39,544 bases of DNA from Candidatus Micrarchaeota archaeon (GTDB lineage: Archaea; Iainarchaeota; Iainarchaeia; Iainarchaeales; JAGVWC01). Both the position numbers and the translations under genes were made by a program. Under the pieces are notes generated by a model. It worked only from the letters and a program-made list of their open reading frames with translations, was not told the DNA's origin and ran no database searches. This document shows positions 1 to 39,544 of the stretch, piece after piece. The stretch's first letter is position 1. Each line of letters opens with the position of its first letter. The DNA is taken from NCBI GenBank assembly GCA_043803815.1, contig JAZDJR010000005.1, positions 1 through 39,544 on the forward strand, read 5' to 3'.

Positions 1-62
1 GTGTACCGGTGACCCCAAAGAACTATATCCCCCTTTGCCCCAAAACAATTTGGGCAAAGCAT
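1..62 (-). CDS. 5' part of a CDS running off the window; CxxC (zinc-ribbon-like) N-terminus
   Basis: Manual translation from ATG at 62: MLCPNCFGAKGDIVLWGHRY, open to the window edge. GGTGA Shine-Dalgarno at 71-67 and a TTTAAA box near 108-113. Confidence 0.6.
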   Translation of the reverse strand, partial: MLCPNCFGAKGDIVLWGHRY

Positions 63-227
63 TCAATCACCAAAATAAGAATGCTCGCCCCCTAAAAAAT
101 TAGACCTTTAAAAACCAACCGAGTTTGTCAGGAGTTCCCGATTCGGCGATTTTTGCATATTATGCATAAGAAAGGGAAGGGGTTTTTTCACGAGGAATTA
201 TTAACGGGTTCGTGTTTTTCTTATTGC

Positions 228-950
228 ATGAATGAGCAAACCACGCAAACCGCGGTTGTGGAACCGGACCGCGCGCATTCGGGAATTCCGGGGCTGGATG
301 ATTTGTTAAACGGCGGAGTGCCGCGCGGCAACCTTGTCGTGGTGTCGGGGGACCCGGGAAGCGGGAAAACTTCGTTTTGCCTGAGTTTTTTGTATTACGG
401 CGCGACGCGCTTTAACGAGCCCGGCGTGTATATTTCTTTGGAGGAAAGCGAGGAAGAAATCATCAAGGAAGCGTCTTATTTTGGCTGGGATTTGGCGCCT
501 TTAATCAAGCAGCGCAAACTGCTGATTTCGGCCGTGAACCTGTACGATTTTGACAAATTAAAAAACGCGATTGAGGATGCGGTCGAGCGAATCGGCGCCA
601 AGCGAATCATCATCGACCCCGGAGTCGTGTTCCGCATGTTTTTTGAAAAAGAGCTGGAAGCGCGAAAAACGATTCTGGCTTTGGGGCGAACCCTGAAAAA
701 AATCGGGGCCACCACCATGATTACCAACGAATTAAGCCTGGACAAATTGACTTCCTTGTACGGCCTGGAAGAATACGTGGCCGACGGCGTGATATTATTG
801 TATCACACCAAACTGGAGAACCGCTTTATTCGCAGCATCGGGGTGCTCAAAATGAGGGGAACCAAGACCAGCGAAAAGCTGCATCCCGTGGAAATCGATT
901 CGAACGGAATCCGCGTGCTGAGCAAGCAGGAATTATTCGAGGAATTGTAA
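228..950 (+). CDS. Single-domain KaiC-like/RAD55 family RecA-superfamily ATPase
   Basis: SGIPGLDDLLNGG, Walker A GDPGSGKT, SLEE, EYVADGVI.L and VLKMRGT motifs. ATG at 228 preferred over TTG at 153. Confidence 0.9.
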   Translation: MNEQTTQTAVVEPDRAHSGIPGLDDLLNGGVPRGNLVVVSGDPGSGKTSFCLSFLYYGATRFNEPGVYISLEESEEEIIKEASYFGWDLAPLIKQRKLLISAVNLYDFDKLKNAIEDAVERIGAKRIIIDPGVVFRMFFEKELEARKTILALGRTLKKIGATTMITNELSLDKLTSLYGLEEYVADGVILLYHTKLENRFIRSIGVLKMRGTKTSEKLHPVEIDSNGIRVLSKQELFEEL

Positions 951-981
951 GGTTTATTTACTTTGTATCCGAGGTTTGATT

Positions 982-1611
982 ATGGTTTATGGCAAAATGG
1001 ATGATGTTGAAAAACTCGTGAACCCGCAGGCCGTATTGGAAGCCGCGTTGGAAGCCGAGCTTGGCCGCGTCGGGAATCAAAGCGTTTCCTTGGTCGTAAT
1101 GGAAGGCGCGCATTATTTGGGGGCGAGTGCCGCGATTTTAAAATCGTTTGAAAACGCCAAGCGGCAGGGAATCATCGTTTCGGTGAACAAGCCCGTCAGC
1201 GACCTGCGGGAGTTTTTGTCCAAGCGCGAAATTTCGTTTGACGGGTTTTTTTTTGTGGATTGCATCACCGAAACTTCCGATAGGCATGGCGATTCGGCCA
1301 AAAACGTCAAGTACCTAGAAAGCCCCAAAAATCTTTTGGAAATCAGCGTGGAAATGGAAAAACTGCTGCGGTCCGGCCAAAACGCCCCGCCGTTTGTCCT
1401 GGTCGATTCTTTGTCGACTTTTTTATTGTACAACAAGCCGGAAGTTTTGGAGCGGTTTGTCCACAACCTATCCAGCAAAATGCACGAGCACAAAAACCAG
1501 GGAGTGTTTTTGATGATTCGAACCAGGGAAAACGAGGATTTCATCGAAATCGTCAGCCAGTTCTGCGACAACGTCATTGAAGTATCCGAAAAAAACATCA
1601 AAACGCGGTAG
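982..1611 (+). CDS. Inactive RecA/KaiC-fold protein (KaiC-associated)
   Basis: FFFVDCIT, FVLVDSLSTFLLYN and FCDNVIEV pattern with no Walker A. GAGGT SD at 971-975. Directly follows the KaiC gene. Confidence 0.7.
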   Translation: MVYGKMDDVEKLVNPQAVLEAALEAELGRVGNQSVSLVVMEGAHYLGASAAILKSFENAKRQGIIVSVNKPVSDLREFLSKREISFDGFFFVDCITETSDRHGDSAKNVKYLESPKNLLEISVEMEKLLRSGQNAPPFVLVDSLSTFLLYNKPEVLERFVHNLSSKMHEHKNQGVFLMIRTRENEDFIEIVSQFCDNVIEVSEKNIKTR

Positions 1612-1769
1612 AAAAACGGGTTTCGGCAATTGCCGCCCAAACAAAGGAGTTTTATTTTTTAATCGGCATTTACCGTTCCCAATCACAAGGTAATCGTTCC
1701 GGGAACCTTATTATCCATTCTCAAACAAGCCGATATTTCGCGGACGAATTCCAAAAATTGCTGCAATAA
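1612..1769 (+). pseudogene. hicA: Decayed HicA-family toxin gene
   Basis: Manual translation: KNGFRQLPPKQRSFIF*SAFTVPNHKVIVPGTLLSILKQADISR, then a one-base shift at about 1743 to DEFQKLLQ*. Matches the HicA C-terminal pattern TVPxHxxLxxGTLxSILKQAGISxxEF. Has an internal stop, a frameshift and no start. Confidence 0.75.
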
Positions 1770-1822
1770 AACAGGCTTGGCCAAAACCATACGATTAAAA
1801 AAACAAAATTCGTGTTCTTGGC

Positions 1823-4270
1823 ATGAGTTCCAAAATGGGCATAAGCGGCCGCGAAACCGCATTGGTGCTGCGGTTGGACCGCGTTGCCAAAGACGATGTC
1901 GCATTGGTGGGCGGCAAAAACGCGGCTTTGGGCGAATTGCTGCAAAACCTGGTTTCAAAAGGGATTCGGGTTCCGAACGGTTTTTGCGTGACTGCCAGCG
2001 GTTACCGGCTTTTTTTAAAGGAAAACGGACTGGCGGAAAAAATCAGCCGGGAATTGCGGGGGCTGGACAAAAAAAACGTGGAACATCTGGCCAAGGCGGG
2101 AAAGACAATCCGCCATTTGATGCTGGAAACGCCTTTGCCGGAAAAGCTTGAAAACGCGGTTATTTCCGCGTACCGCGATTTTGAAATTGCGTATGGAAAA
2201 AATTTTGACGCGGCTGTTCGTTCAAGCGCCACAGCCGAAGACCTGCCCACCGCCAGTTTTGCGGGCCAGCAGGAAACCTATTTGAACATTACCGGAACCG
2301 CGGCGTTATTGATAGCGGTGAAAAAATGCTTTGCGTCTTTGTTTACCGACCGCGCGATTTCGTACCGCGAAGACAAGGGATTTGACCATTTCAAAGTCGC
2401 ATTGTCGGTCGGAATCCAAAAAATGGTGCGCAGCGACATCGGCTCCGCAGGCGTCATGTTTTCACTCGATACGGAAACGGGATTTAAGGATGTCATTTTG
2501 ATTAACGCGGCGTGGGGCCTTGGCGAAAGCGTGGTGCAGGGAAGCGTGAATCCCGACCAATTTATTTTGTTCAAGCCGTCTCTTCGCATGGGCAAAAAAA
2601 GCGTGCTGTCCAAAAAACTCGGGGACAAACTGCACCAGGTGGTATACTCTCATAAAAATCCAACCAAAACGATTGATGTTCCGGACAAAAAACGAAAACA
2701 GTTCTGCATTTCCGATGACGACGCGATTACTTTGGCCAAGTGGGGATTGCTTGTGGAAGACCATTTTTCAAAAAAAGCGGGGAAATGGGTTCCGATGGAC
2801 ATGGAGTGGGCCAAAGACGGAAACACGGGGGAACTGTTTATGGTGCAGGCGCGCCCCGAAACCGTCCAAAGCCAAAAAAATCTCAACGAAATGCAGACGT
2901 ATTTTTTGAAAACGAAAAAAGAAAGTGCGGTTCTGGTTTCCGGAGAAAGCGTCGGGGAAAAAATAGGCAGCGGAAAAGCGCACGTGATTTTAAGCGTGCA
3001 TGAAATCGGGGAATTTAAGGCCGGCGAGATTTTGGTGACCGACTCGACCGACCCGGATTGGGAACCGATTATGAAAATCGCGAGCGGAATAGTCACGAAT
3101 AGCGGGGGCCGGACCTCTCATGCCGCAATTGTTTCGCGCGAACTGGGAATTCCCTGCATTGTCGGAACTCGGGTCGGAACCGACAAAATCAAAACCGGCC
3201 AAAAAATAACCGTGGATTGTTCGCAAGGCGAAACCGGAAAAGTGCTGGAAGGATTAATCGCATTCGGCGTCAAAAAAACACGGCTGGATTCGGTTCCAAA
3301 AACGCGGACCCAAATCATGGTTAATCTGGGAAACCCCGAACAGGCGTTTGAAACCGGCCGTTTGCCGACCGACGGCGTGGGCCTTTGCCGCGAAGAATTT
3401 ATCATTGCCGGCCAAATAGGGATTCATCCCTTGGCCTTGATTCATTTTGACAAAGTAAAGGAACCCGCGGTCAGAAAAAAAATCGAGGATGCTTGCGCGG
3501 GTTATCCCGACAAAAAGCTTTTTTTCGTCGAAAAGCTGGCCAGCGGAATCGCCTTGATTGCGGCGGCGTTTTATCCCAAGCCCGTCATTTTGCGGTTTTC
3601 GGATTTCAAGTCCAACGAGTATGCGCAATTGCTTGGCGGAACCGTTTTTGAACCCAAGGAAGAAAACCCGATGATTGGCTGGCGCGGGGCTTCCCGCTAT
3701 TATTCGCCGGAATTCAAGGAAGCGTTCGGCTTGGAATGCGAGGCGGTTAAGCGCGTGCGCGATGAAATGGGGCTGACCAATCTCAAAGTAATGGTGCCTT
3801 TTTGCAGGACGGTTGCGGAAGGAAAACGGGTAATCGAGGAAATGAAAAAAAACGGCTTGCGGCAGGGGGAACGCGGCCTGGAAGTTTTTGTCATGTGCGA
3901 AATCCCGTCCAACGTGATTTTGGCGCATGATTTTGCCAGAGTGTTCGACGGGTTTTCAATCGGCTCGAACGATTTGACGCAATTGACTTTGGGCCTTGAC
4001 CGCGATTCGGCTTTGGTTGCAGAACTGTATGATGAGCGCAATCCCGCGGTGCTTTCCCTGATAAAAGACGCGGTTTTGCGCGTCAAGCGCCAGCGCAAAA
4101 AAATCGGCATCTGCGGGCAGGCGCCAAGCGATTATCCCGAGTTCGTCGAGTTTTTGGTTTCGATCGGAATCGACTCGATTTCGCTGAATCCCGACGCGTT
4201 AATCAAGACCAAGCTTTTGGTTGCCAAAATCGAGCACAAACTGGCCGGTCTGGCTAAAAAGGCGGAGTAA
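1823..4270 (+). CDS. ppsA: Phosphoenolpyruvate synthase (pyruvate, water dikinase)
   Basis: VGGKNAALGE, VRSSATAEDLPTASFAGQQET, phospho-His motif GGRTSHAAIVSRELG, FSIGSNDLTQL and GICGQAPSD. Confidence 0.97.
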   Translation: MSSKMGISGRETALVLRLDRVAKDDVALVGGKNAALGELLQNLVSKGIRVPNGFCVTASGYRLFLKENGLAEKISRELRGLDKKNVEHLAKAGKTIRHLMLETPLPEKLENAVISAYRDFEIAYGKNFDAAVRSSATAEDLPTASFAGQQETYLNITGTAALLIAVKKCFASLFTDRAISYREDKGFDHFKVALSVGIQKMVRSDIGSAGVMFSLDTETGFKDVILINAAWGLGESVVQGSVNPDQFILFKPSLRMGKKSVLSKKLGDKLHQVVYSHKNPTKTIDVPDKKRKQFCISDDDAITLAKWGLLVEDHFSKKAGKWVPMDMEWAKDGNTGELFMVQARPETVQSQKNLNEMQTYFLKTKKESAVLVSGESVGEKIGSGKAHVILSVHEIGEFKAGEILVTDSTDPDWEPIMKIASGIVTNSGGRTSHAAIVSRELGIPCIVGTRVGTDKIKTGQKITVDCSQGETGKVLEGLIAFGVKKTRLDSVPKTRTQIMVNLGNPEQAFETGRLPTDGVGLCREEFIIAGQIGIHPLALIHFDKVKEPAVRKKIEDACAGYPDKKLFFVEKLASGIALIAAAFYPKPVILRFSDFKSNEYAQLLGGTVFEPKEENPMIGWRGASRYYSPEFKEAFGLECEAVKRVRDEMGLTNLKVMVPFCRTVAEGKRVIEEMKKNGLRQGERGLEVFVMCEIPSNVILAHDFARVFDGFSIGSNDLTQLTLGLDRDSALVAELYDERNPAVLSLIKDAVLRVKRQRKKIGICGQAPSDYPEFVEFLVSIGIDSISLNPDALIKTKLLVAKIEHKLAGLAKKAE

Positions 4271-5593
4271 TCAGAAAGCAACCGCAATCGGCTGTCCGGC
4301 AATTTTAGAAAGCGTTTTTTCAAGTTCGGCTTTGCCTTGTTCCGCCAGTTCCCTGTTTTTTTGCAGGCGGCTTTGGATTTGCTGCAGATTGGTTTGTTCA
4401 AAAGCGAATTCGGATGAAACGGATTCGAGCTGCTTTTTGGTTTCCGAAATCTTTTTGGAAAGCGGGTGACCGGCCAGCTGTTTTTCCAGTTTTTGTTTTT
4501 CAATCAGGAACCGGTTTTGTTTCCAGAAAAACTCGGAAAAAAAATCGAATTGCAAAAGTTCCCGAATCGAATTCAGCCATTTTTGCTTTTCGTCATTGTC
4601 TTTGGCGGTTACTTTTTGCTGTTCCAAAGCGCTTTGCACTTCAACCAGAATTTCCTTGAATAAAATCGCCTTTGGGTCGGACTGGATGGCAGGCCACGGA
4701 GCGGTTGAAAAGCGCTCCAAAAACGCCTTGTTTTGGGGATTTAAGACCCACTGGTTGTTTTGCACGGCACCGGAAAAACGGCGAAGCGGCTTGTCGGCTT
4801 TGCCGACCAGATTGGTGAATTGGTCCTGCAATCGGTTTTGGTTTTCGCGGATTTTTTCAAGTTCGGACTGCCATTCCTCGGCTTCCCGCGATTCGTCGGA
4901 ATCGGAGAGGAGTGCCAGCTCGGACCGGGTTTGCCTGATTTTGTTTTGAAGCTGTTCGCGAGTTTGGCTGGCGGCGTTTGCTTTTTGTTCGTCGCTTTGA
5001 ATTTGCTTTAGCAGTTTGCCCAGTTCGTCGGCTTTTTTTTGGCAGTTTTCCGCAAGCACAAAAACCGGTTCTTGGGTCTGGCCGTACAGTTCGCGGGTTA
5101 ATTGTTCAAGTTCGCCGAAATGTTTTCCGAGTTCCTGCATTTCGTCTTTTAATAAAATTCCGGTGTAAGCGAGGTTTTTGCGGGTGGACCGGATTTCGGT
5201 TTGCAATAGCGGATAGGCGCGCTTTGAATAATCCAAAATAGCCGAGCGAATCAGGACTTTGGGCGGCTCGAGTTTGGAAACCAGCTGCCTGAATTTGGGG
5301 ACAACGGTTTGCCGGCTTGAGGACACCACTTTGCGCAGGCGGGCGTTTCCTTTTTCGTTCTCTACGCTTTGCTTGGACAAATCCGCGGTTTGGCTTGCGA
5401 TTTCGCCGAGCACAAACCGGATTTTGGAAAAACTATTCTGGGCTTTTGACTCAAATCGGCTCCAGACCGGCTCTTCCTGCTTGTTCAGCCATTCCGACAG
5501 GCGGTTCAGTTCGACGGCACCTGCCGTTTTGGAAGAATTTTCGGAAGAAAACATCCGCCTGAAAAAGGCCAATACTTGGCCGATAACGCCCAT
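4271..5593 (-). CDS. Hypothetical coiled-coil-rich protein
   Basis: Long ORF of about 440 aa, rich in E/K/Q/L heptads. Its stop abuts the ppsA stop. Start uncertain (5593, 5617 or 5644). Confidence 0.75.
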   Translation of the reverse strand: MGVIGQVLAFFRRMFSSENSSKTAGAVELNRLSEWLNKQEEPVWSRFESKAQNSFSKIRFVLGEIASQTADLSKQSVENEKGNARLRKVVSSSRQTVVPKFRQLVSKLEPPKVLIRSAILDYSKRAYPLLQTEIRSTRKNLAYTGILLKDEMQELGKHFGELEQLTRELYGQTQEPVFVLAENCQKKADELGKLLKQIQSDEQKANAASQTREQLQNKIRQTRSELALLSDSDESREAEEWQSELEKIRENQNRLQDQFTNLVGKADKPLRRFSGAVQNNQWVLNPQNKAFLERFSTAPWPAIQSDPKAILFKEILVEVQSALEQQKVTAKDNDEKQKWLNSIRELLQFDFFSEFFWKQNRFLIEKQKLEKQLAGHPLSKKISETKKQLESVSSEFAFEQTNLQQIQSRLQKNRELAEQGKAELEKTLSKIAGQPIAVAF

Positions 5594-5729
5594 GAAAAAA
5601 GACAGGAACCAAACCATAAAAAAAACCGTGGTATCAAAAACCAAAAAACGGCTTAAAGCCCGTTAAAACCCGAATTCAACGGCAAGGACGTGTCAGGGGC
5701 TTAAAAAAACGATTTGACCAAATTCAAGC

Positions 5730-7136
5730 ATGGAAAAAAATTGGGCCGGCTTTCAAAAGAAAATGTCTGAAATGGCAACCGCTTTTTTGGGCAAAGAGAA
5801 CTGGGCGTTAATATACAATTACGATTCGGACGGAATTTCGAGCGGCGCGATTATCGCGTTAACCATACAACGGCGCGGCACAAAATTCCAAACCCTGGCG
5901 CTAAAGCAACTGTATCCCGAACACGCGGAACAAATAAAATCCATGGGAAAAAACTTTTTTTTTGCGGATTTCGGAAGCGGGCAGCTCGATTTTTTGAAAA
6001 AAGAATTCGGCGAAAACTTTTTTGTGCTCGACCATCACCAGCCGCTTCCGATAGAGCATGCCTGGCACTGCAATCCGTTTTTGTTCGGGTTTGACGGAGG
6101 AAGCGAAATTTCGGCCAGCGGAATGGCCTACTTTTTTTCAACCGCGGTTGATTTAAAAAACAGGGATTTGGCGTCGTTGGCCATTGTCGGCGCGGTCGGG
6201 GACATGCAGGACGAGACCGGAAGATTAATCGGATTAAATTCAAAAATCGTTTCGGATGGGGAAGCCGCGGGAGTATTGAAAAAAAAAGAGGGCCTGCGCT
6301 TGTACGGCCGAATCTCGCGGCCGCTCGTGCAGTTTCTGATGTTTTGCACCGCGCCCTACCTGCCGGAACTCACGGGAAACGAATTAAACTGCATCCGTTT
6401 TTTGGAATCTTTGGGAATTGAATTAAAGCAAAACGAGCGCTGGATTTCGTTTGAAATGCTTTCGCTGTCGGGCCAAAAAAAACTGGTTTCCGCACTTGTG
6501 ATGCACCTTTCGCGGCACAATGTTTCCGAATACAAAATTCAGGAATTGTTCGGAGAATTGTATTCGCGCATACAAGAAGAGCCGTTTTCCCCGCTTTCGG
6601 ACGCCAAAGAAATGGGAACCTTGCTCAATGCCTGCGGCCGCTGGGGAAAAGCCGACGTGGGACTCGCGGTTTGCATGGGCGACCGTGAAGAAGCGTTAAG
6701 CACGGCCATGTCGCTTTTGGTCGAACACAGGCGAAAGTTGCGCGCGGGAATCCAATGGGTAACGGAACACGGAACGCAGTCCCGCGAAACATTTTATTTT
6801 TTTGACGCGGAAAAAAATATCGATGATTCGATTGTCGGAATTGTCGCGGGAATGCTGTACGGCGGAGGAACAATCGGTTTTGACAAGCCGATTATTGCGC
6901 TTAGCCGTTACCCGAGCGGCGAAATTAAGGTTTCCGGAAGAGCCACCCGCGATTTGGTGCAGCGGGGATTAAACCTTGGAAAAGCGTTTCACGAATTGTG
7001 CGCGGAAATGGGGGAAGGAAACGAAGGCGGCGGCCACAAAATCGCGGCAGGGGCCAAAGTGCCGGAAAAAAATCGGGAATTGTTTTTGGAGCTGCTTGAT
7101 GAAAAAATCAAGGAACAATTAGCGAAAGTTTACTGA
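5730..7136 (+). CDS. Archaeal RecJ-like DHH/DHHA1 phosphoesterase (GAN/Cdc45-like)
   Basis: YDSDG, ADFGSG, LDHH, GAVGDMQ, LLNACGR and GGGHKIAAGA motifs. Confidence 0.9.
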   Translation: MEKNWAGFQKKMSEMATAFLGKENWALIYNYDSDGISSGAIIALTIQRRGTKFQTLALKQLYPEHAEQIKSMGKNFFFADFGSGQLDFLKKEFGENFFVLDHHQPLPIEHAWHCNPFLFGFDGGSEISASGMAYFFSTAVDLKNRDLASLAIVGAVGDMQDETGRLIGLNSKIVSDGEAAGVLKKKEGLRLYGRISRPLVQFLMFCTAPYLPELTGNELNCIRFLESLGIELKQNERWISFEMLSLSGQKKLVSALVMHLSRHNVSEYKIQELFGELYSRIQEEPFSPLSDAKEMGTLLNACGRWGKADVGLAVCMGDREEALSTAMSLLVEHRRKLRAGIQWVTEHGTQSRETFYFFDAEKNIDDSIVGIVAGMLYGGGTIGFDKPIIALSRYPSGEIKVSGRATRDLVQRGLNLGKAFHELCAEMGEGNEGGGHKIAAGAKVPEKNRELFLELLDEKIKEQLAKVY

Positions 7137-7181
7137 CAAAAATAAAAAAAATTAAATAACAAAAATAAAAAAACCAAAATT
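7137..7181 (-). terminator. Probable oligo-T terminator region on the minus strand
   Basis: A-rich plus strand with two copies of ACAAAAATAAAAAAA between convergent genes. Confidence 0.4.
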
Positions 7182-7221
7182 CGCGATTAAAACCGAATCA
7201 TTTTTTAGCTTGATTTTTTAT

Positions 7222-7455
7222 TCAGGCGGGAAGGGAAGCGAATCGAAGCTGGCGTTTTCCCTTCAAAAAAAGCAGGATGCCAAGCCCAAAGCAAATCCAG
7301 GCAAACGCGTACAAAAACAAGGCGCCGGTCGTGTTTCCTCCGACATGAACCAAAAACCCCTGCACCAGCAAAAAACAGGTTAACGCAATGCAAAGCGCGG
7401 CAAACGTAATCCAGGCATAGGCCACCAAAAGCGGTTTTACGGGCGATTCATTCAT
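7222..7455 (-). CDS. Small two-TM membrane protein
   Basis: 77 aa with two hydrophobic stretches and a basic C-terminal tail. Fills the gap between flanking genes. Confidence 0.7.
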   Translation of the reverse strand: MNESPVKPLLVAYAWITFAALCIALTCFLLVQGFLVHVGGNTTGALFLYAFAWICFGLGILLFLKGKRQLRFASLPA

Positions 7456-7551
7456 GCACTAGACCAATGGCAATTCAGGTATAAAATGGTTTTTATGGGC
7501 AAACGGCAAAAAAAACGCGTTTTTTAATGGTTTTGCAAAACCGTTTAAGCG

Positions 7552-8640
7552 ATGGCAACAAAACCCAAATCGCAGGAAATCGACATTGACGCTTATCTCA
7601 AAAGCATTTTGCCCGCGGTTGACAAAGAAATCGAAAAAATCGTGCCCCGCGCATTTTCCAATGCCTGGCTGTCCAAAACCTTTGGCAAACCCGACTTTGG
7701 CTACGACGCGGATTCCCTCACCAAAGCCCTCGCGGTTCCGATTTGGAACCTGCTTGACCGCGGAGGAAAGCGCTGGCGCCCGGGATTACTGATTTTGGCG
7801 TGCGAAAGCGTCGGCGGAAAAAAAGAAACCGCGCTAAAATTCACGCCGTTGGTTGAACTAACGCACTCTGGAACACTTTTAGTCGACGATATTGAGGATT
7901 CTTCCGAATTTCGACGAGGAAAACCGTGCATACACAAAATTTTCGGGGTTGACATTGCAGTCAACGCGGGCAATGCCATGTACTACTTGCCCACCGCGAT
8001 TTTGTACAACAATTATTACAAATTAAACGAACACAAGCGCATGCGGCTGCACGACTTGGTTTCCCAAGAACTCTTAAAGTGCCACGCGGGACAAGCCATG
8101 GATATTTTTTGGCATCAAGGCCACAAGTACGACGTTTCCGAAAACGAGTATTTGCAGATGTGCGCGTACAAGACCGGCACCTTGGCGCGCCTTGCGGCCA
8201 AAATCGGCGCGGTGCTTGGAAACGGAAACGAAAAACAAATCGAGGCATTGGGAAAATTCGCGGAAACCGTCGGAGTCGCGTTCCAGATACAGGACGATAT
8301 CTTAAACCTCGTAGGCGAGGAGTTTCAGAAAGGAAAAGGAGTCGGGGAAGACATTCATGAGGGAAAGCGCACTTTGATGGTTATTCACTGTCTGCAGAAA
8401 GGAAACCCCGCGGACAAAAAAAGGATTTTGGAAATCCTGAACAGCCACCCCGAGGACCAAAAAACGATTCTGGAAGCGATTGCAATCCTGAAAAAAAACG
8501 GCTCGATCGAGTACGCGCGGGAAAAAGCAACGGCACTCGTGCGCGACGCGTGGAAAAAACTCGACACGGAACTGTCCGAAACAAACGCCAAACAAACGCT
8601 TCATTCGTTCGCGGATTACCTGGTCGACCGAAAAATTTAA
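7552..8640 (+). CDS. Trans-prenyl diphosphate synthase (probably GGPP synthase)
   Basis: RGGKRWRP, first Asp-rich motif DDIEDSSEFRRG, GQAMD, YKTG, second motif FQIQDDILN and EDIHEGK. Confidence 0.93.
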   Translation: MATKPKSQEIDIDAYLKSILPAVDKEIEKIVPRAFSNAWLSKTFGKPDFGYDADSLTKALAVPIWNLLDRGGKRWRPGLLILACESVGGKKETALKFTPLVELTHSGTLLVDDIEDSSEFRRGKPCIHKIFGVDIAVNAGNAMYYLPTAILYNNYYKLNEHKRMRLHDLVSQELLKCHAGQAMDIFWHQGHKYDVSENEYLQMCAYKTGTLARLAAKIGAVLGNGNEKQIEALGKFAETVGVAFQIQDDILNLVGEEFQKGKGVGEDIHEGKRTLMVIHCLQKGNPADKKRILEILNSHPEDQKTILEAIAILKKNGSIEYAREKATALVRDAWKKLDTELSETNAKQTLHSFADYLVDRKI

Positions 8641-9671
8641 TCCTTGGGCTTTGGTTCCAGAATTTCCAATACATCCAGCTGTTTGCAGCCGCACGAATTT
8701 TCAAGCAGGGAAGAAAGGCTCGGGATGCTTCGTCCTTGTTCCCCTGAAACGAATTCTTTCACGTACAGGCCCGCGTCGGTGAGCAAAACGATTTCAAATT
8801 CGGTTTTGGAAACGGACTTGATTGATTCCACCTTAACCGTTCGTTTTCGGATGATGTCCGCGCGGCGCCTGGCCACGCGAAGCGGGGTTTGCTGTTCCAC
8901 TTCAAAAGTTTTTCCGCTTAATTTTTCCAGTTTTTCAGGGTTTATTTCGTTTGCGCACGAAATGACGGCAAGATATTTTTTTTGGCGGCGCTCTTCCTTG
9001 AGGGTTCCGACGGATTTGGAATCCGACCAGGCCAAATCGAAAATTTTTATTTTTTCAGCGGCAAAATCATTGACGGTTTGGCTGATTTTTTTCAAATCAA
9101 CCGTCCGGATTTTCGGTTCCTTGATTTCCATTACAAACGGCCGTCCGCTTCCGAGCATGCGGACATTTACGTCTTCGCGCCCCGCGCCGTGAAAAGCAAA
9201 GCCGCTTGCGTCAAACATCGGCTTGGCCGCGTTTCCGATGAGTTCTTCAACGGTTTCCAATCCGAGTTTTCCGGTTCCTTTGCAGTGCAGGCATCCTTTT
9301 CCTTTGCATTTTGGGCAGTAAAAAACGGTTTGCGCGATTTCGCGGGAAAACTTGTTGTAGCGCCCCGAAAAATAGGCGGAAGCGACCCAAAACGCAATCA
9401 GGCGGCTGTTAAAGTCAAGGGTGATTACGCAATCGGGCCTGTCGAATTCCGCGGTTATGCCAAGTGATTTTTCAAGGGTTTTGACGAGGGCAAACTGGAA
9501 TTCTTTTTTGAGCAATTGTTTTTCGTCATCGGTTACCGTATAGGGATACGAACAGCCAAGGGAAAAGGATTTGATTTCAAATTCCCCGATTCTTTCGCGG
9601 ATAAGCACAGCTAATTGTCCGATTAATTGGTCCGAAAATTGGCCGTCGAATTCGAAGTCCGAAGAATGCAT
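8637..9671 (-). CDS. pus10: tRNA pseudouridine(54/55) synthase Pus10
   Basis: GRYNKFSREIAQT, CPKCKGKGCLHC, FHGAGREDVNVRMLGSGRPFV, QQTPLRV, GLYVKEFVSG and LDVLEI. Confidence 0.92.
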   Translation of the reverse strand: MHSSDFEFDGQFSDQLIGQLAVLIRERIGEFEIKSFSLGCSYPYTVTDDEKQLLKKEFQFALVKTLEKSLGITAEFDRPDCVITLDFNSRLIAFWVASAYFSGRYNKFSREIAQTVFYCPKCKGKGCLHCKGTGKLGLETVEELIGNAAKPMFDASGFAFHGAGREDVNVRMLGSGRPFVMEIKEPKIRTVDLKKISQTVNDFAAEKIKIFDLAWSDSKSVGTLKEERRQKKYLAVISCANEINPEKLEKLSGKTFEVEQQTPLRVARRRADIIRKRTVKVESIKSVSKTEFEIVLLTDAGLYVKEFVSGEQGRSIPSLSSLLENSCGCKQLDVLEILEPKPKD

Positions 9672-9741
9672 TTTTTCCTTGCCTTTAAAAAAAGGCGGGG
9701 AAACGGTTTAATAAGGTTTATTCCAATCCTTTACGGTAATC

Positions 9742-12700
9742 ATGCAAAAAAGAGTCATTCCAGTTTTTTTGGTTTTAATCGGAGTCCTTTTTTTGGGTTC
9801 TTTGGTTTACGCATTCCCGTCCTATTTGCAGGTGCAGGGAAAACTGACAAACAGCTCGGGAGCATTGCTCAACGGAACATATGATATGAACTTTCGGATT
9901 TACGATTCCGGTTCGGGCGGGAATCCGCTTTACCTTGAATCCCACGCCGGAGCGAATGCGGTTGACGTGAACAAAGGTGTTTTCAATGTTCTTTTGGGTT
10001 CCATAACAACCCTTGATTTGAATTTCATGAGCGATTACTGGCTCAGCATCCAGATTGGCTCTGATTCTGAAATGTCCCCGCGGCAGAGATTGAGCGCAGT
10101 CGGCTATGCATTTGTCAGCAAAAAATCCCTTGGGGTTGAATGCACAGACTGCCTTGACACGAACCAGATTGCGAACATTTATGTTTTGAAAAGCGGCGAT
10201 TCGATAAGCGGGATATTAACGATTGACGGGAACCTTTCCGTAGTAAACGGCGACGTGAATTTCGACCGGTTGCAGGCAAACAGTTTTTACGGCGGGAACT
10301 TTTACGGTTCGGGAAGCGGTCTCACGGGTGTTGCAAAGCAGGATACAAATTGTGAAACATACGGCTCCTGTTCCACGGTTCTTTACTGGGATGACGCCAA
10401 CGGAATTTTCACCAAGCAATTGGATGGAAATAATTGGTACTCCCGCAAGGCTGAAACTGAAACCATTTCCGGCTTGTGGGATTTCATCAATACGACCAAT
10501 TTCCAGGGAGGCTTTAACGGAACCGGCGCAACCATTGAAAACGGAAACCTGTATGTCCAAAGCCTTGTCCTGAAAGGAGACATCAATAGCGCCGTGGTAA
10601 GCACGATTGACGTGAACGGCGACTTTTATCCCTACCTTACCAACAATTATGATTTGGGTTCTCTTGAAAAAAAATGGCGCAGCATTTTCGGGGTAACCAT
10701 TTATGGCGATTTCTTTTCAGGCAATGGCGCGAACATTACAAGCTTGAACGCCAGCAACATTTCCTCCGGAACGCTCGCGGACACCTGGCTAAGCAGCAAT
10801 ATTCCAAAAAAAGACACCGCGGAAACAATCCTGGGCACTTGGATTTTTCCAACAACCGGAATCACGCTCGGTTCAACCACTTTGAGTGAAGCAATGGCCG
10901 GGCAAATACATGCTTCAGGCTCCGACAACCAGAACTTATGGCTGACCTTTAACGCGGATGCCGGTTCAACCGCCGCGAACCTTCCCAACGATTACCTGAC
11001 CATTACCGGTGGAACCAATATCGCCACGAGCATCAGCAATGACACCTTGACCATTAATTATAACGGCCCCTCAACAAGCGACACGAACTGGCAGACCTCG
11101 TTTAATTTACTGGATGCCAACCTTTCGCAATCCTATTACAAACAAGCAGACGCCAATGTAGTTTTGGTCAAAAAAACCGATTACAATTCGTTAGGCGACC
11201 AACGATACGGCATAAAAGGAACAACAAACTTAGCATCATGGATATGGGACGCAGACTTCAACTCCGTTTACCTAAGAAATTTCACAGACACCAACTGGCA
11301 AACATCCTGGACAACCTTTGACGCCAACATGACCAACCGATTCATCCGCACCGACGGTTCGAGCACGACAACCGCAAGCATACCGTTTGCGCAAGGATTG
11401 ATTTCAAATGGGATAATCAAGGCCACCGCCGACGGAACTATCTGGTCGGATGGAACTACAGGAGTTACTCCCACTTCAGGGGCAGGAATAAGATTGATGT
11501 GGATACCGAGCAAGGGGGCTTTTAGGGCGGGGAGAGTTACAGGGAGCAATTGGGATGATGCAAATATAGGAAGCTATAGTTTTGGAATGGGCTATAATAA
11601 TAAGGCTTCGGGGGAGTCTTCGGTGGCTATGGGAGAGGAAACAACAGCATCGGGAAATTTTTCAGAATCGTCAGGATATTTGTCAATAGCTTCGGGATAT
11701 GCATCAACTGCTTCTGGTGCGCAGTCAATTGCTTCTGGAGATTATGCAACCGCATCGGGCGCGGCTACAACCGCTTCTGGGACAAGCTCAACATCAATAG
11801 GGGATAGCTCAATCGCTTCTGGGTATGCTTCGACTGCTATTGGACGGACTATAACCGCTTCTGGAAAAGGTGCATTTTCCGCAGGATATAACTATGATTC
11901 TGCCGAGGGAAGCTTTGTTGCGGGGACCGGAACACCCAACATTGGATATGGGCAAGTTGCATTAGGCTATTCTTCTAATGGCGGAACATTAAAGGCTGAA
12001 GGAACTGGAAGCATTGCAATGGGAATGAATGTCAATGCCTTGACCAATCCTAATGTTTTAGTATTTGGCAGGGATTTTTCAACTGATATTCAGGACAGTT
12101 TTAATATTGGTTTCGGACAATTAGATTATCAATTCACTTCATCGCAGGCAGATTTCAAAGACAGCAACCTCACTACCACCAGCGATGTGAATGCTTCTCG
12201 TTTTTGTTTTCCAGACACAACCTGCATGACAACCGCAAGCGTTTCGGGAACGGATACGAATTGGCAGACTTCGTTCAATTTATTGGACGCGAATCTGGCT
12301 TTGTCGTATTACAAACAGGCAGATGCTAACGCGGTTTTGGTGAAAAAAAGCGATTTCAATTCGTTAGGCGACCAACGATACCAAAATGTTGATTCTACTT
12401 TTGAGGATTTTATGCCTGGAAGTGCAGCGGGAACCGGCGGAGCAGTAAGTGTTTGGTTTGGAATCATATCTCTAGTGATGGGTAATCAAGCGGGGGTATC
12501 AGTAACGCAACCAAACGGCGTGTTTTTAATCGGTTCAACCGGAAGCAGTGTTTCCGACAATATAGGAAAAAGCGCAAGAACTGGTTTGGCGTTGAATGCG
12601 ACTGCTCCGTTTGACATTACTTTTCGAGCAAAAGTAGACAATACTACATCCATGTTTTCAAGATTTGGAGTTGGTTCACTGGCTACTTCCGATTCAAATA

Positions 12701-13020
12701 ATGGAATGTTTTTTCGGTTTGACACGGATGACGGCGACCAAAACTGGTTTATTAATATTGGGGACACCAATAGCAACGAATTGCGGGATACCAACATAGC
12801 GAAAAACACGAGTTATCATTTATTCAAAATTTCGGTTTCATCAACAAAAATAGAGTTTTTCATTGACAATGTTAGCGTGGGTTCCACAACAAACACGGCT
12901 AATATTCTAACAGCACAAATGGGAATCGTAGCGGAAGGAATAGCAAGAAGCCCAACAACAGTGGCAAACACTTGGATAGATTATTGGAAAATAACGCCAA
13001 CAAACAGACCAACAACATAA
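9742..13020 (+). CDS. Large exported surface/adhesin-like protein (1092 aa)
   Basis: N-terminal signal peptide; S/T/G/N-rich; YadA-head-like 14-aa repeats; internal 43-aa duplication; beta-rich C-terminal domain. Confidence 0.85.
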   Translation: MQKRVIPVFLVLIGVLFLGSLVYAFPSYLQVQGKLTNSSGALLNGTYDMNFRIYDSGSGGNPLYLESHAGANAVDVNKGVFNVLLGSITTLDLNFMSDYWLSIQIGSDSEMSPRQRLSAVGYAFVSKKSLGVECTDCLDTNQIANIYVLKSGDSISGILTIDGNLSVVNGDVNFDRLQANSFYGGNFYGSGSGLTGVAKQDTNCETYGSCSTVLYWDDANGIFTKQLDGNNWYSRKAETETISGLWDFINTTNFQGGFNGTGATIENGNLYVQSLVLKGDINSAVVSTIDVNGDFYPYLTNNYDLGSLEKKWRSIFGVTIYGDFFSGNGANITSLNASNISSGTLADTWLSSNIPKKDTAETILGTWIFPTTGITLGSTTLSEAMAGQIHASGSDNQNLWLTFNADAGSTAANLPNDYLTITGGTNIATSISNDTLTINYNGPSTSDTNWQTSFNLLDANLSQSYYKQADANVVLVKKTDYNSLGDQRYGIKGTTNLASWIWDADFNSVYLRNFTDTNWQTSWTTFDANMTNRFIRTDGSSTTTASIPFAQGLISNGIIKATADGTIWSDGTTGVTPTSGAGIRLMWIPSKGAFRAGRVTGSNWDDANIGSYSFGMGYNNKASGESSVAMGEETTASGNFSESSGYLSIASGYASTASGAQSIASGDYATASGAATTASGTSSTSIGDSSIASGYASTAIGRTITASGKGAFSAGYNYDSAEGSFVAGTGTPNIGYGQVALGYSSNGGTLKAEGTGSIAMGMNVNALTNPNVLVFGRDFSTDIQDSFNIGFGQLDYQFTSSQADFKDSNLTTTSDVNASRFCFPDTTCMTTASVSGTDTNWQTSFNLLDANLALSYYKQADANAVLVKKSDFNSLGDQRYQNVDSTFEDFMPGSAAGTGGAVSVWFGIISLVMGNQAGVSVTQPNGVFLIGSTGSSVSDNIGKSARTGLALNATAPFDITFRAKVDNTTSMFSRFGVGSLATSDSNNGMFFRFDTDDGDQNWFINIGDTNSNELRDTNIAKNTSYHLFKISVSSTKIEFFIDNVSVGSTTNTANILTAQMGIVAEGIARSPTTVANTWIDYWKITPTNRPTT
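11080..11208 (+). repeat. Intragenic 129-bp repeat, copy 1 (DTNWQTSFNLLDANL...NSLGDQRY)
   Basis: Aligns without gaps to 12253-12381. Differences are mostly synonymous and the last 25 nt are identical. Confidence 0.95.
11566..11889 (+). repeat. YadA-head/Hep_Hag-like tandem peptide repeats
   Basis: About 14-aa period of the form ASGxxSxAxGxxxx (ASGESSVAMG, ASGYASTASG, ASGDYATASG, ASGTSSTSIG, ASGYASTAIG). Confidence 0.8.
12253..12381 (+). repeat. Intragenic 129-bp repeat, copy 2
   Basis: See copy 1. A third partial copy (DTNWQTSWTTFDANM) begins at about 11287. Confidence 0.95.
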
Positions 13021-13140
13021 ATCCGGCGTTTTCCAAGGCGGTTAATCCAAGGCCGCTTGCCCTTGGTAACTGGGGCAGCCGGCAGCACCTGCCCGAACAG
13101 GCGGAGCAATAATCAGCAATGACTGAGAGTGTATGATAGT

Positions 13141-14688
13141 ATGCAAAACAAAAAAGCGGTTGTTTGTTTTTTCCTGTTGGCTTTTTTGTTTCTGCTGAAT
13201 TTCTCTTTTGCTTTTGCTTCGGTTTCAACAAGCGAAAACTATTCCCTTCAAATCGGCGGGAATATGCCCGCGGGAATGGGCGCGGATTCTGAAAATTACG
13301 GGGATTTTTACTGGGTAAACGAGCAGACCGCGGGCGCGGCAGCAAGCGGCAATTACGGGGAAGGGCTCGGCTTTGCACATGCCGATGTGAATAATGAAGC
13401 CCCCTCAATTTCCATTACAAGCCCTGCGGATGGTTCCACAATAACCACGACAACCGTAACCCTGAATTATAGCGCTGCATCCGAGGTCGGAATCAAGAAT
13501 TATTGGGTAAAAGTGGATACAGGAAACTGGATTTACACTTCCGAAACAAGCTATTCTTTCACAAGCCAAAGCAACGGCGTGCACATGTACTATGCGAAAG
13601 CAACCGACTTGTTCGACCAGAACTCCAACATCGCCTATGTGCAGGTTACCGTGGATTATTTTCCACCACTTGTTGAAACCTGCGGAAACGGTTCGTGCGC
13701 CGGCGGTGAAAACTGCTCCAATTGCCCAAGCGACTGCGGTCCGTGCGGCGGCGGAGGCGATGGAGGCGGCGGCGGAGGAAGCGGGGGCGGCGGTGGCATA
13801 CGGCTAAAAGGCCTTGGGGAAGCCTGCACGAATAACAGCGAATGCGGCAGCCAAAAGTGCATTGAAAAAACCTGTTCGGAATGCACGAGTAGTGCGACTT
13901 GCGCTGCAAACGAGTTTTGTTCCGCAAATCACTTGTGCTTGGAAATCCCGCCCGCCTGCGGACAAATCGAAAACCACGTTTTTATTCCCTATGAATGCTG
14001 TTCCAATTCCGACTGCGCAGCGGATAAAACCTGCAATGCTGATTCGCATTCGTGCGTTGCATCCAAAGGACCAAGACTTGTGATAACCCACGTTCCGTCC
14101 GTGGTAGTCAGCGGCCAAAGCGTGACTTTTACGGTCACTGACGAGAACGGAAATATTGCGACCGATGTCACCTTGACCATTGGTTCTGAAAAAAACCTGC
14201 TTTCAATAGCCAAAATGGAAACGGTTTTAGCCGCGGGAACCGTGCAGATAAAAGCGGAAAAGAAAGGGTATGCTTCCGACGGACTAACCCTAAGTGTCAT
14301 TGAACAGCTTAGCCTGGTTGCTCCGCAGATTGCTTACAAGGGAACGGCTACCGAAATCCTTGTGCTGGATGAAAAAGGAAGGCCCGCGGTAAACAAGGAA
14401 GTCGTACTCACCATGCCGGATGGCACGCAGTATACCCTAAAAACCAACGAGAACGGAGTTGTGCTGCTTCAGACCGAACTGATAGGAAACATCAAAATCG
14501 AGGCCAAAAATACGGGGTATGTGGTCGCAACCAAAATGATCAGCATCGAAAATGCGCCGATAGCGGAAACGCAGAATTTTCCATTTTATATCCTGGCAGT
14601 TATTGCCGGAGGAACTGTTCTGTACATCCTGCTTACAATGCACAAAAAGCGCCGCAGAAAAAAACCGCGCTTGTATTACCGAAAATAA
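13141..14688 (+). CDS. Membrane-anchored surface protein with Ig-like and Cys-rich domains
   Basis: Signal peptide; APSISITSPADG Ig-like start; CGNGSCAGGENCSNCPSDC; poly-Gly linker; further Cys-rich repeats; C-terminal TM helix followed by HKKRRRKKPR. Confidence 0.85.
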   Translation: MQNKKAVVCFFLLAFLFLLNFSFAFASVSTSENYSLQIGGNMPAGMGADSENYGDFYWVNEQTAGAAASGNYGEGLGFAHADVNNEAPSISITSPADGSTITTTTVTLNYSAASEVGIKNYWVKVDTGNWIYTSETSYSFTSQSNGVHMYYAKATDLFDQNSNIAYVQVTVDYFPPLVETCGNGSCAGGENCSNCPSDCGPCGGGGDGGGGGGSGGGGGIRLKGLGEACTNNSECGSQKCIEKTCSECTSSATCAANEFCSANHLCLEIPPACGQIENHVFIPYECCSNSDCAADKTCNADSHSCVASKGPRLVITHVPSVVVSGQSVTFTVTDENGNIATDVTLTIGSEKNLLSIAKMETVLAAGTVQIKAEKKGYASDGLTLSVIEQLSLVAPQIAYKGTATEILVLDEKGRPAVNKEVVLTMPDGTQYTLKTNENGVVLLQTELIGNIKIEAKNTGYVVATKMISIENAPIAETQNFPFYILAVIAGGTVLYILLTMHKKRRRKKPRLYYRK

Positions 14689-14695
14689 GGAAATT

Positions 14696-16387
14696 TTAGG
14701 CATTTGGATTTTGCGAAGCGCCGGAACTGTTTTGTGCCTGAAAGTGCCGCTTGTTTTGGCTGCGCATCTCGGCATCCAGGCGGCTCAAATCGTAATCGTT
14801 CAAGTCTACGAACTGCAGCAAGGATGCAAGGCGTGGATGCACTTTTTGGATTTCGCGGTACATTTGCTGCGTCATGCGCCGATACGAAATGTGGCCCTGC
14901 TTTTGCGAGCGCAGTTCGATGAAGTGGAATGCTTCGCGCAGGTTCATTTTCATGTACCAGCGGATTTTGTAGGCAAACGGAACCGCGTACTGGGCTTCCA
15001 ATGGCATAGTGGCGCGGATTTTTCGGTTCAGCTGCGCGGCCTGTTCCATTGCAAAAGTAAAATCGTTTTCAAAGCCCGCTTCGGAAAGCTCTTTTGGAAT
15101 GTCAAAGCCGTTGTTAATTGTGATGAGCTGACGGCTCTGCGTAAGGACGCGGTGGCGCTGCAGGTCGCGGTACATGCCGTAATCGCCGAGCAAATCAAAC
15201 GTATATGCGGTATTTTCAAAAGCGCGCGAAGGCTTGTCGCGCCTTGTCCTGCGCTTTCCGAGCAGGGTATTAAGCAAGGCTTCTTTTTCGGTTTCGGAAA
15301 GTTTATGCGCGATTTTTTGTGCCTGTGAAAACGAAAGAGATGAAAATTCCATTATAAGTGGCGCCAAAATTTTTTCCTCGGCATCCACGTCAAAGTCCAC
15401 AAGCGTGACGGAAGCGGTTGTGTCCGGTTTTTGGCCTTGCACGAGCTTTTCAATAACCAGCCGATTTTCTTTGGAATTTTGGACGAGAAATTCGTCGGCC
15501 TTTGCCCTGCGCACAAACGGGCCGATGACGGTTCCGAGTTCCGCGTGCATGACCTTTGCAAGTTTGTTCATTTCCGAAAGCGGGTTGGAGTATAACTGCC
15601 GCAGGAGATATTCGAAAAAGCGGCCGTTTCCGAAAACGCCCATGTTGGTCAAGGTGGAAACCGGCAAAAAATACCGGAGCACGTCGCAGGTCTTGGCGCG
15701 AAGGCTGGATTTGTAAGCGGCTTGCGCGCGCTTTTGGATTTCAGGGTCGCGAATTTCGGGGAATTTTTGTTCCTGTTTGGCGGAAAAGTCCGTCATAAAG
15801 GAAAAATTTTCAATGGGAAAGCGCTCCTCGAAATACTTGGAAAGCGGTTCCACGAGACGCGAATATGTATCGAACAGGCTACGATTGACTTTTAGGTAAT
15901 CGTCCGCGAAACGGGACGCCATAATGCGGGGTTCTTTGTAAAACAAATAATCGCCGTCGATTTTTTGGTCGAAAAAAACATAGCGCGAGGATTTCTCCAG
16001 CGGCGAACCGCCTAATCTGCGGTCTTCGATCAGTTTGGTGGCCAAATTGCTGACGTTTTCAATGGCCAAGTGGCAGCCGCCGAGTTCGCCGACGGAATCG
16101 TCGCCAAAGCCGTCGAGCACGCGCTGATAAAACGCATCGGCTTTTTGTTCGGACACAGCCGAATCGGTTCTGGGCTGCAACGCCAAATCCTCCAGGTTTA
16201 AGTCCTTGTTTTGGATGAATTCGTCGAGTAATAGGCGGCGAAGTGACTTGGTGCTTCGCGAATAGCGGGAAAACAAGGCTCCTTTGACTGACTCGGGCAG
16301 GTTTTTGAGCACAAACACTGATTTGTCCACGTTTGAGCAATACAAAAGCAAGGTCTGTTTTTCGGAATCGGAAAAAATTTCAGGCAT
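14696..16387 (-). CDS. thyX: FAD-dependent thymidylate synthase, tandem two-domain type
   Basis: LFSRYSRS, FGDDSVGELG, PLEKSSRY, DVLRYFLP, YRDLQRHR and HFIELRS..QGH.SYR. About 563 aa, roughly twice a canonical ThyX. Confidence 0.9.
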   Translation of the reverse strand: MPEIFSDSEKQTLLLYCSNVDKSVFVLKNLPESVKGALFSRYSRSTKSLRRLLLDEFIQNKDLNLEDLALQPRTDSAVSEQKADAFYQRVLDGFGDDSVGELGGCHLAIENVSNLATKLIEDRRLGGSPLEKSSRYVFFDQKIDGDYLFYKEPRIMASRFADDYLKVNRSLFDTYSRLVEPLSKYFEERFPIENFSFMTDFSAKQEQKFPEIRDPEIQKRAQAAYKSSLRAKTCDVLRYFLPVSTLTNMGVFGNGRFFEYLLRQLYSNPLSEMNKLAKVMHAELGTVIGPFVRRAKADEFLVQNSKENRLVIEKLVQGQKPDTTASVTLVDFDVDAEEKILAPLIMEFSSLSFSQAQKIAHKLSETEKEALLNTLLGKRRTRRDKPSRAFENTAYTFDLLGDYGMYRDLQRHRVLTQSRQLITINNGFDIPKELSEAGFENDFTFAMEQAAQLNRKIRATMPLEAQYAVPFAYKIRWYMKMNLREAFHFIELRSQKQGHISYRRMTQQMYREIQKVHPRLASLLQFVDLNDYDLSRLDAEMRSQNKRHFQAQNSSGASQNPNA

Positions 16388-16488
16388 CAAAACAGACACA
16401 ACCCGCCAAAAAATCATTAAAAAACCAAGGTTACTGCTACATAATTTGGATGGTTTTTAACCTTGTTTTTCGTTCAAAATATGCGCCT

Positions 16489-17073
16489 ATGAAAGAAAAC
16501 CCAAAAGTAATAGCAATTTCATGCTCTCATCGAAACAACGCCAATACCGAACAAATGCTGGCGGAGTGCCTGTCCGAACTGAAAAAACAAGGGGTTTCGT
16601 TTGAACTGGTGGCACTTCGAAAACTCGACATGAAGGCGTGCGACGCCTGTTCCGAATGCGAAAAGGACAATCGCTGCCGAGTGAACGACGATTTGCAAAA
16701 AATTTATCCGAAACTATTGAACGCAAAGGCCTGGATTGTCGCTACTCCCGAATACTGGATGAACGTGTCGGGGCTGTGCAAGAATTTTTTGGACCGCTTG
16801 ACGCCGTACTGGATGGAGCGCAAAAAGCATTTCGCAAAAAAAAAAGCCGCGATTATCACCTGCGGAGGCCAGCCAAGGAGACGCATCGGCCATGCCGAAA
16901 AATATCTCCGGCTTTTTTTTTCCAAACTGCATATGAAAGTGATTGGAAGCGTTTTGACCAGCGCAGAAGAACCGAAAGAGGTTTTAGCGCAAGCCAAAAT
17001 TTTGCGGGAATGCCGAAACTTGGGGAAAAAAATCGCGGACGGTTTAAGGAAGGAATCTTATGGCGGAAAGTGA
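16489..17073 (+). CDS. Iron-sulfur flavoprotein / NADPH-dependent FMN reductase family (flavodoxin fold)
   Basis: SHRNNANT FMN loop, CDACSECEKDNRC cluster motif, and ATPEYW.NVSG..KNFLDR. Confidence 0.88.
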   Translation: MKENPKVIAISCSHRNNANTEQMLAECLSELKKQGVSFELVALRKLDMKACDACSECEKDNRCRVNDDLQKIYPKLLNAKAWIVATPEYWMNVSGLCKNFLDRLTPYWMERKKHFAKKKAAIITCGGQPRRRIGHAEKYLRLFFSKLHMKVIGSVLTSAEEPKEVLAQAKILRECRNLGKKIADGLRKESYGGK

Positions 17074-18373
17074 AATCCGGCAGTGGATTGAGTCCTTGCA
17101 GGAATACGGAATCAATCCCGGCCTCGAGCGCACGGCCCAAGCGCTGAAATTGATTAATAATCCGCAGAACGATTTTGAATCGGTTTTGGTTTCCGGAACC
17201 AACGGAAAAGGAAGCACGTGCGCGTATTTGTCGCACATGCTTTCGGCCAACGGCTGCAAAACCGGCTTTTATTCAAGCCCGCATTTATTGGATATTACCG
17301 AGCGCTTTCGCATCAACCAAAAACCCGTTTCCAATCTGATTTTTGAAAAAACCGCGGGAGAATTGCGGACTATTTTTCAGGAAAACCAAATAATTCTCAC
17401 GCATTTCGAATTTTTGACCGTGCTGGCCTTGCGGCTTTTTTCCAGGCAAAAAATACAATGGGCGGTACTGGAAATCGGAATGGGCGGGCGGCAAGACGCC
17501 GTCAATGTAGTGAACAGCCAGGCCGCCGCAATTACCAATATCGCATTGGACCACCAAAAATGGCTGGGAAACACCAGGCGCGAAATCGCGATTGAAAAAG
17601 CGGGAATCATCAAAAAACAAAAGCCGTTTTTGACTTCGGAATCCGACCCGGCTTTGGTAAAAATGTTTTCAGAACTGGCCGAAGGCGAACTTGCGCCGAT
17701 TTTTATTGAGAATCGGGATTACTGCGTGACCCCAAAAAAAATCGAACTGCAAAACACCGAGTTTGATTTCAAGGGATTCGGACTCAACTTGGCCGGGTTA
17801 AAAACCGGTTTGACCGGACAGCATCAGGTTCACAATGCGGGACTGGCATTGGCGGTTTTGGCGGTTTTGCACGAAAAAAACAACGTCCGCCTAAACGAGG
17901 AAAAAACGCGAAAAGCGGTTGAAAAAACCGCCTGGCCGGGAAGATTCCAGATAATCAGCGAAAAGCCGCTGGTAATCGTCGATTGCTGCCATAATCCTGC
18001 AGGCGTTAACCAACTGGCCGAAACCTTAAAAACAGTTTTTCCCGGCACCAAATTTCGGGTATTAATGGGAATCGGTTTGGACCGCAATCCCGGGCAAATG
18101 GTCGAACCCATCGGACCTCTGGCGAGTGAAATGATTTTTTCACAGGCGAGTTTTCACGGGTTTTCCGCGGTTGAACTGCAAAAAGCAAGCCAGCCGTTTA
18201 TTCCGACTTTCAAAACCAAAACTGTGGCCACCTTAAAAGACGCGGCCGCACTTGTTCTTGAAAACCCAAAACCAAACGAGCCGATTCTGGTTTGCGGAAG
18301 CATTTATCTGGCCGGCGAAGCCATGCAGACGCCCGCCTTCAAAAAAATAATAAAGGGTTCAAAGCAAAAATAA
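17060..18373 (+). CDS. folC: Folylpolyglutamate synthase / dihydrofolate synthase
   Basis: SGTNGKGST, YSSPHL, ERFRIN, LEIGMGGRQDAVNV, IALDH, EKAGI, WPGRFQ, DCCHNP and CGSIYLAG. Confidence 0.95.
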   Translation: MAESEIRQWIESLQEYGINPGLERTAQALKLINNPQNDFESVLVSGTNGKGSTCAYLSHMLSANGCKTGFYSSPHLLDITERFRINQKPVSNLIFEKTAGELRTIFQENQIILTHFEFLTVLALRLFSRQKIQWAVLEIGMGGRQDAVNVVNSQAAAITNIALDHQKWLGNTRREIAIEKAGIIKKQKPFLTSESDPALVKMFSELAEGELAPIFIENRDYCVTPKKIELQNTEFDFKGFGLNLAGLKTGLTGQHQVHNAGLALAVLAVLHEKNNVRLNEEKTRKAVEKTAWPGRFQIISEKPLVIVDCCHNPAGVNQLAETLKTVFPGTKFRVLMGIGLDRNPGQMVEPIGPLASEMIFSQASFHGFSAVELQKASQPFIPTFKTKTVATLKDAAALVLENPKPNEPILVCGSIYLAGEAMQTPAFKKIIKGSKQK

Positions 18374-18397
18374 GCAAAAGCAAAAAAAGGTTTTTTT

Positions 18398-19066
18398 ATG
18401 GAACGCGAAACAAAGCTGTGGATTTTGGCGGCAATTTTTGTCGGAAGCGTGATTGCCGCAAACCTGATGGGAAACAAAATCGCGGCGTTCGGATTTTTCG
18501 ATTCCGCGGTCGGAATCATGGTGTTCCCGCTTTCGTACCTTGCCATGGACGTGATTCAGGAAGTGCAGGGAAAACAAACCGCACGCAGAATCGTTTGGGC
18601 CGCCATGCTCGTGCTTGCCTATGTGCTGGTCATCACTTGGATTTCAACTTCTTTGCCAAGCGCAAAGCGCGATTTTTTTCCCGAGGAATACGAAAAAATT
18701 TTTGGCGTCAGCGTACGTGTAATGTTAGCCAGCCTCATTGCTTTTTTGGTGGGTGAACTCGCGGACATCGAAATTTTCAAAAAAATAAAGGATTTTACAA
18801 AAGCCAAAATGCTTTGGCTTCGCGCCACGGGTTCCACGATTATCAGCCAGTTTGTGGACACCACGGTGTTCCTGTTTTTGGCGTTTTACGGGATAACCCC
18901 GAAGTTCGATGCTTGGTATATTTTAGTCCTGATTATTCCCTATTGGATACTCAAAAGCTGCGTCGCAATTTTGGGAACGCCGTTGGTATACGCCGGCGTC
19001 CGATGGGTTGGTTACTCCAAAGCTTCAGATAACCGGCCAGCCCAAAAAAGCAAAAATCGCCAATAA
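18398..19066 (+). CDS. YhhQ/Vut_1 family transporter (queuosine precursor transporter family)
   Basis: ANLMGNK, FPLSYLAMDVIQEVQG, ASLIAFLVGELADI and LWLRATGSTIISQFVDT; multiple TM helices. Confidence 0.88.
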   Translation: MERETKLWILAAIFVGSVIAANLMGNKIAAFGFFDSAVGIMVFPLSYLAMDVIQEVQGKQTARRIVWAAMLVLAYVLVITWISTSLPSAKRDFFPEEYEKIFGVSVRVMLASLIAFLVGELADIEIFKKIKDFTKAKMLWLRATGSTIISQFVDTTVFLFLAFYGITPKFDAWYILVLIIPYWILKSCVAILGTPLVYAGVRWVGYSKASDNRPAQKSKNRQ

Positions 19067-20368
19067 AACGGCCCCTGCAATCGAAAGCAAAACTCCCGAT
19101 TTAATCAGGTCTTTGACGCGGATATAACCCGTTCCATAGGCCAAAGCGGACGGCGGAGTGCCCATTGGAAAAATAAAATCCATGGAAACGCCGATGGCGG
19201 AGACCACCACAAGATTCGTCATGTTTACGCCCAATACAACGGATAGCGCGGTAATAATCGGAATCAAAACCGCGGACGCCGCGGTGTTGCTAATAAAACT
19301 CGTGAGTAAAATCCCGATTATTGCAACGCCGAGCAAAACGACAAAATACGGTTGGTTGGCCAAAGCGGTTCCAAGGGCTGATGAAAAGGAATCCGCAAGG
19401 CCGGACGAGGTAATTCCAAGGCCGAGCGCGATTCCGCCGCCGATTAAAATCAGGGAGCCCCAGTCTATTTTTTGAAAATCCTTCGGCTCAAGCAAATTAA
19501 AAACCGAAAATAGGATGATGGGAATCAACGCGACTACGCTGTTGTGGATGCCGTGAATGCTTTCCGTTACCCAAAGCAAAACAGTAAACAAAAAAATAAC
19601 GGCGACTTTTTTCTGGTTCTGTGTAAAAGGATTCGTGTGCCGGTCGAGTTCGACGGTTTTGATTTCGGATTTGAAAACCGTTTTCAAAACCAGCCACGCG
19701 GCTAGTAGCAGCGCAATCATGAACGGAAAGCCGCGAATCAGCCATTCGACAAACCCGAAAGACAGGCCGTTTTCCGCCAAAAACTTTTGCGCCAAAACAT
19801 TCGGCGTGCTTCCAATCAAAGTTCCGATGCCGCCGATAGTAGCGCCGTACGCAACCGCGATTACCATCGCTTTTCCAAACTGCGAGTTGCCCGCTTTGCA
19901 CTTGTTTTTGGACAGCACGACAAGCGCAATCGGCATGCAAATAGCGGCGGCCGCGGAATTGGCCATCCACATAGACAACGCCGCGCTTACAAAAAGCATT
20001 CCCAATAAAACCATCGAAGCGCTGGAACCAAATCGCCCCAATAATTTGTTGGCCAAATATTCGTCTAATTTGTGCTTGCTTAAGGCAACGGCCAGTACAA
20101 AGCCGCCGAGCACCAAAACAACGACTTTGTCAAAAAACTGGGCGAATACTTTGTCCGGGCCAAAACCGCCGATTGTGACCAGTAAAAACGCGGCCAATAA
20201 AGCGGTTACGTGCAGAGGAATCGCTTCGGAAATCCAAAGGACAAATGCCAGAACGATAATTGCCAAAACGGTTTGGGCGGAAGAAGGCAGGGATAAGGGA
20301 AGACCATAGGCCACAAACGCGAGGAGGATTGCAAGGCCCATTATCGCATATCGCCGCTTTTCATCCAT
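19025..20368 (-). CDS. SLC13/DASS family anion (di/tricarboxylate, sulfate or phosphate) symporter
   Basis: LWISEAIP, SMWMANSAA, ATIGGIGTLIGSTPN, FISNTASA and FPMGTPPSA. Confidence 0.92.
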   Translation of the reverse strand: MDEKRRYAIMGLAILLAFVAYGLPLSLPSSAQTVLAIIVLAFVLWISEAIPLHVTALLAAFLLVTIGGFGPDKVFAQFFDKVVVLVLGGFVLAVALSKHKLDEYLANKLLGRFGSSASMVLLGMLFVSAALSMWMANSAAAAICMPIALVVLSKNKCKAGNSQFGKAMVIAVAYGATIGGIGTLIGSTPNVLAQKFLAENGLSFGFVEWLIRGFPFMIALLLAAWLVLKTVFKSEIKTVELDRHTNPFTQNQKKVAVIFLFTVLLWVTESIHGIHNSVVALIPIILFSVFNLLEPKDFQKIDWGSLILIGGGIALGLGITSSGLADSFSSALGTALANQPYFVVLLGVAIIGILLTSFISNTAASAVLIPIITALSVVLGVNMTNLVVVSAIGVSMDFIFPMGTPPSALAYGTGYIRVKDLIKSGVLLSIAGAVLLAIFAFLGWPVI

Positions 20369-20435
20369 TCAAAAAAACCCGTTATGACGAAAACAAACCC
20401 TTTCTTAAAAAGCCTTTTTGTAGCCAAAGTTAGGC

Positions 20436-21701
20436 ATGAAAAAACCGCTTCATAACATGAGCCTTAATGCCCTAAAAATAGCGGATTCTAGGGTTTACGA
20501 GCTTGTTTTGGCCGAGCAGGACCGCCAAATGCAGGGGTTAGAGCTGATTCCCTCCGAAAACCTGGTCTCGCGGCCTGTACTGGAAGCCATGGGAACGGTT
20601 TTGACCAACAAGTACTCCGAGGGTTATCCAGGCAAGCGGTATTACAGCGGAAACGAATTCATCGACCAAATCGAACAATTGGCCATTGACCGCGCCAAAA
20701 AACTGTTCAATGCGGAGCATGCCAATGTCCAGCCCCACGCCGGTTCTCCCGCCAACATGGCCGCGTTTTATGCCGTGCTAAAGCCGGGGGACAAATTCAT
20801 GGGCCTCAAGCTGACCGAAGGAGGGCATTTGACGCACGGGCATCCCGTGAATTTTTCGGGAAAATTATACCAAAGCGTCCAGTACGGCGTCGACCGCGAA
20901 ACGGACATGCTGAATTACGACGAAATCCAAAAAATGGCGGAAAAAGAAAAGCCGAAACTGATTTTGTCGGGCTACACCGCGTATCCGCGCAAAATCGATT
21001 TTAAAAAATTCCGCGAAATTGCGGACTCTGTCGGCGCGATTTGCATGGCGGACATCGCGCACATCGCTGGCCTTTGCGCAACAGGGGCGCACGAAAATCC
21101 GGTTCCATATTTTGACATTGTAACTACCACCACGCACAAAACGCTTCGCGGTCCGCGCGGCGGAATGATTATGTGCAAGGAAGAACTTGGGGTTGCCGTG
21201 GACAAGGCGGTTTTTCCAGGTTTGCAGGGCGGCCCTATTGAAAACCTGATTGCGGCAAAAGCCGTCGCGTTTGGGGAAGCGTTGCAACCCGAATTCAAAA
21301 ATTATGCCGAGCAAGTGGTCAAAAATGCTCGCGTGCTGGCGGAAGAACTGATGAAATTCGGCTTGCGTCTCGTGACCAATGGAACCGACAACCATTTGAT
21401 TTTAATCGACACGATGAACAGCAAAAACCTTCCGGGAAAAACCGCGGAAAACGCCTTGGAAAAAGCGGGCATGTACTGCAACAAAAACACGATTCCTTTT
21501 GACCCGCGAAGCCCTTGGGACCCCAGCGGAATCCGCATAGGAACCCCCACGTTGACCACGCGCGGAATGAAAGAGGCGGAAATGAAAGAAGTCGCGAAAT
21601 TCATGGTCCGCGCATTGGACAAACCAAGTGACGAAAGCGAACTGAAAAAAATCAAAACCGAAGTCCAAGGGTTTTGCAGGGAATTCCAGTTCTACGGCTG
21701 A
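20436..21701 (+). CDS. glyA: Serine hydroxymethyltransferase, bacterial type
   Basis: [33 protein letters not shown]-lysine motif [14 protein letters not shown] and SGIRIGTP. Confidence 0.97.
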
Positions 21702-21707
21702 AACTGC

Positions 21708-21720
21708 TTTTTTCTTTTTT
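21708..21720 (+). terminator. Oligo-T terminator after glyA
   Basis: TTTTTTCTTTTTT directly after the stop codon. Confidence 0.5.
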
Positions 21721-21873
21721 CGTTCAGGGCCGGTAGCTGCCGCTAATCGAACGGACGCCAATTTAATCCAAAAATTTGACATTTGGATTTTCTTTAAAAT
21801 ATGAGCCGCCGGCCAAAATTTTGTTAATCGTGGGTTTTTAATTCGTCTTTTTGAGTAAACTGGCCAACGTCTT

Positions 21874-24800
21874 TTAATGAACCAAAATACTCTTTTGGTT
21901 TGGAATTTGTTGTTGCTCTTTTAATGCGGCATGGGCGGCCGCTAACCGTGCAATCGGCACGCGGTAAGGCGAGCAGCTGACGTTGTTCAGGCCGATTTTG
22001 TGGCAGAATTCGACGCTTTCGGGGTCTCCGCCGTGCTCTCCGCAGATTCCGATGTTTATGTCGGGGTTGGTTTTGCGCGCGGCATCGACCGCCATTTTCA
22101 TTAATTGCCCGACGCCGTCCTGGTCGATGGAGACAAACGGGTCGGTTTCGAAAATCTTTTTGTTCAAGTACAAAGGAATAAATCGTCCCGAGTCGTCGCG
22201 CGAAAAGCCGAGCGTGGTTTGGGTCAAATCGTTGGTTCCAAAAGAAAAAAATTCGGAGTGCTTGGCGAGTTCGCCGGCCATTAATGCGCCGCGCGGAACT
22301 TCGATCATGGAGCCGATTTTGTAGGCGATTTTTCCTTTGGCTTTGGTTTGCACCGCGATTTTTTCAATCATTTCTTTTAAAATCAAAAATTCTTTTTCAA
22401 ATCCGACAAGCGGAATTTCGATTTCGGGAACAGGAACAACGCCTTTTTTGGAAACGTTTAAGGCGGCTTCAAAAATGGCTCGTATCTGCATTTCGTTGAT
22501 TTCGGGGTAAACGATTCCAAGCCGTACTCCGCGAAACCCGAGCATGGGGTTGAATTCGTGGAGCTCGTCGTTAATCCTGCGGAGCTTTTCCAACGGAACG
22601 TTCATTTCGCGGGAAATTTCCTGCAGTTCTTTTTCTTCCTTTGGCAAGAATTCGTGCAAAGGCGGGTCCAATAAGCGGATAATGACGGGCTGTTTGTTCA
22701 TTACGGTAAACAATTCCTCAAAATCTGCTCTTTGAAACGGCAATAATTTGTCCAATGCCAGTTTTCGGGCAACAACATTGTCCGCTAAAATCATTTCGCG
22801 GACCGCTTTGATGCGGCTGGCTTGGAAAAACATGTGTTCGGTGCGGCACAAGCCGATTCCTTGGGCGCCGAATTCGCGGGCTTTTTTGGCGTCTTTTGGG
22901 GTGTCGGCATTGGCGCGGATTTCGAGTTTGCGAAACGAATCCGCCCAGGACATCAAGGTTTCAAAATCGCCGGACAATGTAGGTTCGGATAATTCCAAAG
23001 AGCCCAAAAAAACTTCTCCCGTGGAGCCGTCAAGGGAAATAAAGTCGCCTTCCTTGATTTTGAGTTCTTTTTCTTTGGTTTTGACCGTAAAAAACCGTTC
23101 GTGTTCGTTGACCTGGATTTGGGAACACCCTGAAATGCAGCATTTTCCCATTCCGCGCGCTACGACGGCGGCGTGGGAATTGGAAACCAAAACGGGGGTG
23201 TAATTGTTTGTAAAAACAACGAAGTTTTTGTCCAGTTCTTCAGTAGAATCCACTTCAATGTTGTAAACAATGTTTTCCCCGGAGTCCTGAACAAAGTCAA
23301 CTCGGTTATTATGAACATCGGAATTCAAAATTTTTTTTAGTTCTTCTTGGCTATTTTTTGGATATATTGAAAGCCATTTTTCCAGCATTAATGAAGCGTT
23401 TACCATTCGTTTTCCTTTGATGGCTTGTTTTATTTTTCCTTCTAAGTCTTTTTCCAGTGAAATATCGTCGAATAATTGTTCAACCGCAAAAAGCTTTCGG
23501 CCATATTTTGTTTTGTGCATTTCGTGTTTAACCCGTTTGGTAAATTGCAGAACCCGTGCGGCTTCGGACAAAAGCTGGATATGGGCGATTGTCCGGTTTT
23601 TGGTTACTTGGGCAAGTAATCCCAAACGGAGACTGGCCAATACAACCCCTTTGGTTACTGGTCCTTTTCCAGTAAAAATATGGATGCGATTGTCGTGAAA
23701 AGAGCCATCTCCGTCAATTACGCCGGCCAAAAAGTTCCACAATCCGGTTTCATCCAACGAGAAAATGAATTGTTCAATATTTTCACGAATGTGCGCCAAA
23801 TAATACGCAGCTTCTTTTCTAGACGCGATAAAATCGGTTGCGCTTCCGCTAATTTGCCTTCCCCTTAAAACCGAATTGGTGCATTTGACCCTTTCAAGTG
23901 AAAAACCGTATCCGAATACCGTCTGAAAGTTTTGCTTAACCTGTGCGATAAAATCCTCTTTTTCAACGGTCTGCTTTTGCGTAAAAATAACTGTTCCCTT
24001 GGTTTTTCGCAATGCCAAATGACCATCCGTAAAAATAGCTCCGACCAAATAGGGCAATTCAGGGATAAACTTAGACCCAAAATCAATCGAGGGGGCCGTT
24101 GTTGGAATCTTGTCCACCACTGTCACAAATCCTTTTTTGGCTAAAATCTCGGTAATCGGTTTTTTCACCAGTTTTCGATTTTCAAAAAAATACATTTTGT
24201 GGTCGGGTGTCAGGGTCAAAAGATTTTGGCGGGTAATACCTCGGGAGGATATCCCTATTTGAATAGTCGGTTTTTTGTTTTTGCCAACAGCAACAATTTT
24301 TTTCCACTGCGATTTAAGGTTTTTAGAATCAAAAGACAAAATCGATAGCCGTTTTCCTTTTTCAATATTCTCAAAAACGCTTTGAATCGACATAAAACCT
24401 TGATTTGTCAAAATAATCGTTTCTCCAACAAAGCAAGTTAATCCGCCCGTGGAAGTCAGTATGCCTTGCGCGACGTTCATTCCTTCGATGTCTTCGGGCG
24501 ATGTTTCGGGGCGCACCAAAATGACTTTGGCGCCGGGTTCTTCTGAAATTTCGTGAACCGCCTGTCCGGCTGAAAAAACGGCTTTTCCAACCGCGGCTCC
24601 TGGGCTGGTCGCAAGTCCGCTTGCGATTTTAACCGCGGTTTTTTTGGCCGAGGAATTCAATTGCTTGTGTAATAGCTGATTGAGCTGGTCGGGATTTACC
24701 CGCAAAACCGCTTCTTCTTTGGTAATCAGTTTTTCATTGGCCATGTCAACCGCTATTTTTACGCCGGCTTGCGCGGTTCTTTTTCCTGAGCGTGTCTGCA

Positions 24801-25812
24801 ATAAAAACAATTTTTTTGTTTCAACCGTAAACTCAAAATCCTGCATGTCGCGGTAATGCTTTTCCAATAATAAGCGGATGCGGTTCAGTTCGGCGTACAG
24901 GGGCGCGTTTGTTTTTTGCAATTCGGCTATCGGCTGCGGCGTCCGGATGCCCGCGACCACGTCTTCGCCTTGCGCGTTGACCAGATATTCGCCGTAAAAC
25001 GTGTTTTCGCCAGTCGATGGGTTTCTGGTGAACGCAACTCCCGTGCCTGACGTTTCTCCTGTGTTTCCGAATACCATGGCTTGCACCGTGACTCCGGTTC
25101 CCGCGTCTCCGGGCAATTTGTTGATTCTGCGGTAGGATAAGGCGCGTTCGGAATTAAACGAATCAAACACCGCGTTAATTGCCAATCGCAGTTGTTCAAA
25201 TGCGTCCTGCGGAAACGGGTTTCCGGTTTTTTGCAAAACGATTTTTTGGTAATCCAAAACCAATTGCTTGAGGTCGTTGGCGGATAATTGGTAGTCAAAT
25301 TCGATTTTTTTTTCTTTTTTCAGTTCAAACAGTTTTTTTTCAAATTCCGAAATGGAAACATTAAGCACCACATCGGAAAACATCTGGATGAGCCTGCGGT
25401 AGCTGTCGTAGGCCATGCGGGGATTGCCGGTTTTTTTGGCGAGGCCTTCGACGGTCCGGTTGTTTAATCCCAGATTCAGAATGGTTTCCATCATGCCGGG
25501 CATGGAAACAAACGAGCCCGAGCGAACCGAAACCAACAGCGGATTGGTCGTGTCCCCAAATTTTTTTTGGGTTTGCATTTCCAGTTCCGCGGTTTTTTGT
25601 TTGATTTGGTCCATTAATCCGTTTGGCCATTGATTGTTATTGGCAAAAAAATAGCGGCAGGCGCCGGTTGCAATCGTAAATCCCTGCGGAACCGGCAGCC
25701 CCATCCGCGTCATTTCCGCGAGTTGGCAGCCCTTATTGCCCAATAAAAACAGGTTTTCCTCCTTTGTTTTTCCGGTTTGGTCTTTGAACGAAAATACTAG
25801 CTGTTCGGCCAT
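21874..25812 (-). CDS. ppdK: Pyruvate, phosphate dikinase, intein-containing
   Basis: LLGNKGCQLAEM, PLLVSVRSG..SMPGMM, NAQGEDVVAGIRTP, GIGLCRTEHMF, FSFGTNDLTQ and GICGEHGGDP. Start at ATG 25812 or GTG 25821. Confidence 0.96.
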   Translation of the reverse strand: MAEQLVFSFKDQTGKTKEENLFLLGNKGCQLAEMTRMGLPVPQGFTIATGACRYFFANNNQWPNGLMDQIKQKTAELEMQTQKKFGDTTNPLLVSVRSGSFVSMPGMMETILNLGLNNRTVEGLAKKTGNPRMAYDSYRRLIQMFSDVVLNVSISEFEKKLFELKKEKKIEFDYQLSANDLKQLVLDYQKIVLQKTGNPFPQDAFEQLRLAINAVFDSFNSERALSYRRINKLPGDAGTGVTVQAMVFGNTGETSGTGVAFTRNPSTGENTFYGEYLVNAQGEDVVAGIRTPQPIAELQKTNAPLYAELNRIRLLLEKHYRDMQDFEFTVETKKLFLLQTRSGKRTAQAGVKIAVDMANEKLITKEEAVLRVNPDQLNQLLHKQLNSSAKKTAVKIASGLATSPGAAVGKAVFSAGQAVHEISEEPGAKVILVRPETSPEDIEGMNVAQGILTSTGGLTCFVGETIILTNQGFMSIQSVFENIEKGKRLSILSFDSKNLKSQWKKIVAVGKNKKPTIQIGISSRGITRQNLLTLTPDHKMYFFENRKLVKKPITEILAKKGFVTVVDKIPTTAPSIDFGSKFIPELPYLVGAIFTDGHLALRKTKGTVIFTQKQTVEKEDFIAQVKQNFQTVFGYGFSLERVKCTNSVLRGRQISGSATDFIASRKEAAYYLAHIRENIEQFIFSLDETGLWNFLAGVIDGDGSFHDNRIHIFTGKGPVTKGVVLASLRLGLLAQVTKNRTIAHIQLLSEAARVLQFTKRVKHEMHKTKYGRKLFAVEQLFDDISLEKDLEGKIKQAIKGKRMVNASLMLEKWLSIYPKNSQEELKKILNSDVHNNRVDFVQDSGENIVYNIEVDSTEELDKNFVVFTNNYTPVLVSNSHAAVVARGMGKCCISGCSQIQVNEHERFFTVKTKEKELKIKEGDFISLDGSTGEVFLGSLELSEPTLSGDFETLMSWADSFRKLEIRANADTPKDAKKAREFGAQGIGLCRTEHMFFQASRIKAVREMILADNVVARKLALDKLLPFQRADFEELFTVMNKQPVIIRLLDPPLHEFLPKEEKELQEISREMNVPLEKLRRINDELHEFNPMLGFRGVRLGIVYPEINEMQIRAIFEAALNVSKKGVVPVPEIEIPLVGFEKEFLILKEMIEKIAVQTKAKGKIAYKIGSMIEVPRGALMAGELAKHSEFFSFGTNDLTQTTLGFSRDDSGRFIPLYLNKKIFETDPFVSIDQDGVGQLMKMAVDAARKTNPDINIGICGEHGGDPESVEFCHKIGLNNVSCSPYRVPIARLAAAHAALKEQQQIPNQKSILVH
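23179..24435 (-). mobile_element. Intein (419 aa) with LAGLIDADG homing endonuclease
   Basis: Junctions GGLT|CFVGET...VLVSN|SHAAVVAR. Block B TPDH, LAGLIDADG-like LVGAIFTDG and FLAGVIDGDG, and block F VYNIEV. Confidence 0.93.
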
Positions 25813-26002
25813 AGTTTTCACTTTCCCGAAAAAATTTTCTGAAAAAACCCGAAAATTCGCCTGAATTTTGTTTTTTTATCCAACTAACCGTTTAACAATT
25901 TGAATAAAAAACCATCGCGGAAAAAAACGGAAATTAAGGCAATTGCCGTTCCCAAGCGGTTTTGACCAACGGTTTTTATACAATTGTTGGTTTAGTGTTT
26001 GC

Positions 26003-27301
26003 ATGCCAAAAATAGACCTAACTGGTTTTTATAAAAAAAACCTGGACGAGCGATTGCAAATCGTCCGGAAATTTGCGGAATTAAGCGAAGAAGAAATCGG
26101 ACAGTTCAAAAAATTCGGGTCTTTGGATTTTGAAACCGCGAACCGCATGATTGAAAACGTCATTGGAACGTTTAATTTTCCCCTTGGAATCGCCACCAAT
26201 TTTATCGTCAACGGAAAAGAAATCCTGGTTCCGATGGCCATTGAAGAGCCGTCGGTTGTTGCCGCGGCATCAAACGCCGCTCGGCTTTGCCAATCCACCG
26301 GCGGATTTACGGCCGGCGCGACCGCGCCGGAAATGATTGGCCAAATACAACTGGTCAATGTAAATGATTCAACAAAAGCCATTCAAAAAATAAAGCAAAA
26401 CGAAAAAAGCCTGATTGAATTTGCCAATTCGTTTGATTCCGTATTAATCAAACTGGGCGGCGGCTGCCGACGGATTGAAAGCCGCGAAATCAAGACCCAA
26501 AGCGGTTCCATGCTGATTGTGCACCTGATTGTGGATGTGCGCGACGCGATGGGCGCCAACGCGGTCAACACCATGTGCGAACGCCTGGCACCCGAATTCG
26601 AAGCAATTACCGGCGGAACCGTTCGTTTGCGCATCATTTCCAATCTGGCTGTTTACCGCCTGGCGACCGCCAAGGCTGTCTGGAAAAAAGAAGAGCTTGC
26701 GGAAAGCATCAAAAATATGGAAATTTCTCCGGACGAAGTCGTGGACCGGATTTTGGACGCGTATTATTTTGCTGACAACGATGTTTTTCGCGCGACCACA
26801 TTCAACAAGGGAATCATGAACGGAGTCGACGCGGTCGCTATCGCAACGGGGCAGGATTTTCGCGCATTGGAAAGCGGGGCGCATTCTTACGCCAATTACA
26901 AAAACGGGGAGTACAAGCCGCTGACTTGGTACTACAAGGATAAAGACGGCAACCTGGCCGGCGAAATCGAGCTTCCAATGGCTGTCGGCCTGGTCGGCGG
27001 CGCAACCAAAACACATCCATTGGCCGGAATCAATTTGAAATTATTAAAAGTCAAAACCGCACAAGACCTTGCGGAAATCATGGCGGCTGTCGGTTTGGCG
27101 CAAAACTTTGCCGCGCAGCGCGTGCTCGCAACCGAAGGCATCCAGCGCGGCCACATGGGTCTGCACGCCAAAAACATCGCTATTATGGCGGGCGCCAAAG
27201 GCGAACAAATCGAAAAAGTCGCGGAACAACTCGTCAAAAACAAAAACGTCAGCGTATCCGCGGCGCAGGAAATTCTGAAGGGTAAAAAATGGCGCGTGTA
27301 A
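26003..27301 (+). CDS. mvaA: HMG-CoA reductase, class II
   Basis: MIENVIG, PMAIEEPSVVAAAS, DAMGANAVN, NKGIMNG, GQDFRALE and GIQRGHMGLHA. Confidence 0.95.
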   Translation: MPKIDLTGFYKKNLDERLQIVRKFAELSEEEIGQFKKFGSLDFETANRMIENVIGTFNFPLGIATNFIVNGKEILVPMAIEEPSVVAAASNAARLCQSTGGFTAGATAPEMIGQIQLVNVNDSTKAIQKIKQNEKSLIEFANSFDSVLIKLGGGCRRIESREIKTQSGSMLIVHLIVDVRDAMGANAVNTMCERLAPEFEAITGGTVRLRIISNLAVYRLATAKAVWKKEELAESIKNMEISPDEVVDRILDAYYFADNDVFRATTFNKGIMNGVDAVAIATGQDFRALESGAHSYANYKNGEYKPLTWYYKDKDGNLAGEIELPMAVGLVGGATKTHPLAGINLKLLKVKTAQDLAEIMAAVGLAQNFAAQRVLATEGIQRGHMGLHAKNIAIMAGAKGEQIEKVAEQLVKNKNVSVSAAQEILKGKKWRV

Positions 27302-27426
27302 ATGTTGCGGGAATGCAGGCATCCAAAAAACCGAAAGACTGGAAGTTTTTGGCAATTTTGATTGTGATTATTTTGTTGTACGCTTTGTCCAAGGTTTTGC
27401 CTTTGCTCAAAACCGTCGGGAAATAG
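27289..27426 (+). CDS. Small single-TM protein (45 aa; alternative start 27313)
   Basis: Manual translation: MARVNVAGMQASKKPKDWKFLAILIVIILLYALSKVLPLLKTVGK*. Overlaps the HMGR stop. Below the ORF-track length cutoff. Confidence 0.55.
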   Translation: MARVNVAGMQASKKPKDWKFLAILIVIILLYALSKVLPLLKTVGK

Positions 27427-27457
27427 GTAAAAAAGGAAAACTTGTTTTTGTGATGCT

Positions 27458-27769
27458 ATGTCAAACTATGTGCTTGTTTTCGATGAAGTTATTTTGGGAC
27501 AATTGAAAAAACTCGGCAAAGATAAGCCAACGAGGGAACTTTTGTCCAAGATGCTTGACAAAATCGAGGAAAACGGCCCAATGGCCGGAAAATTGCTGGA
27601 TTCAAGGCTTCATTTGTTCGAAGTCAAGGCAATGCACCCGCCGATTCGGTTATACTACAAAATCAACGAACTGGCCAAAGAAGCGTATGTTTTTGAATTT
27701 GAAATGAAAACAAGCCCTGAAAAACAAAATCGAACCATCGCTAAAATCAGGGAAAAATCAAAACCCTAA
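27458..27769 (+). CDS. RelE/ParE-like toxin
   Basis: 103 aa: Y.LVF...QLKKL, KMLDKIEENGP.AGKLL, LFEVK, IRLYYKI and AYVF follow the RelE layout. GTGA SD upstream. Confidence 0.65.
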   Translation: MSNYVLVFDEVILGQLKKLGKDKPTRELLSKMLDKIEENGPMAGKLLDSRLHLFEVKAMHPPIRLYYKINELAKEAYVFEFEMKTSPEKQNRTIAKIREKSKP

Positions 27770-27916
27770 GTCTTTTCGGGTGAATTTTTTTCCGTTGGCA
27801 ATGTTTTGTTCGAATTCCAAAAGGCGTTTGTATAATTGGGATGAACGCAAAACGCGCGCTTCCCGTTTTAAAGCCACGTATTCGCATTTTGGAATGGTCA
27901 CAGTTTCTGAAATCAT
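27758..27916 (-). CDS. Small putative antitoxin (archaeal RelB-like)
   Basis: MISETVTIPKCEYVALK...EQNIANGKKFTRKDLGF (52 aa). TVTIPKxEYxxLK and IxxGKxxTxxDL resemble small archaeal antitoxins. Confidence 0.55.
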   Translation of the reverse strand: MISETVTIPKCEYVALKREARVLRSSQLYKRLLEFEQNIANGKKFTRKDLGF

Positions 27917-28040
27917 AATATATGAATAACTCAATAGCAAAATAAAAGGATACTTGTTTTGGATAGTCAATCGTCGAAATTTACCCTGCGGATTAACGAA
28001 GCGTTTTTTAATGCAAAGGCGCATGGTTGATAAGTTATTT

Positions 28041-29090
28041 ATGAAACCCGTTGGAATCGTAGGATATGGGGCTTTTGTGCCCAGATTACGCATTACCGTG
28101 CAGGAAATCGCGAATACCTGGAAAAAAGACGGAGCCAAAATCAGTGCGGGCTTGGGATTAAAGGAAAAAGCCCTGGCCGCAATCGACGAGGACTCAGCAA
28201 CGATTAGCGTGGAAGCAAGCCGCACCGCGCTACAGGTTTCCGGAATTCATTCGCAAAAAATCGGCGCGATTTTTGTCGGAAGCGAATCGCATCCGTACGC
28301 GGTCAAGCCAACGGCAACGATTCTGGTGGACGCATTAAACGCGGGTCCGGATTGCATGGCCGCGGATTTAGAGTTTGCATGCAAAGCAGGAACCGCGGGA
28401 ATACAAATCTGCATGGGACTTGTGGCCAGCGACATGATTGAATACGGATTGGCGGTTGGAGCCGACACCGCGCAAGGAAGGCCGAATGACGCTTTGGAAT
28501 TCACCGCGGGAAGCGGCGGAGCGGCAATGATTATCGGAAAAGAAAAAGAAGAAATGATTGCGACTTTGGACGACACCTATTCGTTTACCACGGATACGCC
28601 GGATTTTTGGCGGAGGCAGCACGCGGACTTTCCGCGCCACGCGGGAAGATTTACCGGAGAGCCCGCGTATTTCAAGCATGTGGAAAACGCGTGCACGGCC
28701 ATGCTCAAAAAAAGCGGGCTTTGCCCGAAAGATTTCGCGTTTGTCGTGTTTCACCAGCCCAACGGAAAGTTTCCCGCAATCGTTGCCAAAAAACTCGGGT
28801 TTTCGGATTTGCAGTTAAAACAGGGATTATTGACGCCGCTTATCGGCAATACGTATTCGGGAGCCACCATGATCGGCCTCTCGTCAGTTTTGGATGCTGC
28901 AAAGCCCAATGACAAAATTTTGGCTGTCAGTTACGGTTCGGGCGCGGGAAGCGACGCGTTTGTACTAACGGTTACCAAAAACATTTTGAAAAAACGGCAG
29001 CCTGTTCCGGTTTTTGAAATGATAAAGGAAAAAGAATACGTTTCGTACGCGGAATACGCCAAGCACAGGAAAAAATTGAAGAGTTTGTGA
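28041..29090 (+). CDS. Hydroxymethylglutaryl-CoA synthase, archaeal type
   Basis: GIVGYG, DEDSAT, GSESHPYAVKP, DLEFACKAGT, TTDTPDFWRR, RFTGEPAYF, FHQPN and GNTYSG. Confidence 0.96.
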   Translation: MKPVGIVGYGAFVPRLRITVQEIANTWKKDGAKISAGLGLKEKALAAIDEDSATISVEASRTALQVSGIHSQKIGAIFVGSESHPYAVKPTATILVDALNAGPDCMAADLEFACKAGTAGIQICMGLVASDMIEYGLAVGADTAQGRPNDALEFTAGSGGAAMIIGKEKEEMIATLDDTYSFTTDTPDFWRRQHADFPRHAGRFTGEPAYFKHVENACTAMLKKSGLCPKDFAFVVFHQPNGKFPAIVAKKLGFSDLQLKQGLLTPLIGNTYSGATMIGLSSVLDAAKPNDKILAVSYGSGAGSDAFVLTVTKNILKKRQPVPVFEMIKEKEYVSYAEYAKHRKKLKSL

Positions 29091-29095
29091 AAAAA

Positions 29096-29479
29096 ATGCC
29101 TAAAACAATCCCGTTCCCGACCCCAGAAAGACTGGCCCGCGCTTTGGAATCGGAATACAAAATCTCGAACCGCTCGCCGCTGTGGACTTTTTCAACGAAA
29201 GCCGCGGGACTGGTTCCCGTGCTTGGGGAACTGGTTTCGTTGAGTAGTGCCACCCGAACCGAAGACCCGAAAGCGCGCCAAAAAAGAGTAATGTCCTTGA
29301 TTTTTTCAAGCCCGCAAAACGCGGCCGCGGTTTTGCGCCAAACCAAAAACCCGCGCTTAAAACAATGGCTGGCTAACCGCATTGCCGGCCGCTGGAAAGT
29401 CCAACGCGGTCCGGTTAAACTCCAGCGCTCGGCCAAACGTCCCGCCCGCCGATTGGAACTGCAACGGAGAGTGGCCTAA
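29096..29479 (+). CDS. Hypothetical basic protein
   Basis: ORF fills the HMGS-thiolase gap exactly. Arg-rich C-terminus and no recognisable motif. Confidence 0.65.
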   Translation: MPKTIPFPTPERLARALESEYKISNRSPLWTFSTKAAGLVPVLGELVSLSSATRTEDPKARQKRVMSLIFSSPQNAAAVLRQTKNPRLKQWLANRIAGRWKVQRGPVKLQRSAKRPARRLELQRRVA

Positions 29480-30649
29480 ATGAGAAGCGTCAGCATCATC
29501 GGTTGCGGCCGCACATCGTTTGGCGAACATTGGAACGAAAGTTTTCGCGATTTAATCGGAAAAGCGGGTTTAGCCGCGCTTGAATCCGCCCAAATCGAAG
29601 GAAAAGATATTGAAGCGATTTATGGCGGAACCATGGCTTCGGGCCGGTTTGTCGGGCAGGAACATATCGGGGCGTTGATTGCAGACCAGCTCGGATTAAA
29701 CCCGATTCCGGCTACGCGGTTTGAAGCCGCGTGTGCGTCGGGCGGCGTGGCATTGCGGCAGGCTTATTTGTCGGTGGCTGGAGGCGCGTACGATTGCGTA
29801 GCCGTTGGCGGAATCGAAAAAATGACGGAAATTTCCGTTGAAGAGGCGGGATTTGCACTCGGCGGAGCTGGGGACCAGGAAACCGAATTGTTCCACGGCG
29901 CGACTTTTCCCGCATTATACGCTTTTTTGGCCAGGATGCACATGGAACAGTTTGGAACAACCGAAGAACAAATGGCGGCAGTGTCCGTCAAAAACCACCA
30001 CAATGGAAACTTAAATCCTTATTCGCAGTTTCACCGCGAAATTACCGTGGACGATGTGATGAGTTCTGGGTATGTGGCGTCCCCGCTAAAATTATTGGAT
30101 TGCTCTCCGATTAGCGACGGCGCCGCCGCATTGGTTTTAATGGAAACGTCCAAAGCCCGAAAAATTTGCGAGCAGCCCGTTGAAATATTAGCCAGCACGC
30201 AAGCATCCGATTCGCTGGCACTGACCGGAAGAAAAAGCCTGACCGAACTGGCCGCTACTCGGATTGCGGGAAAACAGGCGTATGAGCAAGCCAAGTTAAA
30301 ACCCAAAGATATTCACGTAGCCGAACTTCATGATTGCTTTAGCATTAGCGAGATATTTGCAATAGAAGATTTGGATTTTTTCAAAAAAGGCGAAGGCGGA
30401 AAGGCTACGGAACAAGGAAAGACCGCGCTGGATGGCGAAATTCCGGTTAATCCGTCCGGCGGATTAAAAATGGGCCACCCGGTCGGAGCAACAGGGGTCA
30501 AACAAGCGGTTGAAATGTTTTGGCAGCTCACCGACCAGGCCGATAAACGGCAAATTAAGAACGCCCAAATCGGATTAACGCACAATTTAGGGGGCAGCGG
30601 AGCCACTTGCGTTGTGCACATCCTTAAACAACTAGAGGGAAAACGATGA
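29480..30649 (+). CDS. Acetoacetyl-CoA thiolase, archaeal type
   Basis: EAACASGG, GIEKMT, LLDCSPISDGAAA, AELHDCF, NPSGGL, GHPVGATG and HNLGGSG. Confidence 0.96.
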   Translation: MRSVSIIGCGRTSFGEHWNESFRDLIGKAGLAALESAQIEGKDIEAIYGGTMASGRFVGQEHIGALIADQLGLNPIPATRFEAACASGGVALRQAYLSVAGGAYDCVAVGGIEKMTEISVEEAGFALGGAGDQETELFHGATFPALYAFLARMHMEQFGTTEEQMAAVSVKNHHNGNLNPYSQFHREITVDDVMSSGYVASPLKLLDCSPISDGAAALVLMETSKARKICEQPVEILASTQASDSLALTGRKSLTELAATRIAGKQAYEQAKLKPKDIHVAELHDCFSISEIFAIEDLDFFKKGEGGKATEQGKTALDGEIPVNPSGGLKMGHPVGATGVKQAVEMFWQLTDQADKRQIKNAQIGLTHNLGGSGATCVVHILKQLEGKR

Positions 30650-30726
30650 ACAAAACCCCGAAAAACAAGTTTGAACGGCAACATGCGCTCATCACAAACA
30701 TTATCACTGGCGGAAAAAAATGGTAG
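30646..30726 (+). CDS. Possible 26-aa bridging mini-ORF
   Basis: MNKTPKNKFERQHALITNIITGGKKW*. ATGA overlap with the thiolase stop; its end overlaps the DUF35 start. Confidence 0.3.
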   Translation: MNKTPKNKFERQHALITNIITGGKKW

Positions 30727-31124
30727 AAAATGCTATTGCGCTTCATTGGCGAAGATACCCCGAACGATATTTACTCAAGGGAAACCATTGCACTACGTGC
30801 AAAACCGATTATTTCCCCGCGCGGTTGTTCTGCCCGAACTGCCGCAGAAAAGGAAAACTCGTTTCCAAGGAAATGCCGCGGACCGGCAAAATAATTTCTT
30901 TCACCGAAGTGTTCGTGGGCCCCATGGGATTCGAAAACGAAACCCCGTATTTTTTGGCGCTCATTGATTTGGGAAACAGCTGCAAAATCCTAAGCCAGCT
31001 TGTGGATTCTCCGCGGGAAAAAATCAGGACCGGCGCGAATGTCAAAAAAATGTTCCGCAAAATACAGGACAACGACCCCGAAGGAGCGATTGCGTACGGG
31101 TATAAATTCAAGGTTGTTGAATAG
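30720..31124 (+). CDS. DUF35 Zn-ribbon/OB-fold scaffold of the thiolase-HMGS complex
   Basis: WR..PERY.L.G, CTTC and CPNC, G.I.SFT, PY.LALIDL and YGYKF. Confidence 0.93.
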   Translation: MVENAIALHWRRYPERYLLKGNHCTTCKTDYFPARLFCPNCRRKGKLVSKEMPRTGKIISFTEVFVGPMGFENETPYFLALIDLGNSCKILSQLVDSPREKIRTGANVKKMFRKIQDNDPEGAIAYGYKFKVVE

Positions 31125-31139
31125 GATATTTGAGAAAAT

Positions 31140-32486
31140 ATGGCGAGAATTCTAACGCCGGGCAAAATTAGGAAAAAAGTTTTCCGCGCAATGGGTTTAG
31201 GAAGAGGGCCCCTTGTGCAAGGAACACAGCCGAGATTGCAAAGATATTTCGAGCCTTTTTCTTCAAAGCAGTATCCAACAAACAGGTCTGCTGATGCAAG
31301 CAGGGTTCCAATGGAATTTGGCGCAAGGCAATGGGGACACACGGAATTCCTACAAAACGCATTGAAAAGCCCCGCAATTGCAAGGCAAATAGCAAGAGAC
31401 CCGATTGCAAGAATAGAATTTGAAAAAGCAATTTTTGATGCACTGCAGGAAAGAGCATTGAAAGCATATTCTGAAGAATGGTCTGCTTTGTCACCAAAAA
31501 CAATTTCTACTTTGATTGAAAGAGCAAAAAGAACCGCTTCAAAGCCAACACCAGCACTTGCCAATGAACACAATGCAAGAATGGTTGCGCAGGAAGCAAT
31601 GCAACGGCTGCAAAAAGGAAAAATGGTTACAATTTTTGACCTTGGTTGTGGTGGCGGCGGAACAATTATTCCAATAATTGACTCCATTCCACAAGAGTCA
31701 AGGCACAAAATTCAGGTAGTGCTGATTGACGTAATGCCGACCGGCTTGAAAAGCACTGCAAGAAAATTAATGCGCCGGGGATTGGTTGGAAAAGGACAAA
31801 TAATTGCAATAAAAGAAAACATTTCAAAACTAATGGGCAATGACAGAATTGCACGCTTGTTTGGCACAGCAGACATCATAACAAGCGGAGCAGCACTGCA
31901 CCATGTTTCGGCAATAGAACCAACTTTTGAGGGAGTAAAAAGATTATTGAAAAAAGACGGCGCATTCATTTTTTGGGATTGGGGGCATACGGCCTGGAGA
32001 GCGCCGAATTTAGTTATTGCGCCGGAAGGAGCAAGAGTTGACAAATATGGAAGATTTTATGAGCAGGGCACCAGAACAACCGAAGCCGGAAAAAAAACTG
32101 CTTTTGTAAGCAGGGGAAAAATCGCGGGAATTTCAGGGGGTCGGGCGCCAACAGAATATCAAACGGCCAGGGAAATGCTTTCAACATGGATAAAATTGTT
32201 GCATTTTTCAGAAGAAAGAAAACAAGGGTTTTTGGAATGGTTTGACAGAAAAGCACTGCGGGGAGAACCAATCAATTTTGCAGAGTACTTGAAAAGGGTT
32301 GAAGGCGCACAACTTGAAAAAGGGATGCCAAGAGCAGAACTAAAATACTGGGAAGGCCACCGACCGCCAGAATTATACCATGATGCGATGCGCAATGTCG
32401 GCCTGATTGGAGAAAACAAAAAACCATTTACAATTTATTCAACACAAAGCCCGCTGTTATACCAAATAAAAGTAAGAAAGGGGTGA
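31140..32486 (+). CDS. Class I SAM-dependent methyltransferase domain protein
   Basis: IFDLGCGGG motif I, LIDV, ADIITSGAALHHV and LLKKDGAFIFWD. Long unrelated N- and C-terminal extensions. Confidence 0.8.
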   Translation: MARILTPGKIRKKVFRAMGLGRGPLVQGTQPRLQRYFEPFSSKQYPTNRSADASRVPMEFGARQWGHTEFLQNALKSPAIARQIARDPIARIEFEKAIFDALQERALKAYSEEWSALSPKTISTLIERAKRTASKPTPALANEHNARMVAQEAMQRLQKGKMVTIFDLGCGGGGTIIPIIDSIPQESRHKIQVVLIDVMPTGLKSTARKLMRRGLVGKGQIIAIKENISKLMGNDRIARLFGTADIITSGAALHHVSAIEPTFEGVKRLLKKDGAFIFWDWGHTAWRAPNLVIAPEGARVDKYGRFYEQGTRTTEAGKKTAFVSRGKIAGISGGRAPTEYQTAREMLSTWIKLLHFSEERKQGFLEWFDRKALRGEPINFAEYLKRVEGAQLEKGMPRAELKYWEGHRPPELYHDAMRNVGLIGENKKPFTIYSTQSPLLYQIKVRKG

Positions 32487-32490
32487 TTTA

Positions 32491-33417
32491 ATGGTTCAAG
32501 GAAGCGGATTCGGAAAGGTCATTCTGTTCGGCGAGCATTTTGTGGTTTACGGCCTGCCCGCAATTGCCGCGGCACTCGGCGAAACCACGACTGCCAAAGT
32601 TACCAAAGCCAAAAAATTCGAATTGATTGACAATCGGCCCGAAACACCCGGCTATAAAAAGGAAAAATTCGAGCAGCAGCAAAAATCGCTGGAACTCATT
32701 TTCAAAGCCGTGGAATTTGACCCGGAAAAAACACCCGTACGAATCGAGCTTGGCGGAAAACTAGTGGCTGCTTCCGGGGTCGGGGCCAGTGCAGCAAGTT
32801 GCGTGGCAATCGCCCGCGCCATTTCCAAATTCCAGGGAAAAAACCTTTCGAACGAAAAAATCAATGAAATCGCGTACCAAGGGGAAATGGGCTACCACGG
32901 AACCCCAAGCGGGATTGACAACACGGTTTCAACCTATGGCGGATTAATCTGGTTCCAGAAAGGGCCGCCGATTGTATTGCAACCGATTTCGACGAATATT
33001 CAATTGCATTTGGTGGTTGCCAACACGGGAAAAACATCCGATACCAGCGCGGTTGTAGCAGACGTAAAAAAATGGAAAGAAAACAACCCAAAAAAATTTG
33101 AACAAATTGTCTCAGAATACAAACAGTTGATTGAAAACGCAAAACAAGCGATTCAACAAAACGACTTGAATACAATCGGCGAATTGATGAACCAAAACCA
33201 TTCTCTGCTGCAACAAATAGGGATTTCGTGCAAGGAGTTGGATTCAATCGCTGAAACCGCGCGCACGAATGGCGCCTTGGGAGCCAAACTGACGGGAACC
33301 GGAAGAGGCGGACTGGCGATTTGCCTGGCAAAAGACCAAAAAAGCCGGCAGGCAATCAAAAAAGCGATTCAAGAATTCGGCTTTAAAACCGAAACTACGG
33401 TAATTAACGGAAAATGA
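32491..33417 (+). CDS. mvk: Mevalonate kinase
   Basis: GKVILFGEHFVVYG, GHMP loop ASGVGASAA, HGTPSGID and GAKLTGTGRGG. GGTGA SD upstream. Confidence 0.95.
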   Translation: MVQGSGFGKVILFGEHFVVYGLPAIAAALGETTTAKVTKAKKFELIDNRPETPGYKKEKFEQQQKSLELIFKAVEFDPEKTPVRIELGGKLVAASGVGASAASCVAIARAISKFQGKNLSNEKINEIAYQGEMGYHGTPSGIDNTVSTYGGLIWFQKGPPIVLQPISTNIQLHLVVANTGKTSDTSAVVADVKKWKENNPKKFEQIVSEYKQLIENAKQAIQQNDLNTIGELMNQNHSLLQQIGISCKELDSIAETARTNGALGAKLTGTGRGGLAICLAKDQKSRQAIKKAIQEFGFKTETTVINGK

Positions 33418-33475
33418 TAGTCCTTGCCCCCATGCTTATTTAGGAGTTTCCAACCGAAACTTTAACGGTTAAATC

Positions 33476-34027
33476 ATGAAATTGATTGTGGCGATTTGCG
33501 GCGCTTCCGGGGCCGGATACGGAATATCTTTACTGCGCGCGTTAAAGGAAGCCAAAGTGGAAACACATTTGGTATTAAGCGAATGGGGCAAAGAGTTGGT
33601 CAAAGAAGAAACCGATTGGACGTTGGAGCAGGTAAAAAAACTGGCCGGCAAAAGCTATGAATACAACGACTTGGCCGGAACCATCAGCAGCTCTTCGTTT
33701 TTGGTGGATGGAATGATTATCTGCCCGGCCACGGTAAAAACGGTTTCCGAAATTGCGCACGCAAACGCCAACAATTTGATTTCAAGGGCTGCCGACAATA
33801 TGTTAAAAACCAGAAAAAAATTGGTGGTTTGCATCCGGGAAACCCCCTTGAGCACGCCCTGCTTGGAAAATCTTGTCAAATTGTCGCAGTACGGGGCAGT
33901 GGTAATGCCTTTAAGTCCGGGGTTCTACCAAAAGCCAAAAAAAGCCGAAGAACTGTATGATTTTATGAGCGGAAAAATCCTTGACTTGTTTGGAATTCCG
34001 AACCAAAAATTCAAGCGGTGGGAATGA
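33476..34027 (+). CDS. ubiX: Flavin prenyltransferase (prFMN synthase)
   Basis: VAICGASGA, ISSSSF, NLISRAAD..LK, RETPLS and PGFYQKP. Confidence 0.92.
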   Translation: MKLIVAICGASGAGYGISLLRALKEAKVETHLVLSEWGKELVKEETDWTLEQVKKLAGKSYEYNDLAGTISSSSFLVDGMIICPATVKTVSEIAHANANNLISRAADNMLKTRKKLVVCIRETPLSTPCLENLVKLSQYGAVVMPLSPGFYQKPKKAEELYDFMSGKILDLFGIPNQKFKRWE

Positions 34028-35340
34028 TGTCGTTTAAAAGCCAATTGGAAAAACTCGAAAAAAACGGAAAACTGCTGAAAATCCAAAAACCGGTCAGCAA
34101 AAAACTGGAAGCATCCGCAATCCTAAACCAAATAGAGCCCCAAGCGGTTTTGTTTGAAAAAATAGCGGAATCCGAATTTCGAGTCGCCGCGAACATTTTT
34201 CCAACCAAACAATCCATCGCAGATTATTTGAATTGCAAGGTAAGCGAACTGATTCCAACCATTACAAAAGCGATTGAAAACCCGAGCGAAGCGCAGGAAA
34301 CCAAAAAAGCCCCGTGCCAGGAAGTAGAAATGGAAACCGTCGATTTGGACAAACTGCCAATCCTTTTTCACGCGGCAAAAGACGGAGGCAATTACATCAG
34401 CAGCGGAGTCGTAATCGCCAAACACCCAACATACGGGCAAAACCTGGATTTTCACCGCTGCATGCAAATCGGAAAAAACAAATTCAGCATCCGAATCGTG
34501 AAAAAAAGGCACTTTGACGAGTTTTTGCAAAAGCAGGGAGAAATGCCAATGGCAGTCTGCATTGGCAACGGAGCCAACATACTCGTGGCAGCCGCAACCT
34601 CGGTTGAACTCGGAAAAAACGAATTGGAAATCGCCAATTCTTTGGAGCCATTGCAAGTGGCAAAAGCCAAAACATTTGATGCCTTGATTCCCGCGGAATC
34701 CGAATTCGTATTGGAAGGAATTGTTTCCTTGGAAGAAAAAGCAAAGGAAGGGCCGTTCATTGATTTGACCGAAACCCAGGACGTGATAAGACAGGAACCA
34801 GTTTTTACAGTAACCAAAATCACGCACCGCAAAAACGCAATTTGGCAAGCGCTCTTGCCGGGAAAACTGGAACACAAAATTTTGATGGGAATGCCCCGCG
34901 AACCCACGATTTTCAAAAAAGTAAACGAAGCCGGAGTGCAATGCCTGGACGTGAACGTGAATCCCGAAGGCTGCAGCTGGCTGCACGCACGAATCAAAAT
35001 CCAAAAGAAACGCGAAGACGATGGAAAAAACGCTATTCAGGCGGCTTTTGAGGGGCACCATAGCTGCAAGCACGTTTTTGTCGTGGACGAGGATATCGAC
35101 ATTTACGATTCCGCGAGCATGGAATGGGCTTTTGCAACCCGCTTTCAGGCGGATATGGGCTTTGTAATAAAACCGAAAGAAAAAGGCTCAAGCCTGGACC
35201 CCAGCGCGGAACCCGAAACAAGCCTTACCACCAAATGCGGATTCGACTTGACCAAACCGTTGGTTGCCAAGGGAAAAAACTTTGAAAAAGCGGAATACCC
35301 AAAAATAGACTTGAAAAAATTTACGGAGAAAAACGCATGA
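34024..35340 (+). CDS. UbiD-family prFMN decarboxylase, probable anhydromevalonate phosphate decarboxylase
   Basis: LPIL.H...DGGNYISSG, N..FHR, EFVLEG, EGPFIDLT, VVDEDIDI and GSSLDPS. Specific call rests on gene context. Confidence 0.88.
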   Translation: MMSFKSQLEKLEKNGKLLKIQKPVSKKLEASAILNQIEPQAVLFEKIAESEFRVAANIFPTKQSIADYLNCKVSELIPTITKAIENPSEAQETKKAPCQEVEMETVDLDKLPILFHAAKDGGNYISSGVVIAKHPTYGQNLDFHRCMQIGKNKFSIRIVKKRHFDEFLQKQGEMPMAVCIGNGANILVAAATSVELGKNELEIANSLEPLQVAKAKTFDALIPAESEFVLEGIVSLEEKAKEGPFIDLTETQDVIRQEPVFTVTKITHRKNAIWQALLPGKLEHKILMGMPREPTIFKKVNEAGVQCLDVNVNPEGCSWLHARIKIQKKREDDGKNAIQAAFEGHHSCKHVFVVDEDIDIYDSASMEWAFATRFQADMGFVIKPKEKGSSLDPSAEPETSLTTKCGFDLTKPLVAKGKNFEKAEYPKIDLKKFTEKNA

Positions 35341-36509
35341 AGCTCACACTTGAAGAACAGGAAATGCTGGACGGCAAAAAAGGAAATGCCTGCCAAAAAA
35401 GCATGGAATTGCTGGTGGCCTTGGGTAAGATTTATGGCGCCAAACGGCTGATTGCGGCTTCCAGCGTGCAGATTGCGGGAGTCAGCTATGACAATTTGGG
35501 GGACCCTGGATTGCAATTTCTGGCGGAGATGGCCAAAGACGGAAAAACCAAGGTATTGACAACCTTGAATCCCGCGGGAATGGACTTGGAAAACTGGAAA
35601 GAGCTTGGAATTTCAAAAGATTTTGCGGAAAAACAGGAAAAAGTAATCAATGCATTCAAGGCCATGGGCGTAATAACGACCTGCACCTGCACCCCGTATT
35701 TGATTGGAAACTGCCCGCATTTTGGAGAACATATTGCGTGGAGCGAGTCCAGCGCGGTATGCTACGCGAATTCCGTTTTGGGCGCGTACACAAACCGCGA
35801 AGGCGGACCCAGCGCGTTAGCAAGTGCCTTAACCGGAAAAACACCGGAATACGGAATGCACCTGGAAGAAAACCGCCAGGCGCAAGTGTTGGTGCAATTG
35901 GAAAAACCGTTAAGAGGAACATTCCGCTTTGGTGCATTGGGAAAAGCGATTGGAGAAAAAATAGGAAACAAAATACCGCTAATTGTCGGGCAAAAAACAG
36001 CCACTTTGGAAGAATTGAAAAGCCTAAGCGCAAGCATTGCCACCTATGGCGGAACCGCAATGTTTCACATGCAGGGAATCACTCCCAGTCCGACCAAAAA
36101 ACCAAAAGAAACGATAGTGATAACAGAAAAAGAAATTGAAAATGCAATTGCAAGCCTGACCATGGAAGGAAACTCCGATTTTATCAGCATCGGCTGCCCC
36201 CACGCCAGCATCGCGGAAATAGCCAAAATCGCAGGATTATTGGAAGGAAAATCCGTCAAAAAAGAAGTGTGGATTACCACGGCACGGCCAACCAAAAAAA
36301 TTTCCGACCAAATGGGATACACTCAAACGATTGAAAAATCCGGCGCAAAATTTGCCGCGGACACCTGCTGCGTCGTTGCTCCAATCAAAGGACGGTTCAA
36401 ACTAATGACAACCGACTCCGCCAAAGGCTGTTTTTATGCGGCCAGCAAAAACAAGTTCAAAACGCGATTAAAAAGCCTGGAAGCATGCATTCAAGAGGCA
36501 TTGGAATGA
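35337..36509 (+). CDS. Aconitase X large subunit, probable phosphomevalonate dehydratase large subunit
   Basis: QIAGVSY, TTLNPAG, TCTCTPY, AWSESSAV.YANSVLGA.TNREGGP, IGCPHAS, DTC and TDSAK. Confidence 0.93.
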   Translation: MKLTLEEQEMLDGKKGNACQKSMELLVALGKIYGAKRLIAASSVQIAGVSYDNLGDPGLQFLAEMAKDGKTKVLTTLNPAGMDLENWKELGISKDFAEKQEKVINAFKAMGVITTCTCTPYLIGNCPHFGEHIAWSESSAVCYANSVLGAYTNREGGPSALASALTGKTPEYGMHLEENRQAQVLVQLEKPLRGTFRFGALGKAIGEKIGNKIPLIVGQKTATLEELKSLSASIATYGGTAMFHMQGITPSPTKKPKETIVITEKEIENAIASLTMEGNSDFISIGCPHASIAEIAKIAGLLEGKSVKKEVWITTARPTKKISDQMGYTQTIEKSGAKFAADTCCVVAPIKGRFKLMTTDSAKGCFYAASKNKFKTRLKSLEACIQEALE

Positions 36510-36895
36510 AACTGAACGGAAGAACCATTTACAAGGGAAAAACCGAAGGCGAAATCCTCAAAACAAGCCAGGGAATTTCGCTTTATGGCGGAGTAAACGG
36601 CGACACGGGAATTATCGAACAGGAAGGACACGAACTCAAAGGACAAAGCATCGCGGGAAAAATACTGGTTTTTCCAGAAGGAAAAGGAAGCACGGTTGGA
36701 AGCTATATCCTATACCGCCTAAAAAAAAACGGAAAAGCCCCCTTAGCTATACTCAACAAAAACTGCGAAACAATAGTGGCGGTAGGCTGCATTATCGCGG
36801 AAATCCCCTGCATTGACCAACTCGATATTGAAAAACTGCAAACCGGAAAAAAAGCAAGCGTAGACGCGGAAAAAGGAACCGTAGAAACCAAGTGA
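36506..36895 (+). CDS. Aconitase X swivel subunit (DUF126), phosphomevalonate dehydratase small subunit
   Basis: IS.YGGV...TG.I, GKILVFP.GKGSTVGSY and AVGCIIAEIP. ATGA overlap with the large subunit. Confidence 0.93.
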   Translation: MKLNGRTIYKGKTEGEILKTSQGISLYGGVNGDTGIIEQEGHELKGQSIAGKILVFPEGKGSTVGSYILYRLKKNGKAPLAILNKNCETIVAVGCIIAEIPCIDQLDIEKLQTGKKASVDAEKGTVETK

Positions 36896-36899
36896 AAAA

Positions 36900-37703
36900 A
36901 TGACGGAATTATACATACTAAAACTCGGCGGTTCGGTTTGCACGGACAAGCAAAACAACCGTTTTAAAGTCAACGAACAAATCGTCCGCCTCGTAGCCCG
37001 CGAAATCAAGTCCGCCCGCAAAAAAAAGAAGTTCCGCTTAATCGTGGTCAACGGCGCGGGCCCATTCGGCCACACCAACGTGCACGAGTACGGGATTAAT
37101 AACGGTGTTCGTTTTCCAAAAGACTTTGAAGGGATGTGCAGGACCGCAATCGATTGCGCGGACTTAAACCTGCAAATCGCAAAGCTGTTTTGGAAAGAAG
37201 GATTGCTTGCGTATCCCGTTCCGGCGTCGGCAATTACGGTTCAAAAAAACAAAAAAATTGTTCATCAGGATACCGCGGTTATTTCGGAATTGTTCAGACA
37301 AAACGAACAATTAATCCCGGTTTTAAACGGAACTTTTGTGGCAGATAACAAAATCGGCGGAAGCGTGGTTTCCGGAGACGCCACGATTGCGCATTTAGCC
37401 AAAAAACTGCACGCTAAAAAAGTCTTGTTTGGAACCGACGTGAACGGGGTTTACACCCGCGACCCCAAAAAATTTTCGGACGCAAAACAAATTCATTTGA
37501 TTTCGAAAAAGAACTGGAAAACTGTTTTACTTGGAGTGGGTGAATCCGCGGCGCTTGACGTCAGCGGCGGAATGAAGGGAAAACTCGGCCGCCTCGCGGA
37601 AAAGACCCGCGGGATTCCCATCGTTATTTTTGACGCGACCAAAAAAGGAAACACCTTTGACGCGCTTAGCGGGAAAAAAATCGGGACTTTAGTCGGGCTG
37701 TGA
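36900..37703 (+). CDS. ipk: Isopentenyl phosphate kinase
   Basis: ILKLGGSVCTDK, GAGPFGH, VVSGD, GTDVNGVY and DVSGGMKGKL (amino-acid kinase fold), plus pathway context. Confidence 0.88.
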   Translation: MTELYILKLGGSVCTDKQNNRFKVNEQIVRLVAREIKSARKKKKFRLIVVNGAGPFGHTNVHEYGINNGVRFPKDFEGMCRTAIDCADLNLQIAKLFWKEGLLAYPVPASAITVQKNKKIVHQDTAVISELFRQNEQLIPVLNGTFVADNKIGGSVVSGDATIAHLAKKLHAKKVLFGTDVNGVYTRDPKKFSDAKQIHLISKKNWKTVLLGVGESAALDVSGGMKGKLGRLAEKTRGIPIVIFDATKKGNTFDALSGKKIGTLVGL

Positions 37704-37707
37704 AAAA

Positions 37708-38248
37708 ATGGGTTCTATTCTGGAAAACCGTGGGGCGAATACCAACCGTGGGGCAGGAGCCATCGTTTTTGCCGAAAAAGACGGGCAGCGCTATGTCCTA
37801 TCGGTTCAGCGGGCGAATACTAAAAAATGGAACCGCCAAGTCATGCTGGGTGGAGCGGGGCACATCAAGGAAAAGGAAACTCCGGAAGTCGCGATGCTTC
37901 GCGAACTAAACGAGGAACTAGAACTAAAACCGCGGGAGATTTTGAGCATGAAAACAATCGGCCAGGTACCTGCTACACGAGAAGAACACGCAGGAATTCA
38001 AGTTTCCTTTTTTTTTGGTTCAAGTGCCGTTTGAACGCCTGCAAAAAATGGTTTTGGATATCAACAAGACGCCCAAGCGCTTTGAGGAACTGCGCGGCGC
38101 GCGTTTAAACCGTATTTCCACCCTGGCTAAAACCCAAAAGCGATTGCAGTCGCATTACCGCGATTTTTTTCCCTTGGCGGAAAAAGAGCTTCGGGTTCCC
38201 AAAAAAACCGTGGGCAAAACGATTGTCGCCAACAGGCGGAAAAGATAA
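37708..38248 (+). pseudogene. Nudix hydrolase split by a frameshift in a T9 tract (real slippage site or assembly error)
   Basis: Nudix box GHIKEKETPEVAMLRELNEELEL. T9 at 38008-38016; removing one T gives ...QVSFFLVQVPFERL...NRRKR*, joining ORFs 37708-38034 and 38015-38248. Confidence 0.75.
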
Positions 38249-38330
38249 AAAAACTGCAATTAACGGGAAAAAGGGGGTCAATCGCCGTAGCATTTTGTTT
38301 AAAATTAACCATTTCCCATTGAGTATAGGT

Positions 38331-39407
38331 ATGACAAAAGCATTTTCAAAACAGACCGAATCCCGCAAGAACGAGCATTTGCAAATTGTGGCTGAAAAAA
38401 ACGTGGAGTACCGCAATAAGCCCACGGGGCTTGGGGACGTTCGGTTTGAAGGCGTGGAACTCGAATACAAAACGCTTCCGGAAATCAACAAAAAAGAAAT
38501 TACGCTTGAAACCAAATTTTTGGGAAAAAAATTTGCACTGCCTTTTTTTGTCAGCGGAATGACCGGCGGAACGGCCGAAGCCCAAAAAATAAACCGCGAA
38601 ATCGCGGTTGCGGTTGAAAAATTGCATATCGGGATGGGCGTCGGAAGCCAGCGCGCCATGATTGAAAACCCGAAGCTTTCGGAAACCTACAACGTGCGAA
38701 AGGTAATGCCCAACGCTTTTTTAGCTGGAAACATAGGAATTGCGCAGTTATTGGAATATCCGGTGGAAAAAATAGAGCATGCGCTGGACCAAATCAATGC
38801 GGACGCTTTGGCGGTTCATTTGAACGCCGGCCAGGAAGCCGTGCAAACCGAAGGAGATACGGATTTTAAGGGAGCAATTTTACAAATTAAAAAAACCGTG
38901 CGGGAACTGAAAGGAAAATATCCCGTGTACGTAAAAGAAGTGGGAAACGGAATCGATTCCAAAACCGCGGGCGCACTTTCCAAGGCGGGGGTGGCCGCGA
39001 TTGATGTGCAAGGGGCGGGCGGGACCAGCTGGGTGGGAGTCGAAGTTTTAAGAAAAAAAAGCGACGTGGGAGAAGCGTACTGGGATTTCGGGATTCCGAC
39101 CGCGGTTTCAATCGTGAATTGCAGAAAAGTATTCAAGGGTCCGATTATTGCCAGCGGCGGAATCAGAAACGGCTTGGATGCGGTTAAGGCGTTTGTTTTG
39201 GGGGCGGACCTCGCGGGAATGGCACGGCCTGTTTTTTTAAGCCAGCAAAAAAATGGGAGCGCCGGAGTAACCGATTTGTTTGAACGAATGGCCGAAGAAC
39301 TTCGGACGGGAATGTTTTTGGTCGGTGCCAAAAATCTGTCCGAACTGAAAAAAACGCGGTTTTTTTTGGAAGGAAAGACCCGCCAGTGGCTTGAAAAATT
39401 AAAATAA
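38331..39407 (+). CDS. fni: Type 2 isopentenyl diphosphate isomerase
   Basis: RKNEHL, SGMTGG, GVGSQR, VHLN..QE, VKEVGNG, GAGGTSW and IASGGIRNG. Confidence 0.96.
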   Translation: MTKAFSKQTESRKNEHLQIVAEKNVEYRNKPTGLGDVRFEGVELEYKTLPEINKKEITLETKFLGKKFALPFFVSGMTGGTAEAQKINREIAVAVEKLHIGMGVGSQRAMIENPKLSETYNVRKVMPNAFLAGNIGIAQLLEYPVEKIEHALDQINADALAVHLNAGQEAVQTEGDTDFKGAILQIKKTVRELKGKYPVYVKEVGNGIDSKTAGALSKAGVAAIDVQGAGGTSWVGVEVLRKKSDVGEAYWDFGIPTAVSIVNCRKVFKGPIIASGGIRNGLDAVKAFVLGADLAGMARPVFLSQQKNGSAGVTDLFERMAEELRTGMFLVGAKNLSELKKTRFFLEGKTRQWLEKLK

Positions 39408-39411
39408 ATAT

Positions 39412-39435
39412 CTCACCCCTAAAGGGGTGAGTTTT
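39412..39435 (+). other. Hairpin plus T tract: terminator and/or IS200/IS605-like end palindrome
   Basis: CTCACCCC-TAAA-GGGGTGAG followed by TTTT, 4 nt after the fni stop. Confidence 0.6.
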
Positions 39436-39484
39436 GGGTAAAGACGGATAGTTTTGTTTGGTGAATGTCGGCTTGGTTGCGCAC

Positions 39485-39534
39485 GTAGTTTCGTGCGACG
39501 TCCAAGTCAGCCCCAACAGTTCGCACGAAACTAC
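39485..39534. repeat. 14-bp perfect inverted repeat
   Basis: GTAGTTTCGTGCGA (39485-39498) and TCGCACGAAACTAC (39521-39534). Confidence 0.85.
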
Positions 39535-39544
39535 CTTGCGACCA

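Follow-up and report, generated by a model that had tools for sequence, protein, structure and literature searches.

The window analyzed here is a stretch of 39,544 nucleotides (contig JAZDJR010000005.1, assembly GCA_043803815.1) from an archaeon whose closest named relatives are Iainarchaeota (Diapherotrites). It contains a gene for a fibre-like protein, classified as exported by a hydrophobicity rule, and directly downstream a gene for a second exported protein. The features discussed below are the following:

9742..13020, + strand: open reading frame (stop included) for a chimeric fibre-like surface protein of 1092 aa with 29 Asp-x-Asn (D-x-N) motifs
9742..9819, + strand: putative N-terminal signal peptide or membrane anchor, aa 1–26 (MQKRVIPVFLVLIGVLFLGSLVYA...), from reading of the sequence
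9820..10131, + strand: N-terminal beta domain, aa 27–130, common to the fibre proteins of relatives (alignment)
10132..11058, + strand: stalk region, aa 131–439, with eight D-x-N, all before residue 293 (counts, alignment)
11059..11376, + strand: lineage-specific fibre repeat module, copy 1 and a partial copy, aa 440–545, with seven D-x-N (alignment)
11419..12159, + strand: YadA-head-like beta-roll module and its conserved entry segment, aa 560–806, with only one D-x-N (Pfam, PDB, homologues)
12232..12396, + strand: fibre repeat module, copy 2, aa 831–885, with four D-x-N, near-identical to aa 440–495 (alignment, counts)
12397..13017, + strand: C-terminal domain, aa 886–1092, with four D-x-N (feature search, weak Pfam match)
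13129..14688, + strand: adjoining exported protein of 519 aa with a Big_7 Ig domain, a Cys-rich region, and a C-terminal transmembrane anchor followed by a basic tail

Homologs of the fibre protein in related genomes match its residues 2–475, and the D-L-N that closes the N-terminal beta domain is kept in nine of 12 aligned homologs. The N-terminus resembles the NCBIfam family Bdello_MAT_N (26.6 bits, E=4.5e-6, residues 16–90; cut-off 60). The central module is common to this protein and to Bacteroidota proteins annotated as containing a tail-fibre domain: Pfam YadA_head (PF05658) scores 38.7 bits over five stretches (cut-off 25), with repeats spanning about residues 607–814, the PDB sequence matches are BpaC (7o23), CbpF (9u93) and 1p9h (entry titled Invasin), and single modules reach up to 67 % identity to database proteins. 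Neither a YadA membrane anchor nor a Peptidase_S74 chaperone domain was detected in the fibre by Pfam at E≤1, where only YadA_head and a weak gp37_trimer match appeared, and NCBIfam YadA_autotrans scored 14.7 bits versus a cut-off of 750. The gp37_trimer match lies at residues 980–1036 and stays under the cut-off (E=0.0063). The feature-search clusters nearest to the C-terminal domain are about 92–96 % viral (Uroviricota), and SO2946-like_C occurs in 37 % of the members of one of them; this domain is likely the distal tip, a suggestion that we offer as a lead only. The gene product would be a chimeric fibre adhesin secreted by an Iainarchaeota (DPANN) archaeon. After a signal peptide or N-terminal anchor it may comprise a Bdellovibrio-MAT-like beta domain, fibre repeats specific to the lineage, a beta-roll of the YadA-head type known from Bacteroidota and phage tail-fibre proteins, and a phage-tip-like C-terminal domain. 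Such a fibre would presumably be trimeric and mediate adhesion to a host cell.

The first-pass annotation had counted about 29 D-x-N tripeptides in this protein, with five or six expected from its composition. Exactly 29 are present (DTN and DAN seven times each, DVN four times, DGN, DFN and DSN twice each, and DMN, DLN, DIN, DYN and DQN once each), against 6.1 expected (sd 2.3, z=10.0; Poisson p = 2e-11), and none of 2000 shuffles of the sequence reached this number. As the same annotation had stated, the excess survives discounting of the internal repeat (23 versus 5.2, z=8.4, with the second copy and the partial third masked), and most sites, 24 of 29, lack Ser or Thr at +2, which the other five possess. 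The motif takes in 29 of the 72 Asp residues of the fibre (40 %) and is unevenly spread, with no occurrence in residues 293–446 and a single one in the YadA-head-like module (546–806). Related pairs are not in excess in this protein: N-x-D occurs eight times (6.1 expected), N-x-S/T 19 times (20.7), D-x-D three times (4.7) and E-x-N not at all (1.7), and hence the enrichment of D-x-N is specific to order and spacing rather than compositional. The fibre is indeed rich in Asp (6.6 %) and Asn (8.5 %), which could favor an explanation by chance or by a compositional artefact; however, we give that explanation practically no credence, since the shuffles never match the count, neither N-x-D nor other spacings are enriched, and the excess is repeated in hundreds of proteins. 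A cause in local composition was likewise rejected with N-x-D, DN, D-x-x-N, D-x-D and N-x-N as controls, and a cause at the DNA level was rejected because the choice of Asp and Asn codons is the same inside and outside the motif.

Genome-wide, D-x-N is enriched in exported proteins (458 observed, 286.9 expected, 1.60x) and not in cytoplasmic ones (280 versus 308.5, 0.91x), and 14 motifs (15.9 expected) occur in the window's 20 ORFs for soluble enzymes; the contrast between exported and cytoplasmic proteins, which the first-pass annotation had put forward as a genome-wide check after noticing no such pattern in the cytoplasmic proteins of the window, thus holds at both scales. Among all residue pairs at gaps 0–4, D-x-N is the most over-represented in the 245 exported proteins (z=10.1), with N-x-D, D-x-D, N-x-N, DN and D-x-x-N at 0.7–1.0x. 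The usual sequon N-x-S/T is not enriched (1.07x in exported versus 1.02x in cytoplasmic proteins). The excess is held by about 10–15 exported proteins, and the five largest exported proteins of the genome show none (0.42–1.22x). It appears in unrelated folds, namely fibre repeats, Ig-like domains and VWA domains, as well as in an S-layer-like protein (12 versus 4.1) and in proteins with pilin-like N-termini (13 versus 2.1); the protein adjoining the fibre has three motifs versus 1.3 expected. The proteins rich in D-x-N are very poor in Glu (1.7–2.3 %). The 26 matches of a crude pattern for pilin-type (class III) signal peptides were mainly ordinary membrane proteins, so the pattern was dropped, and a search of the genome (85.6 % complete) returned no archaellin family match.

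The same excess is found in six relatives of the same order. No excess was detected in samples of four archaea from outside the phylum (one sample of about 20 kb), in any of the 12 large exported proteins taken from other archaea, in bacterial LVIVD proteins (0.78x) or in bacterial YadA-head fibres (median 1.07), in agreement with the lineage specificity implied by the first-pass annotation. Across the sampled members of the order, the D-x-N excess marks a subset of the surface proteins of Iainarchaeota as a conserved signature of the lineage.

The motif is also conserved at the level of individual positions. In 14 aligned copies of the fibre modules the invariant columns are D8, T9, N10, W11, T13, S14, D19, N21, D31, N33, D41 and N43, which include the Asp and Asn of four D-x-N motifs spaced by 11, 12 and 10 residues. 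In 227 copies of the Ig-like domain Asp and Asn occupy fixed columns, at frequencies of 0.63–0.89 in six of the nine motif columns and 0.45–0.68 in the other three. Among 28 orthologs of the VWA+LVIVD protein (42 % identity), the fraction of D-x-N sites shared pairwise is 0.49 versus 0.20 for N-x-S/T, and about 14 conserved D-x-N columns explain the excess, with about 5.5 expected by chance. Some D-x-N sites do shift place between homologs. Columns 43/45 hold the full motif in 177 cases, Asp only in eight, Asn only in none and neither residue in 41: the two residues of the pair are lost together, as a unit. Where Asp is kept, Asn is replaced by Asp (103), Thr (78) or Ser (60), and where Asn is kept, Asp is replaced by Ser (45), Asn (29) or Thr (20) and only five times by Glu; in agreement, E-x-N is depleted in 147 related proteins (0.59x).

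These data also bear on the idea that D-x-N has no function of its own and is the inherited baggage of a few ancestral modules that were massively duplicated and shuffled in the phylum. The excess does occur in lineage-restricted families, such as the Ig-like domain with only 346 matches in 1.84 billion representatives, and tandem duplication of repeat modules can be massive, as in a fibre of 2410 aa (G006) that carries 131 D-x-N. On the other hand, Asp and Asn are invariant or best kept while the modules diverge to 30–50 % identity, the same proteins still show D-x-N at 3.86x once the Ig-like domain is set aside, the folds involved are unrelated and include VWA, and the coupled loss of Asp and Asn argues for selection on the pair. 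We regard simple inheritance as quite improbable.

Context statistics, taken over 150 representative proteins with 5770 sites, show a surplus of hydrophobic residues at positions -3, -1, +1 and +3 (0.42–0.54 versus a background of 0.34), and Pro is avoided at x, i.e. -1 of Asn (0.15x), and at +1 (0.37x); such avoidance of Pro is also expected for beta strands. The pattern usually reads hydrophobic-D-hydrophobic-N-hydrophobic, and therefore both side chains lie on the same face of a beta strand. A model of the Ig-like domain built from a 31-row alignment (pLDDT 95.2; a single-sequence AlphaFold2 model with pLDDT 43.8 was discarded) puts the motifs inside strands or at their ends. Foldseek found no match for this model in the PDB at E≤0.001, and a wide VIA-align search retrieved Ig/FN3/CBM sandwiches of a generic kind only (best Z 9.7), among which no single family was prominent, so the fold gives no functional lead.

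The first-pass annotation had proposed that this lineage modifies D-x-N through an oligosaccharyltransferase (OST) of altered specificity. More generally, surface proteins could be subject to a lineage-specific post-translational modification that recognizes D-x-N, either an N-glycosylation that needs Asp at -2 and no hydroxyl residue at +2, or another modification of Asn or Asp, carried out by AglB with an unrecognised specificity determinant or by another enzyme. In favor of such a modification, the D-x-N excess is confined to exported proteins and to the lineage and appears in unrelated folds, from fibre repeats, Ig-like and VWA domains to an S-layer-like protein and proteins with pilin-like N-termini, and the motif excludes Pro at x and +1 and is lost as a unit. 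If the cells do carry a surface coat of glycans, the usual sequon, N-x-S/T, gives no sign of it. Ser or Thr at +2 shows a mild surplus (24 % of 3493 sites versus a background of 18 %; 22 % in a set of 454 sites), and five of the nine conserved motifs in the consensus of the Ig-like domain read D-x-N-x-S/T, as a bacterial-type sequon would.

The WWD motif of AglB belongs to the part that holds the +2 hydroxyl residue, and Arg331 of Campylobacter lari PglB is the basic residue that reads the -2 acid. A single copy of AglB was found in the 85.6 % complete genome (C35:9612-11786), with WWDEG at residue 517, a canonical form of WWDxG, and in relatives the motif pattern was found in 22 of 30 AglB loci and always reads WWD. 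The best PDB alignment of the protein is to canonical STT3A, and no PglB chain was retrieved at E≤0.001. Two further multi-span proteins encoded on the AglB contig show weak PMT_2-like matches, which could favor a modifying enzyme; a PMT_2 family search of the genome gave sub-threshold matches only, and Pfam gives these two proteins no name. The sites themselves also argue against modification: position -2 does not tolerate Glu, Asn often gives way to Asp, a change that would abolish N-glycosylation, and Asp to Ser, Thr or Asn, 76–78 % of the sites have no Ser or Thr at +2, the five largest exported proteins show no excess, and in the VWA+LVIVD protein the excess lies in fixed columns rather than arising from turnover of sites. 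Taken together, the proposal of an altered oligosaccharyltransferase found no support, and we consider modification of any kind unlikely. One form of it, an undescribed Iainarchaeota modification that would mark a defined set of surface proteins by a bare Asp-x-Asn, with N-glycosylation as one candidate and Asp at -2 replacing the +2 hydroxyl, is in our opinion doubtful indeed; if true, it would mean up to 131 sites per protein kept by selection, and archaea would possess a novel sequon together with a protein-modifying enzyme of a novel specificity class.

We favor D-x-N as a structural pair, cation-binding or hydrogen-bonding, over a site of sugar attachment, with a degree of belief that about equals our doubt. 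Asp(i) and Asn(i+2), the conserved pair of this subset of surface proteins, would then form a structural element of two short oxygen-bearing side chains, which may bind a cation (Ca2+ or Mg2+) or form a side-chain hydrogen-bond staple and would thereby stabilize or stiffen extracellular modules poor in Glu and Lys. The pairs of the fibre repeats may be arranged along the axis of a trimer, where they would offer six oxygen ligands per layer, in analogy to the His-x-His iron sites of T4 gp37. The substitution spectrum agrees with this ion- or hydrogen-bond reading, as both residues are replaced by short oxygen-bearing ones and rarely by Glu. Repeated Ca2+-binding turns had been named as an alternative by the first-pass annotation; its idea of an ion-binding or structural element fits the data better than modification does, but the calcium turn proper is not matched, since known Ca2+ loops find no counterpart, Asp is at 0.5x at +2 and neither Asp nor Gly is enriched at +3. 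If the need were purely structural, the lack of D-x-N in the same folds of other lineages would go unexplained. The sites that wander between homologs and the mild surplus of Ser/Thr at +2 also sit uneasily with a structural role.

The pairs could instead be ligand-binding sites, with arrays on flat beta surfaces that would make the proteins multivalent, lectin-like adhesins for sugars of the host envelope (bound directly or via Ca2+) or for a mineral surface. Asp and Asn at i,i+2 on a strand are part of the monosaccharide-binding motif Gln-X-Asp-X-Asn-X-Val-X-Tyr of GNA lectins, as given in PMC3048538, the proteins concerned are adhesin-like (fibre, Ig arrays, VWA), and DPANN archaea are described as dependent on contact with host cells. 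Yet the remainder of the GNA motif is absent, with no enrichment of Gln at -4, Val at +2 or Tyr at +4, the motifs are most conserved even in the stalk repeats, where binding sites are unexpected, and binding sites of adhesins usually vary while D-x-N is fixed. We judge this function improbable, and return to the structural pair as our preferred explanation.

Iainarchaeota and other DPANN archaea have barely been brought into culture, if at all, and are believed to live in attachment to other cells. The likely organs of that contact are the surface proteins, almost all of which lack annotation, and a two-residue signature offers a simple handle for finding them in metagenomes. Within one phylum, hundreds of proteins of the sampled members carry the signature, and in the other lineages that were sampled the same folds lack it; a paper library searched on AglB, sequons and DPANN, on S-layer glycosylation in Micrarchaeota, on Iainarchaeota surface proteins and on a DxN motif returned no description of it. 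The signature raises a biochemical question, whether D-x-N is an ion-binding or hydrogen-bond staple, a ligand site or a new modification, which a single recombinant copy of the 130-residue Ig-like domain, modelled at pLDDT 95, could answer.

Like D-x-N, the bacterial PglB sequon D/E-X-N-X-S/T has Asp two residues before Asn, avoids Pro on both sides of Asn and is used in exported proteins only; unlike it, D-x-N makes no use of Glu, has Ser or Thr at +2 in about a quarter of cases and often exchanges Asn for Asp, and the sole OST found is an ordinary-looking AglB. The archaeal AglB system is represented here by its WWDxG enzyme, without the enrichment of N-X-S/T in exported proteins. In the Ca2+-dependent Ig-like extender domains of bacterial RTX adhesins and in the DxNDN sites of cadherins, bound ions stiffen the chain. 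These are likewise Asp/Asn-rich, acidic beta-sandwich modules of giant surface proteins; the RTX BIg domains are also taken up in PMC12518558. Our proteins give no sequence or specific fold match to them, and D-x-N is a bare in-strand pair instead of a loop. It differs from the EF-hand or DxDxDG calcium loop in that Asp is depleted at +2 and neither Asp nor Gly is enriched at +3.

Among fibres, the YadA_head repeats are common to our protein, to trimeric autotransporter adhesins (YadA, BpaC) and to the Bacteroidota "tail fiber domain-containing" proteins. Unlike in the YadA family, no C-terminal membrane-anchor beta-barrel was detected in it, and its archaeal host has no outer membrane; the bacterial relatives show no D-x-N excess. 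The tip of the T4 long tail fibre, gp37, contains an i,i+2 His-x-His pair of iron ligands that is repeated along the fibre and conserved in homologs, according to PMC11705849; the invariant D-x-N pair recurs along the fibre repeat in a similar way, and the protein has the weak gp37_trimer match as well. The ligands here would be oxygens of Asp and Asn rather than nitrogens of His, at a spacing of 10–12 residues, the pair is abundant in Ig-like and VWA domains too, which are not fibres, and both metal and trimer are only proposed for our protein. The Bdellovibrio mosaic adhesive trimer (MAT) proteins, chimeric fibres as well (NCBIfam NF053851; PMC10769870), differ in that the present host is an archaeon, the middle part consists of a YadA-head-like module and lineage-specific D-x-N repeats, and the N-terminal match lies far under the cut-off (26.6 versus 60 bits), which indicates resemblance rather than membership. 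They are nevertheless alike in being secreted fibres of mixed modules with a similar N-terminal domain (weakly so, residues 16–90), a variable distal tip and a presumed role in the recognition of another cell.

The protein under study is encoded by one ORF of the window:

9742-13020, forward strand, 1092 aa: D-x-N-rich, fibre-like surface protein (here, the fibre)

This sequence contains 29 D-x-N tripeptides where composition predicts 6.1 (sd 2.3; z=10.0; Poisson p = 2e-11), and none of 2000 shuffles reached at least 29. The first-pass annotation had given the same coordinates and length and a manual count of about 29 motifs against about 5-6 expected, mostly without Ser/Thr at +2 (relative to Asn) and not explained by the internal repeat; all of this is borne out, as Ser/Thr is missing from +2 in 24 of the 29 sites, and with the second copy and the partial third of the repeat masked, 23 motifs remain against 5.2 (z=8.4). 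DTN and DAN occur seven times each, DVN four times, DGN, DFN and DSN twice each, and DMN, DLN, DIN, DYN and DQN once each, so that 29 of the 72 Asp residues lie within a motif. The motifs cluster in residues 48-292, 447-529, 807-873 and 984-1018, with none in residues 293-446 and one in the module 546-806. Other pairs in the fibre are not enriched (N-x-D 8 vs 6.1, N-x-S/T 19 vs 20.7, D-x-D 3 vs 4.7, E-x-N 0 vs 1.7), and therefore the effect is specific to this order and this spacing. Codons are used alike inside and outside the motif, which rules out a cause at the DNA level.

A signal peptide or anchor opens the fibre. NCBIfam's model of the N-terminal part of Bdellovibrio mosaic adhesive trimer fibres matches residues 16-90, with a score (26.6 bits) below the cut-off of 60, and therefore this possible relationship is only a lead. 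Residues from about 607 to 814 are YadA-head repeats (Pfam 38.7 bits, cut-off 25), for which the PDB sequence matches are BpaC, CbpF and an entry titled Invasin (1p9h). A search of 5.8 billion proteins with the fibre gave 197 matches; the best 120 of these include the query, and the other 119 are for the most part "tail fiber domain-containing" proteins of the Bacteroidota type, aligned to the YadA-head module only. The C-terminal 208 residues show likeness to tailed-phage protein clusters in an ESM Atlas feature search, with a weak, sub-threshold Pfam match to gp37_trimer at residues 980-1036, and a Pfam scan found neither a YadA anchor nor an S74 chaperone domain in the fibre. Thus, the protein is a chimeric fibre, most likely adhesive, and as a chimeric fibre adhesin it adds a new member to a known kind of protein.

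The window's other genes have archaeal housekeeping functions (Pus10, mevalonate pathway, ThyX, SHMT); for the SHMT, the closest named relatives come from MAGs with the labels Candidatus Iainarchaeum, Forterrea and Diapherotrites (68-70 % identity). Two of the window's ORFs have unusual layouts. A pyruvate-phosphate-dikinase/PEP-synthase-like ORF of 1315 aa (21874-25821, reverse strand) matches PPDK_N in three stretches and PEP-utilizers in two; it may hold an insertion, and a second gene of this type (1823-4270, 815 aa) is several hundred residues shorter. The ThyX ORF (14696-16417, reverse strand, 573 aa) has two Thy1 stretches and looks like a tandem-duplicated or fused ThyX.

We called 1094 ORFs in the window's own genome (1.08 Mb, 36 contigs, 85.6 % complete) and sorted them by a crude hydrophobicity rule, which makes errors: it placed among the exported proteins a Hef-like helicase/ERCC4 nuclease (C25:8980-12984, 1333 aa), which also carries an intein (Intein_splicing and LAGLIDADG_3).

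D-x-N in the four protein classes of the genome (observed/expected, ratio)
Exported, 245 proteins: 458/286.9, 1.60
Cytoplasmic, 601 proteins: 280/308.5, 0.91
Ambiguous, 147 proteins: 80/79.1, 1.01
Membrane, 101 proteins: 117/58.6, 2.00 (57 motifs from one protein)

The genome-wide comparison proposed in the first-pass annotation, where no such pattern had been noticed in the window's cytoplasmic proteins, agrees with that impression: D-x-N separates exported from cytoplasmic proteins, N-x-S/T hardly differs (1.07 and 1.02), and N-x-D stays at 0.92-1.04 in all four classes. When all residue pairs at gaps 0-4 were scanned without bias, D-x-N was the top over-represented pair in exported proteins (z=10.1) and fell outside the top 12 in cytoplasmic ones. 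The excess is concentrated in few proteins; without the six richest, the exported class stands at 330/261.4 (1.26).

D-x-N-rich proteins of the genome, next to the fibre itself (observed vs expected)
C16:10133-13597: 57 vs 8.1
C24:23951-28300: 61 vs 11.2, polysaccharide deacetylase and Ig-like domains
C36:17903-21334: 25 vs 6.1, LVIVD propeller and VWA
C36:16935-17915: 13 vs 2.1, putative pilin-like N-terminus
C17:9242-12775: 15 vs 3.9
S-layer-like protein: 12 vs 4.1

The rich proteins are very low in Glu (1.7-2.3 %). The five largest exported proteins (2555-3100 aa, with CarboxypepD_reg and macroglobulin-like Ig folds) are beta-rich and have no excess (6/14.2, 6/10.8, 12/9.9, 9/10.1, 7/9.0), and therefore the signature is not general to exported or to beta-rich proteins.

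The giant proteins (1177-3100 aa) at C14 788-10090, 73132-81111, 83692-92832 and 94623-102977, C16:367-8034 and C17:9242-12775 form one family, with a common N-terminus, F-x-LEDGYY-x-x-LD-x-LD-x-x-GIPVY, after which come CarboxypepD_reg and macroglobulin-like domains; the D-x-N excess is absent from most of them, and one protein ends in a CAP domain. Several D-x-N-rich proteins (window 13129-14688, C16:10133-13597, C24:23951-28300) have a common C-terminal layout: Big_7, a Gly/Ser or Pro/Thr linker, a Cys-rich segment, one TM helix and a Lys/Arg tail. In C36:17903-21334 (L016:969-4397, reverse strand) the VWA domain is apparently split: a MIDAS-like DRSGSMS is found around residue 300, the Pfam VWA match covers residues 764-895 starting at profile position 34, and between them is an LVIVD beta-propeller of about 400 residues.

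Fibre homologues in genomes of the same order are in part as rich in D-x-N (32/8.7, 52/10.8, 30/6.1, 23/3.2) and in two cases without excess (1/2.0, 6/5.3). The full fibre of one relative (2410 aa; L238, i.e. G006:C69:1-8000, frame 3) has 131 motifs vs 27.4, and 15 N-x-D; it contains runs of an 11-residue repeat, W-[FY]-x-K-Q-x-D-x-N-x-x, and a DTNW-led module in 13 copies.

D-x-N in exported proteins of six relatives, 60-400 kb sampled from each (observed/expected)
G002: 166/46.5, contigs picked blind
G013: 60/24.5, contig with match to the query
G015: 102/61.5, contigs with matches to the query
G017: 145/98.8, contig picked blind
G025: 19/14.8, contig with match to the query
G031: 73/72.9, contig with matches to the query

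Cytoplasmic proteins in the six samples stand at 0.73-1.13, and five of the samples each include one or more large proteins, exported or membrane, at 3.7-7.4x (none in G025). Outside the phylum we sampled four genomes, with only a tiny piece (~20 kb) from Nanoarchaeia: exported D-x-N was 15/19.05 in a genome labelled Micrarchaeota, 31/25.3 in Undinarchaeota and 101/90.5 in Euryarchaeota SM23-78, and none of 12 exported proteins of at least 600 aa from the four was enriched (e.g. 27 vs 28.9 in a 3363-aa protein).

The same folds occur in bacteria without the excess. The 119 YadA-head homologues among the best 120 of 197 matches show no general excess (624/496.8, median 1.07), the exceptions being P0015 (77/14.2) and P0045 (20/6.7), both with the archaeal N-terminal architecture. 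LVIVD proteins without VWA (83) stand at 297/379.3 (0.78), with P0320, labelled Diapherotrites, at 3.0x; the 37 VWA+LVIVD orthologues of C36:17903 reach 752/204.1 (3.68), each at 2.2-5.4x, and the few with names are labelled Diapherotrites, Micrarchaeota or "archaeon". For one Ig-like domain of the C24 protein, 1.84 billion representatives include only 346 relatives (E<=0.001); the best 150 proteins contain 5788 motifs vs 1351.8 (4.28x), with 149 above 2x. With the domain copies removed, 147 of these proteins retain 100 residues or more, and D-x-N there is still at 3495/904.5 (3.86x), next to N-x-D 0.87, E-x-N 0.59, D-x-Q 0.66 and N-x-S/T 1.22. Among ten Ig-like-domain-bearing and related proteins looked up, one bears an organism label, "Candidatus Diapherotrites".

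The surroundings of 5770 D-x-N sites have a surplus of hydrophobic residues at -3, -1 (x), +1 and +3 relative to Asn (0.42, 0.49, 0.54, 0.43 vs background 0.34) and little Pro (0.15x at x, 0.37x at +1), which is how an amphipathic beta strand looks when D and N share one face. In an AlphaFold2 model of the Ig-like domain (residues 736-867 of the C24 protein; 31 sequences, mean pLDDT 95.2) the motifs lie within strands or at strand ends; fold searches with it returned generic Ig/FN3/CBM sandwiches only.

In the alignments the motifs sit in fixed columns. In 227 Ig-like copies the D/N frequencies at six motif columns are 0.73/0.72, 0.63/0.67, 0.82/0.78, 0.87/0.88, 0.65/0.74 and 0.89/0.87, with three further columns at 0.45-0.68. 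In 14 copies of the fibre repeat D8, T9, N10, W11, T13, S14, D19, N21, D31, N33, D41 and N43 are invariant, giving four D-x-N at 11-, 12- and 10-residue spacing, the first surrounded by T9, W11, T13 and S14. Twenty-eight VWA+LVIVD orthologues (42 % mean identity) average 20.6 D-x-N, of which a fraction of 0.49 is common between pairs, compared with 0.20 for N-x-S/T and an expectation of 0.22 from single-residue D (0.53) and N (0.41); at 14 columns the motif is present in half of the sequences or more, and these columns plus the 5-6 motifs due to chance make up the whole total. Many D-x-N sites in the propeller region of the C36:17903 query are unconserved, and some in the fibre N-terminal domain shift position between homologues. 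The two residues are gained and lost jointly, a coupling inflated by the kinship of copies: Ig-like columns 43/45 have D-x-N in 177 copies, D only in 8, N only in 0 and neither in 41, and columns 61/63 have 196, 1, 4 and 24. Replacements of a lone partner are short oxygen-bearing residues: N by D (103), T (78) or S (60), and D by S (45), N (29), T (20) and E in only 5 cases.

The first-pass annotation had proposed that D-x-N may be modified by an oligosaccharyltransferase of altered specificity. The restriction of the excess to exported proteins and to this lineage stands in favour of a modification, as do the occurrence in unrelated folds, the exclusion of Pro and the lack of enrichment of the ordinary N-x-S/T sequon in exported proteins. 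Ser/Thr at +2 is in slight surplus (24 % vs 18 % background), and the Ig-like consensus reads D-x-N-x-S/T in five of nine conserved motifs; overall, however, only 22-24 % of sites have Ser/Thr there. In oligosaccharyltransferases WWD binds the hydroxyl residue at +2, and in PglB an arginine reads the acid at -2. The first-pass annotation had suggested a look at AglB paralogues for altered motifs: the 85.6 % complete genome has one STT3/AglB (C35:9612-11786, WWDEG at residue 517), its best PDB alignment covers the WWDYG region of eukaryotic STT3A, and PglB is not among its PDB sequence matches. Counting the window's genome, 38 of the order's 41 genomes contain AglB, and WWD is kept in all 22 of 30 loci where the motif was found (WWDEG 15, WWDYG 2, WWDQG 2, WWDVG, WWDKG and WWDNG one each). 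Together with this canonical enzyme, the low share of Ser/Thr at +2, the disuse of Glu at -2, the frequent exchange of Asn for Asp and the largest exported proteins without excess speak against an AglB sequon. A new modification sequon of surface proteins is improbable in our view and would be categorically new if true.

Glu thus takes the fourth place of WWDxG in 15 of the 22 motifs found among the order's AglB loci (L077-L106); elsewhere Tyr is usual there. Two multi-span membrane proteins on the AglB contig (C35:23269-24852, reverse strand; C35:34242-35690, forward strand), unnamed by Pfam, have weak sub-threshold PMT_2-like matches and are candidate GT-C-type transferases.

The profile of the pair (a unit in fixed position, intolerant of Glu, tolerant of Ser, Thr, Asp and Asn, in acidic proteins low in Glu and Lys) favours a structural element over an attachment site. 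We suggest that the two residues of D-x-N may act together as short oxygen ligands on the same face of a beta strand, in a structural role that would be cation binding or hydrogen bonding. That the same folds elsewhere do without the pair is the main argument for the two less likely readings, ligand binding and modification, and the structural reading leaves its heavy use in the sampled members of the phylum unaccounted for.

EF-hand/DxDxDG loops and the GNA lectin site were considered as identities for the motif and rejected, as its surroundings do not match either. The literature searched (supplements outside the search) yielded no description of the signature. The nearest precedent for the fibre repeat is the tip of T4 gp37, where, according to PMC11705849, His-x-His from three chains provides six ligands to iron on the fibre axis. 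By analogy, three D-x-N in a trimer of the fibre repeat could offer six oxygens. In our assessment, the D-x-N signature adds a new variant to the repeated ligand-pair motifs already known.

Follow-up and report, generated by a model that had tools for sequence, protein, structure and literature searches.

The archaeal mevalonate (MVA) pathway that runs through trans-anhydromevalonate phosphate was reportedly first described from Aeropyrum pernix and Methanosarcina mazei. An account of this route is given in PMC10040528. Mevalonate genes have been reported in Diapherotrites/Iainarchaeota, and the archaeal type is described as the commonest one in DPANN archaea (PMC6107057, PMC11052028, PMC10936187). 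Classical, haloarchaeal-type and Thermoplasma-type lower pathways have also been recorded in DPANN at the level of presence or absence (PMC11052028, PMC6107057), and a 2024 survey describes MVA genes as mostly clustered (PMC11052028).

The window, meaning the whole 39,544-nucleotide stretch of DNA that was analyzed, is one entire contig, and carries on its plus strand a gene cluster (26003-39407) that ends 137 nt from the contig end. As in the A. pernix and M. mazei pathway, the cluster encodes mevalonate kinase (MVK), a two-subunit AcnX of type IIb, UbiD with UbiX, and isopentenyl phosphate kinase (IPK). It differs from that pathway in that the steps from acetyl-CoA to DMAPP lie in one colinear operon, the HMG-CoA reductase (HMGR) is of class II, and three or four extra genes are present (a methyltransferase, a RelE-like ORF, an orphan ORF and a broken Nudix gene). 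HMM searches against Pfam and NCBIfam bore out the eleven pathway genes named in the initial annotation: class II HMGR, HMG-CoA synthase (HMGS), thiolase, DUF35, MVK, UbiX, UbiD, the large and small AcnX subunits, IPK and type 2 isomerase (IDI-2). Nine of these exceeded the curated NCBIfam cut-offs, and DUF35 and the large AcnX subunit were assigned by Pfam. That gene list had, however, left out a 448-residue methyltransferase and two smaller ORFs, orf103 and orf130. Every cluster gene is present in single copy in the genome, and core genes are separated by -25 to +70 nt; judged by gene spacing only, the cluster would be co-transcribed. The host genome (1.08 Mb, 85.6% completeness) shares its GTDB order with the 'Candidatus Iainarchaeum archaeon SKW153' MAG (G039), and the host is therefore placed in the Iainarchaeales, in agreement with the DPANN origin first proposed.

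The cluster opens with HMGR (26003..27301), for which the ORF begins at TTG 25943 and the likely true start is ATG 26003. This protein matched the class II model TIGR00532 at 453.7 bits (cut-off 259.95; PF00368 E 3e-109) and scored 60.2 bits against the class I model TIGR00533 (cut-off 441.8). The class II assignment thus stands, but it does not single out this locus, as many class II HMGRs are reported from DPANN, Asgard and TACK archaea (PMC6107057). Archaeal-type HMGS (28041..29090; ORF opening at 27954, likely start ATG 28041) matched NF003274 (530.6 bits, cut-off 244) and TIGR00748 (521.3, cut-off 353). The archaeal-type acetoacetyl-CoA thiolase (29480..30649) exceeded the cut-off of NF004720 (544.8 bits versus 420) and fell under that of NF053570 (550 versus 600). 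It is followed by a DUF35 OB-fold/zinc-ribbon protein of the type that serves as scaffold in the archaeal thiolase/HMGS complex (30720..31124; PF01796 E 3.7e-12, PF12172 E 2e-5), and further downstream by MVK (32491..33417; TIGR00549 254.9 bits, cut-off 163.05). Together, thiolase, HMGS and DUF35 would convert acetyl-CoA to HMG-CoA, HMGR would yield mevalonate, and MVK would phosphorylate mevalonate at C5.

The lower half of the cluster begins with the flavin prenyltransferase UbiX (33476..34027; TIGR00421 215.6 bits, cut-off 108.9), a predicted source of prFMN for the UbiD-family decarboxylase that overlaps it (34018..35340; TIGR00148 350.8 bits, cut-off 244.85, with all three UbiD Pfam domains). 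Next are the large subunit of a type IIb AcnX (35337..36509; PF04412, 498 bits) and the small, or swivel, subunit (36485..36895, likely start ATG 36506; PF01989 E 1.5e-33, NF003046 168.6 bits versus 163). IPK (36900..37703; NF040647 191.1 bits, cut-off 120) and IDI-2 (38331..39407; TIGR02151 376.5 bits, cut-off 281.3) complete the set; the IDI-2 ORF opens at TTG 38223 and its likely start is ATG 38331. Read from its context, UbiD is a putative trans-anhydromevalonate-5-phosphate decarboxylase (AMPD), and the large AcnX subunit a putative phosphomevalonate dehydratase. AcnX would dehydrate mevalonate-5-phosphate to trans-anhydromevalonate-5-phosphate, UbiD with prFMN would decarboxylate this to isopentenyl phosphate, IPK would yield IPP, and IDI-2 would equilibrate IPP with DMAPP. 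The gene set, which includes the cofactor gene ubiX, therefore supports the complete trans-anhydromevalonate-phosphate pathway that had been proposed.

It was considered whether UbiD, UbiX and AcnX might instead have a different substrate (an aromatic or unsaturated acid, for example) and lie in an MVA operon by chance. The UbiD match is at the subfamily level only (TIGR00148), and among solved structures it is closest to aromatic-acid decarboxylases; the best PDB relative is a generic UbiD entry, 6h6v, and no AMPD structure was present in the PDB copy searched. Against this, the best solved relatives of the large AcnX subunit are 7CNR/7CNS of Thermococcus kodakarensis (E 6.6e-99 over residues 1-388), named as putative PMDh in PMC10040528, a far better match than the type I AcnX hydroxyproline dehydratase (5e-54). 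Cys118, Cys287 and Cys344 align with the three cluster-binding cysteines of TkPMDh (7CNR). The large AcnX subunit adjoins UbiD in 70 of 80 related loci from many phyla, often with MVK, IPK and IDI-2. A profile search found no match to an MVD/PMD-family gene in the host genome, so that without UbiD, UbiX and AcnX the host would have no route from mevalonate-5-phosphate onward to IPP, despite the presence of IPK. A different substrate is accordingly very improbable.

Similar clusters occur in 12 Asgard-labelled loci (within L031-L059), where HMGS, HMGR, UbiD, both AcnX subunits, MVK, IPK, IDI-2 and UbiX lie together as they do in the window. Their HMGR is 47-51% identical to that of the window, and a GGPP synthase (GGPPS) lies beside each Asgard cluster. 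The Asgard clusters differ in gene order, in an HMGS that is only 26-30% identical, and in the placement of UbiX and GGPPS on the other strand; thiolase and DUF35 were not found in these 12 loci. Among relatives of the host, gene order was colinear in all 14 loci compared, which represent 13 families: six loci hold all 11 genes, four end at contig ends and four lack an adjacent IDI-2 or IPK. These arrangements, the near-complete Asgard clusters and the UbiD-AcnX adjacency contradict the view that genes of this pathway are usually dispersed.

The initial annotation had itself named a host lineage in which the operon is standard as what would speak against its reading of the cluster. The host order is such a lineage, as indicated by the colinear loci, by UbiD profile matches in 75 of 196 genomes, and by surveys in which both MVA genes and class II HMGR are recorded for this lineage (PMC6107057, PMC11052028). 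The cluster is thus very probably the native mevalonate operon of an Iainarchaeales archaeon, passed down vertically, and the normal arrangement of its order. It had been proposed instead to be a self-contained, possibly transferable module; read this way, it would be a recently acquired isoprenoid island that confers lipid-precursor autonomy on a lineage otherwise lacking it. Patchiness within the order (the UbiD count above, and HMGR in 27 of 40 relatives) would suit such an acquisition, as would an insert in the operon interior that has low GC (0.384) and carries a RelE/ParE-like gene, the clear differences between the lower halves of close relatives, and a UbiD tree in which two genomes of one family (f6) are not sisters. 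Support at that point of the tree is weak, and the tree departs from family labels in places. UbiD of the window nevertheless falls in a DPANN clade of 20 rows with 98% SH-aLRT support, distinct from the clades of Asgard/TACK and of Chloroflexota; 16 rows are from the order, two are labelled Aenigmatarchaeota, one Thermodesulfobacteriota, and one is other. Close to the HMGR end, 8 of 30 loci have a PPDK homolog, and these loci cover every type of lower pathway; core-gene GC (0.43-0.51) resembles that of the remaining contig, and the window contains no tRNA and, among the ORFs scanned, no integrase or transposase family. Together with the conserved gene order, these observations make transfer of the operon as a whole improbable. 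Neither a UbiD nor an MVD-family match was found, at the thresholds applied, in 72 of 196 genomes of the order, a distribution compatible with loss and also with a degree of transfer.

Turnover among relatives is confined to the lower half of the operon. Genomes of the order keep the upper part, from HMGR to MVK, as a constant scaffold, while the lower half is an exchangeable module. Behind the same HMGR-HMGS-thiolase-DUF35-MVK genes, relatives carry classical, PMD plus IPK (haloarchaeal-type), Thermoplasma-like or hybrid lower parts, whereas AcnX/UbiD is the sole route in the window. The lower half consists of MVD plus PMK in five loci (L108, L110, L111, L113 and L114), of MVD, an IDI-1-like gene and IPK in L115, and of a Thermoplasma-like set in L140/L157. 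In four genomes of family f23, one operon combines the AcnX/UbiD set with an MVD-family gene.

Potential users of the operon product are also encoded. A short-chain (GGPP-type) trans-prenyl diphosphate synthase (7552..8640, plus strand; PF00348 E 6.6e-71) lies 17 kb upstream of the operon, with the IdsA and GGPP synthase NCBIfam models as its best matches, below their cut-offs. CDP-archaeol synthase (CarS), a cis-prenyltransferase and a DGGGP-synthase-like UbiA are found in the host genome, and these four enzymes would draw on the operon product. The search for lipid genes suggested earlier was thus successful for the DGGGP-synthase-like UbiA, but the 85.6% complete genome yielded neither GGGP synthase (PcrB) nor a G1P-dehydrogenase-type Fe-ADH_2, which leaves the lipid pathway with gaps in the present assembly. 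PcrB is present in 36 of 40 relatives and in all three from the host's family; for Fe-ADH_2 the counts are 16 of 40 and none of three.

The initial annotation regarded the uncharacterized genes of the cluster as pathway candidates, and this holds for the methyltransferase only. This protein, MTase448 (31140..32486, plus strand, 448 aa), is encoded between DUF35 and MVK and is a class I SAM-dependent methyltransferase with Methyltransf_11/12/25/31 domains at residues 155-282. The new lead from this locus is its uncharacterized family, always within MVA operons among genome loci (19 of 19, whatever the lower pathway; 10 of 13 metagenome loci). This linkage holds at 23-30% identity and across two subfamilies. 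By lower-pathway type, its partners are 8 AMPD-type, 11 MVD-family, 1 both and 2 neither. The SAM motif D167-x-G169-x3-G173-x-T175 plus D197 is kept in 18 of 18 family members, and conservation extends to R105, R188, K447 and several Trp residues, a pattern that would suit a small anionic, partly hydrophobic substrate. MTase448 is probably an accessory enzyme linked either to the upper pathway or to the product shared by all pathway types; the favoured guess, though less likely than not, is methylation of a prenyl diphosphate or of an anionic intermediate of the pathway.

MTase448 could quite conceivably, if short of probably, act off the pathway, as a regulator or a protein or RNA methyltransferase, or be a gene retained only through shared expression. 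It falls under the cut-off of every curated family (BioC 28.4 bits versus 185; UbiE 20.4 versus 216). Its position in the operon varies, at times with placement on the opposite strand (L131, L134), and the pathway runs without it, the gene being present in only 23 of the order's 196 genomes. Such a role is harder to reconcile with the strict operon linkage at low identity, with co-occurrence across all lower-pathway types, and with the conserved Arg, Lys and Trp residues. The AlphaFold2 model (pLDDT 84.5, pTM 0.86) has an intact SAM motif and the class I SAM fold of C-methyltransferases (yeast Coq5 and the PKS domains CurJ, AprA MT2, PsoF, citrinin synthase, LovB and DszA) and of prenyl-diphosphate methyltransferases (GPP methyltransferase 4f84, and the IPP/DMAPP methyltransferases described in PMC9401056). 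It differs from these carbon methyltransferases in identity (10-17%) and in about 110 N-terminal residues with no structural match. VIA-align Z-scores of its neighbours range from 16 to 20.5 (4obw 20.5, 5thy 19.7, 6d6y 19.6, 6kjg 19.2, 4f84 16.3); being nearly tied across many substrate classes, they cannot fix the substrate. The best PDB sequence-profile match is the DszA/DisA C-methyltransferase (E 1.9e-4).

The remaining extra genes, orf103, orf130 and Nudix, had no homolog in the 136 related loci searched. The first, orf103 (27458..27769, plus strand), lies in the low-GC insertion (27302-28040) between HMGR and HMGS and is not part of the pathway. It had no Pfam or NCBIfam match even at E<=1, but a structural search of the ESM Atlas gave TM 0.71-0.77 to RelE/ParE clusters, and the closest clusters are DPANN hypothetical proteins; it is thus a RelE/ParE-fold toxin-like small protein. 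The basic orphan orf130 (29087..29479, plus strand) fills the gap between HMGS and thiolase exactly (-4 and 0 nt) and has a GC of 0.555. It had no Pfam or NCBIfam family match, its sole match among 5.8 billion proteins was the window's own record, and its coding status is doubtful; the region had no Rfam match and an RNA fold z-score of -0.90. The Nudix hydrolase gene (37708..38248, plus strand; PF00293 E 2.3e-10 over the first 108 aa) is present as first annotated, but is broken by a frameshift in a T9 run near 38007-38015, with a stop at 38246-38248. A 172-aa homolog (P0030, 85% identity) aligns in frame +1 as far as about 38016, and its remainder in frame +2 up to the stop. This family has only two members among 5.8 billion proteins and is unrelated to the IDI-1-like Nudix genes in relatives' operons; the gene is a rare, lineage-specific insertion.

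All of the genes named in the initial annotation were found on the plus strand between positions 26003 and 39407, nine of them by NCBIfam cut-offs and two, the DUF35 protein and the large AcnX subunit, by Pfam, from which the identity of these two proteins is taken. The NCBIfam assignments were HMGR class II (TIGR00532, 453.7 bits against a cut-off of 259.95), HMGS (NF003274, 530.6 bits against 244), thiolase (NF004720, 544.8 bits against 420), the mevalonate 5-kinase MVK (TIGR00549, 254.9 bits against 163.05), the prFMN synthase UbiX (TIGR00421, 215.6 bits against 108.9), UbiD (TIGR00148, 350.8 bits against 244.85), the small AcnX subunit (NF003046, 168.6 bits against 163), IPK (NF040647, 191.1 bits against 120) and IDI-2 (TIGR02151, 376.5 bits against 281). 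The reading of HMGR as a class II enzyme was upheld by the class I model TIGR00533, which scored only 60.2 against a cut-off of 441.8. Neighbouring core genes are separated by -25 to +70 nt, and none of the genes has a second copy in the host genome, an assembly of 1,083,160 bases in 36 contigs (85.6% complete, 1.3% contaminated) in which the window is all of contig C5.

AcnX is of type IIb, with two subunits on adjacent genes (PF04412, 498 bits, and PF01989). The best PDB match of the large subunit was the phosphomevalonate dehydratase (PMDh) TkPMDh (7CNR, E 6.6e-99), with whose cysteines Cys118, Cys287 and Cys344 align. These three would correspond to Cys122, Cys297 and Cys356 of ApPMDh (PMC10040528). 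The UbiD protein satisfies the subfamily model TIGR00148 and adjoins AcnX; at this subfamily level it is a putative trans-anhydromevalonate-5-phosphate decarboxylase (AMPD). No GHMP-type mevalonate (di)phosphate decarboxylase was matched by TIGR01240 in the host genome at its 85.6% completeness. Judged from sequence, the operon would encode the archaeal-type route from mevalonate-5-phosphate through trans-anhydromevalonate-5-phosphate to isopentenyl phosphate. A literature search on AMPD and PMDh gene clusters returned unrelated UbiX papers only. Being fully colinear, with 11 genes leading from acetyl-CoA to DMAPP, the operon is a compact kit with which the ATP-saving archaeal route could be rebuilt in another host.

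Sequences flanking the UbiD homolog were compared in 14 relatives belonging to 13 families. A single gene order (HMGR-HMGS-thiolase-DUF35-MVK-UbiX-UbiD-AcnX large-AcnX small-IPK-IDI-2) was seen in all 14 loci, six of which carry all 11 genes; four end at contig ends, and four are without an adjacent IDI-2, or without IPK and IDI-2. Of the order's 196 genomes, 75 contain UbiD by profile search. In a species-representative genome collection with 574 confirmed UbiD relatives, AcnX large follows UbiD in 70 of the best 80, and 12 Asgard-labelled loci each hold nine pathway genes and a GGPP synthase gene. Clustering is common both inside and outside the order, and the expectation that these genes are usually dispersed was not borne out. 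Already in print are the pathway, its presence in Iainarchaeota and Diapherotrites, and class II HMGR in DPANN archaea: surveys report mevalonate (MVA) genes in Diapherotrites and class II HMGR as numerous among DPANN, Asgard and TACK archaea (PMC6107057), as well as MVA genes in Iainarchaeota (PMC10936187). To this the operon by itself contributes little. The colinear loci, the UbiD counts and these surveys place the host in a lineage that has this operon as its norm, the finding that the initial annotation had named as refuting its reading; the operon, though well preserved, is an ordinary example of a kind already known. The relatives often have 0.8-1.6 kb inserted between core genes (L020, L021, L023, L108), for example between HMGS and thiolase or thiolase and DUF35. 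Two archaeal-type clusters carry bacterial titles, one titled Nanopelagicaceae, Actinomycetota (L032), which groups with Asgard sequences, and one titled Thermodesulfobacteriota (L049), which groups with DPANN sequences; both are likely mis-binned archaeal contigs.

The description of the host as DPANN-like was correct, because a relative in the same order, 'Candidatus Iainarchaeum archaeon SKW153', has the lineage Iainarchaeota, kingdom Nanobdellati, and because homologs of MTase448, a 448-aa methyltransferase encoded in the operon, bear the source name 'Candidatus Diapherotrites archaeon'. The placement in Iainarchaeales is based on kinship labels and one NCBI name. The 40 nearest genomes all measure 0.5-1.5 Mb (1.08 Mb for the host) and fall within one order under 32 family labels.

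The evidence counts against the proposal that the operon as a whole is a transferable island, and this interpretation is not supported. In a quick maximum-likelihood tree of 93 rows, the window UbiD fell within a 20-row clade (98% SH-aLRT) made up of 16 rows from the order, two labelled Aenigmatarchaeota, one from a mislabelled or foreign contig, and one unnamed. This clade stands apart from a monophyletic Chloroflexota clade and from a mixed Asgard/TACK clade. In the window, and likewise in 8 of 30 loci from relatives, the HMGR end has a PPDK homolog nearby, in the relatives within about 0.15-6 kb. No tRNA was found in the window and no integrase or transposase families among its large ORFs, and GC of the core genes (0.43-0.51) is like that of the remainder of the contig. 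Two observations do point to some transfer: the two genomes of family f6 are not sisters in the UbiD tree, where support is weak, and neither decarboxylase type (UbiD or MVD family) was found in 72 of the 196 genomes at the thresholds used.

What does change within the order is the lower half of the pathway. Among the 40 relatives, HMGR was present in 27 and UbiD in only 16. The relatives without UbiD keep HMGR, HMGS, thiolase, DUF35 and MVK in order, followed by another lower part. In L108, L110, L111, L113 and L114, the first of which is from the same family as the window, this part holds an MVD-family decarboxylase (TIGR01240, 309-360 bits) and a phosphomevalonate kinase (TIGR01220), with either an IDI-1-like Nudix gene or IDI-2. 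L115 carries MVD-like, IDI-1-like and IPK genes, and one lineage (L140 and L157) carries two MVD/M3K-like genes and IPK, an arrangement that looks Thermoplasma-type. Over the whole order, the MVD family was found in 53 of 196 genomes, in 49 of them above cut-off. Both routes occur in one operon in four loci, all of family f23: L153 (G133:C77), L154 (G123:C2), L155 (G118:C4) and L156 (G135:C18). These operons read MVK, MVD-like, IDI-1-like, UbiX, UbiD, with AcnX large next wherever the contig continues, and then AcnX small and IPK in L153 and L155. With an MVD-family set and a UbiX-UbiD set side by side, two parallel routes to isopentenyl phosphate therefore adjoin, and these operons may be caught midway through the replacement of one pathway by another. 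Within a single order, and even a single family, the lower MVA genes have been swapped while the upper scaffold in front of them stayed fixed. This exchange, together with the two-route operons, is relevant to the dispute about the earliest MVA variant.

The gene list of the initial annotation left out MTase448, a class I SAM-methyltransferase gene (31140-32486, plus strand) lying between DUF35 and MVK; it also overlooked or misjudged three further ORFs, orf103, orf130 and Nudix. A word-indexed search placed 28 proteins in its family, and among 1.84 billion representatives 410 matched at E<=1e-3, of which 26 reached E<=1e-30, all without names. Within the order, 23 of 196 genomes have the gene. 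In 18 of 19 genome loci it has MVA genes no more than 1.5 kb away, and in the nineteenth (L157), seen in wider DNA, it is also inside the operon. In metagenomes it was found with MVA genes in 10 of 13 loci, two of these ten being from the same organism as L157; the other three loci are too short to tell. Its usual position is between DUF35 and MVK, but in two cases it is found between IPK and IDI-2, and in two it is on the opposite strand. MTase448 accompanies every lower-pathway type: the other 22 genomes that encode it comprise eight with UbiD only, 11 with the MVD family, one with both and two with neither. The family divides into two subfamilies, with 23-31% identity between them. No paper on a methyltransferase inside DPANN MVA operons was found in a literature search, which is not proof of absence. 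In the L140 operon (5799-16572; same organism as L157, G108:C23), whose lower part is the Thermoplasma-like one, the stretch between DUF35 and the lower genes encodes a 726-aa family-less protein, MTase448, a second methyltransferase (236 aa), a HAD hydrolase and a TrmB-type regulator.

All 18 MTase448 family members compared, from both subfamilies, share residues D167, G169, G173, T175 and D197, which comprise the glycine-rich motif I and, in D197, the acidic residue expected to contact the ribose of SAM. Matches to four Methyltransf Pfam models exceed the cut-offs, and by motif and Pfam match the protein is assigned as a class I SAM-dependent methyltransferase. W114, N142 and R188 are likewise present in 18 of 18 members, and R105, W279, W281, W350 and K447 in 17 of 18. 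The AF2 model is confident (pLDDT 84.5), and its nearest structural neighbours are nearly tied, with Coq5 and TmtA at Z 20.5, BioC at 17.5, JHAMT at 17.0 and a GPP methyltransferase (4f84) at 16.3; seven polyketide-synthase C-methyltransferases are among the top 13. The first ~110 residues gave no structural match. Assignment as UbiE/COQ5 was rejected (NF001244, 20.4 against a cut-off of 216), as was assignment as BioC (TIGR02072, 28.4 against 184.95). The Z-score of 4f84, a prenyl-diphosphate C-methyltransferase, is below the top rows and within the general methyltransferase range, and 4f84 was not among the PDB profile matches at E<=1. Searches for a substrate name yielded generic domains only (NCBIfam and Pfam), weak matches only (PDB profiles), a TM by query of <=0.39 (Foldseek) and generic bacterial methyltransferase clusters (ESM Atlas).

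From these data we infer that MTase448 is a small-molecule methyltransferase acting on something common to all operon types; candidate substrates are a thioester of the upper pathway, mevalonate, mevalonate phosphate, and prenyl diphosphates of C5 or longer. We consider it rather unlikely, taken as a whole, that MTase448 is a new isoprenoid-pathway enzyme leading to methyl-branched C6 units and that the two-route f23 operons are living intermediates of replacement. Were this so, MTase448 would found a SAM-methyltransferase family of ~450 aa with two subfamilies, so far seen only in Iainarchaeota-type genomes and always in MVA operons. It would methylate an upper-pathway thioester (e.g. acetoacetyl-CoA) or a C5 phosphate or diphosphate, and the lipids of these DPANN archaea would contain isoprenoid units that are methyl-branched (C6). 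The family is small and uncharacterised, and its tie to the operon is strong enough to justify a substrate screen. Two leads remain: the MTase448 family, bound to the operon, and the exchange of lower-pathway genes in place, two-route operons included.

The suggestion that uncharacterised genes inside the operon are pathway candidates was borne out for MTase448 and failed for orf103, orf130 and Nudix: a search of 136 related loci gave no homologs of these three, and none of them can credibly be proposed as a pathway gene. Nudix (37708-38248) matches PF00293 over its first 108 aa. Its reading frame, as assembled, is broken: a 172-aa protein (85% identical), the only homolog in 5.8 billion proteins, aligns in frame +1 and then +2, with the shift in a T9 run and the gene end at 38248. 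In public reads, one DNA run held 0.07 of the sampled words, with contigs lacking the T9 site, and no RNA dataset was listed. Descent as a relic of the relatives' IDI-1-like Nudix genes was rejected for want of similarity, and a role in general cofactor supply (DMAPP to DMAP for UbiX) was rejected because the gene is frameshifted, has one other family member in 5.8 billion proteins and has no homolog in the related operons searched. The ORF orf103 (27458-27769) lies within a low-GC insert between HMGR and HMGS; it has no Pfam match at E<=1, and its predicted structure gave TM values of 0.71-0.77 to RelE/ParE clusters in an ESM Atlas search, so that a RelE/ParE-like fold is predicted. A 52-aa ORF (27758-27916, minus strand), convergent with orf103 in the same insert, could be a candidate antitoxin partner. 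The third, orf130 (29087-29479), fills the HMGS-thiolase gap exactly. An RNA or repeat in its 389-nt stretch was rejected: there was no Rfam match, the fold z-score was -0.90, the stretch is single-copy, and no protein homolog was found.

As for downstream lipid genes, the host genome encodes CDP-archaeol synthase, a cis-prenyltransferase and one UbiA enzyme whose closest models, those of DGGGP synthase, it matches with scores under the cut-offs, and a GGPP-synthase-like gene lies within the window. GGGP synthase was not found in the host genome (85.6% complete); 36 of 40 relatives have it, among them 3 of 3 from the host family, so genome incompleteness is the likely cause. Fe-ADH_2, the family that holds G1P dehydrogenase, was also not found in the host genome, and it occurs in 16 of 40 relatives and 0 of 3 from the host family. 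This pattern agrees with the loss of G1PDH inferred in a published analysis for the ancestor of Iainarchaeota and Micrarchaeota (PMC12892359).

Several neighbouring genes were also noted. The PPDK-type PEP-utilising enzyme (21874-25821, minus strand) is 1315 aa long, with its domains split into several stretches and a weak LAGLIDADG_3 match (E 1.8e-4) just under the cut-off; in the relatives the PPDK matches run without a break and are much shorter. The window PPDK probably contains an intein. Some 9 kb upstream of the operon there is an NADPH-dependent FMN reductase gene (16333-17073, plus strand); UbiX and IDI-2 both require reduced FMN. A ThyX-type protein (14696-16417, minus strand) has two Thy1 stretches in 573 aa, about twice the usual length, and in L024, L025 and L113 the operon likewise has a ThyX homolog close to its HMGR end. 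A 1092-aa protein with YadA-head repeats (9742-13020, plus strand) and a 519-aa protein with Big_7 and carboxypeptidase-regulatory-like domains (13129-14688, plus strand) are probably surface proteins, of a kind that may matter for contacts between a DPANN archaeon and other cells.
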